Both the position numbers and the translations under genes were made by a program. Shown one piece after another: positions 1 through 64,000 of a stretch of 64,000 bases of DNA. The stretch lies in contig CBDCMT010000001.1 of the NCBI GenBank assembly GCA_965219095.1, positions 2,132,892-2,196,891 on the forward strand, written 5' to 3'. The first letter of the stretch is position 1. Each line of letters begins with the position of its first letter. The DNA comes from Bdellovibrionales bacterium. Lineage in GTDB: Bacteria > Bdellovibrionota > Bdellovibrionia > Bdellovibrionales > UBA1609. The notes under the pieces were generated by a model that had not been told where the DNA came from, did no database searches, and worked only from the letters and a program-made list of their open reading frames with translations.

Positions 1-4
1 TAGC

Positions 5-2059
5 GTGCTAGGTCTTATTATTGTACTAGGTGTCATTGTAGATGATGCCATTGTTATAGGAGAAAATATCTGGAAAAAAGTTGAAGAGAATATGCCAATT
101 GAAAAAGCAGCCCTTAAAGGCACTGAAGAAATGCTGTCTCCTGTAACAGCTTCTGTTATGACAACCATTTTAGCCTTTGTTCCTATGTTATTTATGTCAG
201 GGATCATGGGAAAATTTGTTTTTGAAATACCTCTGATGGTGATCATTTGCCTTGTCCTTTCTTTAGCAGAAGTTTTCTTTTTAATGCCATCCCATTTTGT
301 TTCGTGGTTAAGCCCTTTTTTAAAGGACGTCCACATTAAAATGAAAGAGAGGAAACGAACTTCTAAGAGAGAAAAGTTCTTTGAAAATTTTAGTGCAATC
401 TATGAAAGGTGGGTTTCCTGGACTGTTCGTAAAAAATACATTTCTTTAGGAATTTTATGTTTATTTTTTACACTGACAGGTTTAATTGTATCTTGGAAAG
501 GACGATTCGTTTTATTCCCTTCAGGAGGGGATGAAGTTTTCTATGTGTCTATAGAAACTCCTTCAGGGACACCTTTAAAGGAAACAGAAAGGCACGTTTT
601 TTCTATTGAAAAAGAAATTTTGAAATTAAAGAATACGAATGAATTAGAAAGCATTAAAACTTCTGTAGGAAAACTTTGTTCTCGGAACTTTCATCAATCT
701 AATAGAGGAGATGAATATGCTTGTATTAGAGTCAACTTAGTACAAAAACAAGAAAGAAATCGCAATCGCAAAGTGATCGAAGATCAGTTAAGAGAAAAAA
801 TTAAACTTATGAAAGGTTTCACTAAAGTCACTGTGGAAAGTGCTAGAGAAGGGCCTCCTCAGGGTTCAGATATTTCCATTGAAATTTTAGGAAAAGATTT
901 TACAGTTTTAAAAGAGATTTCTGATCGTATTTTAAAAAAAATCATCACCATGCCGGGAACTGTTGATGTAAGAAGCTCTTTTTCTAGCACAAAAGAGGAG
1001 TGGCGTATCATCCCTGATAAGAGGAAGATGGCAATCAACGGCCTTACTGCCACTCAAATTGCCACTACTGTCAGAGCCTCTCTTGATGGGTTGACTCCCA
1101 CATCTTTACGTAACTTAGAAGAGGAGATCGATATAAGAGTCAAATTGAAAAGAAATGGAGCTGTAGATACTTTGCCTTGGCTCAAATCTCTAAAAATAGG
1201 AAATAGCTTAGGAAATATGATCTCTCTTAATTCTGTAGCCACATTTGAAAAACAACAAACTATCAGATCAATAACCCATTTAAATGGAAAACGTTCTATC
1301 AATATATCTGGATCCATTGATGAAAATACTATTGTTAAAGGAAAAAAACTAACTCCTTTAAGTTTTATTCAACAAATTTCTCCCTTTATAGACAAAGTTT
1401 TAAAAGAAAAATCTAATGAAGGAAAATATGGTTATGAAGTGTCTTATTCAGGAGAAAGTCAGGACACACAAGAATCAATGAAAACACTTATGTCTTCTTT
1501 TATCTTTGCCTTTATAGGTATTTTCTTTCTTCTTGTGTTAACATTTCACAATTTTATTCAACCTTTTTTAATTTTAATGTCTGTTCCTCTAGGTCTTGCA
1601 GGAGTTGCTTGGGCTCTCATTTTTCATGGGAAACCTTTAAGCTTTATGTCAGGGATGGGAGTGATTGCACTTTCGGGAGTCATTGTCAATAACGCCATCA
1701 TGCTCATTGATTTTGTAAATTCAGGAAGAAAGAAAGGCTTGAGTCTGGAAGATTCTATTATTTCAGCAGCCAAAAGACGATTACGCCCCATCCTTCTTAC
1801 AACTCTCACCACAGTAGTAGGACTTATGCCTACTATCTATGGAGAAGCTATTGTTGCTCTTACAGGAGGAGTCTTTGGAGGTTATGATCCCTTTATTGTG
1901 CCGTTAGCATTGGCACTAGGTTGGGGCCTTGCCATAGGAGTGTGTTTGACTGTGACTTTCTTCCCCCCACTCATTGCCATTGTTGATGATTTAAGATTCT
2001 ATTCGAAAACATTTTTCAAAAAAATATTTTATTTCATAAGAAAACATATTTTAAAATGA
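5..2059 (+). CDS. RND efflux transporter, AcrB/AcrD/AcrF family (5' part lies outside the window)
   Basis: Motifs GVIVDDAIVIGENI, SVMTTILAFVPM, GVIVNNAIMLIDF and RLRPILLTTLTTVVGLMP; alternating TM blocks and periplasmic domain. Confidence 0.92.
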   Translation: MLGLIIVLGVIVDDAIVIGENIWKKVEENMPIEKAALKGTEEMLSPVTASVMTTILAFVPMLFMSGIMGKFVFEIPLMVIICLVLSLAEVFFLMPSHFVSWLSPFLKDVHIKMKERKRTSKREKFFENFSAIYERWVSWTVRKKYISLGILCLFFTLTGLIVSWKGRFVLFPSGGDEVFYVSIETPSGTPLKETERHVFSIEKEILKLKNTNELESIKTSVGKLCSRNFHQSNRGDEYACIRVNLVQKQERNRNRKVIEDQLREKIKLMKGFTKVTVESAREGPPQGSDISIEILGKDFTVLKEISDRILKKIITMPGTVDVRSSFSSTKEEWRIIPDKRKMAINGLTATQIATTVRASLDGLTPTSLRNLEEEIDIRVKLKRNGAVDTLPWLKSLKIGNSLGNMISLNSVATFEKQQTIRSITHLNGKRSINISGSIDENTIVKGKKLTPLSFIQQISPFIDKVLKEKSNEGKYGYEVSYSGESQDTQESMKTLMSSFIFAFIGIFFLLVLTFHNFIQPFLILMSVPLGLAGVAWALIFHGKPLSFMSGMGVIALSGVIVNNAIMLIDFVNSGRKKGLSLEDSIISAAKRRLRPILLTTLTTVVGLMPTIYGEAIVALTGGVFGGYDPFIVPLALALGWGLAIGVCLTVTFFPPLIAIVDDLRFYSKTFFKKIFYFIRKHILK

Positions 2060-2087
2060 AAATCAGTTACACAATTTAATTTATAGG
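2050..2087 (+). repeat. Short segment matching the non-coding tail of the IS630 type-1 element; overlaps the RND stop codon
   Basis: tttaaaatga..aaatcagttacacaatttaatttatagg matches 4403-4443, 39746-39787 and (reverse) 32257-32297. Confidence 0.65.
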
Positions 2088-2119
2088 CTCACAATACAGT
2101 TTTCTGACTTTATTTTTTC

Positions 2120-2167
2120 GCCTCCTCAAAAGAACCTCCGGGAACCCATAGATTCTTTTGAGGAGGC
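2120..2167. repeat. 48-bp hairpin mini-MITE, copy 1
   Basis: gcctcctcaaaagaa-cctccgggaacccatagat-tcttttgaggaggc, with terminal inverted repeats; related copies at 6704, 19458, 32872, 55924. Confidence 0.85.
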
Positions 2168-2304
2168 ACTTAAAATTAAAAGGATCAAATGTCACATCTA
2201 TCAATAATCGAAACTATTAACTTTTCTTGAGGAAATTTAAAAAGCTTAGGGTGTGTCCTCATTTGCCTAGACCTTTTTCAAGACCTTAGGCGTATTGAAT
2301 ATCT

Positions 2305-2425
2305 GTAAGTCGGTTTCTTAACAGCCCTTGACTTCTGTGGGGAGGATGTTTCTTAGATTTTAAAAGGGTTTTTTTGAAAGAAGTGTAGTCAGTATAAGTT
2401 AGGAGCGGTTTAAAAACCGAGTTAC
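2305..2425. mobile_element. 121-bp IS66-derived MITE
   Basis: Ends gtaagtcggttt / aaaccgagttac; 8-bp direct repeat gaatatct at 2297-2304 and 2426-2433; first ~60 bp match the right end of the IS66 at 21264-23312. Confidence 0.85.
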
Positions 2426-2484
2426 GAATATCTATAAAGATTGTAAAAAGCTCATAACAAAGGGAGGTGTTATGTTAAGAAAAG

Positions 2485-4017
2485 GTAACTGCTCACCTAC
2501 ATTGTTCAGTTATCCTTAACTTTAGACCTGTTTTAAGATAAAAGTCTTGCTCTTACAGATTTTCTTTTAAATACTCTTTTCAAATGACAATAAATAAGAC
2601 CTCCATCAGAAATGAGATTAAAAATATAAGAAGTGACTTTGATAAGTTTGCAAAGAAAGGTTCTGTGCCTACTGAGATTTCTGTGATTGTTGAATCTCTC
2701 TTTAAGGTTGTGAACATTCTGATTGTTGTGCTTTTAGAAAAACAGGTTCGAAAAAATTCCAGCAACAGCGGTCTTCCTCCTTCGCAAGATTTTAGTCGTC
2801 AAGGGAATCGTAATAAGAAAGCTAGTGGGAGTCAGAAAAAGGGCTCTAGACTTGATAACAGTAAAGATACAAAACAGCGAGGAGACTGTCTTTCCCTCAG
2901 AGTGTTCTCAGTGTGGGATGTTTTTAAAGACAGCAGAGGTAAAAAGCCTTGAGAAGCGTAAAAAGATTGATATTTTTTATGAAATTCAGACCCATACTGT
3001 AACTTCTGAAGTTAAGGATTGTCCCTCATGTGGAGCTAGAAATAAAGGTCAATTCCCTAAAGGTATGAGTGGTCCTCTTCAGTATGGTGTAGGCATTAGA
3101 GCTTCCATCATCAATTTCATTATAGTTCAGATGCTGTCTTTTCAACGTGTTGGGGAACATTACATGGGGCTTATAGGTCGAATGATTTCTCCTGCAGTTA
3201 TGTTGAGATACATTGCTGAATTAGGAGAGTTTCTTAAAAGTTGGGAAGAGCAGATGAAAGAAAAGATACTTGAATCAGAGGTCATTCATGTTGATGAGAC
3301 CTCTATGAGGGTTAAGGGTAAAAACTACTGGATTCATACTTATAGTTCAGGAGAATTAGTCTTGCAGTTTCTCCACCTTTCAGGTGGAAGGGAAGCCATA
3401 AAAGATATTGGTCTCTTGGATAGATATGGAGGAGTGCTTGTGCATGATTGTTGGAGTCCTTACTTTTGTTATGATAAGATAACTCATGCTTTGTGTGTGG
3501 CTCACCTTTTGAGAGAGCTTAAATTTATAGAAGAAAGCAATGGATTCAAATGGGCTATAAATCTCAAAAAACTTCTTAAAGAGACTGTGGAGTTAGTTCA
3601 TAAAAAAGAGTCAAGAGTTCTGACTCAAAAAGAGTACGAAACTCTTCAGAGAAGGTATAGGAGTATTCTTACAAAAGGCTTAAAAGAGCTTCCAGAATTT
3701 CCTAAGAAAAATGGCAAGAAAGGACGAATAAAGCATACACAAGCTCAAAACCTTTGGCTGCGATTTAAAAAGTATGAAGCAGAAATACTGTGTTTTGCTA
3801 AAAGAAAGAACGTAGATCCTACTAATAACAGAGCTGAAAGAGATCTAAGAATGACTAAAGTGAAAAAGAAAGTGTCAGGGTGTTTCAGAACAGAAGAAAT
3901 GGCGAAATATTTTTGTCGTATTACCAGCTATGTTAAAACAATGAGAAATAGAGGGTATTCTTCTTTAGAAGCCATCTCTATGGCTTTAAATAAAAACTTA
4001 CGAGAGTGAGCAGTTAC
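2485..4017 (+). mobile_element. IS66-family single-ORF element (ISBst12-like), copy 1; transposase 2584-4009 frameshifted
   Basis: Terminal IR gtaactgctc/gagcagttac; 8-bp TSD aagaaaag; zinc-ribbon CSQC/CPSC, VIHVDET, LVHDCWSPY, PTNNRAERDLR; +1 frameshift near 2875 relative to the intact copy at 40210-41634. Confidence 0.92.
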
Positions 4018-4193
4018 AAGAAAAGTTTTAACAGATTCTATGTGGAAGGATCTGGAAGCTATTATAAGAGAGAAAGGCTGTTATCATTCAGCAAACAATA
4101 GAAATGTTATGGAAGCAATTTTATGGAAATTACGCACAGGCAGTCCGTAGCATGATATTCCTGAACAGTTCTGTCCTTGGAAGACAGCATATA

Positions 4194-5608
4194 ATACCAA
4201 TTACAGAAATTAATTCGACATTTTCATGTTCAAATTTAAAATTTTAAAATTGACTTAAGGAAAAGTTTCAGTTAGGAGGTTTTAAAAAAACTTCTTTTAA
4301 GGTGAGTTTAAGTTTTCATAAGATAAGTTTATTTCAGGTATATCTATTTGTTGTGTAAATCGATTGATGGGTTAAAATAAGTGTAAAAAAGTGAGGGTAA
4401 AATTTAAAATGACAAAAATCAGTTACACAATTTAATTTATAGGTTCAAATTAATTTACAAGCTTGATTCATCTTGTTGTTTTGTCCAAGATCGAGTGCAT
4501 AATTTTTTAATCCTGCCCTCCTGATCGCAAAAAGTATTCCAGGCCTCACAACAAGTATTCACTATATGGTCATAGTTTTTAAAACATGCATTCGATAATT
4601 TGATCCTTCGTAATTGTTGCCAGACTTGTTCCATGGGATTTAATTCTGGACTATAAGGAGGTAAAGGCATCAGGGATAAATTCTTAGGAACTATCAAAGT
4701 CTCTGTGGTATGCCAACTGGCTCTGTCCATTAAAACAATTCCATGATAGTTTTCTTGAATATTTTTAGATATCTCATCTAAGTGAATTTGCATCATCCCT
4801 GAATTACATTCCGGTAAAATCCAAGCACAGCCTTTATCTTTATCCGGACAAACTGCTCCAAAAATATAAGTGGATAAAAATTGTCTTTGTCTCACAACTC
4901 TAGGCCGTGTGCCTTTTCTTGCCCAAATCCTGCTCAAAGAACCTTGCTGAGCTTATTCTGCATTCATCCTGCCACCAAATCTCTATTTTATGAGTCTGAA
5001 TCTTTTCTTTTATTTTCTCCACCTCTTCTGGAAAATGTTCCTTAAACTGTTCCATAGCTTCTTAATGAACTTTTAGGATGAAGAGAACGACCACTGATCC
5101 ATACAATATTAAGGCGGTCTAAAGAAACATAAACCCCAGAAAGAGAATAGCAACAGTTAAATTCATCTGCTAAAAGTTTCTGTATTTCCTTTGCTCCTAT
5201 GCTTCCTCCCTCTCTTTTGTCTTGAATTTCATCTAACTTGATTTTGAAGTTCTCTTCTTCTGTCACTGGCAAACGAGGCTTGCGTCCTCTGCCTTCTCGA
5301 TCTATCAATCCCTCGTAATCAAAGTCTACAAAAAAAGACTGTAACCAGGATTTGATACTGTGACGGTGATACAAAACCATACCTGCTGTTTCTTGAATCG
5401 ATTTTCCTTCTTGCATATGCTGCAAAGCCAATAATTTTGTCTTGATGTTGGCACTTCTTTCTACTTTGTAAGTAGCTAGAAAATTATACCCTTGAATCTG
5501 TGTAACTAAATCTTTTTTCGACATGACTCTAAAAATTTAACAGAGTTTTATCAAAAAGCCAGGACGCAATACGTTAAAAAAATGTCGAATTAATTTTTGG
5601 AAATGGTA
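4194..5608 (-). mobile_element. IS630-family element type 1, copy 1 (split ORFs 5042-5524 and 4455-4937)
   Basis: IRs ataccaattacagaaattaattcgac / gtcgaattaatttttggaaatggta; TA duplication; WWQDE, VLMDRASWH and LPPYSPELNPMEQVW motifs. Confidence 0.92.
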
Positions 5609-5622
5609 TAATCGCTTTAATA

Positions 5623-6664
5623 ACCCGAGTTTCGACTTTTTTCAGGGCTAAAGGCTAGCTAATATAAACAAATACCTCAGACTTTTGTAAGATTTTCTTG
5701 AAAAAGCAACTTACAAGAAAAAACACCTTGAGAGTTATAAAAAAACATACAAGGAGGTCTAAGATGTTTAATTCTAATTATATCATATCAATTTATGTTC
5801 TTGTCGATGATTTTTTAACCCCTCTCATACAGCAGCATCCAGAACTGGTTCCCAAAAATAAAGGAGGTTTTTCTTGTGCTATGTCTCCCAGCGAAATTGT
5901 CACTCTTTATCTTACTTTTCCAAAGTTCTGGCTTTAGGAATTTTAAAGCCTTTTACCAGTTTGCAAAAGTCTATCTTAAATCTTATTTTCCTAAAATGTT
6001 GTCTTACTCCCGATTTGTGAACATCAAAAAAGACATGGCTTTTTTGATGTTTCTTTTCTTGACAAGCCTTATGAGTAAAACCACCGGCATATCATTTATT
6101 GATTCCACATCGATTTTTCTTCAAAAATAAAAGAATAGGACGAAATAAGGTGTTCTAAAAGTTAGCTAAAAAGAGGCAAAAGTAGTATGGACTGGTTCTT
6201 CGGATTTAAACTCCATATTGTTATCAATCACCTAGGAGAACTTTTAAGTTTTACCTTAACTCCGGGAAATGTAGATGATCGAAAGCTAAGTTATGGATTT
6301 ATAGTAAAGGGCTGATGGGAAAACTCTTTGGGGACAAAGGTTATATTTCATCAGACCTTTTCAAAAAGCTTTTAAAGAAGGGAGTTAAGCTTATTACAAA
6401 CGTCAAATTAAATATGGAGAATAAATTGATTCCCTTATTTGACAAGTTGATGTTGAAAAAACGTTCTGTTGTGGAGGTCAGTGATTGGAGTGTTAAAAGG
6501 AGAGTTTCATCTTGAGCATTCTCGCCATCGTAGCCCACAAAACTTTGTCATCAATCTTTTAGGTACTCTCATCTCTTACTTGCTTAAAACCTAAAAAACC
6601 CTCCATTCAACTTAAAACTCAAAACAGGAGCTTCTGAACAATATATAAAAGTCGAAACTCGGGT
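5623..6664 (+). mobile_element. IS982-family element, copy 1 (transposase pseudogene)
   Basis: IRs acccgagtttcgactttt / aaaagtcgaaactcgggt; TSD taata; fragments GISFIDST, WFFGFKLH, KLFGDKGYIS. Confidence 0.88.
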
Positions 6665-6703
6665 TAATAGGTGGGCACAAAAAGGGCTATGGAATGATTT
6701 TTT

Positions 6704-6751
6704 GCCTCCTCAAAAGAACCTCCGGGAACCCACAGATTCTTTTGAGGAGGC
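6704..6751. repeat. 48-bp hairpin mini-MITE, copy 2; marks the truncation point of the IS5
   Basis: gcctcctcaaaagaacctccgggaacccacagattcttttgaggaggc. Confidence 0.85.
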
Positions 6752-6887
6752 AATAAATTTAACATATGAGTATTAAAACATAAAAAAAAAATTAAATAAA
6801 ATGACCTGGATTAAAGGCTTGAAAATTGTGAAAAAAATTACTGGTCAGAACACTAGTAAGTGCAATTGGATTTTTAAGTTAGTGTTC

Positions 6888-7673
6888 TTATGATTTTCGT
6901 ATTTTGATAAGATTTTTATGATTTGAAATCTTATTTTTCCTAAACCCCTTTTTCTGAAAAAAAATTTTCTGTATGTCTTTTCTAGAAAGAGTTTTTAATT
7001 TCCCTGGTTTTAACTTTCCTAAACGAAGATCTCCAATAGAAACTCTTTTTAGCTTTAAAACATGAAAATCGACTTTTTCAAACATCCTGCGAATTTGTTG
7101 GTTTCTACCTTCCGATATCACAACTTTCACCCAATCATTTCTTATACTATCTTCATATTTGACTTTTTGCACCTTCAAGACTCTTGCTTTTTTTCCAGAT
7201 AAAGTAACTCCTCTTTCAAGTTTCCAGAGAGCGTTCCTATGAATATGGCCTCTTACTTTAACCATGTAGGTTTTAGGGATTTTGTATTTAGGATGTATAA
7301 CTTTTTGAGAAAATTCTCCATCGTTAGTTAAGAGAATCAAACCCTCTGATTCCCAATCTAAACGTCCTATAGGAAACAGCCTTATAGGTATGTGGGATAT
7401 AAAATCAAAAAGAGTAGGTCTCCCTTCTGGATCAGAAAGTGTAGAAAGAACTTTTTTAGGCTTATAAAAAGAAAAGTAAAAGAAATGCTTTTCGAGCTTT
7501 ACTTGCTTTTTGTCACAAAAAACCTCATCTTTTAAAGGATCCACTTGATAACCTAAAGTAGTCATTTTTTTTCCATTGATTCGAATATGGCCCTCAGAAA
7601 TTAACTTGTCAGCCTGACGTCTAGAGGCTACACCACTCATAGAAAGAAACTTATTAAGCCTTATTTTACTCAT
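6888..7673 (-). CDS. rluB: rRNA pseudouridine synthase, RsuA/RluB family
   Basis: S4 domain RLNKFLSMSGVASRRQADKLI; catalytic motif IGRLDWESEGLILLTNDG; EGRNQQIRRM. Confidence 0.85.
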   Translation of the reverse strand: MSKIRLNKFLSMSGVASRRQADKLISEGHIRINGKKMTTLGYQVDPLKDEVFCDKKQVKLEKHFFYFSFYKPKKVLSTLSDPEGRPTLFDFISHIPIRLFPIGRLDWESEGLILLTNDGEFSQKVIHPKYKIPKTYMVKVRGHIHRNALWKLERGVTLSGKKARVLKVQKVKYEDSIRNDWVKVVISEGRNQQIRRMFEKVDFHVLKLKRVSIGDLRLGKLKPGKLKTLSRKDIQKIFFQKKGFRKNKISNHKNLIKIRKS

Positions 7674-9228
7674 GATGCTTTAATACTTTTTTCAGCCTTT
7701 CAGAAAATTTATCTCCTGATTCAAAACCATTAAGAGTCAAGTTTTTAAGCCAAATTCCTTGAGAGGAATAAAATGTTACAAAAGGAAGTCCAAAAATTCC
7801 GTATTTTTTTCTTAAAATCTCAAGATCATCTGAGTTCTTTGTAGCATCAAATTTTAAAAATAAAAATTCATCCTTTAGAGCTTTGACCTTTTTATGAGTG
7901 AAAGTATAAATATCAAGTTCCTTGCAAGCTGTACACCAGTTAGCCCAAAAATCAATCACAACAGGGCGGGATTCTTTAAAAGCAAGCTCTAAAGTCTCTT
8001 CACTGTAAGTTTGCCAAGGTAAAGATTCTTTAATATGATCTTTTTGATAATTTACAAAATAAGTGTTCAAGTAAGAGTAAAGAGGTTGAGAGTAAAACAC
8101 AGAAAGCCCTAACATAGAAATCCCTAAAATCACCTTAAAGAATTGGGAAAAGCTCCCCATACGACTGATCTTATTGAGCTTATGACTAAAAGCTCCTAAA
8201 AACAAAAAAGGAAAACCTAAACCAAAAGCAAAGATAAGCAGACTTAAAAAGCCGTAGGACACATCTTGTGTTTGAGCCACATAAGCTAAAAGAGCAAATA
8301 AAACAGGTCCCACACAAGGGCTTGCTATAAGTGCCGCTAAACCTCCTAATATAAAAGCTCCTTTAAAACTTTTCACCGAGCGAGGTTTTGAAAGGAATGT
8401 TTCGAAAGGTGTAATCCATGGCAAAACGCCTAATATAGATAAGCCTAAAAATAAAAACACAAACGTTAGAATAGAAGAAAACCATAAAGTTCCTAAAAAA
8501 CTTCCAAAAATTTGACCTGTAAGAGCAGAAACTAAGCCTATAAGAGAATAGATCACAGCTAAGCCTAAAACGTAACAAAAACTCATAATAAAGGGGTGTT
8601 TTAAACTGTTTCTAAAAGCAGAAACCGTGATAGGAACTAAAGGTAAAACACAAGGTGTAAAACTTGTGAAAAGCCCTGCTAAAAAAACATACAAAATTAC
8701 AAAAAATAAATTTTTTCTCTTCTCAAAAGGGAAGGTTGTTTGATTTAGGATCTTACTATGCTTTTGAGTGATAAGAGGTATTTCTAAATTAATGGTTTGG
8801 GGAAATAGACAATATCTATTTGTACAGGCTTGATAACTAAGTCCCAACTTAAGGGGAACTTTCCCTTTGTTTATATCATGAGGTAATTTTATTGAAGTTC
8901 TTAATTTATGATAACCAGAGCCTAAGCCTATTCTTGTTTTTTTAGAGTTGGGATCATAAAATTTAACTTTTGAATCCACTCTTAGCTTATCTACAAAAAT
9001 ATTTTCAGGACTGATAAGTTTCAATACTAAAGTTTCTAGGTAGATATAGTGAGAAGGGGCTAGAGAGACCATAAGATGTAAATCTGCTTTATCCCCAGGA
9101 CTTATAACATCCTTATTTAAAGAATAACCCTTAAAAGATAGGGGTTTAGGATTTACCATAACATCATCTACAGCATAAAAATTTAACGTAAAAAAGAAAC
9201 AAAGAAAGAAAAAACAAAAGTTTTTCAT
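7666..9228 (-). CDS. dsbD: Thiol:disulfide interchange protein DsbD
   Basis: N-domain YQACTNRYC; TM motifs FTPCVLPLVP and ASPCVGP; C-terminal thioredoxin DFWANWCTACK. Confidence 0.92.
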   Translation of the reverse strand: MKNFCFFFLCFFFTLNFYAVDDVMVNPKPLSFKGYSLNKDVISPGDKADLHLMVSLAPSHYIYLETLVLKLISPENIFVDKLRVDSKVKFYDPNSKKTRIGLGSGYHKLRTSIKLPHDINKGKVPLKLGLSYQACTNRYCLFPQTINLEIPLITQKHSKILNQTTFPFEKRKNLFFVILYVFLAGLFTSFTPCVLPLVPITVSAFRNSLKHPFIMSFCYVLGLAVIYSLIGLVSALTGQIFGSFLGTLWFSSILTFVFLFLGLSILGVLPWITPFETFLSKPRSVKSFKGAFILGGLAALIASPCVGPVLFALLAYVAQTQDVSYGFLSLLIFAFGLGFPFLFLGAFSHKLNKISRMGSFSQFFKVILGISMLGLSVFYSQPLYSYLNTYFVNYQKDHIKESLPWQTYSEETLELAFKESRPVVIDFWANWCTACKELDIYTFTHKKVKALKDEFLFLKFDATKNSDDLEILRKKYGIFGLPFVTFYSSQGIWLKNLTLNGFESGDKFSERLKKVLKHHE

Positions 9229-10163
9229 TTTTTAAGGCCGATTTCAACAAGCCTTTGTTGTAAAAAGTTCTCCGCAGGAATAGGTTCATACTTTTTTCCC
9301 TCTCCTATACAACTTTTTAAGCATTCAATCATAAAATCAGAGTTAGGATGAATGAAAAAAGGCATAGAATAACGGCTTATGTTTTCTGTATCAGGATTTA
9401 CAACTCTGTGAGTTGTTGAGGGAAGTACATCATTAGTCAATCGTGACATCATATCACCTGTATCTAAAATGATGTTTTTAGAATCTGTGTCTATAGGAAT
9501 CCAACGACAATTCCGATCTAAGGCTTCTAAGCCTGACTGAGATGCAGAAATAAGAAGTGTAATAAGGTTAATGTCTTCATGAGCCGCTGCTCGCACAGCC
9601 CTAGGATTATCATTTTTTCTCAGAGGAGGGTAGTGAAGAATTCTTAAAATTGTATTCCCTTCTTCTGTTACTTTATAGAAGAAGTCTGGATCAAGTTTAA
9701 GGGGAGAAGTCAAGGCTTCTAAAATTTGAAGAGAGATTTTATCTAAACAGGAATAAAGCTTTAAAAAAGTTGTTTTGAATCCTTTGATTTCTTCAGGCCA
9801 TGCATTTTTAAGAAAAATTTCATAATTCCTATGACTTTTGTCTAAATTTCGTCCTATATGCCAGAACTCCTTCAAATCTGCAACTGTTTGACCCTTAGCT
9901 GTCTCTACTCCAAAGGGAGTATAACCTCTTTGTCCTGAATTTTGTAAGTCGTATTTTTTTTTGATTTTGCTATCTAGACCAAAAAATTCTTGTGATAAGC
10001 GATAGGCTTGATTCATAAGCTCTTCTGAAAGAGAGTGGTTTTTTAAGATTACAAAGCCTATATTCTGAAGACCTTCGAACAAATCTCTAGAAAACAGCTC
10101 CTTGTCTTTCTGATCTCCTAATATGTACTGCTGTAAGTTAAGTTCTTTTATGGTTTGAGGCAT
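9225..10163 (-). CDS. 2-oxoglutarate/Fe(II) oxygenase, isopenicillin N synthase-like family
   Basis: RILHYPP, AHEDINLITLL (HxD), STTHRV, RYSMPFF; ATG at 10163 is preferred over the longer ORF start. Confidence 0.9.
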   Translation of the reverse strand: MPQTIKELNLQQYILGDQKDKELFSRDLFEGLQNIGFVILKNHSLSEELMNQAYRLSQEFFGLDSKIKKKYDLQNSGQRGYTPFGVETAKGQTVADLKEFWHIGRNLDKSHRNYEIFLKNAWPEEIKGFKTTFLKLYSCLDKISLQILEALTSPLKLDPDFFYKVTEEGNTILRILHYPPLRKNDNPRAVRAAAHEDINLITLLISASQSGLEALDRNCRWIPIDTDSKNIILDTGDMMSRLTNDVLPSTTHRVVNPDTENISRYSMPFFIHPNSDFMIECLKSCIGEGKKYEPIPAENFLQQRLVEIGLKK

Positions 10164-10213
10164 ATTCCTATAAATAGAAAAATAAAATAAACACGTCAAG
10201 CTTTCTTTAAAGC

Positions 10214-12175
10214 TTGAGTAAGTTTAAAAGATTAGGCATATTAAAGGGTGTGAAAAAAATCCCCCCTCTAGAGGGCCTGATCAAAAGACATCCTGATGGT
10301 TTTGGCTTCTTCATTCCTTTTGACAAGAAATTTCCTGATGCCTATATCACTAAACAGAAAATGAAAGGGCTTATGACAGGAGACAAGATCTTGGTTCAAA
10401 TGGTTCCTGAGAGAAAATATCCTAATAAATTTAGAGTTGTAAGTTTAAAGCTTCTTGAGAGACATTTTCAATTTGTCGTAGGCCGCGTATGCCAGCTTTT
10501 TGAAGACTTCTTCGTCCTCCCCGACATCTCACAGGCTTGGGGTTCAGAGCTTTACCTCCAAGTTCCAGGAAAGCTTTCAGTAAAAACCGGAGACTGGGTT
10601 TATGTCCAGGTGACACACTATCCTCCTCGCTTGAAAGGACGTGTTGTAGAAAAGCTAGGTTCTACAGAAGACCCTTTTATCGATAACAAAAGGGTCTTAC
10701 TAGAATATGGTTTAAAGCTTGAATTTTCTTCGGAAGCTCTTAGAGAGGCTGAAGAGATTTCGGAGGGTATAAAGCCTTCTTGCAAAAAAGGTAGAAAAGA
10801 TCTAACTCACCTAGGTTTTGTCACAATTGATGGACAACAAGCTAAAGATTTTGATGATGCGATTTTTGTGGATTCAAGCTCTCAAGGCTTGAACCTTTAT
10901 GTGGCAATTGCTGATGTAAGTTATTATGTAAAAACTCAGTCTGCATTAGATAAAGAAGCCTTTCAAAGAGCTAACTCAATTTACTTACCTAACTTTGTGA
11001 GTCCTATGCTACCTCCTAAACTTAGTGATAATGTTTGTTCTCTTAAGCCTTGTGTAAAAAGATTAACTTTTGTATGTGAAATGTCTTTTAACTTTCAAGG
11101 ACATTTAGCAAAGGAGCCTCAGTTTTACGAAGCTGTGATCAAAAGTCATCGTCGCTTCACTTATGCAGAAGTAGAAGACATTTTAGAAAGTAAGGATCCA
11201 TCAGAAACTATGATTCAAAAAGCAGGCCAATTAGCTAAAACACTTTTAAAAAACAGGAGAAAAAAAGGATTTTTGGATCTAAACATTCCAGAAACTATTA
11301 TTCCTGTAGATGATTCAGGTAAACCTCTTGATATTTTTTCATCACAGAGACTCTTTTCTCATCGTTTGATTGAAGAGTTTATGCTACAGGCCAATCAAGC
11401 TACAGCTAGAGTTATTGCCAAAAACTTAGTCCCTTGTCTTCACAGAGTTCATGAACTCCCAGAGAATAAGAAAATAAAGGAACTTAAGAGCTTTCTTGCA
11501 AGCCTCGGGATTTATAAAAAAATAAAAAACCAAAAAGCTCTCTCCGAGATCTCTAAAACATTTCAAAATTCCTTTCAAGGTGTTCTTATGAATCAATTGA
11601 TCTTAAGAGCTATGAATCAAGCACGTTACAGTTCCGATGTGTTGGTGGGGCATTATGCTCTTAACTTTACTCATTATACTCATTTTACATCTCCTATAAG
11701 ACGTTATGCAGATTTGGTTGTTCACAGAGTTTTAAAAAACTTCCTTAAAATCAAAAAACATAAAAAATATAGTAAAGAAGAAATGGAATCCATAGCTCAA
11801 AATGTGAGTACTTTAGAGCAAACAAGTACCAAAGTAGAAAGAAAGGTACAAGCTGTTAAAAAAGCTCGCTTTATGTCCCAATTTTTAGGAGAAGAATTTG
11901 ATGGCTTTATTAGTTCTGTGAATAAAAAAGGACTTTTTGTGAAGTTAAGAATTTACACTGTAGATGGATTTATCCCTATAGAGAATTTAAGAGAAAAAAG
12001 CATACAATTTGATTCAGAAAGAAGGCTTCTTTTTTCAAAAAAAACAGGGGTAAAATATATGATAGGAAAAGAAGTGAGAGTTTCTATAGCTTCTATTGAC
12101 TTAGATCAGGGTTATATTAACTTTTTTATGGCCTATAAAAGAGCGACTAAAAAGCGTAAAAAAACAAAATGTTAA
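10214..12175 (+). CDS. rnr: Ribonuclease R (RNB family, C-terminal S1 domain)
   Basis: HPDGFGF, TIDGQQAKDFDDAI, HYALNFTHYTHFTSPIRRYADL, S1 domain and basic tail. Confidence 0.92.
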   Translation: MSKFKRLGILKGVKKIPPLEGLIKRHPDGFGFFIPFDKKFPDAYITKQKMKGLMTGDKILVQMVPERKYPNKFRVVSLKLLERHFQFVVGRVCQLFEDFFVLPDISQAWGSELYLQVPGKLSVKTGDWVYVQVTHYPPRLKGRVVEKLGSTEDPFIDNKRVLLEYGLKLEFSSEALREAEEISEGIKPSCKKGRKDLTHLGFVTIDGQQAKDFDDAIFVDSSSQGLNLYVAIADVSYYVKTQSALDKEAFQRANSIYLPNFVSPMLPPKLSDNVCSLKPCVKRLTFVCEMSFNFQGHLAKEPQFYEAVIKSHRRFTYAEVEDILESKDPSETMIQKAGQLAKTLLKNRRKKGFLDLNIPETIIPVDDSGKPLDIFSSQRLFSHRLIEEFMLQANQATARVIAKNLVPCLHRVHELPENKKIKELKSFLASLGIYKKIKNQKALSEISKTFQNSFQGVLMNQLILRAMNQARYSSDVLVGHYALNFTHYTHFTSPIRRYADLVVHRVLKNFLKIKKHKKYSKEEMESIAQNVSTLEQTSTKVERKVQAVKKARFMSQFLGEEFDGFISSVNKKGLFVKLRIYTVDGFIPIENLREKSIQFDSERRLLFSKKTGVKYMIGKEVRVSIASIDLDQGYINFFMAYKRATKKRKKTKC

Positions 12176-12287
12176 AATTATCTTTAGTATCAAGTACATA
12201 AAGGGTTAAAGATCATGTTAAGTTGCATTTTGAAAAAAGTTTTCTTAAGACCCAGTTGAAAAAAAGAGGAAATGAAGTATGAATTTA

Positions 12288-13986
12288 CCTAAATTCGTGA
12301 CCAAAAATGTACACTACAAAGCTATAATTTCCCATTTTCCATAAAAATCTCAGTTTTCATAGGGGAATTTTCGATTTTTAGATAAAATCACAAAAAATAA
12401 CTTGCCTTGCATTTTCCTTTGTAGTGTAATATATTACACTACAGGAGGGAGAAATATGAGCTTTATCAGAAGAATAAAAAGAGGAAAGGTAACATATCTT
12501 GCAGAAGTAGAGAACAAAAGGGTTGATGGAAAAGTTATCCAAAAGCATATTCGGTACATCGGGAAGGAAGAGAATGGTGAAACTGTAATTTCAATGAGCT
12601 CATCTGATCTTGAAATAGAAAAGGTCAAGGTTTATGGTCCTTTGCTTGTTTTAGATAAAATAGCTAGGGAAATAGATTTGCAAAAATCTCTTGGCCAATA
12701 CTCCAATGAAATATTAAGCATGGTCTATGCTCACTGTTTAGATTACAAAAGCCTTAGAAAAATGCCAAAATGGTATGAGAGAACAGATTTAAACACTTTG
12801 CTAAATTTAGAGGATCTAACCGAAAGTCGTTTGCTTTCTGCTCTAGATTCTTTAGAGAGTGATCCAGAAAATTTACAGAAGAAAATATTTCAAGGTGCTC
12901 AGAAAAGGTACAATCTTGAGCTAAAAGGGTTAGTGTACGATGTTACAAACACATACCTTTATGGTAGCAAATGTCAGCTTGGAAAATTAGGAAAGAGTAA
13001 GGATGGGAAACGTGGAAATCCTTTGATTCAAATTGGTTTGGTGACAACTCAAAAAGAAGGAATACCAGTGTTTCATAAAACTTTTAGTGGAAACATACAC
13101 GATAGCAGGACTCTACTAAGTTTATCCGATGGATTTGCAAACTATGGACTAAGTGGAGGAATGTTTGTTTACGACAGGGGCATTTTCTCAGAGAGAAACC
13201 TCAATGAAATCAATGAATTGGGCTGGAATACGCTTTGTGGGATTGCTCTCAGAAAAAAAGAGAAGGATTTGATTAGAAAAATGATAAGGCTAGACTCTAT
13301 TGTTGATGTATCCCATCGCATCAGGTTATCAAGTGGTACCTTGTATGCTCAGAGCATTAATCACAATGTTGGAAAAATCAAAGGACGTTTAGTTGTTTGT
13401 TACAATCAAAGGAGAGCTTTAGATATAAGAGAATCTCGTTTGGACGAAATTGCAAACGCACAAATTCTTTTGTCTAAAAATAAAAATATAAAACCAGGTT
13501 TGGAAAAATACCTTACTCCAACAGGAAGATTAAGGAGAGATCGGTTGAATTTAGAATCTGAGTTTGATGGTTACTCTTGTATATTTTCTACAAAAAAGAT
13601 CTCTACAAAAGATATTGTTAATTTGTACTATAAGAAAGAGATAATTGAAAAATCTTTTAGGACCTTAAAGGGAATAACAAATTTGAGACCAATTCGTCAT
13701 TGGCTTTACAACAGAGTTCAATCACATGTCTTTATATGCTATTTATCTTGTCTGATACTTTCAATTCTAAAAATGAAGCTTGAAAAGATGCAGATGTCTC
13801 CAGAGGAAGCTCTTGAAGAACTCGGTAGCATGTATAATGTCTATCTTTATGACCGAAAAAATAAAACTAGACTTATCAAAACAGTAGCTTTAAATAAAGT
13901 TCAAGAAAAAATACTAAGATCTATTGGAAAAAGTCTTGTCAAAAAAACGTCCGTCTGTAGTGTACATTTTTGAGCACGAACTCAGG
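12288..13986 (+). mobile_element. IS1634-family element A, apparently intact
   Basis: IRs cctaaattcgtgaccaaaaatgtacactaca / tgtagtgtacatttttgagcacgaactcagg; direct repeat gaattta on both flanks. Confidence 0.88.
12456..13973 (+). CDS. IS1634-family DDE transposase
   Basis: SD aggaggg before ATG; YDVTNTY, GKSKDGK, VYDRG, IEKSFRTLK, LRPIRHW...SHVFICYL. Confidence 0.88.
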   Translation: MSFIRRIKRGKVTYLAEVENKRVDGKVIQKHIRYIGKEENGETVISMSSSDLEIEKVKVYGPLLVLDKIAREIDLQKSLGQYSNEILSMVYAHCLDYKSLRKMPKWYERTDLNTLLNLEDLTESRLLSALDSLESDPENLQKKIFQGAQKRYNLELKGLVYDVTNTYLYGSKCQLGKLGKSKDGKRGNPLIQIGLVTTQKEGIPVFHKTFSGNIHDSRTLLSLSDGFANYGLSGGMFVYDRGIFSERNLNEINELGWNTLCGIALRKKEKDLIRKMIRLDSIVDVSHRIRLSSGTLYAQSINHNVGKIKGRLVVCYNQRRALDIRESRLDEIANAQILLSKNKNIKPGLEKYLTPTGRLRRDRLNLESEFDGYSCIFSTKKISTKDIVNLYYKKEIIEKSFRTLKGITNLRPIRHWLYNRVQSHVFICYLSCLILSILKMKLEKMQMSPEEALEELGSMYNVYLYDRKNKTRLIKTVALNKVQEKILRSIGKSLVKKTSVCSVHF

Positions 13987-14261
13987 GAATTTACTTTAAA
14001 AATTACCCCTTTATTTCAACTCATACCAGATTTCTATTTTTTCGCTAACTTTATTTGTGAAGTCCTCCAGTCATTGAATCAATCAGAGTTTTTTCTTTAG
14101 TTTTTTGTATTTTTCAGTGATTTTGTATTTGCCTTTTTTTTGAGCTCCTTCAAAATAGATAAGCTTCCTATCTTTTAAGAATTTTATATAGTTTTCTACA
14201 GCTCTTAATGTGACTTTTTGGAGAGGTGTCGTACTTGATCCTAGAATGTCCATATGATCTC

Positions 14262-14426
14262 CCAAGACATAAACTCTGATCCTTGATCTACACTTAACGT
14301 TTTTAAAGCTTTTTTGGGGAATCGAGATAAACCCATTTGATAGTTTCCATGACGTGTTGACTTTGACGAGAAGTGGATTTTAACATCACCAGATACCTTG
14401 ACTTTCTTTCTACCAAAGTTGATATG
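14262..14426 (-). mobile_element. IS30-family transposase remnant
   Basis: ISTLVERKSRYLVMLK, then after a frameshift KALKTLSVDQGSEFMSW. Confidence 0.7.
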
Positions 14427-14480
14427 TAGTGCTTCCGTTTAGGTTTTCAGGTTCCTAAGATGGAGAAGTTATCAGTTATG
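14427..14480 (-). mobile_element. Isolated terminal fragment of IS630 type 2
   Basis: tagtgcttccgtttaggttttcaggttcctaagatggagaagttatc is the reverse complement of 46328-46374. Confidence 0.8.
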
Positions 14481-14627
14481 CCAATATAAATTTCACCTCC
14501 AGAGGAGTTGGCAAAAGCCACCATCTCTCTATCTAAGCCCTACCTTGCACTTTCTTTAAACTCGACTTTCTGGTTTTCGCCTTTTTCTAGAATAAGTTTA
14601 AGTTTTTTTGATAAAGAATTCTTCATT

Positions 14628-17600
14628 TTAATTTATATGTATAGATGTCTTAACTGCTTTAATTAATTTTTCTTCTTCTTTTTTTTGTCTTTCAAACCAG
14701 TTAGTAGACCAAATTCTATAAATTTTCCAACCATATCCTTCTAAAACCTCTTCTCTCAATCTATCTCTATCACGAGCAGATTTTAATGAGTGATATTTAG
14801 CACCATCACACTCTATTGCAAGTACAAAATCATTATTTTTAGGATGTTTAACAACAATATCAATTTTATAACCAGCAACTCCGTATTGATACTCAATATC
14901 AAAGTTATTTTTCTTTAATATTTTTCCAACAGATTCTTCAAAGTCATTAGGTTCATTATTAGTGGGATAACCCAAGTTTGGCAGAATGCCTTTTTTCGCA
15001 AACTTTAAATAATCTTTAAGAACTCGAACTCCTCTCTTAGTTTTTTCATCTACTCTAATGTCACTTTCTTTCATAGAAGAAAATAAGAAAATTTTCTTCT
15101 TAGCTCTAGTAAATAAAACATTTAATCTCCTATGCCCGCCCTCATTATTAATAGGGCCAAATCTTTGTTTAACAGTACCATCTATCTCATCTGGTCCATA
15201 AACGGTAGATATAAAAATAACATCTCGCTCATCACCTTGAACATTTTCAAGATTTTTTACAAATAAGGGTTCTAAGGAGTTTTTCCATTTTTCATAATAG
15301 GCCAAAACATCTTTATCTAAAGCTCTACGTTGTTCTATTTCATTATCTATCAGTTCTGTTTGCCGTTTGTTCATGGCCACTATTCCTATAGACAGGTTCA
15401 TATTACTTTTCATAAAGTTAATAACTGTTTCTATAAGTATTTTTAATTCTTCAGGATTTATGCCTCCGAAAGACCTAGAGTTGCTATTATTACGTGAGGG
15501 TTTATATTTAGCGTTTTCAGCATAAACAAATTCTACGCCTAGATTTTTTCTTTTTTTTGGAGAAGGAAAAACAATCAATTTGTTATCATAAAACTCTGAA
15601 TTAGAAAACTTAATTAGATCCTCATGTCTTGAGCGATAATGCCAAAGAAGGTCACAAAATTTTACGTTGGAATTATTGAATAGATCTAATATAGATTCTT
15701 CATCAACTATATTTTCTTCTTCATCTTCATTATTTTGAGTTTTGAAATAATCAGTCGGAGGTAACTGCTGTTCATCACCTACAACTATTATTTGCTTTGC
15801 TCTTAAAATTCCTCCTAATGCTTCCTCTGGAGGCATTTGAGATGCTTCATCTATAATCAACAAATCAAACTCAAACTCCCCTGGCGTTAAATACTGTGCA
15901 ACAGTGGATGGAGACATAAGACAACACGGTTTAAGATCCAACAAAGCTTTTGAAGCTTTTGAAAACAGCTTTCTTAACGGTATATTCTTCTTTTTGCCGA
16001 ATTCTGCTTTTATTGCACACAGATCTGTCCACTCTTTCTTTGCCCCCCTATTGTTACCTTCTGTAACTTTTATGCTCTTTAGTTTTGAATATATCTTATA
16101 TTGACCATTTTCAATACTTTTTTTGTCATATTTTTTAAATCTATCTATATCTAAATCTGACACTCCATTAAATTTCTCATCCTGCAAAAGTGTTTTGTAA
16201 AAAATATAATCCAGCACTTCCTTTGTATAAGATATAGGCTTTTTTTTCTCTATGTAAGATTCAATAACATGTGAAAAGTTATATTTTTGAAGAGATTGAA
16301 GGGTTTTATAAAAAATTACATAGTCATCATATCCATCTATGTTTTCTTTTATTAAGTGAAGTTTATTTCCCCAATCAATAATATTGATATTTTCGACATC
16401 TTTATAAACAAAGTCAACTTGCATTTTTGAAGCTAATTTTTTTCTGCACCTTTCTTCTGATTCCAATTTTTTTATAATACATGCGAAATCTTTTTCTTGA
16501 AATTTTGAAAATAGCCAATTTATCCTTTTTGAAATTTTCTTATCTCGCAATTTGTTATAAAACTTAAATAGATCATTTAATTCCTCTAATTTCATAACCT
16601 GATAAATATTCTTGAATTCCGTCCATTTTTCATTCAATTCTTTGCTTTCTAATAGGAAAGATTTTGCATTATCTGAAAGTTTTGTGCTATTTTTTACTTC
16701 TTTAGACCACTTTACTATTTCATCCGCTAAATTAAAGTCGATTTCCTCTAAATTTTTAGGATAATTGAATGCACCTTTAATGAAGCTACTATTGATAAGC
16801 CTGTACTTTAATTCCATGTGAGTAGCTAACTCATTAAAAGTTTGCAAACATTCACTATAGTCAAATTGTTTTCTATTATCAGTGATGTATTTCCAAACCT
16901 TTCTAGCATACCAATAATTCCTGCAAAGGAAAAAATTAAAATAATTATTTTTTTTATCTTGTAAGAAAATGCTCAAGTCCATATAAGTTGTAGCATCTCC
17001 CTCCATTGATTTCGGATATTCGTTTATGTAATCTTTTTCTTGTTCAAGAACTTCTTCAACTCTTTCTCTCAGATCTATTATCTTGCTATTAGAATTTTTC
17101 ATAAAGAAATGCCTATTTTTAGCTCTCAAGATATCTGCTTTAGTATTGAAAATAAACTCTAAAGCCCTATAAATATCACTGCAGTTTAGGGTATTTAAGA
17201 AGTCTTCGGATAACTTTATAGGATTTACATTATGTTTAAATTCACCTGTAATTGAAGAGATATTTTTTATATCATTAATACTTATAGGTAAAAAAAGCTT
17301 ATTTTTATTAACCGATGAAATTAGCTCTTCCAAAGATTTTGTATACTGTTTTGCTTCATTTTTTATTTCGTCATGCTTTATTTTGTTCCCTATATTAGAT
17401 TTTGCCGGAATGCCATACCAGGGCCAATCACAAACTATTTTCCCATAATCTCTTGATGTTTTTTTATATGAATTTTCTAATTCCTCTAATTTTCTGCCCA
17501 GTTCCTTATGATTTTTTTTCTTCTTATCTTTAAACTCTTGGGTTTTAATATAATCCCAAGGAATTTTACTTTTAATTTTATCTATACATTTAGAGTTATT

Positions 17601-19190
17601 TATGTATGCCCATATCGAATCAAAACAAGTTGTTTCTCCCTCTATTTCAATATCAGTATTCAAAGGCTTTTTGATAAAATTTTTATACTCAATGAGTGAT
17701 TCTTTTATATTATTATAATTATTGTAATCTTGAACTTTATTTTCTGCCTTCCCTAATCTATTCGGAGAGTCTATTCTTTCTTTTAAGGATTTCAATACTT
17801 CTTTTTTATCTGTTATACTCCCATCTAAACAAAATAAACCTAATTTAGAGCTTTCAAGACGTTTCTTAACTACATCTAAAGCAGCTTTTTTTTCAGACAT
17901 GAAAAGTACTTTCTTACTTTGATTTAAGAAGGAGGCTATTATATTTGAGATAGTCTGGCTTTTACCAGTTCCAGGGGGGCCCTTTATTATCATGTCTAAG
18001 CCATCTAGGGCTTTTTTTATGGCATGAAATTGTGAGGAGTCAGCGTCATGTATTAAACAAGGTGTATTTTTTTCATTTAGATCTAAGTTTGAATCTATAT
18101 CATCTGGAATATTTTCTTGTTGAACTGTTCCTCTTTCTTCCCACAGTTTTTTTAATATAGGATGTTTTGTTAAATTGGGCCAATTTTCTTCTTTTAAATC
18201 TTCGTACATATTAAGTTTATGAAAAGAAAACCTTCCAATACAAACAATCCTTCGTAGATTCCAGCCCATCTCTTTTGAAGAGTTGCTTATCACATCTGTC
18301 TCTACTCTCTTGAAGTAACCCTCTACACTAAAATTATTGATGTCATCTTTTAAATCTATTTCTGGAAGAACAATTTCAAAATTAGAGTAGAGCCTTTCCT
18401 TTAAAGCTAAGTTCGGTAAGGGTACCTGTTCGCTTGAATAAACACTGAAAACATATTTTCCTCTCCTTAATTTTTTTTTAAGATTTAATTGTAACAAAAT
18501 TAATGGTGCCAATAAAGTTTTTTCACTATTCTTAACATCTTTGTATTGTAAAAATCCGATTGACATATAAAGTGTGTTCATTCCCTTCTCTTCACGATCT
18601 ATTGTTATACGTCTTTGTATTGAAGATACTCTTCTTGTCATATCATCTTCAAAGAGCAGTGTTTGAAGATAATCGTCATCATGCTTTTCCTCTAAGCTCT
18701 CTTTAGGAAATGGTAGATTTAAATCAGGATTTAGTTTGTTTATTTTCGCCCAGTCTTTTGGATTATAGAGTTGATCTTCTTTTCGTTTTGATAGGTTTAA
18801 TTTATCCCTGACTTTATCCTTTAGCCAACGCTCAATTTCATATTCTTCGTTTATAATTTCTTTATTTGAGTTTTTTTTATCTTCTTCGAGCTTTTCGCAT
18901 TTTTTTCTGTATTCGCTGTCTGTTTCTATTAATTCATATAGAGTTGATTTAAATTCATTGGTTCTTTCATCTGGAAGTTCATTTTTTTTATCAAATGGGG
19001 GCAATGGTTTAAATTCTAATTTTTTATTTTGAGATATTTTTTCATAAATCTTTTCAGGCAACTCATCGATAACATAAATATGCGTATTCGATTTTGAACT
19101 AAGATTAAAGTTTAACAAGCCATTCCTATTGCTCTGATCAATTAGTTTTTTTTGCAGTTCCGCAATGCTTTTTTTTATTATATTATCCAT
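14628..19190 (-). CDS. DUF4011 + SF1 (Upf1-like) helicase + C-terminal PD-(D/E)xK/Vsr-like nuclease; Hhe-like antiphage protein
   Basis: N-term KKLIDQSNRNGLLNF..EKGMNTLYMSIGFL..APLIL (DUF4011-like); GPPGTGKSQT, DEASQM, GDEQQLPP, HYRS, NVQGDERD, RLNVLFTRAK; C-term GVAGYKIDIVV..AIECDG..H..ARDRDRLREEVL..GW..RIWS; more AT-rich than core genes. Confidence 0.88.
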   Translation of the reverse strand: MDNIIKKSIAELQKKLIDQSNRNGLLNFNLSSKSNTHIYVIDELPEKIYEKISQNKKLEFKPLPPFDKKNELPDERTNEFKSTLYELIETDSEYRKKCEKLEEDKKNSNKEIINEEYEIERWLKDKVRDKLNLSKRKEDQLYNPKDWAKINKLNPDLNLPFPKESLEEKHDDDYLQTLLFEDDMTRRVSSIQRRITIDREEKGMNTLYMSIGFLQYKDVKNSEKTLLAPLILLQLNLKKKLRRGKYVFSVYSSEQVPLPNLALKERLYSNFEIVLPEIDLKDDINNFSVEGYFKRVETDVISNSSKEMGWNLRRIVCIGRFSFHKLNMYEDLKEENWPNLTKHPILKKLWEERGTVQQENIPDDIDSNLDLNEKNTPCLIHDADSSQFHAIKKALDGLDMIIKGPPGTGKSQTISNIIASFLNQSKKVLFMSEKKAALDVVKKRLESSKLGLFCLDGSITDKKEVLKSLKERIDSPNRLGKAENKVQDYNNYNNIKESLIEYKNFIKKPLNTDIEIEGETTCFDSIWAYINNSKCIDKIKSKIPWDYIKTQEFKDKKKKNHKELGRKLEELENSYKKTSRDYGKIVCDWPWYGIPAKSNIGNKIKHDEIKNEAKQYTKSLEELISSVNKNKLFLPISINDIKNISSITGEFKHNVNPIKLSEDFLNTLNCSDIYRALEFIFNTKADILRAKNRHFFMKNSNSKIIDLRERVEEVLEQEKDYINEYPKSMEGDATTYMDLSIFLQDKKNNYFNFFLCRNYWYARKVWKYITDNRKQFDYSECLQTFNELATHMELKYRLINSSFIKGAFNYPKNLEEIDFNLADEIVKWSKEVKNSTKLSDNAKSFLLESKELNEKWTEFKNIYQVMKLEELNDLFKFYNKLRDKKISKRINWLFSKFQEKDFACIIKKLESEERCRKKLASKMQVDFVYKDVENINIIDWGNKLHLIKENIDGYDDYVIFYKTLQSLQKYNFSHVIESYIEKKKPISYTKEVLDYIFYKTLLQDEKFNGVSDLDIDRFKKYDKKSIENGQYKIYSKLKSIKVTEGNNRGAKKEWTDLCAIKAEFGKKKNIPLRKLFSKASKALLDLKPCCLMSPSTVAQYLTPGEFEFDLLIIDEASQMPPEEALGGILRAKQIIVVGDEQQLPPTDYFKTQNNEDEEENIVDEESILDLFNNSNVKFCDLLWHYRSRHEDLIKFSNSEFYDNKLIVFPSPKKRKNLGVEFVYAENAKYKPSRNNSNSRSFGGINPEELKILIETVINFMKSNMNLSIGIVAMNKRQTELIDNEIEQRRALDKDVLAYYEKWKNSLEPLFVKNLENVQGDERDVIFISTVYGPDEIDGTVKQRFGPINNEGGHRRLNVLFTRAKKKIFLFSSMKESDIRVDEKTKRGVRVLKDYLKFAKKGILPNLGYPTNNEPNDFEESVGKILKKNNFDIEYQYGVAGYKIDIVVKHPKNNDFVLAIECDGAKYHSLKSARDRDRLREEVLEGYGWKIYRIWSTNWFERQKKEEEKLIKAVKTSIHIN

Positions 19191-19457
19191 ATACTCATCT
19201 TATATTTAATCTATACTAATCGTGTTTCAAAAACACCTCTTTCTAGCTAAGATAAAAAGGAGATTTTTTGAAGTGTGCCAGTATATCCCAAACCCAACTC
19301 CTTGTCATTTAAAGTTGATCCTCTAAGACTTTGAAAAAAATTAAAATGTGACGATTTTCGTCACTTGTTTTCTTAAACTTAGACTTCCAGTCTGGTTTTC
19401 TTTTCACATTCATAAAGGTGAACCTATCACATAAGTTAAGAAGACACAAATATTTTT

Positions 19458-19492
19458 GCTTTCTCAAAAGAATCTGTGGGTTCCTGGAGGTT
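19458..19492. repeat. Degenerate, partial hairpin mini-MITE copy (reverse orientation)
   Basis: gctttctcaaaagaatctgtgggttcctggaggtt versus reverse-complement consensus gcctcctcaaaagaatctgtgggttcccggaggtt. Confidence 0.7.
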
Positions 19493-19710
19493 TTGTCAGT
19501 TTTCTAATGTTGTGATATAAGGCTTTTTAGAACTTTAGAGGTTCTAAAGCTGTAAGATTTTCTCATAGTGAGTTTTACTTTATAGTTTGACAGACTCCAG
19601 AGTTTATAAATGCCTTCTTTCAATATGTTTCTTGAAAGCTTCTACCTTTAAAGGAGAATTTGCTATCTTCTTAATAAATTCAGAAAAATTTCCTCTTGAA
19701 AATAGACTGT

Positions 19711-19757
19711 GTTGAAAAAGTGGAGTCAAAATTAACGTATATGCAATGCATTAGCTT
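19711..19757. repeat. IS3-like terminal fragment, repeated at 30956-31008
   Basis: tgaaaaagtggagtcaaaattaa(c/t)gtata(t/c)gcaatgcattag occurs twice and resembles the tgatcttcc..aaaaagtggacag ends at 22407 and 45827. Confidence 0.5.
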
Positions 19758-20046
19758 TAACTATACTGATTACACTTCAGAGCTTCCCTTTTATCTATAG
19801 TGTGTCGTCAATTAATTTAACCAAACCATAGAAGAAGCTAACATCACTTAAACCTAAGAAGTGTTTTTTCTTGATATATTTTTTGATAGACACTTACAAG
19901 ATGATTTTTTGTACTTAAACCTCCTTTGGAGTGTTTCAAAGCTAAAGTCTTTTTTTTGGCTTCTTTTTTGCACTAAAAGCCTGAAAGTTCTCTAAGGTTC
20001 CTTCATTTTTTACTCTGAATTCACTCTAAACAAACTAAGTGTGTGA

Positions 20047-20200
20047 TAATACCATTTCCAAAAAATAATTCGACATTCTTTTGTCGCATAAGGTTCCGGA
20101 AGAGATCTCCAAGAGGCTCCAGCCCTCAAAATCCATAGGACTTAAGTTAACAAATTGTTGGTTGTTTTTTGCTTCTAACTTCTACTGTTTTTTTTCCGAC
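20047..20200 (-). mobile_element. IS630 type-1 end abutting an IS5 (DUF4096) transposase remnant
   Basis: taataccatttccaaaaaataattcgac at 20047; minus strand encodes VLWILRAGASWRSLPEPYAT. Confidence 0.7.
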
Positions 20201-20406
20201 CAGAAAGTAAAAACTCTGTCTTCTTCCATGTTTTAAGTTTTTAATTCTTATCTTCTTGATATCCTTCACTTTCTTTCTTAGGCTAAGGTTACCACATTAA
20301 ATCAATTGACGACACCCCATAGCTAGAAAAAGGGGATTTTTGAAACACGGCCAGTATGAAAAAGCATTTATTTTGAAGTGTGACCAATATATTTATGTTT
20401 CATATA

Positions 20407-20451
20407 GAGCCCTTTTTTATTTCAAGATCTTATCTTGAGGGGGCTTTTTTT
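20407..20451. terminator. Probable intrinsic terminator downstream of the 20450-21142 gene
   Basis: gccc...tcaagat-ctt-atcttga-gggggc hairpin flanked by T tracts. Confidence 0.5.
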
Positions 20452-21142
20452 AAAATTTCAAAGAAACTATGGATATATCCTTATGTTGTATGAAAAAACT
20501 TGTGATTTCTTTTATATTTTTTATATGAATTTCTATGAGGTTTTTAATAACCTTTAAATAAGGTTTCATTGAATGCAAATGAATTAAGTAGTGGTGCCTA
20601 TGTTCTTTAGGGTCATCCACATGTTTATGGGAATTGATGTAATTTTCATAAGATTCTAAATAAGCTTTTAGATGTTTTTGGCTTTCGTCCTTATAGTAAT
20701 CTTCATTTGTGTTATAAGCTTTAAAGTTTGTAGGAGGCGTTAAGGTTCTTTCAAGAATGTCTGTTTCTAAAATTTGTATAGTATTTTCCACCCAAGCCAT
20801 GTGGGTATCGAATACCTTCCGCATTTCTTCTAAATGACTGATTTTCTCCTTTATGTAATTTCCGTATTGTTTAAAGTAATTTTCAGAAATGTTTTGAGTT
20901 TCTTTTATTTTATGACAATTTGATTCTATTTGCTCTACTTTTTCTGAATACTGTATGATTTGAGGATGAAAAACTTTCAAGTCATCATGTATACTCTCTA
21001 AAGAATTAGAAATAGCCTCTCTCAACTTTAATTCCTGTGTAGCTTGTACTGTACTTAGAAAGCTGAATAAGGGAATCAAAAAGATTTGTGTTAATATGTC
21101 TTTTATCATTTTTTTTAAATGCATTATATTAAATAATAACAT
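20450..21142 (-). CDS. Hypothetical secreted protein, alpha-helical, His-rich C-terminus
   Basis: 230-codon ORF with signal-peptide-like MIKDILTQIFLIPLFSFLSTVQA; followed by a terminator; no recognised family. Confidence 0.6.
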   Translation of the reverse strand: MLLFNIMHLKKMIKDILTQIFLIPLFSFLSTVQATQELKLREAISNSLESIHDDLKVFHPQIIQYSEKVEQIESNCHKIKETQNISENYFKQYGNYIKEKISHLEEMRKVFDTHMAWVENTIQILETDILERTLTPPTNFKAYNTNEDYYKDESQKHLKAYLESYENYINSHKHVDDPKEHRHHYLIHLHSMKPYLKVIKNLIEIHIKNIKEITSFFIQHKDISIVSLKF

Positions 21143-21335
21143 AAAAAATCTACAAATGATAGAAAATTTATTATTGGTTTTTGTATGTGAAATGACCTAT
21201 GGGACTACTGATAAAATATCAACAAATATAGGACTCACTTTGAAATAATTACACATCTTAAACGTAAGTCAGTTATCTGACCGCCCTATCTGAGCTTAAA
21301 TTTCTCTTATAAGTTTTTCTTAGAGGGAGGATTTT

Positions 21336-21665
21336 ATGGAAGAAGGGATTAATTTAAAAAAGAAGATACAGCTTTGTCGAGAGGAAAATTCCAACAAGAA
21401 GCTTATACGCTACCCAGAAGCTCTTAAGAGAGAGATTCTAGATTTTTTGAAAGAGGAAAAGGTTTTTAAATTTTGTAAAGAGACAAAAGTCACCTCCTCC
21501 ACGATCAATAACTGGAAGAAGTCTTATGTTTCAACAGTATCCCCTAAGAAGTCTCTTTTTAAGGCCGTTTCTTTGAAAAAGGAAAGCTTATGTGAGGATA
21601 AGAAGGTCTTAGTCTTAAAGGGTCTAGATTGGGAAGAGATTTTAGAATTAGTGAAGAATTTATGA
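21336..21665 (+). CDS. IS66 accessory protein TnpA (HTH)
   Basis: RYPEALKREIL..FCKETKVTSSTINNWKK; first ORF inside the IS66 ends. Confidence 0.65.
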   Translation: MEEGINLKKKIQLCREENSNKKLIRYPEALKREILDFLKEEKVFKFCKETKVTSSTINNWKKSYVSTVSPKKSLFKAVSLKKESLCEDKKVLVLKGLDWEEILELVKNL

Positions 21666-21991
21666 TCTTTTTTTCTGAAGGCTATCGTATTTTTGTCTGC
21701 TCTCGAAAGATAGATATGCGATGGAGTTTTGAGAGGTTAAGTTATTTGGTAAGAAGTGAGATGAAAGGTGAGATCAACTTGGGAGATCTTTATCTCTTTC
21801 TAGGTTTTAACAGAAAGAGGTTAAAGGGTCTGTTCTATGATGGGAGTGATCTTGTTTTACTAACAAAGAGGATGGAGAAAAAAAGGTTTATGAGTTTAAG
21901 TGATTTAAGTTTTCCCCAATTAACAAGGAGTGAGCTTAAGCTTTTAGTTCATGGTTCGATTTTAAGAAAGTACGAACCTGAGAAAAGATAA
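21662..21991 (+). CDS. tnpB: IS66 accessory protein TnpB
   Basis: IDMRWSFERL..GDLYLFLGFNRKRLKGLFYDGSDLVLLTKRME. Confidence 0.85.
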   Translation: MIFFSEGYRIFVCSRKIDMRWSFERLSYLVRSEMKGEINLGDLYLFLGFNRKRLKGLFYDGSDLVLLTKRMEKKRFMSLSDLSFPQLTRSELKLLVHGSILRKYEPEKR

Positions 21992-22050
21992 TTTTTTTAG
22001 ATTATTTTTTTTTAAAATCTTGCAAAACAAAAAAAGACATGTTGACATTA

Positions 22051-23105
22051 ATGTATGCAAATGAGTCTTTTTCCTTATTTAAAAAAAAAAGCGAAAACCC
22101 TGAATACAAACATCTTCCTTCGTTTGTTCGAGAGGAAAAAGACTCAGAAAATATAAAGTTGATTTTCAATGAATTCATTCACCTTTATAAAAAAAAAATT
22201 AAATGAGCTTAAGAAGAAAAAAGAATTAAAGAAGATCAATTAAAGCTTTTTAATGATGAACAGCTTAGTAAGTTCAAGAAAATAGTATTTGGAAAATCCA
22301 GTGAAAAAAGAAAACTATCTTCTCGTAGTAGAAAGAAGCTTAAAAAGACAATTCTTCTTGAAGCTGAGAGTTTAGTTCCTGCTCCTAAGGAAGAGGAGAT
22401 GAAGGCTGATCTTCCCCTAAAAAAGTGGACAGTTTTTATTACTTTAGTGAGAGCCGTTCAGCGTGTTCTGTTAAAGAACTCTTAGGCTCTTATAAGGGGC
22501 TTATTTTAACAGATGGATACGTTAGTTATAAAACACACTTTAAGGATGAAAAGGGAATTGATCTTGCTTTTTGTTGGTCTCATGCGAGAAGAAAGTTTAT
22601 TGACATAGAACAGAATTACCCTAAGGAGTGTGGAAAAGTATTAAAGCTTATGGGGGAGATTTTTAAAGTTGAATCAAAGGCAAAAACTTATGAAGAGCTC
22701 AAAAGTTTAAGACAAACAGAATCAAAGGATTTAGTTTTTAAACTTCAGGATCTGTATTATAAGCTTTATGGAAAAGCTCGTCCTGAGAGTGGGTTAAAAA
22801 AGGCTATTGATTATAGCTTTAATCACTGGGATGGCTTAAATTTATTTTTAGAAAATGAGAAAATTCCTATGACCAACAATGAAGCAGAAAGAACGATTCG
22901 ACATTCTGTGATGGGAAGAAAGAACTTTCATGGATCAAGGACTCAGAGAGGGGCTGAAACAGCAGCAGTGCTTTACACTATTGTGGAAAGTTGTAAGAAG
23001 GTGGAATTAGATCCTAAGGACTATATTTTAATGGTTGTGGGAAACTCCCTCGATAAGATACCTATTAAAACGCCTTTTGAGTATACAAGTGAGCTTCGTT
23101 CTTAA
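22051..23105 (+). pseudogene. IS66 transposase TnpC; frameshifted N-terminus, centre lost at an IS3 end
   Basis: FGKSSEK remnant; C-terminal LILTDGY, AFCWSHARRKF, PMTNNEAERTIR..GRKN, TIVESCK. Confidence 0.85.
22407..22434 (+). mobile_element. Orphan IS3-family terminal repeat inside tnpC
   Basis: tgatcttcccctaaaaaagtggacagtt matches the IS3 end at 45798-45827 (reverse complement). Confidence 0.7.
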
Positions 23106-23409
23106 AGAATAAAGCACAAAGAAAATCAAAATTATGAAAAAAAACTAAGAATTATTCTTTTAAGAACTTCTCTAATACTTTTGTAACGGGGAAGGCCTTA
23201 GGAAAACGTCTTACAACGCCGTTTTACAACAAGATCAATAAAAACTTCTCCTTTAAAATCTAAGAAATATCCTCCTCAGTAGAAGTCAAGGGCTGTTAAG
23301 AAACTGACTTATCGAAAACCCAACCCCCTTTTTTTATATTGAAATAAAGAGGCGATAAGGAATAGGTTTGTCAATAATAGTCAACCTAGACTTCTTGAAT
23401 AAAGTTTAT

Positions 23410-24900
23410 TTAATACAGTTTCATTTGTGAAAATCTAGACATAAATTCTTCCATGTCTTTTATACTACTAGATAGTTCTGCCATAGAAAGTAGGCTGAAC
23501 AGTTCAGCGATTCGGAAAGAAATTCTACGAGCTTTTTTTTCTTCTTGGATTATACCTTTTGGCATAAGTTGGGATAACTCTTGCAAGATATGAGAAGCAA
23601 GTGGGATGGTTTTTGATTGTATAATGTCAAAACTTTCTGGATATTTTTTAAAAACTCGTACAACATCAAGGCTTAATACGTTGGTAGTTCCCTCCCAAAT
23701 AGAAAAAACTTGAGTATCTCTTAATCGGCGTGGTAGATCGGTATCCTCAATATAACCTGCTCCTCCAAAGCTTTCTAAAACCTCACTGACAACCTTTAAG
23801 CACACTTTAGCTGTGAAAAGTTTGACAACAGGAGTAAGAAGCCTCCATAAAATGATTTCTTCTTCAGAAGCTTTTTTTAACTCTACTTTTTCAAAAAGTT
23901 TTACAACATAAAAAGTAAAACAAAAGCAAGCTCTTGTTTGTGCTTCTAAATCATCTAAAGTTTCCTTATGGAGAGAGTGTTCTATGAGAGTTTTGCCAAA
24001 GGCCTGTCGTTTCAGAGCGTAATCTTGAGCTAATAACAAAGCACTCCTTGCTTCACTGATAGCACAAACTGCATTGTAAAGACGAGTGGTGTTTAAAACA
24101 GGAGATATGTTTTTAATTCCCTCGCCTAGTTCTCCTACGAGATAAGCTGGTGTTCTTTCAAGCTCTAACTCTGCTGTAGGTAAAGCCTTCGTTCCTAACT
24201 TATCCTTAAGTCTTCTGATTTTTATATTTTGAAGCCTTCCCTTTTCATCTTTTAAACAAATAGCAAATAAACTTAAACCTTGATGTGTTTTAGCCAAAGC
24301 TAAAGACATATGCGATGTTGTAGCCGAAGAAAACCACTTTTGCCCTTTTAAATAGTACAAACCCTCTGAAAAGGATGCTTCGGTAAATGTTCTAGACACA
24401 TCAGAGCCTCCTGTTATTTCTGTCATCCATTGTCCTGATGTCCAAAAAAAATGAGGATCACGGCTTAACAGATGAGGAATAAAAATCTTCTTTACCTGAG
24501 AGTTAGCTTTTTTTTCTAAAGCTAAAACAGCTCCGTCTGTCATAGCTAAAGGGCAGGAAAAAAACGCACTCATGTGATGGAACACATAAATATGCGACAT
24601 TTGATAAAGACGTGCATGAGGTGTGTTTTCATAAGTCATGGCAATCAAACCCTCTTTAGCAGAAAAGTCGTGCATACTTTGCCATAAAGCTGAAAGCTCT
24701 ATTTTATCACTTCTTTTTCCCCAAGGATCATAAGGTATGTGCTGAGGGTAATGGTAATGAATCCGAGAGTCCCAATTAAGTTTCTTACTAAAACTTTCAA
24801 GACGGCTGAGGTCTTTTATGTGTTGCTTCAAATAAGTTTGCAAAAGAGGGTCACCTTTAAAAAGACAAGGTTTTTGAGGAGGGGTTTGATAAAAACTCAT
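23410..24900 (-). CDS. Acyl-CoA dehydrogenase, AidB-like subfamily
   Basis: CPLAMTDGA, TSGQWMTEITGGSDV, LKGQKWFSSA, RLKDKLGTKALPTAELEL, FGGAGYIED, IWEGTTNVL. Confidence 0.9.
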   Translation of the reverse strand: MSFYQTPPQKPCLFKGDPLLQTYLKQHIKDLSRLESFSKKLNWDSRIHYHYPQHIPYDPWGKRSDKIELSALWQSMHDFSAKEGLIAMTYENTPHARLYQMSHIYVFHHMSAFFSCPLAMTDGAVLALEKKANSQVKKIFIPHLLSRDPHFFWTSGQWMTEITGGSDVSRTFTEASFSEGLYYLKGQKWFSSATTSHMSLALAKTHQGLSLFAICLKDEKGRLQNIKIRRLKDKLGTKALPTAELELERTPAYLVGELGEGIKNISPVLNTTRLYNAVCAISEARSALLLAQDYALKRQAFGKTLIEHSLHKETLDDLEAQTRACFCFTFYVVKLFEKVELKKASEEEIILWRLLTPVVKLFTAKVCLKVVSEVLESFGGAGYIEDTDLPRRLRDTQVFSIWEGTTNVLSLDVVRVFKKYPESFDIIQSKTIPLASHILQELSQLMPKGIIQEEKKARRISFRIAELFSLLSMAELSSSIKDMEEFMSRFSQMKLY

Positions 24901-25784
24901 GAACCTAACTTCCAGTTCATAAAGTTTTCTCTTTGATGAATAGGGATATACTTTCCTTTTTCATTTTTAGAAATTTGAGAAAGTGCATATTGGCTATCAT
25001 GAGTATAAAACAAATACCAAGAGTCTTTGCAAGCTCTTTTATAAAGACTTTGTTTTTCATCAATGACCTTTTCAGGATAACGATCGTAACCCATAGTTAA
25101 AGGGAGGTGTAACCAAGGGATTCCAGGAATTAAATCTCCGGCAAAAAACACAAGATCTTTGTGTTTTTTAAAACCTACATGAAGTTGTCCCGGTGTATGT
25201 CCATAACTTAAATGAAAGAAAAGTTCTTCAGGAAGCTTTTCAGGTTTTTTATCCTTTTTCACAACCAAAAGCCTTTTTGATTCCTTAAGTAAGGGTACAA
25301 GAGAGGGTATAAAAGAAGCCCTATCTCTTAAATGAGGTTTTTGAGCACGTTCTAAAGCCACATCCCCTACAACATAACAAGCTTTAGGAAACAAAAGCCT
25401 TGGTTTTTTGTCAGGATCATAAACTGATAAAAGTCCTCCCGCATGATCGAAGTGCAGATGAGATAAAATGACAAAATCAATATCTTCTTCGTTGAGGCCT
25501 ATGTTCTTTAAATTCTCTAAAAGAATATGGGTTTTAGGGTTTTGAACACCATACCTTTCAGCTAAAGAAGGTTCAAAAAAAGCTCCAATCCCTGTTTCGC
25601 AAAGAATGTTTACAGAGCCTATTTGAGCAAGCAAAGCTCTACAAGCTAGAGGGATACGGTTTTTTTCATCAGAAGGAAGCCATTTCTTCCATAATTCTTT
25701 AGGAACGTTTCCAAACATAGCTCCCCCATCTAATAGCTGACGATTACCTTCAATAGAGGATAAAATGATAGATTCTTTCATCAT
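24897..25784 (-). CDS. MBL-fold metallo-hydrolase, YtnP-like
   Basis: LDGGAMFGNVPK, SHLHFDHAGG (HxHxDH), GHTPG, GDL, HD. Confidence 0.88.
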   Translation of the reverse strand: MMKESIILSSIEGNRQLLDGGAMFGNVPKELWKKWLPSDEKNRIPLACRALLAQIGSVNILCETGIGAFFEPSLAERYGVQNPKTHILLENLKNIGLNEEDIDFVILSHLHFDHAGGLLSVYDPDKKPRLLFPKACYVVGDVALERAQKPHLRDRASFIPSLVPLLKESKRLLVVKKDKKPEKLPEELFFHLSYGHTPGQLHVGFKKHKDLVFFAGDLIPGIPWLHLPLTMGYDRYPEKVIDEKQSLYKRACKDSWYLFYTHDSQYALSQISKNEKGKYIPIHQRENFMNWKLGS

Positions 25785-25879
25785 TAAGTATTATAGCATA
25801 AGCTTTCATTTAATCACTACAATGCGTTAAAAACGTCTCATTTTTTCTTCTATAGACATAAGAAAATCCCTTAGAGATA

Positions 25880-27733
25880 ATGAAGTGTATGTCTCAAACA
25901 CGCCCTTCTTCAGGCCTCCACTGGATCATTGCAACAGGAATTGTAGGGGCCGATATTGGAACGTCTGTTTTTTATGGTACAGGTATTTTGTTCCCCATTG
26001 TAGGTTACTGGGCACCTTTTTTTATTTTACTTGTGTGTTTTATGATGTGGTTTTTTAAGCGAACCTATGAAGAGGGTTTAGCTTTAAGTCCTTATAACGG
26101 TGGATCTTATTCCATGGTTTTGAGAAGTTTAGGACGAAGAGTAGCTGTTCTTATAGGAGCTATGACAGTGCTTTCTTACCTTGCTACAGCTACTGTGAGT
26201 TCTCTTTCAGGAGCGTATTATTTCTCAACGCTTTGGGAAAGCTCTTTTGACTCTTCCACCATTGTGCTTATGGCTTTTTTTCCTCTTGTTTTTTTTGGCA
26301 TCTTGAACTCAAGAGGTATTAAAGAACCTGCAAAACTTGTGACTGTGATCACGGCCTTGCATTTTGCACTTTTAACCATCATGGCTTTATGGGGTCTTTT
26401 TTATTTAGCTTTTCATTACGAAGCTATTGATTTTACAAGGCTTCAAAACTTACAGTTGAGAAAAGAGTTTACTTTAGGACTTTTTGTTTACGGAGTGGCG
26501 GCTGCTTTTCTAGGGATTACAGGTTTTGAATCAGCGGCACAAATTGTAGAGGAATTACAAGCTCCGGCCCTCCTTACTGTCAAACGCCTTTATAAGGCTG
26601 TGATTCTTCTTGTGTCTTTCACTGCTCCTCTTATTTCTTTTTTGTGTTTGATGATTCTTACAAAAAACGAAGTGAACCAAAACCTCGATTCTCTTCTTTC
26701 AGCCTTAGCTCATAAACTAGGAGGACGTGGTTTTGTGACGGTAATTGTAGTGGATGCAACTTTAACTCTTTTTGCAGCCACTAACACAGCTTTTGTAGGA
26801 TTCATTGGTCTCGCCACCACTATGGCCAAACAAGGAAATTTACCTCTTTTTCTTCTATCTCGCTTCCAACATCATTTTCCCTCCGTAAAAGGCTACCCTT
26901 TTATTGCTTTACCTTTTATGTTAATTGCCATGCTCATGACAGCTTTCGTTACAGGGGAAATTGAAGTTGTGGCTAAAGTTTATGAAATTTCTTTTATTTT
27001 TGTCATGGTGAGTTTCTGTATAGGTGTGATTCTTATGAGAAATAGGAAAATTAGAAACAACATTCAAACAGAATACCTTTCCACTTGGATCTTAAAAATA
27101 AAAAATAAAAAAATCCCTATTATACCTTTAGCTTCAGCTCTTGTTTTACTTACAGCTAATGTGGTTTTGTTCTTAAATTCATCAAACCAAGTACATCTTA
27201 TGTTGCTTTTTCTCCTGTCTTTTACTCTTTTGATTATGATCTACTACCGATGGGGGGTTTTAGAGAAACGTTTAGAAACTCACAGTGACTTGCGTTTAGG
27301 ATTAGGAGTTTATTCGCGAGTCATGGACCTCCCTCACGACTTAAAGAAGTATGTTCTTTGTGCTGGAGGTGTAAATGTGAGGCGACTCATCAACCAGTGT
27401 ATTGAAGTTCTCTTAAAGAGGGAGGAAAAATTTGAGCTTATCATTTTTCATGCAGAAGACAGTCCTGAAGAAGAAAAGGAATCCTTTTTCTTTGAATTGC
27501 TTCAAAGAGTGATTTCTCAGCAAATCGCCCCCCTCTATGAAAAACGAGGAGACTTTATTTTAACAGTCAAAGTTTTACCAGGAGGCCTTGAAGAAGGTTT
27601 ACAAGGTCTTAAAAAAATCACTCATATTGAAAGAATTTTTTTAGGAGTGGGACGTACTTTAGAGGGAACACAAAAAGCCTCTCAGTCCATTTCTTCTGAA
27701 ATTCAAATTGAAACAGAAATCATAGAAAGGTAG
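25880..27733 (+). CDS. APC-family permease with soluble C-terminal domain
   Basis: About 12 TM segments; GADIGTSVFYG, NGGSY, ITGFESAAQIVEE. Confidence 0.8.
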   Translation: MKCMSQTRPSSGLHWIIATGIVGADIGTSVFYGTGILFPIVGYWAPFFILLVCFMMWFFKRTYEEGLALSPYNGGSYSMVLRSLGRRVAVLIGAMTVLSYLATATVSSLSGAYYFSTLWESSFDSSTIVLMAFFPLVFFGILNSRGIKEPAKLVTVITALHFALLTIMALWGLFYLAFHYEAIDFTRLQNLQLRKEFTLGLFVYGVAAAFLGITGFESAAQIVEELQAPALLTVKRLYKAVILLVSFTAPLISFLCLMILTKNEVNQNLDSLLSALAHKLGGRGFVTVIVVDATLTLFAATNTAFVGFIGLATTMAKQGNLPLFLLSRFQHHFPSVKGYPFIALPFMLIAMLMTAFVTGEIEVVAKVYEISFIFVMVSFCIGVILMRNRKIRNNIQTEYLSTWILKIKNKKIPIIPLASALVLLTANVVLFLNSSNQVHLMLLFLLSFTLLIMIYYRWGVLEKRLETHSDLRLGLGVYSRVMDLPHDLKKYVLCAGGVNVRRLINQCIEVLLKREEKFELIIFHAEDSPEEEKESFFFELLQRVISQQIAPLYEKRGDFILTVKVLPGGLEEGLQGLKKITHIERIFLGVGRTLEGTQKASQSISSEIQIETEIIER

Positions 27734-27738
27734 AGTTT

Positions 27739-28779
27739 ATGACAAAGAAAATAGGTATTTTAGGGGGAGGTCAGTTAGCTCGCATGCTCACACAAGAGGC
27801 TCTTCCTATGGGCTTAGAAATCCATGCCTTATCGGAGAGTAAAGATGATCCTGTTGCAAAGGTTTGCCCTTTGTGGAAAAAAGGCTCGTTGAAATCAAAA
27901 AGAGATTTAAAAAAATTTTCGGAAAGAATGGATCTTCTTACTTTTGAAAGTGAATTCTTGAACACAAATCTCTTAAAAACTTTTAAAATAAAACCATCTT
28001 TGCGTCTTATGACAATCTTACAAGATAAACTTCATCAAAAACTCTTTTTAGAAGAATACAAACTTCCTGTGACTCCCCTTAAAAAAAATCTTCTCTTTCC
28101 TTTTGTGGTAAAGCTCAGAAAACTCAGCTACGATGGTTATGGCACTTTCTTCGTTAACAATTTTGCAGATTTCACAAAACATTCTCTAAACTTTCGGAGC
28201 AAGGAATTTTTGTGGGAAGAAAAAATAGACTTTAAACGAGAATTAGCCATTACGGCTGTTAGAAATAAGAAAAAACAAATTGTTTTCACACCTCTTGTGG
28301 AAACCTTTCAAGAAAAGGGGCGATGTCTCTGGGTCAAAGGGCCTATTCACTTTAAAAAAATAAAAGGAGTAAAAGAAAAAATCAGAAGATTTTTAAACAA
28401 GATCCAATACGAAGGAGCAATGAGTTTTGAATTTTTTGAAACAAAAAATAAAGAACTTTTCATTAACGAAGTAGCTCCTCGTGTTCATAATTCTTGTCAT
28501 TACTCTTTAGATGCTCTCAGTGAAAGTCAGTTTGTCCTTCATTTAAAAGCCATTTTAAATGAAAATTTGACAGAACCGAAACTCCTCTGCAAAAAATTTT
28601 GTATGGTGAATCTTCTATCGACAGGAAGAAAAAAAATCAAGTTGAGTTGGCCTCAACATGTCCATGTTTATTGGTATGGGAAAAAACACAACAAACCTTA
28701 TAGAAAAATGGGACATATCACTTGTTTAAATCAACCTCTAAGTTTTTTACAAACAAAAAGAAAGGAATTTTTATTATGA
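27739..28779 (+). CDS. purK: N5-carboxyaminoimidazole ribonucleotide synthase
   Basis: [38 protein letters not shown]. Confidence 0.93.
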
Positions 28780-29261
28780 AAGTAGCTATTATTATGGGAA
28801 GTGATTCCGATTTACCAAAAATGAAGGAAGGAATTAAACTTTTAAAACAAATGAAGGTTCCCTTAGAGGTAAAAATTGTATCAGCCCACAGAACTCCTTC
28901 TTTTATGAAAGATTATGCTGAAAAAGCTAAAAAAAGAGGGATTCAGATTATCATCGCAGGTGCTGGCGGCTCAGCTCATTTACCCGGCATGGTAGCCTCT
29001 CTCTCTCACTTACCTGTGATAGGAGTTCCCATTGAAACTAAAAAACTTAAAGGTCTTGATTCCTTACTTTCAATAGCACAGATGCCCAAAGGAGTTCCTG
29101 TGGCCACTATGGCTATTGATAATTCCTTTAACGCTAGCCTCATGGCAATAAGGATTTTATCTCTTCATAACAAATCGCTTCATAAAAGACTCGAAGCTTT
29201 TCAGAAAAAACAAGCTTACAAAGTGTCAAAAGCAAATCAAAAATTAAAACGTCTCTTTTAG
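28776..29261 (+). CDS. purE: N5-CAIR mutase
   Basis: [37 protein letters not shown]; ATGA overlap with purK. Confidence 0.95.
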
Positions 29262-29580
29262 GAGATAAAAGTCTTTTTTTAAAAACTTTTGAAGTGCTTA
29301 AGTTCATTCCATAAGCCTCTTATTTCGGATCTTTTCTTGCTTACTTTTTATTATAAGTAAAAAAGGGGGAACTATAGATAAATATCATTTACAATATGAA
29401 TTACAATACTTTGGACTTAATCCTAAAGAATGGTTATTCTGTGAACTGAAAAATAACACAGCCGTACTGGTGCATAAAAAACATACCTACTTTAAGTTAA
29501 AAGGCATTATTGAGAAAGATTCTTGGAAGACCATAGACTGTATCAGTTCTTTTTGAAAGATTTAAAAAGGAAAAAATATC

Positions 29581-29619
29581 TTTTTTTGTAAATAGGAAGT
29601 TTTTTTCTTGACATACTTT
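29581..29619 (+). repeat. Degenerate copy of an AT-rich dispersed repeat (others at 19858, 32941, 48958, 58204)
   Basis: ttttgtaaataggaagttttttcttgacatacttt versus tttttgtaaatggagaagtgttttttcttgacatacttt. Confidence 0.55.
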
Positions 29620-29713
29620 CTCATAGATGACTTCGGTCACAACATAAAATAAAAAAAGGACCATCTGTTAAGATAACCCCTTTTAAACATCTGGTTTTAG
29701 TGAAAAAGTGTTT

Positions 29714-30577
29714 TTACTGAAGAAGGAAAAGACCCATCAAGTTGTAAGCATTTTGAGTGGGAATTCCTATGTGAGTAGCTGCTTTTACAAAGAGCTTATG
29801 AATTTCAACAGGATCTGCTGTTGCTTGTTCCATCTCATCAAATGAAACTCCAGTCATTTCTTGTGCGTACCAATTAGCTGTCTTTCTATCCATGCTATCT
29901 GGATCAAGGCTTGCAAATTCCATAGCTAGCTCTGCTATTACTGGAGCTTTGTCTTCAGACACATTAAACTGAGTGCGTAAGATTTCAGAGAATTTTTCAA
30001 TTTTATTTTCTTCTATAAAACCAAGTTCCATTCCTGTATAGTAACCGTAAGTGCCTTTTGTATCGCTGTATTGTTTTCCTGTGTTAGGATCTGTATAAAT
30101 CTGATTAATAATATAGTACCGTATAATTGTATCTCCCTTTACTATGTGAAAAGGGATTTTAAAGATTCTTTTTGATTGTACAAGATTAGTTACAACGTTT
30201 TCCCTATAGTAAGAGCCAATATCAGGATGATTCGGGCCTGTAAAACGGTTAAGATTCACAGCCACATACCCACTCTCAAAGTTGTTTCTGTCATAATAAA
30301 TAGCATAACCTGTTTGGTTAGTCCATGCCCTTAGTAATACAGTATCGTACCTTACACCTTGCTTATGGAAAACCCTATTAAGCTCTTTTGCAAAAAGTCG
30401 AGCTAAGTTTAGATGATCTTCATTTTGTCTTGTCCCCTTATAGTCATCATAGTCATCACCTACGCCTACGCCTAAGTCTAGATGATCTCTATTTTGGCCA
30501 CCTCTATAGCCGCCGCAACCTACGAGTAAAAAAGCCCCAAGGATGATTGTCATTAAAGTTTTTGGTATTGTTTTCAT
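29714..30577 (-). CDS. Hypothetical lipoprotein
   Basis: SD aggagg; signal MKTIPKTLMTIILGAFLLVG-C with lipobox; helical C-terminus. Confidence 0.75.
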   Translation of the reverse strand: MKTIPKTLMTIILGAFLLVGCGGYRGGQNRDHLDLGVGVGDDYDDYKGTRQNEDHLNLARLFAKELNRVFHKQGVRYDTVLLRAWTNQTGYAIYYDRNNFESGYVAVNLNRFTGPNHPDIGSYYRENVVTNLVQSKRIFKIPFHIVKGDTIIRYYIINQIYTDPNTGKQYSDTKGTYGYYTGMELGFIEENKIEKFSEILRTQFNVSEDKAPVIAELAMEFASLDPDSMDRKTANWYAQEMTGVSFDEMEQATADPVEIHKLFVKAATHIGIPTQNAYNLMGLFLLQ

Positions 30578-31092
30578 ATTTCCTCCTTCATGTGTAAAGA
30601 TTAAACTTAAAAAAATTATATCCTTACTTTTATTTCATGTAAGTGTAGGAAAGAACTCTTACTTCTGTCGGTTTTATCTTTACCACTCACTTATGTTATA
30701 ACTACAAAGCTACTAGCAAACCTCTAATATTTTGTCAATAACCTTTTTAAAAAAATGTTTTAATATTTTGCAACATTTGTTTTGTTCTGACTTTGGTATA
30801 AATATATTAAAAGTTTTTTTGAACTTCATTTTTAATTACTGTGCGTTACATAGAAATCAGGGATTCATACCAGTAAAGATTTTAAAGCTTTCTTGCAAAA
30901 TAAAATTAAAATGTAGTGGAATAAAAAACATTTCAATGTGCTTGTTTTTACACTATGGATTGCACTGAAAAAGTGGAGTCAAAATTAATGTATACGCAAT
31001 GCATTAGTTCTAGATATAATGTGATAGGACAAAGACTTCCCAAAGGGATAACGAACATGAAAAGGATTATTACCTAAAATCCCTCTGAGTTA

Positions 31093-32506
31093 TACCATTT
31101 CCAAAAATTAATTCGACATTTTTTTAACGCATTGCGTCCTGGCTTTTTGATAAAACTCTGTTAAATTTTTAGAGTCATGTCGAAAAAAGATTTAGTTACA
31201 CAGATTCAAGGGTATAATTTTCTAGCTACTTACAAAGTAGAAAGAAGTGCCAACATCAAGACAAAATTATTGGCTTTGCAGCATATGCAAGAAGGAAAAT
31301 CGATTCAAGAAACAGCAGGTATGGTTTTGTATCACCGTCACAGTATCAAATCCTGGTTACAGTCTTTTTTTGTAGACTTTGATTACGAGGGATTGATAGA
31401 TCGAGAAGGCAGAGGACGCAAGCCTCGTTTGCCAGTAACAGAAGAAGAGAGGTTCAAAATCAAGTTAGATGAAATTCAAGACAAAAGAGAGGGAGGAAGC
31501 ATAGGAGCAAAGGGAATACAGAAACTTTTAGCAGATGAATTTAACTGTTGCTATTCTCTTTCTGGGGTTTATGTTTCTTTAGACCGCCTTAATATTGTAT
31601 GGATCAGTGGTCGTTCTCTTCATCCTAAAAGTTCATTAAGAAGCTATGGAACAGTTTAAGGAACATTTTCCAGAAGAGGTGGAGAAAATAAAAGAAAAGA
31701 TTCAGACTCATAAAATAGAGATTTGGTGGCAGGATGAATGCAGAATAAGCTCAGCAAGGTTCTTTGAGCAGGATTTGGGCAAGAAAAGGCACACGGCCTA
31801 GAGTTGTGAGGCAAAGACAATTTTTATCCACTTATATTTTTGGAGCAGTTTGTCCGGATAAAGATAAAGGCTGTGCTTGGATTTTACCGGAATGTAATTC
31901 AGGGATGATGCAAATTCACTTAGATGAGATATCTAAAAATATTCAAGAAAACTATCATGGAATTGTTTTAATGGACAGAGCCAGTTGGCATACCACAGAG
32001 ACTTTGATAGTTCCTAAGAATTTATCCCTGATGCCTTTACCTCCTTATAGTCCAGAATTAAATCCCATGGAACAAGTCTGGCAACAATTACGAAGGATCA
32101 AATTATCGAATGCATGTTTTAAAAACTATGACCATATACTGAATACTTGTTGTGAGGCCTGGAATACTTTTTGCGATCAGGAGGGCAGGATTAAAAAATT
32201 ATGCACTCGATCTTGGGCAAAACAACAAGATGAATCAAGCTTGTAAATTAATTTGAACCTATAAATTAAATTGCGTAACTGATTTTTTTCATTTTACATC
32301 TTAACCTCACTTTTTTACACTTATTTTAACCCATCAATCGATTCACACAACAATAGATATACATAAAATAAACTTATCTTATGAAAACTTAAACTCACCT
32401 TAAAAGAAGTTTTTTTAAAACCTCCTAACTGAAACTTTTCCTTAAGTCAATTTTAAAATTTTAAATTTGAACATGAAAATGTCGAATTAATTTCTGTAAT
32501 TGGTAT
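31093..32506 (+). mobile_element. IS630-family element type 1, copy 2
   Basis: Near-identical to 4194-5608 in the opposite orientation; TA on both flanks; ORFs 31177-31659 and 31764-32246. Confidence 0.92.
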
Positions 32507-32508
32507 TA

Positions 32509-32871
32509 TAACTAGGTTTGAGCTTTTTCAACAATTTAAACGCCGAAAAAATTTCTTTTTGACGTTTTGATACTTCGGCTAAAATGATCTTATCATTTGC
32601 AAGATGGTAAACTTTAAGTTGATCAAGTGTTCTAAATAACTCCTTTTTAGTAACTTTTTTGTATAACTTTTCTTGATTCATAATTTTATCAATATGAGAA
32701 ATTAAAATCAAAGCCAAAAAGTTTATAAAAACACTTCCCTTCATTGAAGTGGATGATTTTACCCTACTCCTTTTTTCAAGAATATTGTGCTTAAAAGATC
32801 TAAATAATCTTTCTATCCCATCTCTACTGCGATAAAGCGATAACACATCCTTCCGATCTAAGCCCCTATTC
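32509..32871 (-). pseudogene. C-terminal remnant of a fourth IS1634/IS4-type transposase
   Basis: LSLYRSRDGIERLFRSFK..RSRVKS..GSVFINFLALIL..EVSKRQKEIFSAF; bounded by IS630 and the hairpin element. Confidence 0.7.
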
Positions 32872-32919
32872 GCCTCCTCAAAAGAACCTCCGGGAACCCA
32901 CAGATTCCCGGGAGGAGCC
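32872..32919. repeat. 48-bp hairpin mini-MITE, hybrid-ended copy
   Basis: gcctcctcaaaagaacctccgggaacccacagatt-cccgggaggagcc; right end is the alternative ggctcctcccggg type. Confidence 0.8.
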
Positions 32920-33090
32920 CTTTTTATAAAGGTCTATAAAAAAACACTCCCTATTTACAAAAATATAAACTTTTTTGCAAGACAACCTTTTTGTTACTTA
33001 AGTTACATAAACCTCTCTAATAACGCACAAAGTCTTAAAGGACCTCCCTAGAATTATTGAAATTGTAATCAAAAGAAGCTAAAAGTAAGT

Positions 33091-33474
33091 ATGTCTGTTT
33101 CAAAAGTCATTTGTAGTTCTAAAGCTCCTCAACCTGTAGGCCCCTATAGTCAGGCCATTCAAGTGGGGCATTTTGTGTTTTTATCGGGGCAGATTCCTAT
33201 TTGTGCTAAGACTAATGAACTTGTTTTAGGGTCTATTGAGAAACAAACTGATCAGGTAATGAAAAACATAGGCTTTGTTCTTCAAGAAGCTGGTCTAAAC
33301 TTTGAACATATTGTCAAAGCCACAATTTTTCTTACTTCTTTAGAGAATTTTAATAAAGTCAATGCCATTTACTCTAGTTATTTTTCAGAAGCCCCTCCTT
33401 CCCGTTCCTGTGTTGAAGTTTCTAAACTGCCTAAAAATGTTGATGTAGAGATTGAAGTGGTGGCTTTTTGTTAA
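33091..33474 (+). CDS. ridA: RidA/YjgF enamine deaminase
   Basis: APQPVGPYSQAI, FLSGQIP, PSRSCVEVSKLPKNVDVEIE. Confidence 0.92.
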   Translation: MSVSKVICSSKAPQPVGPYSQAIQVGHFVFLSGQIPICAKTNELVLGSIEKQTDQVMKNIGFVLQEAGLNFEHIVKATIFLTSLENFNKVNAIYSSYFSEAPPSRSCVEVSKLPKNVDVEIEVVAFC

Positions 33475-33496
33475 GTTTTTAACTCTTGTGAAGTTT

Positions 33497-34054
33497 ATGA
33501 AAATGATTAACATATATACATTTTTTACAGTTTTTATTTTTATTTTTTCTTTTTTGTTCTTAAAAGAACTTCAAAAAGTTAAAAAATTTGAAATCACCTC
33601 ATGGACTCAAGATCAAACAGCCGATTGTGCTGTTAGTCTCACTGGAAAAGCCTATCGAATTGAAGAGGGGTTTAATTTGTTAGTACAAAAACAAATCAAA
33701 AATCTTATTATATCTGGAGTTCACAAAAGTTCTTCTTTAGAAGAGATCTTTCCTGCTTGGCCGTTTTATGGGAGCCTTGATAAAAAAAGAGTTATTTTAG
33801 ATAAAGTTTCTAAAACAACTTATAGTAATGCTCAACAAAGTTTATTTCTAGCAAAAACCATAGGATGCAAATCTCTTATTGTCATCACTTCTCACCTTCA
33901 TATGTACAGAGCTTATAAAACCTTTCAGGCGATTTTTCCAAGCCATATTCAACTCCAATCTCGCTCCGTGGTCTCAGGACGTCTTAAACCTAGCATAAGA
34001 GAATTTTTTACTGAAACCTTTAAATCCTTATTCTATAATTTATGGGTATATTAG
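33497..34054 (+). CDS. YdcF/DUF218-family membrane protein
   Basis: N-terminal TM; VSLTG..RI, IISGV, SKTTYSNA, VITSHLHMYRA. Confidence 0.8.
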   Translation: MKMINIYTFFTVFIFIFSFLFLKELQKVKKFEITSWTQDQTADCAVSLTGKAYRIEEGFNLLVQKQIKNLIISGVHKSSSLEEIFPAWPFYGSLDKKRVILDKVSKTTYSNAQQSLFLAKTIGCKSLIVITSHLHMYRAYKTFQAIFPSHIQLQSRSVVSGRLKPSIREFFTETFKSLFYNLWVY

Positions 34055-35254
34055 GTGTTTAAAAATCATTTAGGTTTTTATTTTTTAAAAAATTACCTTT
34101 TTTCTAAAAGATCTGATTCCATTGTAAAAGTGATCTCCTATATTAGTATAATAACTATGTCTTTGGCCTTTTTTTCTTTTTTACTTGTTCTTTCTGTGAT
34201 GAAAGGATTGAAGGAATCTTCTGTGTCTAGGTATCTGAAAGCAGAGCCTCATTTAGAAGTTATAGTTCCCTCCCCTAAAGACAAAAGAATTGCTTCACTT
34301 GAAAAAAGTTTGAATAATCAAAATGTAAAAAGACATTACATTTTTGAAAGCCAAGACTTGATCCTGAAAAATTCAGAAGGATTGCTTTCAGGAGTAAAGG
34401 CTATAGGTTTAAAAAAGAAGAATCTTATTAGATTTTTTAATAAGCCAGAAAATAAGAAATTAGCTCAAGATCTCTTAAAAAAAGAAGTACTCATAGGTGC
34501 CGACATAGCCTATACCCATAATTTTCTAGAAGGTGAAAGTTTGACAGCTTTCCCTCTAGAAGCAGCTCTTTACCCTGTGGGAGAAGTTCCTCTTTCAGAG
34601 TCTGTAAGTATAAAGGGTCTGTTTAGTTTAGACGTTCCTGAGATTGATGGATCTACTATTTTTTATGTCATAAACGATACTTTTTCAGACTTTCGCAACT
34701 CAAAACAAAAAACCATAGGAGTTCATGTTAAATTAAAAAATCCTTACAAATACAAGGTTTTAGAAAATGATATAAAAGCTCTTGGATTTCAAGTGTCTTC
34801 TTGGAAGGATCGCAATTCTGATTTTTTCTTCTCTCTCCAGCTAGAGAAACTGGTTATGGCTTTGTTTTTAGTCCTTACAGGACTTTTAGCTTCTTTCTCA
34901 GTTTCGACCGTATTATCTCTTTTAATAGAACAAAAGCAACAAGAGATCTCCACTTTAATGTCAATAGGTCTATGCTTAAACAGTGTAAAAAAACTTTTTA
35001 GACAAATTAGCTTCTTACTCTCATTTTTGGGTTTAGCTATTGGTTTGGGGCTTTCTATTCTCGTTTGTCTTTATTTAGAGGCCTATCCTCTTTATCTTCT
35101 CCCCTCCCATGTGTTTTACGATTCAAGTCTTCCTGTTCATTTGACTTTAGATACCTTTTTATTTGTTTTTACTGTGGGGATTTTTATAGTTTTTCTCAAC
35201 TCAAGACTTGCTGTTTTAGGATTTAAACCCCTTTTAAGAAGAAACTCATCATGA
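34055..35254 (+). CDS. LolC/LolE-like (FtsX/MacB) ABC transporter permease
   Basis: VLSVMKG, periplasmic domain, SWKDRN..LQLEKLVM, KQQEISTLMSIG, C-terminal TMs. Confidence 0.82.
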   Translation: MFKNHLGFYFLKNYLFSKRSDSIVKVISYISIITMSLAFFSFLLVLSVMKGLKESSVSRYLKAEPHLEVIVPSPKDKRIASLEKSLNNQNVKRHYIFESQDLILKNSEGLLSGVKAIGLKKKNLIRFFNKPENKKLAQDLLKKEVLIGADIAYTHNFLEGESLTAFPLEAALYPVGEVPLSESVSIKGLFSLDVPEIDGSTIFYVINDTFSDFRNSKQKTIGVHVKLKNPYKYKVLENDIKALGFQVSSWKDRNSDFFFSLQLEKLVMALFLVLTGLLASFSVSTVLSLLIEQKQQEISTLMSIGLCLNSVKKLFRQISFLLSFLGLAIGLGLSILVCLYLEAYPLYLLPSHVFYDSSLPVHLTLDTFLFVFTVGIFIVFLNSRLAVLGFKPLLRRNSS

Positions 35255-36135
35255 AAGCATTTCATTGTGCTAGTTACGGCAAATGGATCTTATGCGGTGA
35301 ACATGCTGTCTTGAGAAACCATTCAGCTTTAGTTTTTCCTATCTACTCTAAAAAGCTAAACTTCCACTATAAGCCGGAAGATAAGCCCTTAAATGTAAGA
35401 GGAGAAGGAGGCTTTAGCGAACATTATAGATTTTTGTTTTTATCTATTTATCATAAAGCCCTAGATATGCTAAACATAAAATCTTTAAGAGGGGAGATTC
35501 ATCTTTCAGGAAATTTGCCCGTAGGCTCAGGCTTAGGAGCATCAGCTAGCGTGTCTGTTATTTTAGGAAAGTGGTTTAAATTTTTGGGTTTTATAAAAAC
35601 AGAAGAACTTTTTAGTTTTTGTAAAGGTCTAGAGGATGTTTTTCATGGAGAAAGTAGTGGCGCTGATATTGCCGTTAATTTAGAAGAAAAGCCTATTTGT
35701 TTTACAAAAACCTCTTCACAGCCTATCATTCATCCTTTACGGTTAAAATGGAATCCTTACTGGCTTTTATCTTTTTCAGGAGAAATGGGATTCACAGCAG
35801 ATTGTGTAAGAAAAGTCAAAGATCTATTCAAAACTGATCCTCAACACGCAAGAAAACTTGATCTGACCATGAAAGAGGCTGTGGAAGAAGCTTCAAAGGC
35901 AATTTGTGTTTTAGATCAAAAGGAAGGACTCTATGTCTTAAAAGAGGCTGTTGATAAGGCTTATGCTTGCTTTAAAGGTTGGGGTTTGATCACTGATCAT
36001 TTAGAAAGTTATATGGAAAGCCTAAGAGAGAAAAATTGTTTAGCCTTAAAACCCACAGGAGCTGGTGAAGGAGGTTATGTGCTGTCTTTGTGGAACTCTT
36101 ATCCCACACTCCAGAAATCTTTTATTAAGATTTAG
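35251..36135 (+). CDS. Mevalonate kinase (GHMP kinase family)
   Basis: GKWILCGEHAV, LPVGSGLGASA, FHGESSGAD, KPTGAGEGG. Confidence 0.82.
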   Translation: MKAFHCASYGKWILCGEHAVLRNHSALVFPIYSKKLNFHYKPEDKPLNVRGEGGFSEHYRFLFLSIYHKALDMLNIKSLRGEIHLSGNLPVGSGLGASASVSVILGKWFKFLGFIKTEELFSFCKGLEDVFHGESSGADIAVNLEEKPICFTKTSSQPIIHPLRLKWNPYWLLSFSGEMGFTADCVRKVKDLFKTDPQHARKLDLTMKEAVEEASKAICVLDQKEGLYVLKEAVDKAYACFKGWGLITDHLESYMESLREKNCLALKPTGAGEGGYVLSLWNSYPTLQKSFIKI

Positions 36136-36408
36136 TTTACAACCTCTTCCCTCATAATGAAACCTCAAGCACTCTTCTAACGATCAAACGTTTTATATGT
36201 CGAAAAATTTTATCTCTCCATGGAAAGTATAGCTTGTATTTTTTACTATTTCCCTACAAATCATGAATTGAAAATCGTTTTATTTGTAAGAATATTTTGT
36301 ATAATCAACATAACCCTCTTTTTGTCTCAAAATGAGTCACTCGGACTAAAGGTATAAACTGAATCTGTCGATAAAAGATTGTAAAAAAAAATAAAAAAAG
36401 GGAAAGGA

Positions 36409-37101
36409 ATGAAATCTTTAATCATAATTTTACTATCAGTCTTGAGCGTACAAGTAAAAGCTAGCCATTGTACTGAAGAGTGTTGTAAGATTGAGAATTT
36501 TAAGGCAAATAATTGTCCAGAAGCAAAAATTTTAAGCTCGAATCTTTTGAGCGACTCCGGTTTTATGACTCTTTTTATGGGGAGTTTGGGAGTTTCCAGT
36601 GCTACAGCAGCCCTTACAGACTCCGTTAAAAAAGCATGCCTTGTGAATGCAGGCTTATCTGGCACTCTAGCTTATAAAACTTACAAACACAAAATGGCCT
36701 GTCAAGTCAAAATGAGTGATACACACAGTTCTCTATGTGTCGCAAATTTAGAGAGATTAAAAGTACAATTGATGGTTGCTATGACATCCCTCCTAGCTTC
36801 TACAGGTTGTGCGGCTGTTTTAGAAGTCAATGAAAAAATGGATGATAAACTAAACCGTTTAGGTGATGATGTAAATAAAATCAAAACCAAAACGATAATA
36901 GAAATAGGAAATATGATCGATCAAAAAATAGAAGCATCAATAAATAGACTAAAAAACAGTGACGAAATAAAAGCTCTTAAGGCTCAACTGTTGGAAGATA
37001 TAAAAAATGAAGTCAGTGGTGTAAAGGGCGAAGCGTTGCAAGATATAGAAAACATGATCGATAGAAAAATAGATGAATATAGAAAAAAACTGGGAATCTA
37101 A
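36409..37101 (+). CDS. Hypothetical secreted protein: Cys-rich N-terminus, hydrophobic helices, repeated coiled-coil C-terminus
   Basis: Purine-rich SD-like region; signal MKSLIIILLSVLSVQVKA; repeats EIGNMIDQKIE / DIENMIDRKID. Confidence 0.7.
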   Translation: MKSLIIILLSVLSVQVKASHCTEECCKIENFKANNCPEAKILSSNLLSDSGFMTLFMGSLGVSSATAALTDSVKKACLVNAGLSGTLAYKTYKHKMACQVKMSDTHSSLCVANLERLKVQLMVAMTSLLASTGCAAVLEVNEKMDDKLNRLGDDVNKIKTKTIIEIGNMIDQKIEASINRLKNSDEIKALKAQLLEDIKNEVSGVKGEALQDIENMIDRKIDEYRKKLGI

Positions 37102-37182
37102 GTTAAGAGATATCGTTTTTTAGTTTTAAAATATGCAAGTATTTAAAGTATGAAGCGTTTATTGATAGGGAGATAAGGGATT

Positions 37183-38400
37183 ATGAAGGGATATTTTTTT
37201 TCTCTATACCCATTGCTGTTCTTGATTTTTTTAATTTTTTCATTTTTTTTATTTCAAAACTGTTCTTTTAGAATAAAAGGCGAGGATTCAGAAAGCGAGT
37301 TCTCAATTTCGGCAATTTTTGAAACTTCAGAAGAGTGTTGGAATTCTGATTTTCAGAGTTGCATTTTTTTTAAAAATCCTTTTTATTCTATGTCCATTCA
37401 AGATCAAAACAATTTTTCTATAAAGGAAAGTTGGTTCAAAGAAGATTTAAGTTTATTTCAAATTCAAGCTATTGATCTTGAAGGTCTAGACTCTTCAGGT
37501 TTTTTAAAAAATGAAAGATTCTCTGTTATACCTTATGAGGATGAAAGACTTTCTGTCAAATCAATGGGAGAGAATAAGTTAAAATTTCACTACCCTTCTT
37601 CAGAATTAGCTCAAATAACTGCATACTACTGGACTCATAGAACTTTGAATCTCATAGAAAGCTTCATGCCTAAAGAAACCATAGCTCATACAGAAACATT
37701 CCAAGTCCATACAAAAGCAAAAACAACAGGATGGTCTTCAAAAAAGAAATCCATATATCTTGGATATGATGAACAACTGGATACAGCCTTCAGTGCTGAA
37801 ACCACCATTCATCTTGTAGCAGAAGCCAGTCTTTTTTTTCAAACCAATGGTGCTGTCTATAAACTTAAAGATAAGACAAAACATATCACTTGTGGTTTCA
37901 TGCAAAAAGATAAAACAGTGGCTTTATATAAAGACCACTGCTGTTCTTTAAAGAGGGGTTGCTCTAAAGCCCTTATTTTTGGGCAAGGCGATTATATTGT
38001 AAGTTTGTTCTTTCCTAGGGCTCCTATTGTAGGGGAAAGCTATGCTGGCAGTCTCACAGGTTTAAGCTACTGCGGAATTTCAAGAAACCTTAGCGAAGTG
38101 CGTCAAAAAACTGCAGAAGAGTTCTTTACTGCTTGTTCAGAAGAGGGAATGCCAGGGCAGATTTTCACTATGGGGATTTTTTATGCCTCTCTTTGGTGGA
38201 ACATCAGGCAACAAGCTCTCCTTGAGAAAAAAGAAGATGACGTAGATAAGCTTTTCTTCCTTCATCTCTTAAGATTAAACGGTGATGATGACATTATAAC
38301 AGCCTTTGAGAAAGTCAGAAATTTAGATTCAGAAATTTTTCCTAAAGAAGAAAGTCTTTATTCTTTATTTGAAGAGGAACTTAAAGAGAGAGGGCTTTAG
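37183..38400 (+). CDS. Probable lipoprotein with a degenerate M36/M4-like metallopeptidase fold
   Basis: Hydrophobic signal ending FQNC; AQITAYYW, SIYLG..AETTIHLVAEA, ALIFGQGDY, MGIFYASLWWNIR spaced like fungalysin/thermolysin motifs but lacking HExxH. Confidence 0.65.
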   Translation: MKGYFFSLYPLLFLIFLIFSFFLFQNCSFRIKGEDSESEFSISAIFETSEECWNSDFQSCIFFKNPFYSMSIQDQNNFSIKESWFKEDLSLFQIQAIDLEGLDSSGFLKNERFSVIPYEDERLSVKSMGENKLKFHYPSSELAQITAYYWTHRTLNLIESFMPKETIAHTETFQVHTKAKTTGWSSKKKSIYLGYDEQLDTAFSAETTIHLVAEASLFFQTNGAVYKLKDKTKHITCGFMQKDKTVALYKDHCCSLKRGCSKALIFGQGDYIVSLFFPRAPIVGESYAGSLTGLSYCGISRNLSEVRQKTAEEFFTACSEEGMPGQIFTMGIFYASLWWNIRQQALLEKKEDDVDKLFFLHLLRLNGDDDIITAFEKVRNLDSEIFPKEESLYSLFEEELKERGL

Positions 38401-38403
38401 AAC

Positions 38404-38664
38404 ATGTTAAGAAGAAAAAAACTTTATTTTATTTTTTATTTAATAACTTTTTTATCTATTATGGCCATAGGAGTTTATTTTAATTCCACAAAGCCAAAAA
38501 GCATTTCTAAAGTAACCCAAGAAAAAACGGTTCAAAAAGAAAATATTGCAAAAAAAAGCTCTTCCTTTTCTTCACAAGCGTTAACGAAAACCTCATCAAC
38601 AAACATACCAAATTCTGAAAGAAAGGATTCTCTGTCAAAATCAGCGCCACTACTTTCTCCATGA
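38404..38664 (+). pseudogene. Single-pass membrane protein, probably truncated by the inverted lolC/E-mvk copy
   Basis: N-terminal TM and Ser/Lys-rich linker; frame runs into the duplicated sequence at 38640 and stops. Confidence 0.5.
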
Positions 38665-39501
38665 AAAACATCCTCTAGACCTTTACAAAAACTAAAAAGT
38701 TCTTCTGTTTTTATAAAGCCTAAAAATTTAAACCACTTTCCTAAAATAACAGACACGCTAGCTGAGGCTCCTAAGCCTGAGCCTACGGGCAAATTTCCTG
38801 AAAGATGAATCTCCCCTCTTAAAGATTTTATGTTTAGCATATCTAGGGCTTTATGATAAATGGATAAAAACAAAAATCTGTAATGCTCGCTAAAATTCCC
38901 TTCGCTTCTTACATTTAAAGGCTTATCTTCTGGTTCATAGTAGAGGTTTAGCTTTTTAGAGTAAATAGGAAAAACTAAAGCGGAATGGTTTCTTAAAACA
39001 GCATGTTCACCGCATAAGATCCATTTGCCGTAACTAGCACAATTAAATGTTTTCATGAGAAGTATCCCTTAAAAGAGGTTTAAATCCTGAAACAGCAAGT
39101 CTTGAATTGAGAAAAACCATAAAAACCCCTGCTGTTAAAACAAATAAAAAGGTATCTAAAGTTAAGCGAACAGGAAGGCTCGAATCATAAAACACATGGG
39201 AGGGGAGAAGGTACAGAGGATGAGTCTCTAAGTAAAGACAAACAAGAACAGAAAGCCCCAAACCAATAGCTAAACCTAAAAAGGAGAGTAAAAAGCTAAT
39301 TTATCTAAAAAGTTTTTTCACATTATCTAAAGAGAGTCCTATTGACATTAAAGTGGAGATATCTTGTTGTTTCTGCTCTATTAAAAGAGATAGCACAGTC
39401 GAAACTGAAAAAGAGGCTAAAATTCCTGTGAGGGCTAAAAACAAAGCCATGACAAATTTCTCTAGCTGGAGAGAGAAGAAAAAATCAGAATTACGATCTT
39501 T
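38640..39501 (-). pseudogene. Inverted, diverged second copy of the lolC/E 3' end plus mevalonate kinase 5' half
   Basis: Collinear with 34803-35667; many third-position changes; caa>taa nonsense at 39301-39303; both genes are partial. Confidence 0.88.
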
Positions 39502-40110
39502 GCCGAGCTCCACTAGCATGCTGATGAATCGATACGTAATACCAATTACAGAAATTAATTCGACATTTTCATGTTCAAATTTAAAATTTTAAAATTGACT
39601 TAAGGAAAAGTTTCAGTTAGGAGGTTTTAAAAAAACTTCTTTTAAGGTGAGTTTAAGTTTTCATAAGATAAGTTTATTTCAGGTATATCTATTTGTTGTG
39701 TAAATCGATTGATGGGTTAAAATAAGTGTAAAAAAGTGAGGGTAAAATTTAAAATAACAAAAATCAGTTACACAATTTAATTTATAGGTTCAAATTAATT
39801 TACAAGCTTGATTCATCTTGTTGTTTTGTCCAAGATCGAGTGCATAATTTTTTAATCCTGCCCTCCTGATCGCAAAAAGTATTCCAGGCCTCACAACAAG
39901 TATTCAGTATATGGTCATAGTTTTTAAAACATGCATTCGATAATTTGATCCTTCGTAATTGTTGCCAGACTTGTTCCATGGGATTTAATTCTGGACTATA
40001 AGGAGGTAAAGGCATCAGGGATAAATTCTTAGGAACTATCAAAGTCTCTGTGGTATGCCAACTGGCTCTGTCCATTAAAACAATTCCATGATAGTTTTCT
40101 TGAATATTTT

Positions 40111-41642
40111 GTAACTGCTCACCTACATTGTTCAGTTATCCTTAACTTTAGACCTATTTTAAGATAAAAGTCTTGCTCTTACAGATTTTCTTTTAAATAC
40201 TTTTTTCAAATGACAATAAATAAGACCTCCATCAGAAATGAGATTGAAAATATAAGAAGTGACTTTGATAAGTTTGCAAAGAAAGGTTCTGTGCCTACTG
40301 AGATTTCTGTGGTTTTTGAATCTCTCTTTAAGGTTGTGAACATTCTGATTGCTGTGCTTTTAGAAAAACAGGTTCGAAAAAATTCCAGCAACAGCGGTCT
40401 TCCTCCTTCGCAAGATTTTAGTCGTCAAGGGAATCGTAATAAGAAAGCTAGTGGGAGTCAAAAAAAGGGCTCTAGACTTGATAACAGTAAAGATACAAAC
40501 AGTGAGGAGACTGTCTTTCCCTCAGAGTGTTCTCAGTGTGGGATGTTTTTAAAGACAGCAGAGGTAAAAAGCCTTGAGAAGCGTAAAAAGATTGATATTT
40601 TTTATGAAATTCAGACCCATACTGTAACTTCTGAAGTTAAGGATTGTCCCTCATGTGGAGCTAGAAATAAAGGTCAATTCCCTAAAGGTATGAGTGGTCC
40701 TCTTCAGTATGGTATAGGCATTAGAGCTTCCATCATCAATTTCATTATAGTTCAGATGCTGTCTTTTCAACGTGTTGGGGAACATTACATGGGGCTTATA
40801 GGTCGAATGATTTCTCCTGCAGTTATGTTGAGATACATTGCTGAATTAGGAGAGTTTCTTAAAAGTTGGGAAGAGCAGATGAAAGAAAAGATACTTGAAT
40901 CAGAGGTCATTCATGTTGATGAGACCTCTATGAGGGTTAAGGGTAAAAACTACTGGATTCATACTTATAGTTCAGGAGAATTAGTCTTGCAGTTTCTCCA
41001 CCTTTCAGGTGGAAGGGAAGCCATAAAAGATATTGGTCTCTTGGATAGATATGGAGGAGTGCTTGTGCATGATTGTTGGAGTCCTTACTTTTGTTATGAT
41101 AAGATAACTCATGCTTTGTGTGTGGCTCACCTTTTGAGAGAGCTTAAATTTATAGAAGAAAGCAATGGATTCAAATGGGCTACAAATCTCAAAAAACTTC
41201 TTAAAGAGACTGTGGAGTTAGTTCATAAAAAAGAGTCAAGAGTTCTGACTCAAAAAGAGTACGAAACTCTTCAGAGAAGGTATAGGAGTATTCTTACAAA
41301 AGGCTTAAAAGAGCTTCCAGAATTTCCTAAGAAAAATGGCAAGAAAGGACGAATAAAGCATACACAAGCTCAAAACCTTTGGCTGCGATTTAAAAAGTAT
41401 GAAGCAGAAATACTGTGCTTTGCTAAAAGAAAGAACGTAGATCCTACTAATAACAGAGCTGAAAGAGATCTAAGAATGACTAAAGTGAAAAAGAAAGTGT
41501 CAGGGTGTTTCAGAACAGAAGAAATGGCGAAATATTTTTGTCGTATTACCAGCTATGTTAAAACAATGAGAAATAGAGGGTATTCTTCTTTAGAAGCCAT
41601 CTCTATGGCTTTAAATAAAAACTTACGAGAGTGAGCAGTTAT
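40111..41642 (+). mobile_element. IS66-family single-ORF element (ISBst12-like), copy 2
   Basis: gtaactgctc / gagcagttat ends; 8-bp TSD aatatttt. Confidence 0.92.
40210..41634 (+). CDS. IS66-family transposase, intact 474 aa
   Basis: Uninterrupted ORF with zinc ribbon, VIHVDET, VHDCW and TNNRAERDLR. Confidence 0.9.
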   Translation: MTINKTSIRNEIENIRSDFDKFAKKGSVPTEISVVFESLFKVVNILIAVLLEKQVRKNSSNSGLPPSQDFSRQGNRNKKASGSQKKGSRLDNSKDTNSEETVFPSECSQCGMFLKTAEVKSLEKRKKIDIFYEIQTHTVTSEVKDCPSCGARNKGQFPKGMSGPLQYGIGIRASIINFIIVQMLSFQRVGEHYMGLIGRMISPAVMLRYIAELGEFLKSWEEQMKEKILESEVIHVDETSMRVKGKNYWIHTYSSGELVLQFLHLSGGREAIKDIGLLDRYGGVLVHDCWSPYFCYDKITHALCVAHLLRELKFIEESNGFKWATNLKKLLKETVELVHKKESRVLTQKEYETLQRRYRSILTKGLKELPEFPKKNGKKGRIKHTQAQNLWLRFKKYEAEILCFAKRKNVDPTNNRAERDLRMTKVKKKVSGCFRTEEMAKYFCRITSYVKTMRNRGYSSLEAISMALNKNLRE

Positions 41643-42869
41643 AATATTTTTAGATATCTCATCTAAGTGAATTTGCATCATCCCTGAATTACATTCCGGT
41701 AAAATCCAAGCACAGCCTTTATTTCTATCCGGACAAACTGCTCCAAAAATATAAGTGGATAAAAATTGTCTTTGCCTCACAACTCTAGGCCGTGTGCCTT
41801 TTCTTGCCCAAATCCTGCTCAAAGAACCTTGCTGAGCTTATTCTGCATTCATCCTGCCACCAAATCTCTATTTTATGAGTCTGAATCTTTTCTTTTATTT
41901 TCTCCACCTCTTCTGGAAAATGTTCCTTAAACTGTTCCATAGCTTCTTAATGAACTTTTAGGATGAAGAGAACGACCACTGATCCATACAATATTAAGGC
42001 GGTCTAAAGAAACATAAACCCCAGAAAGAGAATAGCAACAGTCAAATTCATCTGCTAAAAGTTTCTGTATTCCCTTTGCTCCTATGCTTCCTCCCTCTCT
42101 TTTGTCTTGAATTTCATCTAACTTGATTTTGAACCTCTCTTCTTCTGTTACTGGCAAACGAGGCTTGCGTCCTCTGCCTTCTCGATCTATCAATCCCTCG
42201 TAATCAAAGTCTACAAAAAAAGACTGTAACCAGGATTTGATACTGTGACGGTGATACAAAACCATACCTGCTGTTTCTTGAATCGATTTTCCTTCTTGCA
42301 TATGCTGCAAAGCCAATAATTTTGTCTTGATGTTGGCACTTCTTTCTACTTTGTAAGTAGCCAGAAAATCATACCCTTGAATCTGTGTAACTAAATCTTT
42401 TTTCGACATGACTCTAAAAATTTAACAGAGTTTTATCAAAAAGCCAGGACGCAATGAGTTAAAAAAATGTCGAATTAATTTTTGGAAATGGTATAACTTC
42501 CGTCGATGGACACCCGCTCTGTATCAACTTCTTCTTGTAAAGTAAAAAAAAATCATTCCATAACCCTTTTTGTACCCACCTATTAAAGCGATTATATGCT
42601 CTCTTCCAAGGACAGAACTGTTCAGGAATATCACGCCACGGACTGCCTGTACGTAATTTCCATAAAATTGCTTCCATAACATTTCTATTGTTTGCTGAAT
42701 GATAACAGCCTTTCTCTCTTATAATAGCTTCCAGATCCTTCCACATAGAATCTGTTAAAACTTTTCTTAACATAACACCTCCCTTTGTTATGAGCTTTTT
42801 ACAATCTTTATAAATATTCAACACGGCTAAGGTCTTGAAAAAGGTCTAGGCAAATAAGGACATGCCCTA

Positions 42870-43021
42870 GAAGAACTTCTCTAATACTTTTGTAACGGGG
42901 AAGGCCTTAGAAAAACGTCTTACAGGCTCGTTTTACAACAAGATCAATAAAAACTTCTCCTTTAAAATCTAAGAAATATTTCCCTCGTAGGAGTCAAGGG
43001 CTGTTAAGAAACCCGACTTAC
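42870..43021 (+). mobile_element. Right-end fragment of the classical IS66
   Basis: Near-identical to 23163-23312; ends in gacttac. Confidence 0.8.
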
Positions 43022-43099
43022 TCTTAAACAATTAAATGAAATATGAGAAAATTTTAGGAATACCTACAGATATGGAGATAGAATCCTTAAAAAAAGTAA

Positions 43100-43127
43100 A
43101 AACAGCACCACTTTGACAGTGCTGTTT
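43100..43127. terminator. Possible intrinsic terminator
   Basis: aaacagcac-cactttgaca-gtgctgttt perfect 9-bp stem. Confidence 0.4.
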
Positions 43128-43153
43128 AATAAAAATTGTCTTAATAGAGTATA

Positions 43154-44136
43154 TAGTGCTTCCGTTTAGTTTTTCAGTTTCCTAAGATAGAGAAGTTATC
43201 AGTTATCAAAGTTTCTAATTTAGATCTGTGTTTTCGTATTCCTCTAAAAAATTGACTTAAACTTCCCTTGAAATCGTCATAGTTTTCATAATATCGATTC
43301 GCCGTGACCTCTTTTTTCATAAACTTCCAAAGCCTTTCTATAGGATTTAAATTCGGTGAGTACGGAGGAAGATAAATAAGTTTTATATTCAACTCTTTCG
43401 CTAACTTCTTGACAGACTTCGATCTATTGTATCCGGCCCCATCTAAGATAAGATGAATCTCTTTTTCATCGGAATACTTCTTAATGAATATGATAGAGCA
43501 TATCATATAGAAAAACTTCGTTAACTGTCTTATGACTCCTGACTACCGTCTTCAAACTATTGATCTCAATAGCTCCACAAACATTCACTCTTTTTCTCCA
43601 GCCTGAATTGGTCTTCACTTCAAACTTCTTACCCTCTCTTATCCAACCATATGAAATCGTAGGGCCCCACTCAGGATGTGTGGAATCAGCAAAGTAAACA
43701 GGACCGTCTTTCTTCTTAATTCTCTTGTCTGTGATGATGGAAAAATTCTTTTCTCTAATTCCTTTAAAAGCATTTTCTCCTCTTTCTTAGTTAAAAAGGA
43801 CCTTTTAGGGTTGTAATTGTCGTTGATTAAGCACTCTATCCCGCCTTTGTTATAACGATCTCTACAGGCTCTTATCGTGCCCTCATCAAGGAAAAGAAAA
43901 CGGGAAATATCTTTACACAACTCACCTTTATCTAAATGGAGAATTGTCATAATCCTTTTTCCGTACCTAAGATTTCTTTCTAAAGATAGTTCATAGAGTA
44001 AATCTTTTCGCTCTTTTTTTGATAGAAACCCTGACATATGAAACTATTTTTAAAAATAAATGACTTTTTATCAAGGCCTTAGAATAAAAACTAGACCTCA
44101 ACTCAAAAAAAACGGAAAACCTAAACGGAAGCACTA
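43154..44136 (-). mobile_element. IS630-family element type 2, internally deleted copy
   Basis: IRs tagtgcttccgtttag / ctaaacggaagcacta; TA duplication; LILDGAGYN, LPPYSPNLNPIERLW. Confidence 0.9.
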
Positions 44137-44158
44137 TAGATTAACCCAAAGACACACC

Positions 44159-44977
44159 TTAACTTTTATTAAGGTGTCTATCTATAATTTCCTTAAAACT
44201 ATCAATAGGCCTTGCACCTGAAAGTCTTACCCCGTTGATTATAAAGGCAGGAGTTCCGTTAAAACCAAAACCATTAGCTTCTTTTTTATCTTCGTTAATA
44301 ATATCTGCAATTTTTTTAGATTTCATATCTTTCTTTGCTTTTGCTAAATTAGCTCTTACTTTTTTTACAGCACTATTTAAAAACTTAATAACATCTTCAC
44401 GGCTTTTATTAGGGTTGCGTAATGAGTTAGAATTATCAAAGACATAGTCATGAAATTTTTCAGCCTTATCAGATCCTTGTAAAGCCACAGCTTCATAATA
44501 TTCAGCCACTTTTCTTCCATACCTTTGATTAGGAAGATGCTTGTACAAGACTCTTACCTTATTTCCATAAACTTTTTTGATTTTCTTTATGGTCTGATAG
44601 GCTCTAGCACAAAAAGTGCATTGAAAATCCGAATACTCCACAATAGTAATGGGTGCATTTTTTGGGCCGAAGATGGCACGTGAGGGGTCAATTTTAGGGT
44701 TTCTAGGGTTTTTAAAATCCTGTTCAAGTTTGTCTTTTTCTTTCTGAACTCGTTTTTCCATTTCTTCTTTTTGAGCTATTTGTTGCTGAGAGCTCATTGC
44801 ATTTCTCATTTTTTCGCTAAAAATAAATTTAGCAAAGCCTTGAGCATTTGTCTCTATAGCTTTTAAAACAAGGCTTGAATTTTGTATTAAAACTACAGTC
44901 AATCCTACAGAAACTGCAACAGACAACAATACTGATATAATAATTGTTACTAGGGTTTTTGAACTATTTTTTTCCAT
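44159..44977 (-). CDS. DsbA/BdbD-like thioredoxin-fold oxidoreductase with N-terminal anchor
   Basis: IVEYSDFQCTFCAR (CxxC) and GFNGTPAFIING (cis-Pro). Confidence 0.88.
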   Translation of the reverse strand: MEKNSSKTLVTIIISVLLSVAVSVGLTVVLIQNSSLVLKAIETNAQGFAKFIFSEKMRNAMSSQQQIAQKEEMEKRVQKEKDKLEQDFKNPRNPKIDPSRAIFGPKNAPITIVEYSDFQCTFCARAYQTIKKIKKVYGNKVRVLYKHLPNQRYGRKVAEYYEAVALQGSDKAEKFHDYVFDNSNSLRNPNKSREDVIKFLNSAVKKVRANLAKAKKDMKSKKIADIINEDKKEANGFGFNGTPAFIINGVRLSGARPIDSFKEIIDRHLNKS

Positions 44978-45254
44978 AATGCTATACTCCTTTTTATCAT
45001 TATTTTTTTATTTTTTCTTTAATTTTCTATGAAACTTACAAATTTTGCAAGTCTTACTAAAGGCTAGTCTTTGCAGAAGAGCTTTTTTATGAAAATATTT
45101 GACACTTATGTTTTTCTTCCTTAGCTGACTTCATAGCTAAAGGTAGTCTTTCAGAATCACAAATCAAATGATCTTATCAAATTATGACTTTCAGCCTAAA
45201 ACCTGATCTTCAGAATTTATTCCCTTCTTATACCAATTACAGAAATTAATTCGA

Positions 45255-45827
45255 TTCATAATAAGTTTCCTCGGTTGTTTAAGACAGGAGAGAGCCAAGC
45301 AGGAAAAGAAAACCAGGTATGGTGTTCGGATTTAACCTATATTCCTTTTAGAGATAAATTTCTGTATTTGGTTGTATTTTTAGATGTCTATAATCGAGAG
45401 ATTAAGTCTTGGAAGCTCTGTGAGAGTTTGGACGGGATTCATTCAAAACAGGCTCTGAGAGCCGCAGTCCAATCTGTTTCTGGGAGCTTAGAGGGCTGAT
45501 AGTCCACTCGGATCAAGGGGTTCAATACTGTTGTGAAGGGTTTGAGATAAGGAATTGAAATTCTTTGTCTTCAAGCAATCTATGTCTAGGGAGGGAAATT
45601 GTTATGATAATGCGTTTGTGGAGAGCTTTTTCCATACGTTGAAGGATGAACTGGAATACAAAGACTGTACAACAAAGGAGGAGTTGGAGAAAAAAATTGC
45701 AATTTACATGGATTGGTATAACAAGGTAAGAATGCATATTCTTCCTTGGAATACATGAGTCCAGAAGAATTTAAACAAAGGAGGCTTTAAGAACATAAAA
45801 ACTGTCCACTTTTTTGGAGGAAGATCA
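45255..45827 (+). mobile_element. IS3-family remnant (integrase core plus right end)
   Basis: NQVWCSDLTYI, VHSDQGVQY, MSREGNCYDNAFVESFFHTLKDE; ends ctgtccactttttggaggaagatca. Confidence 0.85.
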
Positions 45828-46374
45828 AGAGAATTAAGAAGAAAGGCGGTCTTGTTTACTTTGCTGATTCCACACATCCTGAGTGGGGTCCTACGATTTC
45901 ATATGGTTGGATAGAAGTGAAGACCAATTCAGGCTGAAGAAAAAGAGTGAATGTTTGTGGAGCTATTGAGATCAATAGTTTGAAGACGGTAGTCAGGAGT
46001 CATAAGACAGTTAACCATGTTTCCATATGTGATATGCTCCATCATATTCATTAAGAAGTATTCCGATGAAAAAGAGATTCATCTTATCTTAGATGGGGCC
46101 GGATACAATAGATCGAAGTCTGTCAAGAAGTTAGTGAAAGAGTTGAATATAAAACTTGTTTATCTTCCTCCGTACTCACCGAATTTAAATCCTATAGAAA
46201 GGCTTTGGAAGTTTATGAAAAAAGAGGTCACGGCGAATCGATATTATGAAAACTATGACGATTTCAAGGGAAGTTTAAGTCAATTTTTTAGAGGAATACG
46301 AAAACACAGGCCTAAATTAGAAACTTTGATAACTTCTCCATCTTAGGAACCTGAAAACCTAAACGGAAGCACTA
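45828..46374 (+). mobile_element. IS630 type 2, 3' fragment
   Basis: YFADSTHP, LILDGAGYN, LPPYSPNLNP; right IR followed by TA inside IS982. Confidence 0.85.
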
Positions 46375-47259
46375 TATCATATCAATTTATGTTCTTGTCG
46401 ATGATTTTTTAACCCCTCTCATACAGCAGCACCCAGAACTGGTTCCCAAAAATAAAGGAGGTTTTTCTTGTGCTATGTCTCCCAGCGAAATTGTCACTCT
46501 TTATCTTACTTTTCCAAAGTTCTGGCTTTAGGAATTTTAAAGCCTTTTACCAGTTTGCAAAAGTCTATCTTAAATCTTATTTTCCTAAAATGTTGTCTTA
46601 CTCCCGATTTGTGAACATCAAAAAAGACATGGCTTTTTTGATGTTTCTTTTCTTGACAAGCCTTATGAGTAAAACCATCGGCATATCATTTATTGATTCC
46701 ACATCGATTGCTGTCTGCAAAAATAAAAGAATAGGACGAAATAAGGTGTTCTAAAAGTTAGCTAAAAAGAGGCAAAAGTAGTATGGGCTGGTTCTTCGGA
46801 TTTAAACTCCATATTGTTATCAATCACCTAGGAGAACTTTTAAGTTTTACCTTAACTCCGGGAAATGTAGATGATCGAAAGCTAAGTTATGGATTTATAG
46901 TAAAGGGTTGGTGGAAAAACTCTTTGGGGACAGAGGTTATATTTCATCAGACCTTTTCAAAAAGCTTTTAAAGAAGGGAGTTAAGCTTATTACAAACGTC
47001 AAATTAAATATGAAGAATAAATTGATTCCCTTATTTGACAAGTTGATGTTGAAAAAACGTTCTGTTGTGGAGGTCAGTGATTGGAGTGTTAAAAGGAGAG
47101 TTTCATCTTGAGCATTCTCGCCATCGTAGCCCACAAAACTTTGTCATCAATCTTTTAGGTACTCTCATCTCCTATTGCTTAAAACCTAAAAAACCCTCCA
47201 TTCAACTTAAAACTCAAAACAGGAGCTTCTGAACAATATATAAAAGTCGAAACTCGGGT
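46375..47259 (+). mobile_element. IS982-family element, copy 2 (left end lost)
   Basis: Near-identical to 5780-6664; ends gtcgaaactcgggt. Confidence 0.88.
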
Positions 47260-47777
47260 TATTACAAGTCAGCCGTATGGAAAAAAGCATCCTCATTAAG
47301 GTTAAAAACTTTCGTAGGTCCTTAAACTTTCATGAGTCCCTATCAAAAAAAGAAGATAAGTTATGTTTTTATACACTCTTCAAAGAAGGCTAGGAACCGA
47401 TCTCCTTTAGTATACAGGTTACAAAACTAGCCGGTTTTTCCGATCAAGTTATAGAAAAACAAAAAAATCTTTTCTTTTTTAAAAAAAACTCTAATTCATG
47501 AAAAAAAGTGCTACAACATAGCACAAAAAAGTCTTCAAATCCTTTTTAGTGTAAGAACACAATATTTTTAGAGGCTTTTGAGCATCTGAATCTCAAGTCA
47601 ACAACTCTCTTAGAAGCTTAATTGGCTTGGAAAACGGCAATGAAAACAAAAAAATAGTCACATGGTCTAGGTTTTTAGTATTTTTTTAAAATTCACTTGT
47701 ACTCTCTTATAAAGGCTGACAGACTTCTAAGTAAGGAAGTATTTTAAAAATAAACAATGAAACAGGGAGAGGCAAGG

Positions 47778-48182
47778 ATGCTTAAACAGTTTTTAATAAA
47801 AGAGGGTCTTTCTAAAAGAGAGTCAGAAGTAGCAGAATTAGTAACAAAAGGTCTATCAAATAAGGAAGTTGCTGATCAACTTTATGTTACTGAAAAAACA
47901 GTCAAATTTCACCTTACAAATATTTATAAGAAGATGAATCTTAAGTCGAGAGCTCAGTTGATTGTCTGGTGCTTACCTAAGATGGTCTTTATAGAAGATA
48001 AAAAAGCTCATCAGACTCAAACACAACCTTCTGATATAAGACCTACAACAAGTTCTCATACCATCACAGATAGCACTGCTAATGTAAATGACAACACCAT
48101 TCCAGCTGGATACAAAACGGTTTCAGATCCAGAAACCCCTCCTTTTGATAAGGGAAGTTCTGATCTAGATTCTTCATTTTAA
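47778..48182 (+). CDS. Stand-alone LuxR-type HTH transcriptional regulator
   Basis: LSKRESEVAELVTKGLSNKEVADQLYVTEKTVKFHLTNIYKKM; low-complexity C-tail; no receiver domain. Confidence 0.9.
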   Translation: MLKQFLIKEGLSKRESEVAELVTKGLSNKEVADQLYVTEKTVKFHLTNIYKKMNLKSRAQLIVWCLPKMVFIEDKKAHQTQTQPSDIRPTTSSHTITDSTANVNDNTIPAGYKTVSDPETPPFDKGSSDLDSSF

Positions 48183-48222
48183 CAAGTAACCTGGAGTTTA
48201 AGTTTTTCTTTTTTAAGTAAGT

Positions 48223-48720
48223 ATGAAGGGTAATTTCGTATCTTACTCTCAGGTCATAATGACTGAGCTTATCCTTCCTGTTCATGCTAATCAACTAGGG
48301 ACTGTTTTTGGAGGAGCCATTGTTTCTTGGGTTGATATTTGTGGTGCTATATGTGCAAGAAGGCATAGTCTAAGTGATGTTGTCACAGCTTCTATTGATG
48401 AGTTTCACTTTATAAAACCAGCCTATATTGGCTGGATTTTAAATTTGAAGGCAAGTCTTAATTATTCAGGTCGTACATCCATGGAAGTAGGTGTGCGTGC
48501 AACAGCTGAAGATCCTCAAACTCAAACTTATCACCATATTGCTTCTTCTTACTTAACTTTTGTAGCTATTGGAAAAAAAGGAAGCCCTAAGAAAATTCCT
48601 CCCTTGATTTTAAAAACCGATGTAGAAAAAAGACGCTATGATGAAGCGATCATTCGTCGTACCTCTCGTCTTAAAAAAAGAAAAGAAATACAAAAAAGAA
48701 GAGGGAACTTTGTCCCATAA
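48223..48720 (+). CDS. Acyl-CoA thioesterase (hotdog fold, YciA-like)
   Basis: HANQLGTVFGGAIVSWVD, VVTASID, GRTSMEVGV, YLTFVAI. Confidence 0.9.
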   Translation: MKGNFVSYSQVIMTELILPVHANQLGTVFGGAIVSWVDICGAICARRHSLSDVVTASIDEFHFIKPAYIGWILNLKASLNYSGRTSMEVGVRATAEDPQTQTYHHIASSYLTFVAIGKKGSPKKIPPLILKTDVEKRRYDEAIIRRTSRLKKRKEIQKRRGNFVP

Positions 48721-48875
48721 AAAGGGAATTGTTTAACAAGGTCCTTAGGGGATAAACAGTTTGATGGCTAGTGTTCTGAGCAGTAATTTTTTCACAATTT
48801 TCAAGTCTTTAATCCAGGTCATTTTGTTAAATTATTTTTATGTTAAAAAGAATAAAGGTGAAATGCTTAGAGTTA

Positions 48876-49045
48876 TACCATTTCCAAAAATTAATTCGAC
48901 ATTCTTTTAACGCATAGCCTCCTGGCTTTTTAATCAAACTCTGTTAAATTTTTAGAGTGTCTATCAAAAAGTATGTCAAGAAAAAACACTTCTCCATTTA
49001 CAAAAAATATAAAAAATTTTTTTTGCATACGGTCACGAATATTCT
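48876..49045. repeat. IS630 type-1 end fused to an 88-bp repeat; inverted counterpart at 58204-58610
   Basis: 48958-49045 is the exact reverse complement of 58204-58291. Confidence 0.85.
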
Positions 49046-49092
49046 AGGGCGTGTCCTCATTTGACTGTCCGCAGAAACAGGGGAAGTTCATT

Positions 49093-50985
49093 CCTGAGTT
49101 TGCCCTTTCATTAAAAAAACACCTTCAGATCGAAAACAATGCAGTTTCAGGTCTTTTTTCTTTAAGTTTATAATATGTCAGGTAATGTGCAATTATATAA
49201 CTTGGAGAAAAAAGAGGGAGGGATTTTTTATGTTCATGGCTTGTCCTAAAAGAAAAGATGGAAATATTGTGGTTAGGCTGATTGTATCCTATAGAAAGGA
49301 GGGTAAACCTAAATCCAAAATAGTTAAAACTATCGGTCAATCTAAAGATCCTAAAGCTGTAGAGCGGTATAAAAAGATAGCTAAAGAATTAATTGAAAAA
49401 GAAAAAAAGGGACTTGTTTCAATAGAGGGTGCTATTCGTAATAAGATTACAGTAAATCTTTCAGATGTAGACAATGAAGAGCGTCGTAATAATGGCTTTA
49501 ATGACATTCTAGGTTTTACTTACCAACAGTTGGGTTTTAATGATCTCATCCAAGCAGGAAGAGATCCTAAAAAGCTCAATGCTATTTTAAAGAATCTAGT
49601 TTTGATGAGAGTTTTTGATCCATCAAGTAAATTAAAAAGTTCCTATTTACTTGAGGAGCATTTTGGTAAAAATATAACTCTCAAACAAATTTTAAATTTG
49701 ATGGATCACATATCAGATCAGGAAGAAAACATTAGGGATAGAATTTCTCAAGTTATTCTTAATGGGGAAAAGAGCTTAGACATTGTCCTTTTTGATGTAA
49801 CGACCTTGGCCTTTGAAAGTGTTGTTCCCACGGACTTATTAGATTTTGGTTACAGCAAAGATGGTAAACCTGGAGAGGTTCAAGTTGTTTTAGCTGTTTT
49901 ATCGAATCAGAAGGGTTTGCCTATAAGTTATGAATTATTTGCTGGCAACACTTCAGAGTTTGAGACCTTTGAATCAATGATTAAGGGGGTTTCTAGGAAG
50001 TATAACCTTAGAAAGATAAGGGTTATAGCAGACCGAGGTTTGTTTTCCAATAGTAATCTTGAAGCTTTAGAGGGGTTAAATTCAGAGGGAATCAAGGCTG
50101 AGTACATTGTTTCTTGTCCCTTAAAAAAACTTCCTAAATCTCTTAAGGACAGTATTTTGAATAAGAGTAATTACAAAGATGATGGTACAGAAGGCTCTAA
50201 AATCTTATACCATGAGGTTGAGTATAATAACCGACGAATTATTATAAGTTACAGTGAGAAACGTGGGCGACATGATATAAAAAAAAGGGAACGTGCTGTA
50301 GAAAAGCTAAAGGAGTTAGAAAAAGATGGAAAGATTAAAAGTTCTAAGCTGATAAAAGGTGGAGGGAAAAATAAATATATACAAAAAGTTCGTGGGGACA
50401 CAAAGATTGATTGGAAAAAAGTGGAGCAAGACGCCTTGTGGGATGGTCTATATGGAGTTTGTACAAATTTAAAATCAGAGTCTGTTCATGCCATTTGTGA
50501 GGCCCGCTACAATCTTTGGCGAATTGAAGAGCTGTTTCGGATTAACAAACATAATTTAAAAATGCGACCCATATATCATAGAAAAACTCAAAGAATAAGA
50601 TCACACATAGCTATTTGTTTTTTAGCTTATGTGGTTCTGAGAAGTACAGAAATAACTTTAAAAGAAGCAGGGGTGAATATTAGCTCCCAAGAGCTTATTG
50701 AGACTCTTAAGGATGTAGAAACTAATATTATTCGAAATAGAGTAAAAGTTCCCTCTAAAGCTTATGGCCTTCCTCGTAAGTTATCTGCAAAGGCTAAGAA
50801 AATTTATAAGCTCTTTGGAAAGGAGTTTCCTGAAAGAGCCTATGAAATAACATAATTGTGAATATTTATTGGAGAGCTTTTGGTATGTAGAAAAATGTAG
50901 TATGTCTTTTTCATTGGAACAGTGCATAAACCTAGTTATTTCAGGTACTTAAAGTAATAGCTAAATTTGAAAGGGCAAACTCAGG
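49093..50985 (+). mobile_element. IS1634-family element B
   Basis: Perfect 18-bp IR cctgagtttgccctttca / tgaaagggcaaactcagg; no TSD visible; preceded by an IS5 end (gggcgtgtcctcatt, 49047). Confidence 0.75.
49230..50855 (+). CDS. IS1634-family transposase, open frame
   Basis: LFDVTTLAFES, GYSKDGK, IADRG, LWRIEELFRINK, MRPIYH..RIRSHIAICF. Confidence 0.9.
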   Translation: MFMACPKRKDGNIVVRLIVSYRKEGKPKSKIVKTIGQSKDPKAVERYKKIAKELIEKEKKGLVSIEGAIRNKITVNLSDVDNEERRNNGFNDILGFTYQQLGFNDLIQAGRDPKKLNAILKNLVLMRVFDPSSKLKSSYLLEEHFGKNITLKQILNLMDHISDQEENIRDRISQVILNGEKSLDIVLFDVTTLAFESVVPTDLLDFGYSKDGKPGEVQVVLAVLSNQKGLPISYELFAGNTSEFETFESMIKGVSRKYNLRKIRVIADRGLFSNSNLEALEGLNSEGIKAEYIVSCPLKKLPKSLKDSILNKSNYKDDGTEGSKILYHEVEYNNRRIIISYSEKRGRHDIKKRERAVEKLKELEKDGKIKSSKLIKGGGKNKYIQKVRGDTKIDWKKVEQDALWDGLYGVCTNLKSESVHAICEARYNLWRIEELFRINKHNLKMRPIYHRKTQRIRSHIAICFLAYVVLRSTEITLKEAGVNISSQELIETLKDVETNIIRNRVKVPSKAYGLPRKLSAKAKKIYKLFGKEFPERAYEIT

Positions 50986-51869
50986 AATAACTGATCTTTA
51001 AGCTGTGGGCTAGAGTAATGAGAGTTGGTAGTTACGCCTTTTTGAATATCTGATGTAGTCTCATGCTTTTTTTTTAGAAATTGATTTAAGTCTTTTTGTG
51101 TTTTTATGACAGCATTTTCAGGTATCTTTGTATGATCTGGTATGTTTAACTCATTTCCGATAAAACAAAATTTTCCTATTTTTACGTTTTCTCCCACTTT
51201 AGTATTTTTTCCAATTATAGCTTGATAACCAATGAGGGAGTTTTTTTTAACATGAACTCCTGCATAGATTTGGGCTCTTTGTTGTATGAAGCAGTGATTT
51301 TCAATATGAACCCCAGGCCCTAAGCCAGCAAAACCTCCTATGAGAACATAATCCCCAATGGTTATAGGATAAGTCATAAGAGTTTTTGTTTTAGGAAATA
51401 GGGTTGTGGCAAGAATAGCATCTTCTCCAATAAGGCTTTCTTTTCCAATAGAGACAAAATAAGGCTCAAAAATTTTTACACTGGATGTAATCCATGAACT
51501 AGGGTGGATTTTAGCTTGAAAGGTGCGTAAAATAAGAAAACGGATAGGATCTGAAATAAAAAAAAGTTTTTGGAAGAATAAAGCATAAACTCCGTAAAGA
51601 TTTCTTTTCAAACCCCATTGAAGCATAAGAAGAGAATTGAAATTATCATATTCTCCTGGAGAAGGTTTTTTAATAAGATAATTTAAAACCCCATAAAAGG
51701 CCAGTAAGAAAAAAGGAGACATAACAAAAGCTAAAGGCACAGCCCACAGGAGGTTTTCGGAAAAGAGCATAAGAGATAAATAGAAAGGTAGCCAGAGTAC
51801 CAGGAAGGTAAGAAATAAAAGAACTAGGAATAGGCTTACACATAAAAATGACACACAAAGATCATACAC
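50961..51869 (-). CDS. Membrane-anchored left-handed beta-helix acyltransferase-like protein, copy 1 (C-terminus supplied by the IS1634 IR)
   Basis: Two N-terminal TMs; PGEY..W..LRTFQAKI..VSIGKESLIGEDAIL..ITIGDYVLIG hexapeptide repeats; last codons LSLPFQI* come from the IR. Confidence 0.75.
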   Translation of the reverse strand: MYDLCVSFLCVSLFLVLLFLTFLVLWLPFYLSLMLFSENLLWAVPLAFVMSPFFLLAFYGVLNYLIKKPSPGEYDNFNSLLMLQWGLKRNLYGVYALFFQKLFFISDPIRFLILRTFQAKIHPSSWITSSVKIFEPYFVSIGKESLIGEDAILATTLFPKTKTLMTYPITIGDYVLIGGFAGLGPGVHIENHCFIQQRAQIYAGVHVKKNSLIGYQAIIGKNTKVGENVKIGKFCFIGNELNIPDHTKIPENAVIKTQKDLNQFLKKKHETTSDIQKGVTTNSHYSSPQLKDQLFLSLPFQI

Positions 51870-51945
51870 AAGGATTTTTTATATTGTATAGATTTTTTTT
51901 TATTGACTTATAGGCAGTCCTTTTTTAGACTTACGCACAATACCT

Positions 51946-54045
51946 ATGTCTAGTTTAGAAGAAAATCCCTTACTCATACCCTCAAACCTGAAAAAAGGTG
52001 CTGTGCGTTTTGATAAGATTAAAGCAGAACACTTTATGCCTGCCCTTGAGCAGTTGTGCAAGGAGGCTCAAGTAAAATTTTTAAAAATTATGGAACATAA
52101 AAAAAAGCCCAGCTATGAAAACACCATTAAACCTTACGACCAAATTATTCACTCTTTTGATATAATTTCTGGAGTTTTCTATCAACTGTACGCAGCTGCT
52201 AATTCTTCTGAACTTTCTGAAATCATGCTTTCTTTCACTTCAGGTCTACAAAAAATGTTCCTTACAATAAAGAATCCTCAGTTTTTTAAAAGGGTAGAGG
52301 CTATTTATAAAGATGAAATGGAAAGAAACTCCTTAAACCATGAAGAACTTCGCTATTTAGATTTACTCTATGAGAGATTAGCTTTCGAAGGAGCTCTGCT
52401 TTCAGAAGAAAGCTGTAAAAAACTTATGGATACAAACGATGAAATAGAACTTTTAGGCAAGAAGTTTTTTCAAAACATAATTGAGTTTCGAGAAAGGTTT
52501 CGGTTTCAGGTAACTGATAAAGAAGCTCTAGAAGGCATTCCTGAAGGCTATGTTTTAGAAGCTAAAAGATTAGCAGAAAAGGAAAAAGAAGAAGGCTGGA
52601 TTTTTACTTCTTTAGAGACAAGCTATTTACCTTTTCTAGCTTATTGCAAAAGAAGAGAGCTAAGAGAAAAGTTTTTTAAAATTATGTCCTTCCGAAACTA
52701 TAATGGTGAACTTGACAATTCTGAAATTGTACTCAAAATCATTGATTTGAGATTAAAAAAAGCTAAGCTTTTAGGTTTTTCAAATTACTCTGAATATAAG
52801 CTCAGAGAAAGTATGGCAAAATCCCCTCATAACGTGACTTCATTTTTGGAAAATCTATTAAAAGTTTTTCGTCCTAAAGCTTTAAAAGAACTCAAAGAGG
52901 TGAAAGACTTAGCTTTAAAAGAAGATGGCATTGAAGATTTTCAGTATTGGGATTTAGACTATTATTCAGAAAAACTAATGAAAAAGAAATTTGATATGAA
53001 CACTCAAGAACTAGGAAAACTAAGAGAGTACTTCCCTTTAGAGAAGAGCTTAAAGGGGCTTTTTGAACATGCTAAGAGGCTCTATGATTTAGAATTCAAA
53101 AAAACGAAAAACTATCCTGTCTACGAAGAAACTGTGAAAGTTTATGAAGTTTATCGTAAAGGTGATTATAGAGGGCTTCTTTATTTGGATTTATTCTCAA
53201 GAAATAAAAAATCACAAGGAGCTTGGGCGATTCGCTTTAAACCACAAGGAAGTGATTTTTTAGGAACGAGAAGTTTTTGTCATGCTGTGATTTGCTGTAA
53301 TTTTTCCAAACCTAATAAGGATAAACCTAGTCTTCTTACATTAGATGATGTGCGAATTCTTTTTCATGAGTTTGGTCATGCTCTTCATAATATTTTGTCT
53401 GATTGCAAAATGAGTTCTCTTTCAGGCAGTTCTGTTTTTATAGATTTTATAGAACTTCCTTCTCAAATTATGGAAAACTGGATTTATGAAAAAGAAAGCT
53501 TACAGCTTATCTCAGAACATTATGAAACAGCAAAACCCTTGCCTGATGATTTGTTCGAAAAAGTTAAAGGTCAATTACAGTTTCAATCCGGTATATATTG
53601 TTTAAGGGAACTTTCTTTGGGACTTCTAGATATGGCTTGGCATAATCTTTCTGATTTACCCGATATTTCACTTTTAGAATTTGAAGCTAAAGCAACAAAA
53701 AAAGCTCAGTTATTAGCTCCTTTAGAAAAATCTTTTTTTCCCCTCCATTCCCCCCATTTCTTTTATATATTTTCTGGAGGCCATGATTCAGCATACTACG
53801 GCTATAAATGGGCTGAAGTTTTAGGTGCAGATGCTTATAAAATGTTTCAAGAAGAGGGGATTTTCAACAAGGAAGTGGCTGAAAGGTTTAGAGATTCTAT
53901 TTTAAGTCGAGGCAATACAGAAGATCCTTTAACTCTTTATAAAAGATTTAGAAAAAGAGAGCCTGATATAAGTGCTTTTTTAGAAAGAAAAAGTTTAGTT
54001 TTAGAAAAAAAGCCTCTTAAAAAAGTTTCTGAAAAGACAAATTAG
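51946..54045 (+). CDS. M3-family metallopeptidase (oligopeptidase A / Dcp-like), copy 1
   Basis: LFHEFGHALH (HExxH), DFIELPSQIMENW, KQGAW-like SQGAW, YYGYKWAEVL, FRKREPD. Confidence 0.92.
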   Translation: MSSLEENPLLIPSNLKKGAVRFDKIKAEHFMPALEQLCKEAQVKFLKIMEHKKKPSYENTIKPYDQIIHSFDIISGVFYQLYAAANSSELSEIMLSFTSGLQKMFLTIKNPQFFKRVEAIYKDEMERNSLNHEELRYLDLLYERLAFEGALLSEESCKKLMDTNDEIELLGKKFFQNIIEFRERFRFQVTDKEALEGIPEGYVLEAKRLAEKEKEEGWIFTSLETSYLPFLAYCKRRELREKFFKIMSFRNYNGELDNSEIVLKIIDLRLKKAKLLGFSNYSEYKLRESMAKSPHNVTSFLENLLKVFRPKALKELKEVKDLALKEDGIEDFQYWDLDYYSEKLMKKKFDMNTQELGKLREYFPLEKSLKGLFEHAKRLYDLEFKKTKNYPVYEETVKVYEVYRKGDYRGLLYLDLFSRNKKSQGAWAIRFKPQGSDFLGTRSFCHAVICCNFSKPNKDKPSLLTLDDVRILFHEFGHALHNILSDCKMSSLSGSSVFIDFIELPSQIMENWIYEKESLQLISEHYETAKPLPDDLFEKVKGQLQFQSGIYCLRELSLGLLDMAWHNLSDLPDISLLEFEAKATKKAQLLAPLEKSFFPLHSPHFFYIFSGGHDSAYYGYKWAEVLGADAYKMFQEEGIFNKEVAERFRDSILSRGNTEDPLTLYKRFRKREPDISAFLERKSLVLEKKPLKKVSEKTN

Positions 54046-54095
54046 TTGCAACATAACTGACTTTTTCCATATAATAACCCGAGTTTCGACTTTTA
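54046..54095 (-). repeat. Orphan 3' tip of the SH3/beta-barrel gene plus an IS982 terminal repeat
   Basis: 54046-54076 is the reverse complement of 61203-61233; acccgagtttcgactttta at 54077. Confidence 0.8.
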
Positions 54096-55233
54096 TAGTG
54101 CTTCCGCTTAGGTTTTCAGTTTCCTAAGATAGAGAAGTTATCAGTTATCAAAGTTTCTAATTTAGATCTGTGTTTTCGTATTCCTCTAAAAAATTGACTT
54201 AAACTTCCCTTGAAATCGTCATAGTTTTCATAATATCGATTCGCCGTGACCTCTTTTTTCATAAACTTCCAAAGCCTTTCTATAGGATTTAAATTCGGTG
54301 AGTACGGAGGAAGATAAACAAGTTTTATATTCAACTCTTTCGCTAACTTCTTGACAGACTTCGATCTATTGTATCCGGCCCCATCTAAGATAAGATGAAT
54401 CTCTTTTTCATCGGAATACTTCTTAATGAATATGATAGAGCATATCACATATGGAAACATGGTTAACTGTCTTATAACTCCTGACTACCTTCTTCAAACT
54501 ATTGATCTCAATAGCTCCACAAACATTCACTCTTTTTCTCCAGCCTGAATTGGTCTTCACTTCAAACTTCTTACCCTCTCTTATCCAACCATATGAAATC
54601 GTAGGGCCCCACTTAGGATGTGTGGAATCAGCAAAGTAAACAGGACCGTCTTTCTTCTTAATTCTCTTGTATTTACGCACAAACTTTTCCTGCTCTTCTT
54701 TCTTTACCTTACCCGGTATTGCTGTGGCTTTTTTATAAGAAAAACCAAGGCGATGGAGAAGATCAATTACACCACTTGTTGAGTACGTAACACCAAAATT
54801 CTCCTCAATGAACTGAATAACGGTCTGTGATGATGGAAAAATTCTTTTCTCTAATTCCTTTAAAAGCATTTTCTCCTCTTTCGTTAGTTAAAAAGGACCT
54901 TTTAGGGTTGTAATTGTCGTTGATTAAGCACTCTATCCCGCCTTTGTTATAACGATCTCTACAGGCTCTTATCGTGCCCTCATCAAGGAAAAGAAAACGG
55001 GAAATATCTTTACACAACTCACCTTTATCTAAATGGAGAATTGTCATAATCCTTTTTCCGTACCTAAGATTTCTTTCTAAAGATAGTTCATAGAGTAAAT
55101 CTTTTCGCTCTTTTTTTGATAGAAACCCTGACATATGAAACTATTTTTAAAAATAAATGACTTTTTATCAAGGCCTTAGAATAAAAACTAGACCTCAACT
55201 CAAAAAAAACGGAAAACCTAAGCGGAAGCACTA
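54096..55233 (-). mobile_element. IS630-family element type 2, full length but frameshifted
   Basis: IRs tagtgcttccgcttagg / cctaagcggaagcacta; TA flanks; ORF pieces 54805-55134, 54423-54869, 54116-54460. Confidence 0.9.
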
Positions 55234-56322
55234 TATACCTTCTCTGAAGAGTTTCGTACTCTTTTTGAGTCAGAACTCTTGACTCTTTTTTATGAACTAA
55301 CTCCACAGTCTCTTTAAGAAGTTTTTTGAGATTTGTAGCCCATTTGAATCCATTGCTTTCTTCTATAAATTTAAGCTCTCTCAAAAGGTGAGCCACACAC
55401 AAAGCATGAGTTATCTTATCATAACAAAAGTAAGGACTCCAACAATCATGCACAAGCACTCCTCCATATCTATCCAAGAGACCAATATCTTTTATGGCTT
55501 CCCTTCCACCTGAAAGGTGGAGAAACTGCAAGACTAATTCTCCTGAACTATAAGTATGAATCCAGTAGTTTTTACCCTTAACCCTCATAGAGGTCTCATC
55601 AACATGAATGACCTCTGATTCAAGTATCTTTTCTTTCATCTGCTCTTCCCAACTTTTAAGAAACTCTCCTAATTCAGCAATGTATCTCAACATAACTGCA
55701 GGAGAAATCATTCGACCTATAAGCCCCATGTAATGTTCCCCAACACGTTGAAAAGACAGCATCTGAACTATAATGAAATTGATGATGGAAGCTCTAATGC
55801 CTATACCATACTGAAGAGGACCACTCATACCTTTAGGGAATTGACCTTTATTTCTAGCTCCACATGAGGGACAATCCTTAACCTCAGAAGTTACAGTATG
55901 GGTCTGAATTTCATAAAAAATATGGCTCCTCCCGGGAACCCACAGATTCTTTTGAGGAGGCAAAAATATCAATCTTTTTACGCTTCTCAAGGCTTTTTAC
56001 CTCTGCTGTCTTTAAAAACATCCCACACTGAGAACACTCTGAGGGAGAGACAGTCTCCTCACTGTTTGTATCTTTACTGTTATCAAGTCTAGAGCCCTTT
56101 TTTTGACTCCCACTAGCTTTCTTATTACGATTTCCTTGACGACTAAAATCTTGCGAAGGAGGAAGACCGCTGTTGCTGGAATTTTTTCGAACCTGTTTTT
56201 CTAAAAACACAACAATCAGAATGTTCACAACCTTAAAGAGAGATTCAACAATCACAGAAATCTCAGTAGGCACAGAACCTTTCTTTGCAAACTTATCAAA
56301 GTCACTTCTTATATTTTCAATT
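55234..56322 (-). pseudogene. ISBst12-like IS66 copy 3; both ends lost, interrupted by the 38-bp element
   Basis: Reverse complement of ~40243-41283 with an insertion at 55924-55961. Confidence 0.9.
55924..55961. mobile_element. 38-bp hairpin mini-MITE with 8-bp target-site duplication
   Basis: ggctcctcccgggaacccacagattcttttgaggaggc flanked by aaaaatat at 55916-55923 and 55962-55969; the empty site is present in IS66 copies 1 and 2. Confidence 0.9.
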
Positions 56323-56430
56323 CTTTTGCCTCTAGTTTTTAGTTGAAGGAGTTATACACAGGTTTTAGGTTGTTTCTGTGGCCCCGGCCCATTTTACAAG
56401 TTTGCAAAAGTTGTTTAGCCTTTTTAAAGA

Positions 56431-58203
56431 ATGTTTGTAAAAGTAACATCAAAGTCTAAGGGTAAAAAAAGTGTACGGATTGTAGAGTCTGTTTGGCTTA
56501 AGGGGAAGTGTGTACAAAAGACCATTCGTTCTATGGGTATTTTTGCAAACGATAAGGAAGTTAAAAAAGCTAAGAAGTTAGCAGAAGAGTTGATCATAGA
56601 CATTAAGAATCAAAGAAATCCTGTGCTTCCAGGTTGTGAGAAGCTAGTTTATGGTAGAAGGCCTAAGGAGAAGAAGAAAGAGAAGAAAAAAAAGAGTGAG
56701 AAAGATTTCCAGTTTTCAGGCAGTATTTTAGAGGAGAAAAAGCGTGTTGTTTGTGGTATTGAGAAAGTTTTTAATGAGCTTTATGCTGAGTTAGGTTTTG
56801 TAAATTTGATTGAGGGTACAAAGAAAGATTTAGAGTGGAATGATATTTTAAAGCACTGTGTTTTATCAAGAGTTTTTAATCCAGAATCAAAAAGAGGTAG
56901 TGTAGAAACACTTTTTGAAGATTTTAACCGACAGATTCCTTTAGAGAAAGTTTATAGGGCTATGGATCGTTTTTATCCTTTTATTGAGACCTCGAAGAAA
57001 AAGGTATCTGAGAACACCTTATCTTTGTTTAACAATGAGGTGGATGTTTTGCTTTATGATGTGACGACCTTGTATTTTGAGAGCTTCTCAGAGGATGAGA
57101 TCGCAGGTTTGGTTTTAGTAAAGATTGTAAATTTAAAGAGACACAGGTTGTTTTGGCACTTATGACAAACTCACAAGGGCATCCTATAAGCTATGAACTT
57201 TTTCCGGGCAATACAAGTGAGGGGGCTACACTGGTAGAATCTATAAATAAGCTAAAGACTCGTTTTAATGTAAGAAGAGCTGTTTTAGTAGCTGATAGAG
57301 CTATGTTTGTAAGAAAGAATTTAGAGACTATGGATAAGATGGGGATAGAGTATGTTGTGGCTGCAAAGTTAAAATCCCTTTCTAGCAAGAAAAAAGAAGA
57401 GGTTTTAAGTTATAAAAACTATAAGCCCACCCAAGTGGCTTGTGATACGTCTCATCTTTTTTGGGTGAAAGAGCTAGAGCATGAAGGAAAAAGATTGATA
57501 GTCAGTTATTCAAACAAAAGAGCCAAAAGAGATCAAAATCAAAGAGAGCGTTTGATCAATCGTTTGATGAAGAAAGTAAGAAACAAGGAGATTCCTGTGA
57601 GTCAGTTGATCTCCAATCATGGAACCAAACGTTTTATTAAAGTTGACGATGTGAAAGTGACCATAGATGAGGAGAAAATGGAAAAAGAAGCTTTGTGGGA
57701 CGGTCTTCATGGAATTATAACAAATGTTCAAAACAAGACAGCCAGTGAGCTTTTAAGTCGTTACAGAAGTCTGTGGAGAATAGAAGAGGCTTTTAGAGTG
57801 AATAAGACGACGTTAAAAATGAGGCCTGTTTATCATTGGAAAAAAAGAAGAATAGAAACTCACATTGCCATTTGTTTTTTAGCCTATGCGATCTCTTACA
57901 CAATGGTTTATAAACTCAAACAAGCAGGACTTAATTTAAGCTTTGAAAGAATGAGAAAGATCTTAAAAAGAGATCAGTACAGTATTTTAGAAGAAAAAAA
58001 GACGAAAAAACTTTATCGCCTTCCCTCAGGTTGTACAAAGGAAGTAGAAGAAATTTATAGTGCTTTTTCGCTTAAAAGAAACTCTTCTATGAGCCTCATT
58101 CCCACAACATCTGTCGACCTTTAAAAAACCCTTTCCTGTGGCCCCAAAAATTGTAACTATTTGAAATTATTCACTTGTTGCAGTGTGTTGTGTCGAAGTC
58201 AGG
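56431..58203 (+). mobile_element. IS1634-family element C; transposase split by a frameshift (56431-57165 / 57153-58124)
   Basis: LYDVTTLYFES, VADRAMF, LWRIEEAFRVNK, MRPVYHW; right end gtgtcgaagtcagg. Confidence 0.88.
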
Positions 58204-58610
58204 AGAATATTCGTGACCGTATGCAAAAAAAATTTTTTATATTTTTTGTAAATGGAGAAGTGTTTTTTCTTGACATACTTTTTGATAGACATTTTTATGT
58301 TCAAATTTAAAATTTTAAAATTGACTTAAGGAAAAGCTTCAGTTAGGAGATTTTAAAAAAACTTCTTTTGAGGGGAGGTTTAAGTTTTCATAGACGTTTC
58401 TTGAATCGATTTTCCTTCTTGCATATGATGCAAAGCCAATAGTTTTATCTTGATGTTGGCACTTCTTTCTACTTTGTAAGTAGCCAGAAAATCATACCCT
58501 TGAAGCTTTGTAACTAAATCTTTAAACACTCTAAAAATTTAACAGAGTTTGATTAAAAAGCCAGGGCGCTATGTGTTAAAAGAATGTCGAATTAATTTTT
58601 GGAAATGGTA
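58204..58610 (-). mobile_element. 88-bp repeat plus internally deleted, diverged IS630 type-1 derivative
   Basis: Tail segment and 5' segment of IS630-1 joined near 58393; ends gaaatggta followed by TA. Confidence 0.8.
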
Positions 58611-58612
58611 TA

Positions 58613-59518
58613 AGAAAGATGATCGACTTAAAATTAATAAAATTGCGAACAATTTTAAGCTTAAAATAGAAATAAATAATAAAATAAACAATATTTTTGA
58701 ATCTTTAGCACAAACAATTTTCAAATCTTGGTTTGTTGATTTCGACCCCGTCTATGCCAAAAAGCTGGCATTCGACTCTGGTTTGTCAAAAAAACAAGCT
58801 GAACGTGTAGCTATAGCTATTATCTCTGGGATTTGTAACCCTAAAAAGTTTGTTGAAGATTTCAAGAAAATGGATCATCTTTTATCTCAAAAGCTATCAA
58901 AAATGAACAAGAAAAAACAAAAAGAACTAGCTTATATGGCTTCTTTATTTCCAGGTGAGTTTGAAGATAGTGATTTAGGAGAGATTCCCAAAGGGTTTAA
59001 TGTTTGCAGGATAGATCAAATACTCGAATTAGCCTATGGGAAATCTTTAAAAAAATCAAATCGTGTAGAAGGATCTTATCCTGTTTATAATTCAGAAGGA
59101 CGCAGTGGTGTTCATAATGTTTATTCTGTTAAGGGGCCTGGAATTATTTTGGGAAGAAAAGGAACTACTGATAGCCTGTATTGGGAGGATAATAATTTCT
59201 TTCCTGTAGATACTACTTTTTTTATAAAACTTAGAAAATCATATAAACTTACTTTTATTTTTTATCTTATGCAAACTTTAGGGCTAGAAAAGATGAATAC
59301 AAATGCCTTAACTTTAAATTTTAATAGAAACAATGTCTACAAACTTAAGTTTGTAGAGTTTCCTAGAGAAATAAGAATTGTATTATGAAAACTTAGTTGC
59401 TTCCATAAGAAATTTTATGTTTAATAATTTAAAAGAGGTTGAGGAAATAGAGAAGTTAAGAGACACACTTCTTCCGAGATTACTGGAAGGTAAGATAGGT
59501 TTATCAGACATACAGTGA
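58613..59518 (+). pseudogene. hsdS: Type I restriction-modification specificity subunit, 3' half
   Basis: KIEINNKIN..LAQTIFKSWFVDFDP..LFPGEFEDSDLGEIPKGF, TRD2 (AYGKSL..GRKGT); after a frameshift EIEKLRDTLLPRLLEG; 5' half removed at the IS630 end. Confidence 0.88.
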
Positions 59519-59749
59519 TTAGTGATTGTAAGTTAAAAATTTATACGATTGACCAATAGAGAAAAGGATAAGCTTTAAGAGACAACACTCAATCGTTTTA
59601 ATAAATTGTTATTCTAGAAGGCGTTAGAAAAGGGGGCTTTAGAAATTAACAGAACAGACATAAATGCCTATGATACATAGCAACGAATGAAGCTTCTTTG
59701 CAATTCTATAGTAGACTAAAAGCAGTGTAAGTAAAAAGGAGGACAGATT

Positions 59750-60379
59750 ATGGTAAAGCAACATCTAGAAAAAATAAAACAAATAACTAAACATCAGTTT
59801 TTAGGACAAAGGCATTTAGATAAATTCTTAAAAACAAGACTTCAAAAATTCGATAAGACGCTACATAAAGTAGCTTTGCCCTTTTTAGAAAATCTTGCGG
59901 ATTTTCTTCTATCTCTTAAAGATAGAGAAGACCAACCTATATTTGTTATAGTGAAAAAACTTAAAAACTTTCAAGGGGAACTTCCTAAATACGAAACACA
60001 AGGATCTAGCGGTCTTGATGTAAGAGCACAACTTGTAGAAGACATTTATCTTGAACCCCATGACAGAGTTTTGATTCCCACATGCCTTTGTGTAGAAATC
60101 CCTAAAAATTACGAATTACAAATCCGCCCTCGTAGTGGCTTGTCTTTTAAAGAAGGTTTAGGTGTGATCAACAGTCCTGGCACAATTGATTCTGACTATA
60201 GAGGGGAGATTAAAATCATTCTTATGAACTATTCAAATCATAAGATAACCATCACAAACCAACAAAGAATAGCTCAGTTTGTTTTATGTCCTGTGAAAAA
60301 GTTAGAATGGATTGAAGCTTATCATTTAAAAACCACTCAAAGAGGGGGTGGAGGATTTGGTAGTACAGGGAAGAATTAA
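59750..60379 (+). CDS. dut: dUTP diphosphatase with a ~65-aa N-terminal extension
   Basis: GSSGLDV, IRPRSG, NSPGTIDSDYRGEI, RIAQ, RGGGGFGSTG; strong SD aaggagg before the upstream ATG. Confidence 0.92.
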   Translation: MVKQHLEKIKQITKHQFLGQRHLDKFLKTRLQKFDKTLHKVALPFLENLADFLLSLKDREDQPIFVIVKKLKNFQGELPKYETQGSSGLDVRAQLVEDIYLEPHDRVLIPTCLCVEIPKNYELQIRPRSGLSFKEGLGVINSPGTIDSDYRGEIKIILMNYSNHKITITNQQRIAQFVLCPVKKLEWIEAYHLKTTQRGGGGFGSTGKN

Positions 60380-61262
60380 TCTTTTTATCTTTTTGGCGTT
60401 TTTTTATTTTCCTTTGACAGGCACTTCAGAAAAAAGACTTTCTTCTACGAGAATTCAATGGGCTTTAGTAAGTGTAGAAAAAGCTACTGTTTACAAATAT
60501 GCTAATTTTGATTCCCCTGTGATTCATCATTTTAAATATAGCGAAAAAATTCTTATTACAATGAAACTTTATAAAGGAGTGGGAGGGTTTGGTACATTTT
60601 ATAAAACAAAGCTTAAAAATAAAAAAATAGGTTATATTACTGATATTGAAGTCATCCCACAATACATCAGAGTAGGAGATCATTTAAGACCTAATAAAGA
60701 ATTTCAAGAGTTTGGACTCAGAGAGAGGACAAAACATTTGGAGGATATTTACTTAAGTCGATATTTAGGTGTCTCTAGTAGCTGGGTGGGTTTAACAGAA
60801 AAATGGGGAAAAAAGTCATTTACAAAGTTTGTTTCTTTCTTTGGTTTTAGATTAACAGGGCCTAAATTTATTTCAGAACAATTCCCTTGGGATTTAGAAG
60901 TTTTGATCAATCCTTTTTTGCCAAGCTACTATAAAGATATTCCCTTGAAAGACATTCAAACTGTAATAGATCATTCGGGGTTTCACCTTCAATCTTCACT
61001 GGTTTTTAATATACCTCTTTCTCAAACCATTTTTCGCCTCATATATGCCGGCTTAGGACCTTGTTTTTTCTTTAGAAACATAGGGCTTGAAACCTCTAAA
61101 AACAAATCTTATCATCTTAAACATCTTCGTCTAGGTATGGTTCTACAGTTTGGTCTAGCCTACCGCCTTTCTGAAAATTACCTTATACGTGTGGAGGGAC
61201 GCTATTATATGGAAAAAGTCAGTTATGTTGCAACTAATTTGTCTTTTCAGAAACTTTTTTAA
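60348..61262 (+). CDS. SH3-domain protein with probable C-terminal outer-membrane beta-barrel
   Basis: ATVYKYANFDSPVI..GTFYKTKL..KIGYITDIEV (bacterial SH3-like); alternating beta strands ending in Phe; start codon uncertain. Confidence 0.6.
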   Translation: MEDLVVQGRINLFIFLAFFYFPLTGTSEKRLSSTRIQWALVSVEKATVYKYANFDSPVIHHFKYSEKILITMKLYKGVGGFGTFYKTKLKNKKIGYITDIEVIPQYIRVGDHLRPNKEFQEFGLRERTKHLEDIYLSRYLGVSSSWVGLTEKWGKKSFTKFVSFFGFRLTGPKFISEQFPWDLEVLINPFLPSYYKDIPLKDIQTVIDHSGFHLQSSLVFNIPLSQTIFRLIYAGLGPCFFFRNIGLETSKNKSYHLKHLRLGMVLQFGLAYRLSENYLIRVEGRYYMEKVSYVATNLSFQKLF

Positions 61263-63321
61263 GAGGCTTTTTTTCTAAAACTAAACCTTCTCTTTCTAAA
61301 AGAGCCCTTATATCAGGCTCTCTTTTTCTAAATCTTTTATAAAGAGTTAAAGGATCTTCTGTATTGCCTCGGCTTAAAATAGAATCTCTAAACCTTTCAG
61401 CCACTTCCTTGTTGAAAATCCCCTCTTCTTGAAATATTTTATAAGCATCTGCATCTAAAACTTCAGCCCATTTATAGCCGTAGTATCCTGAATCATAGCC
61501 CCCAGAAAATATATGAGCGAAATGGCAGGAAGAAGAAGATTTTTTCAAAGGAGCTAATAACTGAGCTTTTTTTGTTGCTTTAGCTTCAAAATCTTCTAAA
61601 AGTGAAATATCAGGTAAATCAGAAAGGTTATGCCAAGCCATATCTAGGAACCCGAAAGAAAGTTGCCTTAAACAACGTATACCGGATTGAAACTGTAATT
61701 GACCTTTAATTTTTGCAAACAAATCATCAGGCAAGGGTTTTGCTGTTTCATAATGTTCTGAGATAAGCTGTAAGCTTTCTTTTTCGTAAATCCAGTTTTC
61801 CATAATTTGAGAAGGAAGTTCTACAAAATCTATAAAAACAGCAGTGCCTGAAAGAGAACTCATTTTGCAATCAGACAAAATATCATGGAGGGCATGACCA
61901 AACTCATGAAAAAGGGTTCGCACATCATTTTGTGTAAGAAGACTAGGTTTACTCTTACTAGGTTTTGGAAAATTACAGCAAATCAGGGCATGACAAAAAC
62001 TTCTCGTTCCTAAAAAATCACTTCCTTGTGGCTTAAAGCGAGTCTTCCAAGCTCCTTGTGATTTTGTATCTCTTGAAAATAAATCCAAATAAAGAAGCCC
62101 TCTATAATCACCTTTACGATAAACTTCATAAACTTTCACAGTTTCTTCGTAGACAGGATAGTTTTTCGTTTTTTTGAATTCTAAATCATAAAGTCTCTTA
62201 GCATGTTCAAAAAGACCCTCTAAGCTCTTCTCTAAGGGGAAGTACTCTCTTAGTTTTTGAGTGTCTATATCAAATTTCTTTTTCATCAGTTTGTCTGAAT
62301 AATAGTTTAAATCCCAATACTGAAAATCTTCAATGCCATCTTCTTTTAAAGCTAAGTCCTTTACCTCTTTGAGTTCTTTTAAAGCTTTAGGACGGTAGGC
62401 TTTTAGTAGATTCTCCAAAAATGAGATCACTTTATGAGGAGATTTTGCCATACTTTTTTTGAGCTTATACTCAGAGTAATTTGAAAAACCTAAAAGCTTA
62501 GCTTTTTTTAATCTCAAATCAATGATTTTGAGTACAATTTCAGAATTGTCAAATTCATCCTTATAATTTCGACAGGATATAAGTTTAAAAAACTTTTTTC
62601 TTAGATCTCTTCTTTTGCAATAATATAGAAAAGGCACATAGCTTGCTCTTAAAGAAGTAAAAGCCCAACCTTCTTTTTTTTCCTTTTCTGCTAATTTTTT
62701 AGCTTCTAAAACACAGTCTTCAGGCAAGCCTTCTAGGGCTTTTTTATCAGTTAAATAAAAACGAAAACTTTCCTGAAACTTAATTAAGTTTTGAGAAAAC
62801 TGGTTGCCTAAAAGTTCTATTTCCTCGTCTGTATCCATAAGTTTTTTACGATTTTCTTCTGAAAGCAGAGTTCCCTCGAGAACTAATCTCTCATAGAGTA
62901 AATCTAAGTAGCGAAGCTCTTCATGGTTTAAGGAGTTCCTTTCCATCTCATTTTTATAAACAGTTTCTATTTTTCTAAAAAACTGGGGATTCTTGTTCAT
63001 CGCAGAGAAGGTTTTTTCCAAAAGAGGGCTGAAGGTTAGCATGGTTTCAGAAAGATCAGAAGAGTGAACAGCTGAGTGCAATTGATAGGAAACACTAACA
63101 ATTGTATCAAAAGAATGGAAGATCTGATTGTAAGGTTTAATGGTGTTTTCATAATTAGGCTGTTTTTCGTGTTCTATAATTTTTGCAAATTTTACTTGAG
63201 CCTCCTTGCACAACTGCTCAAGGGCAGGCATAAAGTGTTCTGCTTTAATCTTATCAAAACGCACAGCACCTTTTTTCAGGTTTGAGGGTATGAGTAAGGG
63301 ATTTTCTTCTAAACTAGACAT
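61234..63321 (-). CDS. M3-family metallopeptidase, copy 2 (native context)
   Basis: LFHEFGHALH, DFVELPSQIMENW, HIFSGGYDSGYYGYKWAEVLDADA. Confidence 0.92.
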   Translation of the reverse strand: MSSLEENPLLIPSNLKKGAVRFDKIKAEHFMPALEQLCKEAQVKFAKIIEHEKQPNYENTIKPYNQIFHSFDTIVSVSYQLHSAVHSSDLSETMLTFSPLLEKTFSAMNKNPQFFRKIETVYKNEMERNSLNHEELRYLDLLYERLVLEGTLLSEENRKKLMDTDEEIELLGNQFSQNLIKFQESFRFYLTDKKALEGLPEDCVLEAKKLAEKEKKEGWAFTSLRASYVPFLYYCKRRDLRKKFFKLISCRNYKDEFDNSEIVLKIIDLRLKKAKLLGFSNYSEYKLKKSMAKSPHKVISFLENLLKAYRPKALKELKEVKDLALKEDGIEDFQYWDLNYYSDKLMKKKFDIDTQKLREYFPLEKSLEGLFEHAKRLYDLEFKKTKNYPVYEETVKVYEVYRKGDYRGLLYLDLFSRDTKSQGAWKTRFKPQGSDFLGTRSFCHALICCNFPKPSKSKPSLLTQNDVRTLFHEFGHALHDILSDCKMSSLSGTAVFIDFVELPSQIMENWIYEKESLQLISEHYETAKPLPDDLFAKIKGQLQFQSGIRCLRQLSFGFLDMAWHNLSDLPDISLLEDFEAKATKKAQLLAPLKKSSSSCHFAHIFSGGYDSGYYGYKWAEVLDADAYKIFQEEGIFNKEVAERFRDSILSRGNTEDPLTLYKRFRKREPDIRALLEREGLVLEKKPLKKVSEKTN

Positions 63322-63397
63322 AGGTATTGTGCGTAAGTCTAAAAAAGGACTGCCTATAAGTCAATAAAAAAAAATCTATACAATATAAAAAATCCTT

Positions 63398-64000
63398 GTG
63401 TATGATCTTTGTGTGTCATTTTTATGTGTAAGCCTATTCCTAGTTCTTTTATTTCTTACCTTCCTGGTACTCTGGCTACCTTTCTATTTATCTCTTATGC
63501 TCTTTTCCGAAAACCTCCTGTGGGCTGTGCCTTTAGCTTTTGTTATGTCTCCTTTTTTCTTACTGGCCTTTTATGGGGTTTTAAATTATCTTATTAAAAA
63601 ACCTTCTCCAGGAGAATATGATAATTTCAATTCTCTTCTTATGCTTCAATGGGGTTTGAAAAGAAATCTTTACGGAGTTTATGCTTTATTCTTCCAAAAA
63701 CTTTTTTTTATTTCAGATCCTATCCGTTTTCTTATTTTACGCACCTTTCAAGCTAAAATCCACCCTAGTTCATGGATTACATCCAGTGTAAAAATTTTTG
63801 AGCCTTATTTTGTCTCTATTGGAAAAGAAAGCCTTATTGGAGAAGATGCTATTCTTGCCACAACCCTATTTCCTAAAACAAAAACTCTTATGACTTATCC
63901 TATAACCATTGGGGATTATGTTCTCATAGGAGGTTTTGCTGGCTTAGGGCCTGGGGTTCATATTGAAAATCACTGCTTCATACAACAAAGAGCCCAAATC
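63398..64000 (+). CDS. Membrane LbH acyltransferase-like protein, copy 2 (runs off the window)
   Basis: Reverse complement of 51267-51869; no differences seen in the segments compared. Confidence 0.8.
   Translation, partial: MYDLCVSFLCVSLFLVLLFLTFLVLWLPFYLSLMLFSENLLWAVPLAFVMSPFFLLAFYGVLNYLIKKPSPGEYDNFNSLLMLQWGLKRNLYGVYALFFQKLFFISDPIRFLILRTFQAKIHPSSWITSSVKIFEPYFVSIGKESLIGEDAILATTLFPKTKTLMTYPITIGDYVLIGGFAGLGPGVHIENHCFIQQRAQI

Follow-up and report, generated by a model that had tools for sequence, protein, structure and literature searches.

The 64,000-nucleotide stretch of DNA that was analysed (the window) contains two inverted copies of a ~3.1-kb repeat, copy 1 at 50985-54076 (3,092 bp) and copy 2 at 61203-64282. 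Copy 2 corresponds to C2:2194094-2197173 in the genome and overruns the window by 282 bp. In agreement with the inverted duplication claimed in the original prediction, the copies are 93.0% identical over 3,099 columns (BLAST). They are separated by 7,126 bp, and the edges of the repeat are sharp on both sides. Each copy carries an acyltransferase gene and an M3 metallopeptidase gene (acyl1 and pep1 in copy 1, acyl2 and pep2 in copy 2). The features of the locus, in window coordinates, are:

46373-47264: degenerate IS982, carrying in inverted orientation the 26-nt end described below
49100-50984, + strand: IS1634-family element, transposase ORF 49185-50855 (556 aa; NCBIfam NF033559, E 4e-92)
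50961-51869, - strand: acyl1, membrane-anchored hexapeptide-repeat (LbH) acyltransferase, 302 aa (Pfam Hexapep, E 4.5e-18)
50985-54076, + strand: repeat copy 1, derived and relocated
51946-54045, + strand: pep1, M3 metallopeptidase, 699 aa, faster-evolving, with an altered active-site loop (YIFSGGHDSAYY)
54072-54093, no strand: IS982-family terminal fragment (22 nt), inner junction of copy 1
54094-55235, - strand: IS630-family element with 29-bp terminal inverted repeats, transposase split over three frames
55236-58613, no strand: pile of IS remnants in the 7.1-kb spacer (IS66 family, a split IS1634-family element, IS630 ends)
55911-56273: 120-aa ORF without a family match, inside the IS66-family element
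59750-60379, + strand: dUTPase, 209 aa (Pfam PF00692), ancestral neighbour of the M3 gene
60348-61262, + strand: conserved hypothetical gene of 304 aa that converges with pep2 and whose final 60 bp overlap the repeat
61203-64000 in the window, on to 64282, - strand: repeat copy 2, the ancestral locus by synteny
61234-63321, - strand: pep2, M3 metallopeptidase, 695 aa, with the canonical loop (HIFSGGYDSGYYGY)
63398-64000, + strand: acyl2, acyltransferase copy 2, native stop at ~64285, outside the window

The gene order around copy 2 matches that of two metagenomic relatives, which read acyl(-) M3(+) hyp300(-) dUTPase(-) in L017 and M3(+) hyp308(-) dUTPase(-) in L013. The order of acyltransferase, M3 peptidase, hypothetical gene and dUTPase is thus ancestral and copy 2 is the original locus; the flanks of copy 1 do not continue those of copy 2. 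The dUTPase is 74% identical to the L017 dUTPase at the same position, and the 304-aa gene shares 73% and 57% identity with its equally placed counterparts in L017 and L013, respectively. A Pfam search with the 304-aa gene found no family, and the SH3 identity previously claimed for this downstream gene has to be dropped, as no SH3 domain is recognisable in Pfam. The M3 gene of this genome is closest to those of Bdellovibrio-like bacteria, and the databases contain no relative closer than ~70% DNA identity. For either copy, the other is the sole further M3 or acyltransferase locus of this type in the genome. Acyl1 resembles the WcaF, LpxD and Pls/PosA-type models only weakly, with scores under the cut-off in each case.

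Both ends of copy 1 match IS ends to the base, one of IS1634 and one of IS982. On the outer side, the right end of the IS1634-family element adjoins the copy directly, position 50986 being where its other copies end, and the final 7 codons of acyl1 and its stop come from this element. Apart from this IS-derived tail (...DQLFLSLPFQI-stop vs ...DQLF-stop), acyl1 and acyl2 are the same. On the inner side, 54072-54097 matches the IS982 end at 47239-47264 perfectly over 26 nt, in inverted orientation; 23 copies of IS982 end at 47264, and ORF fragments of the element lie at 46470-47232. The IS982 stub is followed by the IS630-family element, of which the genome holds ~57-68 copies. The IS bracket described earlier, with IS1634 outside and IS982 then IS630 inside, is therefore in place, and copy 1 is, as had been proposed, a derived, IS-bounded duplicate. 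Since it ends exactly at the two IS ends, it would have been made or trimmed by an IS-associated rearrangement. A composite transposon was considered and rejected, because the flanks belong to different families, an intact IS1634-family element outside and a 22-nt IS982 stub with a degenerate IS630 inside. The degenerate IS982 at 46373-47264 does have the inverted 26-nt end, but its counterpart on the right is no more than this stub. Repeats make up 43% of the genome, which contains ~30 further low-copy long repeats.

Divergence between the two copies is not uniform along the unit. It falls into three strata, separated by two breakpoints:

50985-52080, no strand: stratum A, 0 differences in 1,096 bp, read as a recent homogenisation tract
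52081-52359 (279 bp), + strand: stratum B, peptidase codons 46-138, 77.5% nucleotide identity, dS 0.73, omega 0.26
52360-54076, + strand: stratum C, codons 139-699 and a 31-bp tail, 92% identity, dS 0.135, omega 0.53

These identities are taken from the assembly sequence, which was assumed to be correct. Stratum A runs from the acyltransferase through the 76-bp intergenic region into the peptidase gene, of which it covers codons 1-45, and its complete identity bears out what had been noticed for these segments. The onset of divergence was also placed correctly: the first difference lies in codon 46 (52081), and both synonymous and non-synonymous changes follow. In stratum B 62 of 276 nucleotides differ, in stratum C 133 of 1,668, with the synonymous differences evenly spread. 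The 83 bp at the inner end (53994-54076) are again identical, including the 31 bp past the pep1 stop that form the 3' tip of the convergent 304-aa gene, for which identity had likewise been claimed. A change point was found at codon 139 (permutation p = 0.001), and beyond it no further heterogeneity was detected (max-chi-square permutation p = 0.48; longest-run p = 0.94). The identical patches reported as interspersed in the interior are, past codon 139, no more than expected by chance at a uniform synonymous difference of ~6%, and instead of a fine mosaic the three strata are seen.

Relative to the distance from L017, the distance between the copies is 0 in stratum A, 0.57 in stratum B and 0.24 in stratum C, which leaves B and C ~2.4-fold apart after outgroup normalisation. 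Local rate variation hence does not explain the strata, and at least two recombination events are needed, a reading that rests on two sequences and on outgroups at ~70% DNA identity. The lower omega of stratum B (0.26 vs 0.99 in the adjoining part of C; Fisher p = 0.025) would fit divergence as working orthologs in separate lineages and favours a foreign patch in this segment. Such a patch is possible for the 279 bp of stratum B only; this short segment may have been acquired from a diverged relative, or it may be the last part of an older duplication that conversion has left untouched.

Both peptidases match PF01432 (pep1 402 bits, pep2 432 bits, cut-off 27) over profile positions 1-455 of 457. 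The zinc site is present in both copies and invariant in the alignment (H474, E475, H478 and E503 in pep1 numbering), with the downstream third-ligand Glu ~25 residues after HExxH; HEFGH and ELPSQ are retained in both, as stated previously. Scores with the models for oligopeptidase A (NF008159, 445 bits for pep1 and 478 for pep2, equivalog cut-off 927) and Dcp (NF007624, 419 and 458 bits, cut-off 944) are far under the cut-offs, so that both proteins are only M3A-like and neither name can be assigned.

The two enzymes differ in the substrate-contact region. The M3 loop H-I-F-x-G-G-Y-x-x-G-Y-Y-x-Y is canonical in pep2 (HIFSGGYDSGYYGY) and altered in pep1 (YIFSGGHDSAYYGY), which keeps the last Tyr of the YYGY motif. 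Of 119 homologs, 118 have H....GGY, and Y....GGH occurs in pep1 only. When pep2 is aligned to E. coli Dcp (1Y79), its best solved relative (E 1e-115), H603 and Y609 correspond to H601 and Y607 of Dcp. The swapped positions of pep1 align to the same two Dcp residues, whose counterparts in neurolysin, His601 and Tyr606, hydrogen-bond the substrate backbone (PMC11310207). The Dcp alignment and the homolog comparison thus agree with the original prediction that the copies differ at substrate-contact residues, and the C-terminal strings quoted for it (..EVLGADA vs ..EVLDADA) are correct. Judged by its sequence, pep1 is an M3 member that departs from the family at two functional residues.

The copies have also evolved at different rates. 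In stratum C, polarisation with the outgroup assigns 38 derived residues to pep1 and 17 to pep2 (p = 0.0065), and 62 and 39 derived nucleotides, respectively (p = 0.028), while stratum B is symmetric (9:9 residues, 27:28 nucleotides). At the protein level the pep1 branch is ~2.2 times faster, with an omega of ~0.76 compared with 0.33 for pep2. Among 126 columns that are invariant in 23 distant homologs, pep1 is the lone departure at 10 and pep2 at 1 (p = 0.012). Relaxed or altered selection on pep1 as a resident paralog is the best reading of this pattern.

We consider it probable that the locus arose by an older segmental duplication, followed by at least two recombination or gene-conversion events, with selection on copy 1 relaxed or altered. 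The duplicated piece, 3.1 kb of the ancestral locus with the hexapeptide acyltransferase, the divergent M3 oligopeptidase gene and the end of the 304-aa convergent gene, would have been copied in inverted orientation to a site ~7 kb away, with copy 1 made or trimmed at the IS ends. At least two recombinations between the copies would have followed. Codons 139-699 would trace to a last common ancestor at dS ~0.135, while codons 46-138, at dS ~0.73, would be five times older. After the split of stratum C, pep2 would have retained the family-invariant residues and pep1 would have sped up, including the changes of the loop His to Tyr and of the loop Tyr to His. The outer 1,096 bp would have been homogenised very recently, for which RecA-dependent gene conversion between the inverted copies may be the simplest route: no difference in 1,096 bp stands beside a segment that differs by 22%, and both the donor copy and recA (464 bits) are present in the same genome.

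The original prediction was that a very recent IS-mobilised duplication was followed by replacement of the whole peptidase interior of one copy (~52081-53990) from another strain or paralog. Identity on both sides of the interior (1,096 bp 5' and 83 bp 3') and the ortholog-like character of stratum B, outgroup-symmetric with an omega of 0.26, fit such an import. However, one import is insufficient for two classes of divergence, and the excess in stratum C lies on the pep1 branch and at ten family-invariant positions, unlike an allele from a working single-copy gene. This excess could not have accrued after the import while the 1,096-bp flank remained unchanged. As the genome contains two M3 genes and no third, and no candidate donor was found among 5.8 billion database proteins, replacement of the coding interior from outside appears quite unlikely, and homogenisation of the flank is simpler. 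An assembly artefact, in which copy 1 was threaded from a second strain between IS copies or the 1.1-kb identity stems from repeat collapse or polishing, is highly unlikely. Copy 1 does end on both sides at IS ends, where assemblers can mis-join, and contig C2 at its end overlaps an internal part of contig C1 by 8.6 kb, which the assembly leaves unresolved. Against this, the assembly consists of two contigs only with an estimated contamination of 0.56%, its IS copies stay distinct at 94-99% identity, which speaks against a general collapse of repeats, and two alleles of one single-copy gene should show neither the rate asymmetry nor the loss of invariant residues.

Weighed against the duplication with later conversion, decay of pep1 to a pseudogene is doubtful, though it keeps some weight. 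Here the loop changes would be damage to a redundant duplicate whose frame has stayed open by luck or by conversion repair. The omega of the pep1 branch, the loss of ten invariant residues and the lower HMM scores of pep1 (402 vs 432 bits with Pfam, 445 vs 478 with the oligopeptidase A model) are in line with decay, and widespread pseudogenisation is plausible in a genome with this share of repeats. Yet had pep1 drifted without constraint through 60-114 substitutions, its frame of 699 codons would still be open with a probability of 0.1-5%, before indels are counted, by a simple mutation model that ignores repair of stop codons by conversion. Moreover, pep1 retains the zinc ligands HEFGH and E503 as well as the last Tyr of YYGY, its His/Tyr exchange is reciprocal, with one of each still in the loop, and its promoter region is that of pep2. 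Because its frame is still open, pep1 is probably not a dead gene and would be expressed, as an enzyme whose specificity is weakened or shifted. That it has been neofunctionalised is, in our view, unlikely; a new cleavage specificity would then come from the His/Tyr exchange together with a 3-residue insertion and other changes in the substrate-clamping loop, and selection would protect the diverged interior while conversion homogenises the promoter, N-terminus and acyltransferase, so that the A/B boundary would mark the limit of tolerated conversion.

Finally, the inverted repeats with their perfectly identical 1.1-kb segment, together with recA, make inversion by recombination between the two copies mechanistically plausible. 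A programmed invertible or cassette system of the shufflon or hsdS type, which would switch peptidase variants through these repeats, is nevertheless extremely unlikely. Integrase and resolvase domains were absent from the ORFs of at least 60 aa in 54077-61202 and from the tested flanks, so that neither a tyrosine nor a serine recombinase is present within the 7.1-kb interior or next to it; the interior's ORFs of this size are the dUTPase, the 120-aa ORF, the conserved hypothetical gene and remnants of transposases and of hsdS. There are only two M3 copies, both complete genes behind the same promoter, so that a crossover in the identical part alters orientation alone and creates no new gene combination, and ~30 similar low-copy repeats occur elsewhere in the genome. 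The cassette-like diversification suggested originally thus finds no footing, and the locus is a case of ordinary paralog evolution.

Interlocus gene conversion between inverted paralogs has reportedly been described for tufA/tufB in Salmonella and E. coli (Abdulkarim and Hughes 1996; reviewed by Santoyo and Romero 2005). As there, two inverted copies lie on one chromosome, long tracts of identity adjoin diverged sequence and RecA-dependent recombination is the obvious mechanism. The tuf genes are functionally equivalent and near-identical throughout, whereas at this locus homogenisation covers just the outer third, divergence of one copy has reached the active site, and conversion is suggested by sequence comparison. 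IS-terminus ends, a 43% repeat content and many low-copy duplications also resemble the IS-bounded segmental duplications of IS-expanded, host-restricted or recently bottlenecked genomes. The locus therefore offers a small, clean case of IS-associated segmental duplication, partial homogenisation and asymmetric paralog divergence in an IS-overloaded genome; apart from the pep1 loop it reflects ordinary genome dynamics and no new kind of system.

This loop is the single point of biochemical interest. Like the M3A enzymes E. coli Dcp, oligopeptidase A, thimet oligopeptidase and neurolysin, both copies have a full-length PF01432 domain, HEFGH with the downstream Glu, a length of ~680-700 aa and no signal peptide. 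They differ from the solved M3A enzymes by their low identity to these, and pep1 in addition by a swap of two residues, the loop His and the GGY Tyr, both retained in all 118 other homologs that have the motif. An active pep1 would amount to a natural experiment on the control of M3 specificity by this loop.

In agreement with the original prediction of an inverted acyltransferase and M3 peptidase duplication, an inverted-repeat search of the window linked 51267-54076 with 61203-64000 through four collinear arm pairs. In the whole genome (3.11 Mb in two contigs, C1 and C2, 34% G+C; the window corresponds to C2:2132892-2196891), the repeat extends over 50985-54076 (copy 1) and 61203-64282 (copy 2), the latter reaching 282 bp past the window end. 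The copies are 93.0% identical (BLAST), and both boundaries of the repeat are sharp to a single base. The unit consists of:

Hexapeptide-repeat acyltransferase (acyl1 in copy 1, acyl2 in copy 2), 302 aa, on the opposite strand to the M3 gene
Divergent intergenic region between acyltransferase and M3 gene, 76 bp
M3 metallopeptidase, pep1 (copy 1) of 699 aa and pep2 (copy 2) of 695 aa

The two peptidase genes are the only M3 genes in the genome; their products share 83% identity, with an overall dS of 0.18, dN of 0.082 and omega of 0.45. The acyltransferase (50961-51869) is of the membrane-anchored LbH type and has a third, 31% identical paralog at C2:937595-938368. For the 304-aa gene downstream of pep2, which had been labelled SH3, Pfam gave no SH3 match even at E-values up to 5. 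A MITE-like looking 235-bp non-coding repeat with ~83 genome copies lies at 64355-64590 (C2:2197246-2197481), 72 bp past copy 2 on its outer side.

A 5.8-billion-protein collection, queried with whole pep1, its N-terminal 200 aa and the acyltransferase, yielded no close relative or donor and only two metagenomic relatives, the contigs L013 and L017. The L013 M3 protein is 58-62% identical to both copies over the C-terminal 450 aa, and that of L017 54-70% (~71% at the DNA level), while the M3 genes of thirty GTDB relatives reach at most 44%. The acyltransferase was absent from these 30 relatives of the family or order at E<=1e-10, but is present beside M3 in L017, with a protein identity of 69%; those of the L017 counterparts of the 304-aa gene (hyp300) and of the dUTPase are 73% and 74%.

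Gene order in the relatives and around copy 2
L013 (38% G+C): M32, M3, convergent hyp308 (counterpart of the 304-aa gene), dUTPase, M16, PNPase
L017 (33.8% G+C): acyltransferase (-), M3 (+), hyp300 (-), dUTPase (-)
Copy 2, same order: dUTPase 59750-60379, 304-aa gene 60348-61262, pep2, acyl2

The shared gene order identifies copy 2 as the ancestral locus, and that of L017 indicates that the acyltransferase/M3 pairing is older than the duplication. Both relatives have frameshift-split M3 genes (L013 7312-9353, two pieces; L017 10001-12060, three pieces). Judging by the 3x coverage given in the name of the L017 contig, the splits probably stem from sequencing errors and do not mark pseudogenes. 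The dUTPase at 59750-60379 (209 aa) aligns from residue 1 to the 209-aa L017 gene (12995-13624), and the L013 dUTPase (10265-10945) has 226 aa; given this 74% match to L017, the N-terminal extension appears to be conserved in the lineage and not a mis-called start.

Copy 1, an excerpt of 3,092 bp, stops on its outer side where an intact IS1634-family element ends, and this element's other copies end at 50986; the element substitutes for the acyl1 stop codon and appends seven residues. The inner end is a 22-nt IS982 terminal fragment, beside which an IS630-family element has inserted, and on neither side do the native flanks of copy 2 continue. Hence, copy 1 was made or trimmed by an IS-associated rearrangement, and the earlier view of it as an IS-bounded derived duplicate is borne out by ends that coincide with those of IS1634 and IS982. 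A composite transposon was ruled out, because copy 1 is flanked by two different elements, one of them a stub. In this genome, 43% of which is repeats and which has ~30 further low-copy repeats of more than 1.2 kb, duplications of this kind are commonplace. IS982 ends form a perfect 26-nt inverted repeat (47239-47264 and 54072-54097) around 6.8 kb that contain copy 1, the IS1634 element and genes for a LuxR-type HTH protein and a YciA-like thioesterase; the right-hand partner of this inverted repeat is the stub cut by the IS630 insertion.

Divergence between the copies falls into three strata with two breakpoints. Synonymous differences were scored over codons with the same residue in both copies, and dS and dN were determined by Nei-Gojobori. 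From a three-way DNA alignment with L017 as the outgroup, the Jukes-Cantor copy-to-copy distance was divided by the copy-to-L017 distance.

Divergence of copy 1 and copy 2 by stratum (copy 1 coordinates)
Stratum A, 50985-52080 (acyltransferase, intergenic region, peptidase codons 1-45): zero differences in 1,096 bp; synonymous differences 0/43 (codons 1-45); copy-to-copy 0.000, copy-to-L017 0.383, ratio 0
Stratum B, 52081-52359 (codons 46-138): nucleotide identity 77.5%, dS 0.73, dN 0.19, omega 0.26; synonymous differences 14/58; copy-to-copy 0.263, copy-to-L017 0.464, ratio 0.57
Stratum C, 52360-54076 (codons 139-699 and tail): identity 92.0%, dS 0.135, dN 0.072, omega 0.53 (52360-54042); synonymous differences 29/463; copy-to-copy 0.083, copy-to-L017 0.354, ratio 0.24

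The change point at codon 139 is supported by permutation (p=0.001), and past it synonymous differences are homogeneous (second scan p=0.48, longest unchanged run p=0.94, under-dispersed window counts). This rules out a fine patchwork. The identical flank beside a diverged interior stands as originally described, but the interspersed identical patches reflect uniform ~8% divergence in a constrained gene. The outgroup normalisation likewise rules out local rate variation as the origin of strata B and C, so that recombination must have occurred at least twice.

Stratum A would most simply be explained by a recent gene conversion involving the two inverted copies; a recA gene is present in the genome. 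The tract stops at the onset of 22% divergence, where mismatches would be expected to halt heteroduplex extension. Searching the literature for gene conversion between bacterial inverted repeats gave nothing specific; tuf is a known example of such conversion between inverted copies. For stratum B two readings remain, namely a last stretch of an older duplication that escaped conversion or a short patch from a diverged relative. It is symmetric with respect to L017 (27:28 nucleotides, 9:9 residues), and its omega of 0.26 is lower than the 0.99 of the adjoining part of stratum C (Fisher p=0.025), which slightly favours the view that the two versions diverged as functional genes in separate lineages. 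The GC3 values in stratum B (0.28 vs 0.38) come from only 93 codons and are too noisy to mark a foreign segment. Recombination as such is confirmed by the stratum ratios; the proposed replacement of the entire interior is disfavoured, the data favouring homogenisation of the flank. Both the M3A-like paralog pair and its probable interlocus gene conversion are of kinds already known. Elsewhere, an inverted 1.5-kb pair (C2:70661-72160 and 74020-75519) and a tandem array with a period of ~2.5 kb (C2:442100-449571) are also low-copy and perfectly identical, so recent duplication or homogenisation is not unique to the M3 locus.

The 7.1-kb spacer between the copies contains IS630, IS66 and IS1634 remnants, an hsdS remnant, the dUTPase and the 304-aa gene. 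It holds no site-specific recombinase gene, and programmed inversion was rejected on this ground; nothing points to the cassette-like system once proposed. RecA-mediated inversion of the segment is plausible. In both copies the genes are complete and have the same promoter. Crossing-over within the identical part would flip the segment but create no new gene, and chimeras would arise only from a crossover in stratum B or C.

In stratum C, the copies have evolved asymmetrically. Polarised with L017, pep1 carries 38 derived residues and pep2 17 (p=0.0065), at the nucleotide level 62 and 39 (p=0.028); with the more distant L013 the counts are 28 and 12 (p=0.017). At the 126 stratum C columns invariant in an alignment with 23 distant homologs, pep1 alone departs ten times (T471I, V502I, Q555E, F558L, H607Y, Y613H, G616A, D627G, L678F, G683S) and pep2 once (p=0.012). 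At 13 further positions that are invariant in 23 distant M3 homologs, pep1 and pep2 both carry the same deviating residue, hence the M3 enzyme of this lineage was unusual already before the duplication; shared departures at columns at least 95% conserved include H281Y, R289S, P418S, P445C and W499I. The motif H....GGY is found in 118 of 119 motif-bearing homologs, and Y....GGH in pep1 alone. The His and Tyr positions of the motif correspond in the alignment to E. coli Dcp residues H601 and Y607. Human neurolysin uses His601, Tyr606 and Tyr613 for hydrogen bonds to the backbone of the substrate around its scissile bond (PMC11310207), and the loop His would be equivalent between the bacterial and mammalian loops despite a one-residue length difference. 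The pep1 loop differs by point substitutions and a 9-nt indel in the nucleotide alignment; a compensated frameshift was ruled out, as alternative frames gave no match. The zinc ligands and the final Tyr of the YYGY motif are retained in both proteins. The His/Tyr exchange, unique among the homologs examined, is the only feature that merits work in the laboratory.

Pure decay of pep1 is a serious rival explanation, favoured by the lost invariant residues and by a branch omega of ~0.76, compared with ~0.33 for pep2 when synonymous changes are halved equally. However, simulated stratum C sequences with 60-114 random substitutions stayed stop-free in only 0.1-5% of runs, indels not counted, and pep1 and pep2 have identical promoter regions, with promoter-like hexamers pointing toward both genes. 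Together these suggest, with moderate confidence, that pep1 is still made and under some selection, its specificity weakened or shifted. An assembly artefact behind the repeat pair is unlikely, given a contamination of 0.56%, IS copies that were kept distinct and a rate asymmetry unexpected for alleles. The last 8.6 kb of C2 (2388495-2397094) match an internal part of C1 (220448-229047) in reverse orientation at 99.99% identity; this reflects either an assembly join left unresolved or a large and very recent duplication.

What the first reader, a model, noticed from the sequence alone, without database searches (positions are those of the whole stretch)
55916..55969. A 38-bp mobile hairpin inserted into a transposase gene: an extremely small MITE family
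Seen: IS66 copy 3 reads cataaaaaatat-[ggctcctcccgggaacccacagattcttttgaggaggc]-aaaaatatc, whereas copies 1 and 2 have only cataaaaaatatc. This is a 38-bp insertion with an 8-bp duplication (aaaaatat). Relatives of 48 bp lie at 2120, 6704 and 32872, with a degenerate one at 19458. Two end types (gcctcctcaaaagaa and ggctcctcccgggaa) are combined differently among copies. Established: MITEs are non-autonomous, carry terminal IRs and create TSDs; typical bacterial MITEs are several-fold longer. Inference: this is an active minimal transposon made almost entirely of its two ends. It is mobilised in trans by an 8-bp-TSD transposase not in this window (IS1595-, IS1- or IS66-like are candidates).
Basis: partly seen in the sequence, partly recalled or inferred. 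Interest (0 to 1): 0.72.

Follow-up and report, generated by a model that had tools for sequence, protein, structure and literature searches.

The report
Tiny mobile palindromic repeat family
A 38-48 bp GC-rich palindromic repeat, with five copies in this window and probably of the order of 100 in the genome, has recently copied itself into a dead transposase gene with an 8-bp duplication, so it is as small as a REP repeat but inserted like a miniature transposon.

Summary
IS66-family copy 3 carries 46 extra bases relative to copies 1 and 2. These are a 38-mer (55924-55961) plus a second copy of AAAAATAT. The window has three 48-bp relatives (2120, 6704, 32872) and one degenerate copy (19458). 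Two 15-nt arm types, X and Y, are combined differently among copies.

Contig depths in public runs that hold this genome suggest about 8-15 copies of the exact 38-mer. The whole family is probably around 100 or more. It was not found in JGI metagenomes, viral contigs, plasmids, phages or the nearest relative's syntenic locus.

- Only D of the five window copies has a duplication.
- D is a poor hairpin (z -0.8), whereas the 48-mers fold strongly.
- AAAAATAT or an A-tract recurs beside many other copies, so the "TSD" reflects a strong target preference or belongs to the unit.
- No IS in the window has X- or Y-like ends. The local IS66-type element does make 8-bp duplications, but its ends are unrelated.

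Best reading (about 0.45): a REP-sized, MITE-like non-autonomous element that is integrated into A-tracts by a staggered-cut transposase encoded elsewhere. ISL3-like is a lead. The main rival is a REP/RAYT-type single-strand mechanism.

The parts
55924..55961 (+). Copy D: 38-mer, Y arm (GGCTCCTCCCGGGAA) + CCCACAGA + X' arm (TTCTTTTGAGGAGGC), inserted in IS66-family copy 3
   Evidence: An exact 38-nt unitig is present in runs X1 and X2 at 62.5x and 45.9x, against about 4-6x for unique sequence.
55916..55923 (+). Left copy of the duplicated 8-mer AAAAATAT
   Evidence: alignment. The read joint 55915->55962 has 8 letters that fit both sides.
55962..55969 (+). Right copy of the duplicated 8-mer AAAAATAT
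55234..56327 (-). IS66-family copy 3. It is a fragment lacking both termini, corresponding to about 126-1175 of the 1532-bp element. The transposase frame is broken near codon 130 by the 46-bp insertion.
   Evidence: Self-BLAST, ORF list, Pfam DDE_Tnp_IS66 on the intact copy.
2970..2977 (-). Empty site (single AAAAATAT) in IS66-family copy 1
40595..40602 (-). Empty site (single AAAAATAT) in IS66-family copy 2, whose 474-aa transposase ORF is intact
2120..2167 (+). Copy A: 48-mer X..X' with a perfect 15-bp stem. It lies 61 nt after the stop of the 3'-truncated AcrB-type gene, at the left edge of an IS pile. Left flank is ttattttttc.
   Evidence: (dG -15.2, z -6.8).
6704..6751 (+). Copy B: 48-mer X..X', differing from A at 1 nt. 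It sits at the right edge of the same IS pile. On its left is the internal T-run (frameshift site) of a truncated IS5-type element. On its right is the terminus of another repeat that starts at 6752.
32872..32919 (+). Copy C: 48-mer X..Y', a hybrid of the two arm types with no flanking duplication. It lies 172 nt upstream of a RidA-type gene.
19458..19504 (-). Copy E: degenerate copy on the minus strand. The left arm is decayed or lost, and the X'-like arm is followed by AAAAATAT.
   Evidence: A 5.3-kb contig of run X1 covers it without any difference.

Best explanation
This is a lineage-specific family of REP-sized, MITE-like non-autonomous elements. Each copy is two 15-nt inverted arms (types X and Y) around an 8-18 nt centre.

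Shown:
- The family has many copies.
- The 38-mer form is itself multi-copy.
- One copy entered an IS66-type transposase gene after that IS had multiplied, adding 38 bp plus an exact 8-bp direct duplication of an A-tract target (AAAAATAT).

Inferred:
- Integration uses a staggered 8-bp cut and gap repair. That implies a DDE-type transposase supplied in trans from outside this window, with a strong preference for A5-6T tracts.
- The arms are its terminal inverted repeats.
- An ISL3-family enzyme is the best lead. ISL3 ends start GGCTCTTC, against GGCTCCTC for the Y arm, and ISL3 makes 8-bp A/T-tract duplications.
- Hybrid arm combinations (X..Y', Y..X') and the absence of duplications around A, B, C and E are put down to recombination, deletion and IS insertion between and beside copies in this very IS-rich genome.
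For: - The 46-bp gap consists of the 38-mer plus an exact 8-bp repeat, with two empty paralogous sites that are 97.5-99.9% identical around it.
- Arms: 15/15 complementary in A and B, 10/15 in D.
- No ORF can fit in 38-48 bp.
- Copy number. Unique sequence of this genome has word depth about 3.7-7. The exact 38-mer unitig has 62.5 and 45.9. X + partial-Y words have 70-85. An X'+AAAA word has 120. Each reference catches 50-63 different contigs.
- Another Y-type copy has a different left flank...cattaaagattaa|ggctcctc.
- Another copy lies about 25 nt inside an IS66-type right end, at that end's T-run.
- A/T-tract flanks. AAAA starts at 2.9% of window positions, but at least 3 A follow X' in all six run-X1 contigs that have a flank.
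- AAAAATAT also follows X' in E and in a 1.7-kb contig.
- ISL3 examples from the literature: ISArsp7 has IR GGCTCTTCGCGG... and an 8-bp DR; ISPst2 has DRs TTTTTAAA and CAAAAAAG (PMC6305408).
- The nearest relative keeps the AcrB/RluB spacer at 91 nt with no hairpin and no IS. The elements are therefore gains in this lineage.
Against: - Only 1 of 5 window copies has a duplication.
- No IS with X- or Y-like termini is in the window. No ISL3, IS1595, IS1 or IS256 transposase is there either.
- At 38 bp, the element is well below the 70-300 bp that PMC3733652 gives for bacterial MITEs.
- From general knowledge of paired-end transposition complexes, a 38-bp duplex is too stiff to bring its two ends together. 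Such an element would need cruciform extrusion or an unusual complex.
- The recurrence of the same 8-mer beside several copies could mean that it belongs to the mobile unit. In that case the event was not a simple staggered-cut insertion.
- The ISL3 resemblance is 7 of 8 bases plus the TSD length, which is weak.
- D's junctions were not recovered from public contigs.
Confidence: 0.45

Rival explanations
1. This is a REP-type element. The palindromes are recognised as folded single strands and are cut and rejoined by an HUH tyrosine transposase (RAYT / IS200-IS605 type) encoded elsewhere. The A-tract plus T next to the arm is the enzyme's cleavage or target motif. The apparent 8-bp duplication arises because the target motif and the element's own 3' tail are the same sequence.
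For: - Its size (38-48 nt) is in or near the REP range of 20-40 bp (PMC3733652).
- It is GC-rich (52-63%) in a 34% GC genome.
- It is high-copy and mostly intergenic, and lies downstream of convergent genes in the AcrB/RluB spacer.
- Both X..X' and, from a contig, Y..Y' perfect palindromes exist. The arms therefore co-vary at 5 positions and keep the stem.
- One polar A5-6T motif is attached to one end in A, B, D, E and many contigs.
- IS termini abut copies, as is reported for REPs (joints 6751->14422, 6752->12259; PMC3733652).
- A 38-nt unit is physically easy for a single-strand mechanism.
Against: - There is no GTAG or CGTC tag at either end, although that tag defines the two REP super-families in PMC3733652.
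- No Y1 transposase is encoded in the window.
- From general knowledge, Y1 transposases make no target duplication, yet D has an exact 8-bp one.
- The copy that demonstrably moved (Y..X') is a poor hairpin (z -0.8).
- The A-run beside B and beside D is demonstrably target DNA: R's own T9 run and IS66's own A6 run.
Confidence: 0.25
2. No transposase is involved. The 38-mer was copied into IS66 copy 3 by replication template switching or short-patch conversion from another genomic copy that was already flanked by (T)AAAAAATAT ... AAAAATAT. The A-tract acted as microhomology on both sides, which by itself produces the direct repeat.
For: - Donor-like copies exist. A 453-nt contig matches 55914-55966 (taaaaaatat|Y..X'|aaaaa) with 5 mismatches in a non-IS66 context. 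A 60-nt contig matches from 55917. Contigs carry X'+aaaaatat+other sequence.
- The mosaic arm structure (a partial Y inside X..X', hybrids C and D) looks like the template-switch editing typical of quasi-palindromes (inference).
Against: - It does not explain how about 100 dispersed copies arose in the first place.
- From general knowledge, homology of 8-11 nt is very short for conversion.
- The exactness of the junctions fits transposition at least as well.
Confidence: 0.12
3. The true target duplication is the dinucleotide TA (IS630/Tc1 style). The unit would be T+38-mer+AAAAA, mobilised by one of the very abundant IS630-family transposases. The other 6 duplicated bases would be coincidence.
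For: - The empty site reads cataaaaaa-TA-tc.
- IS630-family elements of two kinds are very abundant: about 50-60 copies by depth, and at least 3 full copies in the window.
- X'+AAAAA+TA recurs in D, E and at least 3 contigs.
Against: - Both IS630-type elements have ends (CCATTTCCAAAAATTAATTCG, TAGTGCTTCCGCTTAGG) unrelated to X and Y.
- The bases between the nearest TA and the arms differ in every copy (t, ttttttc, ttc; aaaaa, act, ctttt, aa). There are therefore no fixed termini.
- TA is too frequent in a 34% GC genome to carry weight.
- The required 6-nt coincidence has a probability of roughly 0.5% (estimate frequencies).
Confidence: 0.07
4. The 46-bp insertion in IS66 copy 3 is an assembly or consensus artefact.
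For: No Logan contig of runs X1-X3 spans 55917-55923, or 55962 onward joined to the 38-mer.
Against: - This genome is covered at only about 4x in those runs. A 4x path between a ~230x and a >1000x repeat is exactly what graph cleaning removes, and the tool states that contigs show presence, not absence.
- The exact 38-mer exists in reads as a multi-copy unitig.
- An artefact would not be expected to create an exact 8-bp direct repeat of the local sequence.
Confidence: 0.03

Closest known systems
Bacterial MITEs (for example NEMIS/Correia, RUP, ERIC, Nezha)
   Same: Coding-free, multi-copy, terminal inverted repeats of about 15 nt. One insertion has a direct target duplication and a matching empty site. 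No transposase of its own.
   Different: - 38-48 bp, against the 70-300 bp given in PMC3733652. There is almost nothing between the two arms.
- A duplication was found in only 1 of 5 copies.
- No parent IS with matching ends is known.
- Two interchangeable arm types exist.
REP / REPIN elements mobilised by RAYT (IS200/IS605-type tyrosine transposases)
   Same: Size class, GC-rich palindrome, high copy number, mainly extragenic, lying between convergent genes, IS termini abutting copies, stem kept by co-varying arms.
   Different: No GTAG or CGTC tag. No RAYT was seen in the window. An exact 8-bp duplication at the one datable insertion. The inserted form is a poor hairpin.
ISL3-family insertion sequences, as a possible source of the transposase
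   Same: 8-bp duplications rich in A/T runs (TTTTTAAA, CAAAAAAG for ISPst2). Ends begin GGCTCTTC in ISArsp7 (PMC6305408), against GGCTCCTC for the Y arm.
   Different: Only 7 of 8 terminal bases match. The X arm begins GCCTCCTC. No ISL3 transposase was seen in the window, and the rest of the genome could not be read.
IS66-family element of this genome (single-ORF, 1532 bp)
   Same: Makes 8-bp A/T-rich duplications (AATATTTT, AAGAAAAG) and is very abundant, at about 50 copies by depth.
   Different: Its terminal repeats, GTAACTGCTCAC..., share nothing with the X or Y arms. In the cases seen it is the target of the insertion, not the donor.
Rickettsia palindromic elements (RPE)
   Same: Palindromic repeats that spread in a reduced, host-associated-looking, AT-rich genome and can land inside genes.
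   Different: From general knowledge, RPEs are about 100-150 bp. They are CGTC-tagged (PMC3733652) and are often in frame within functional ORFs. Here the insertion adds 46 bp, shifts the frame and sits in a dead IS fragment.

Membership tests
MITE | Terminal inverted repeats | tested here: met
   15-nt arms: 15/15 complementary in A and B, 10/15 (Y against X) in D, and X against Y' in C.
MITE | Direct target-site duplication flanking copies | tested here: inconclusive
   D has an exact 8 bp with two empty paralogous sites. A, B, C and E have none. Complete flank pairs of the other genomic copies could not be read.
MITE | No coding capacity, multi-copy | tested here: met
   38-48 bp. Five copies in 64 kb. 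Unitig depths are 8-25x the unique depth for individual words.
MITE | Autonomous IS with matching ends in the same genome | tested here: inconclusive
   None in the window (IS ends read).
MITE | Usual size (70-300 bp according to PMC3733652) | tested here: not met
   38 and 48 bp.
REP (RAYT-associated) | Short (20-40 bp) GC-rich imperfect palindrome, high copy, mainly extragenic | tested here: met
   Four of the five copies are intergenic. The 48-mer is slightly above the range.
REP (RAYT-associated) | Conserved GTAG (or CGTC) tetranucleotide at one end | tested here: not met
   Neither tetranucleotide is found at or next to either end of any copy.
REP (RAYT-associated) | RAYT gene flanked by the repeats | not testable with these tools
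   The window ORFs scanned against Pfam contain no Y1 transposase. The rest of the genome is unavailable.
REP (RAYT-associated) | Insertion without target duplication | tested here: not met
   D is flanked by an exact 8-bp repeat, unless that 8-mer is part of the unit.
ISL3-derived element | 8-bp duplication, A/T-rich | tested here: met
   AAAAATAT. Compare the ISPst2 DRs in PMC6305408.
ISL3-derived element | Ends matching an ISL3 element, and an ISL3 transposase in the genome | tested here: inconclusive
   GGCTCCTC against GGCTCTTC (7 of 8), taken from one published example. No PF01610-type ORF was found in the window. The genome was not searchable.
IS66-mobilised element | Ends resembling IS66 terminal repeats | tested here: not met
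   GTAACTGCTCAC against GGCTCCTCCCGG / GCCTCCTCAAAA.

The most novel reading that the evidence does not exclude
This would be a new class of minimal mobile DNA: a 38-bp element that is nothing but two transposase-binding arms. It would integrate site-selectively into A5-6TAT tracts with an 8-bp staggered cut. Because a 38-bp duplex cannot loop, it presumably does so through an extruded cruciform or hairpin intermediate. That would bridge REP-type hairpin recognition and DDE-type, TSD-forming integration, and would set a new lower size limit for transposable DNA.
Probability: 0.15. Interest if true: 0.8.

Novelty: new variant of a known kind. Interest (0 to 1): 0.5.

Why it matters
- If the 8-bp duplication is a true transposition footprint, this is about half the size of the smallest commonly described bacterial MITEs. 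It would show that two 15-nt ends with 8 nt between them are enough for mobilisation, which constrains how the responsible transposase pairs the ends.
- It would blur the line between REPs (hairpin, no TSD) and MITEs (TIR plus TSD).
- The family marks the recent history of a deeply branching, IS-swamped Bdellovibrionota-like genome. Its nearest relative (55% identity in RNase R) has neither the repeats nor the IS load at the syntenic locus.
- Practically, the arms are a compact candidate substrate for a trans-mobilisation assay once the cognate enzyme is found.

Tried and rejected
- **Genome-collection scan.** The 18-mer core was too short for 596 Gb. It returned 27 chance hits (L001-L027, to be ignored) and used the only scan.
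- **Two JGI metagenome scans.** One used the core with both arm types, the other used both arms with any 8-18 nt loop. Both found 0. The viral contig scan also found 0. Plasmid and phage BLAST found no match.
- **Rfam on the whole window.** No family was matched.
- **Fetching the rest of the genome through exact-protein look-ups.** The window's own 2.397-Mb contig is not indexed.
- **Protein search with the six-frame peptides of the repeat,** to catch copies inside ORFs. Nothing reached E<=10. The matches are too short.
- **Laying contigs on the IS66 right end,** to recover both junctions of a second IS66 insertion. The 24-nt match was too short to be laid.
- **A reading I had to drop.** I first read the contig depths as a 35-50x main strain plus a low-depth second strain, and inferred strain polymorphism at B and C. 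One search showed that unique sequence is at about 4x. The 35-85x stretches are repeats and the 2-8x contigs are other loci of the same genome, so the polymorphism claim was dropped.
- **Rejected ideas:**
  - Intrinsic terminator: the T-run lies 5' of the hairpin in A and B.
  - Retroposon-like poly(A) tail: the A-runs beside B and D are target DNA.
  - CRISPR repeat: there is no array.
  - A and B as ends of a composite transposon: there is no duplication around 2120..6751.
- **Literature search for a paper on this genome.** Nothing was found.

Full report
**1. What is in the sequence**

At 55916-55969 the window reads aaaaatat-GGCTCCTCCCGGGAACCCACAGATTCTTTTGAGGAGGC-aaaaatat. The surrounding DNA is a fragment of an IS66-family element. 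Pfam DDE_Tnp_IS66 hits the intact 474-aa ORF of copy 2 and the 394-aa ORF of copy 1.

Two other copies of that element lie in the window, at 2485-4016 and 40111-41641. A three-way alignment shows a single 46-column gap in both of them. The 95 aligned flanking bases are otherwise identical apart from 1 nt.

The extra DNA in copy 3 is therefore the 38-mer plus a second AAAAATAT. The insertion breaks the transposase frame near codon 130. Copy 3 was already a torso without either terminus.

Identity between copy 3 and the other two is 97.5-99.9%. The insertion therefore post-dates the spread of this IS.

**2. The family**

Searches with the arms and with a small profile recover exactly five copies in 64 kb:

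| Copy | Coordinates | Form |
|---|---|---|
| A | 2120-2167 | 48-mer, X..X' |
| B | 6704-6751 | 48-mer, X..X' |
| C | 32872-32919 | 48-mer, X..Y' |
| D | 55924-55961 | 38-mer, Y..X' |
| E | 19458-19504, minus strand | degenerate |

- The two end types are variants of the same length. X is GCCTCCTC-AAAA-GAA and Y is GGCTCCTC-CCGG-GAA.
- D is Y + CCCACAGA + X'.
- The 48-mers are X + CCTCCGGGAA (a Y arm lacking its first four bases and one C) + CCCACAGA + X' (or Y' in C).
- A contig loose end, GGCTCCTC|ccgggaacccacagattcccgggaggagcc, indicates that a perfect Y..Y' 38-mer also exists.

Folded as single-stranded DNA:

| Copy | dG (kcal/mol) | z-score |
|---|---|---|
| A and B | -15 to -19 | -6 to -8 |
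| C | -10.2 | -3.2 |
| D | -5.5 | -0.8 (no better than shuffled sequence) |
| E | does not fold | |

The elements are 52-63% GC in a 34% GC window.

**3. Abundance and distribution**

Four coded public runs (X1-X4, one study) hold this genome. Unique parts of the window have contig word depth of only about 3.7-7 in X1 and X2, and about 1 in X4.

| Sequence | Word depth |
|---|---|
| IS66- and IS630-type elements | about 230-290 (about 50-60 copies each) |
| Exact 38-nt D unitig | 62.5 (X1), 45.9 (X2) |
| Words of the X + partial-Y side | 70-85 |
| Word made of the core plus AAAA | 120 |

Each reference catches 50-63 different contigs. Summed depths over the core overcount, because short unitigs overlap. 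I therefore give only orders of magnitude: roughly 8-15 copies of the exact 38-mer. The family is probably about 100-200 in all, which agrees with the window density of 5 per 64 kb in a 2.397-Mb contig.

Nothing similar was found in any of the following:
- JGI metagenome contigs, two scans.
- IMG/VR viral contigs.
- PLSDB plasmids and GenBank phages.
- Rfam.

The organism is a deep Bdellovibrionota-like lineage. The named best hits of its RNase R are Bdellovibrionales/Oligoflexia at about 45% identity, and the nearest sequence is 55% identical. That relative keeps the same gene order (AcrB -> <- RluB, DsbD, 2OG oxygenase, RNase R). Its spacer is 91 nt and contains neither a palindrome nor an IS. 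In the window the same spacer (2060-6887) holds A, a 4.5-kb pile of nested ISs, and B.

**4. Flanks**

D is the only copy with a direct repeat. The other four have none:
- A: ttattttttc | acttaaaatt.
- B: gatttttt | aataaattt.
- C: cccctattc | ctttttata.
- E has none either.

B is instructive:
- Its left flank is an IS5-type element (DUF4096) that loses homology to its paralogue (42547-43021) exactly inside that element's own T9 run.
- Its right flank starts another repeat at 6752. That repeat is present about 12 times and is elsewhere preceded by unrelated DNA.
- B therefore sits at rearrangement breakpoints, so its flanks are no longer original.

E has lost or decayed its left arm.

Across the genome, the outer side of the X' arm is followed by A-runs:
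- All six run-X1 contigs that have a readable flank begin with at least 3 A.
- Further contigs in X2 and X3 show aa, aaa, aaaaa and aaaaat.
- AAAA starts at only 2.9% of window positions.

The full 8-mer AAAAATAT follows X' in D, in E and in a 1.7-kb contig. Two more contigs match 7 of 8 bases. A 453-nt contig reproduces taaaaaatat|Y..X'|aaaaa in a non-IS66 context. The 8-mer occurs 36 times in 128 kb of two strands, so this recurrence is not chance.

For B and D the run is demonstrably target DNA: R's own T-run and IS66's own A6. I therefore read it as a target preference. I cannot exclude that a short A5-6T tail travels with the element.

Other copies lie directly against IS termini (joints 6751->14422, 6752->12259, 6753->14423). 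One lies about 25 nt inside an IS66-type right end, at its T-run.

**5. Mechanism**

The only direct mechanistic trace is the exact 8-bp duplication. By established knowledge of DDE transposition, that is what a staggered cut followed by gap repair leaves. On this basis I rank a MITE-like, trans-mobilised element first, at about 0.45.

*Which transposase?*
- The window holds these IS types:
  - IS66-type, both single-ORF and canonical.
  - Two IS630-type elements.
  - IS5-type.
  - IS4-type.
- None of them has X- or Y-like ends.
- The local IS66-type element does duplicate 8 bp of A/T-rich target. AATATTTT is seen where copy 2 split an IS630 copy, and AAGAAAAG around copy 1. Its ends, GTAACTGCTCAC, are unrelated.
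- A lead recalled from memory and partly checked in the literature is the ISL3 family. It makes 8-bp duplications that are often A/T runs, and some members start GGCTCTTC (PMC6305408), against GGCTCCTC for the Y arm. This is a lead, not a test.

*Against the DDE reading:*
- The element is far smaller than described MITEs.
- A 38-bp duplex cannot bend to pair its ends.
- Four of five copies lack duplications.

*Rivals:*
- The main rival (0.25) is a REP/RAYT-type single-strand mechanism. It suits the size, GC-richness, stem co-variation and polar A-tract motif. The missing GTAG/CGTC tag and the duplication count against it.
- A transposase-free templated insertion that uses the A-tract as microhomology (0.12) explains D but not the family.
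- A TA-duplication reading under IS630 (0.07) and an assembly artefact (0.03) are unlikely.

**6. What could not be settled**

D's own junctions were not recovered from the runs. With about 4x coverage, contigs instead of reads, and a 4x path between two high-copy repeats, this says nothing either way. The 46-base "skip" seen in every run is the paralogous empty IS66 copies, not an allele.

The rest of the genome, where a cognate transposase would be, was out of reach. A genome-wide census of flanks and transposase ends is the decisive step.

**7. Verdict**

"An active minimal transposon" is a reasonable reading but is not yet demonstrated.

What is shown is one recent insertion with an 8-bp duplication, a marked preference for A5-6T(AT) tracts, and a mosaic, recombining set of arms.

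It is best filed as a new variant between REPs and MITEs. Interest is moderate now. It would be high if the census confirms TSD-forming transposition of a 38-bp unit.

Noticed in passing
window 2060-6887; L028 6573-6663: The whole stretch from hairpin A through nested IS66-type, IS630-type, IS5-type and a further IS to hairpin B fills what is a 91-nt spacer between convergent AcrB-type and RluB-type genes in the nearest relative. The AcrB-type ORF here ends at profile position 983 of 1021, so its 3' end was clipped by the pile.
   Followed up: partly
window 40111-41641 within 39537-42496; 2485-4016 within 2426-4195: The single-ORF IS66-type element (1532 bp, ends GTAACTGCTCAC) is nested in an IS630-type copy with the duplication AATATTTT, and in an IS5-type copy with AAGAAAAG. 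By contig depth, both IS types are present at about 50-60 copies per genome.
   Followed up: yes
window 55938-55972, against run X5 (soil metagenome): A 151-nt, 2x contig of an unrelated soil metagenome matches 35 nt exactly: the loop, the X' arm and 11 nt of the IS66 flank (aaaaatatcaa). Its outer sequence on both sides is unrelated and partly GC-rich. It may be a chimera, contamination or a distant carrier. This is unexplained.
   Followed up: no
run X6 (organism B), against window 55932-55966: A sample labelled as a different organism holds a 168-nt contig with the same hairpin copy and the same flank (tatcataaccttggaaaactgccagaacct|ccggg...) as runs X3 and X4. The same or a very close bacterium therefore occurs with a second host or sample type.
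   Followed up: no
window 6751-6753, joined to 12259, 13476 and 14422/14423 in contigs: Elsewhere in the genome, hairpin X' ends directly abut the termini of the IS4-type and the second IS630-type element. The hairpin flanks and IS ends attract each other, as is reported for REPs as IS targets.
   Followed up: partly
window 51267-54076 and 61203-64000: An inverted duplication of 2.8 kb at 92% identity, carrying two M3-peptidase genes (699 and 695 aa).
   Followed up: no
window 42547-42824 (minus) and 2426-2484 + 4018-4195 + 6664-6703: An IS5-type element (DUF4096 N-terminal ORF) has a T9 run at the likely programmed-frameshift site. Hairpin B is joined exactly inside this run.
   Followed up: partly
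window 14628-19190 (minus): A 1520-aa ORF combines DUF4011, superfamily-1 helicase domains (AAA_11/AAA_12) and a C-terminal MTES_1575/DUF559 nuclease-like domain. Hairpin E lies about 270 nt upstream of it.
   Followed up: no
window 21300-23311: Remnant of a second, canonical IS66-type element (TnpB_IS66 ORF 21629-21991 and a truncated DDE_Tnp_IS66 ORF 22425-23105). Its end fragment recurs at 2305-2377 and 42871-43020.
   Followed up: no
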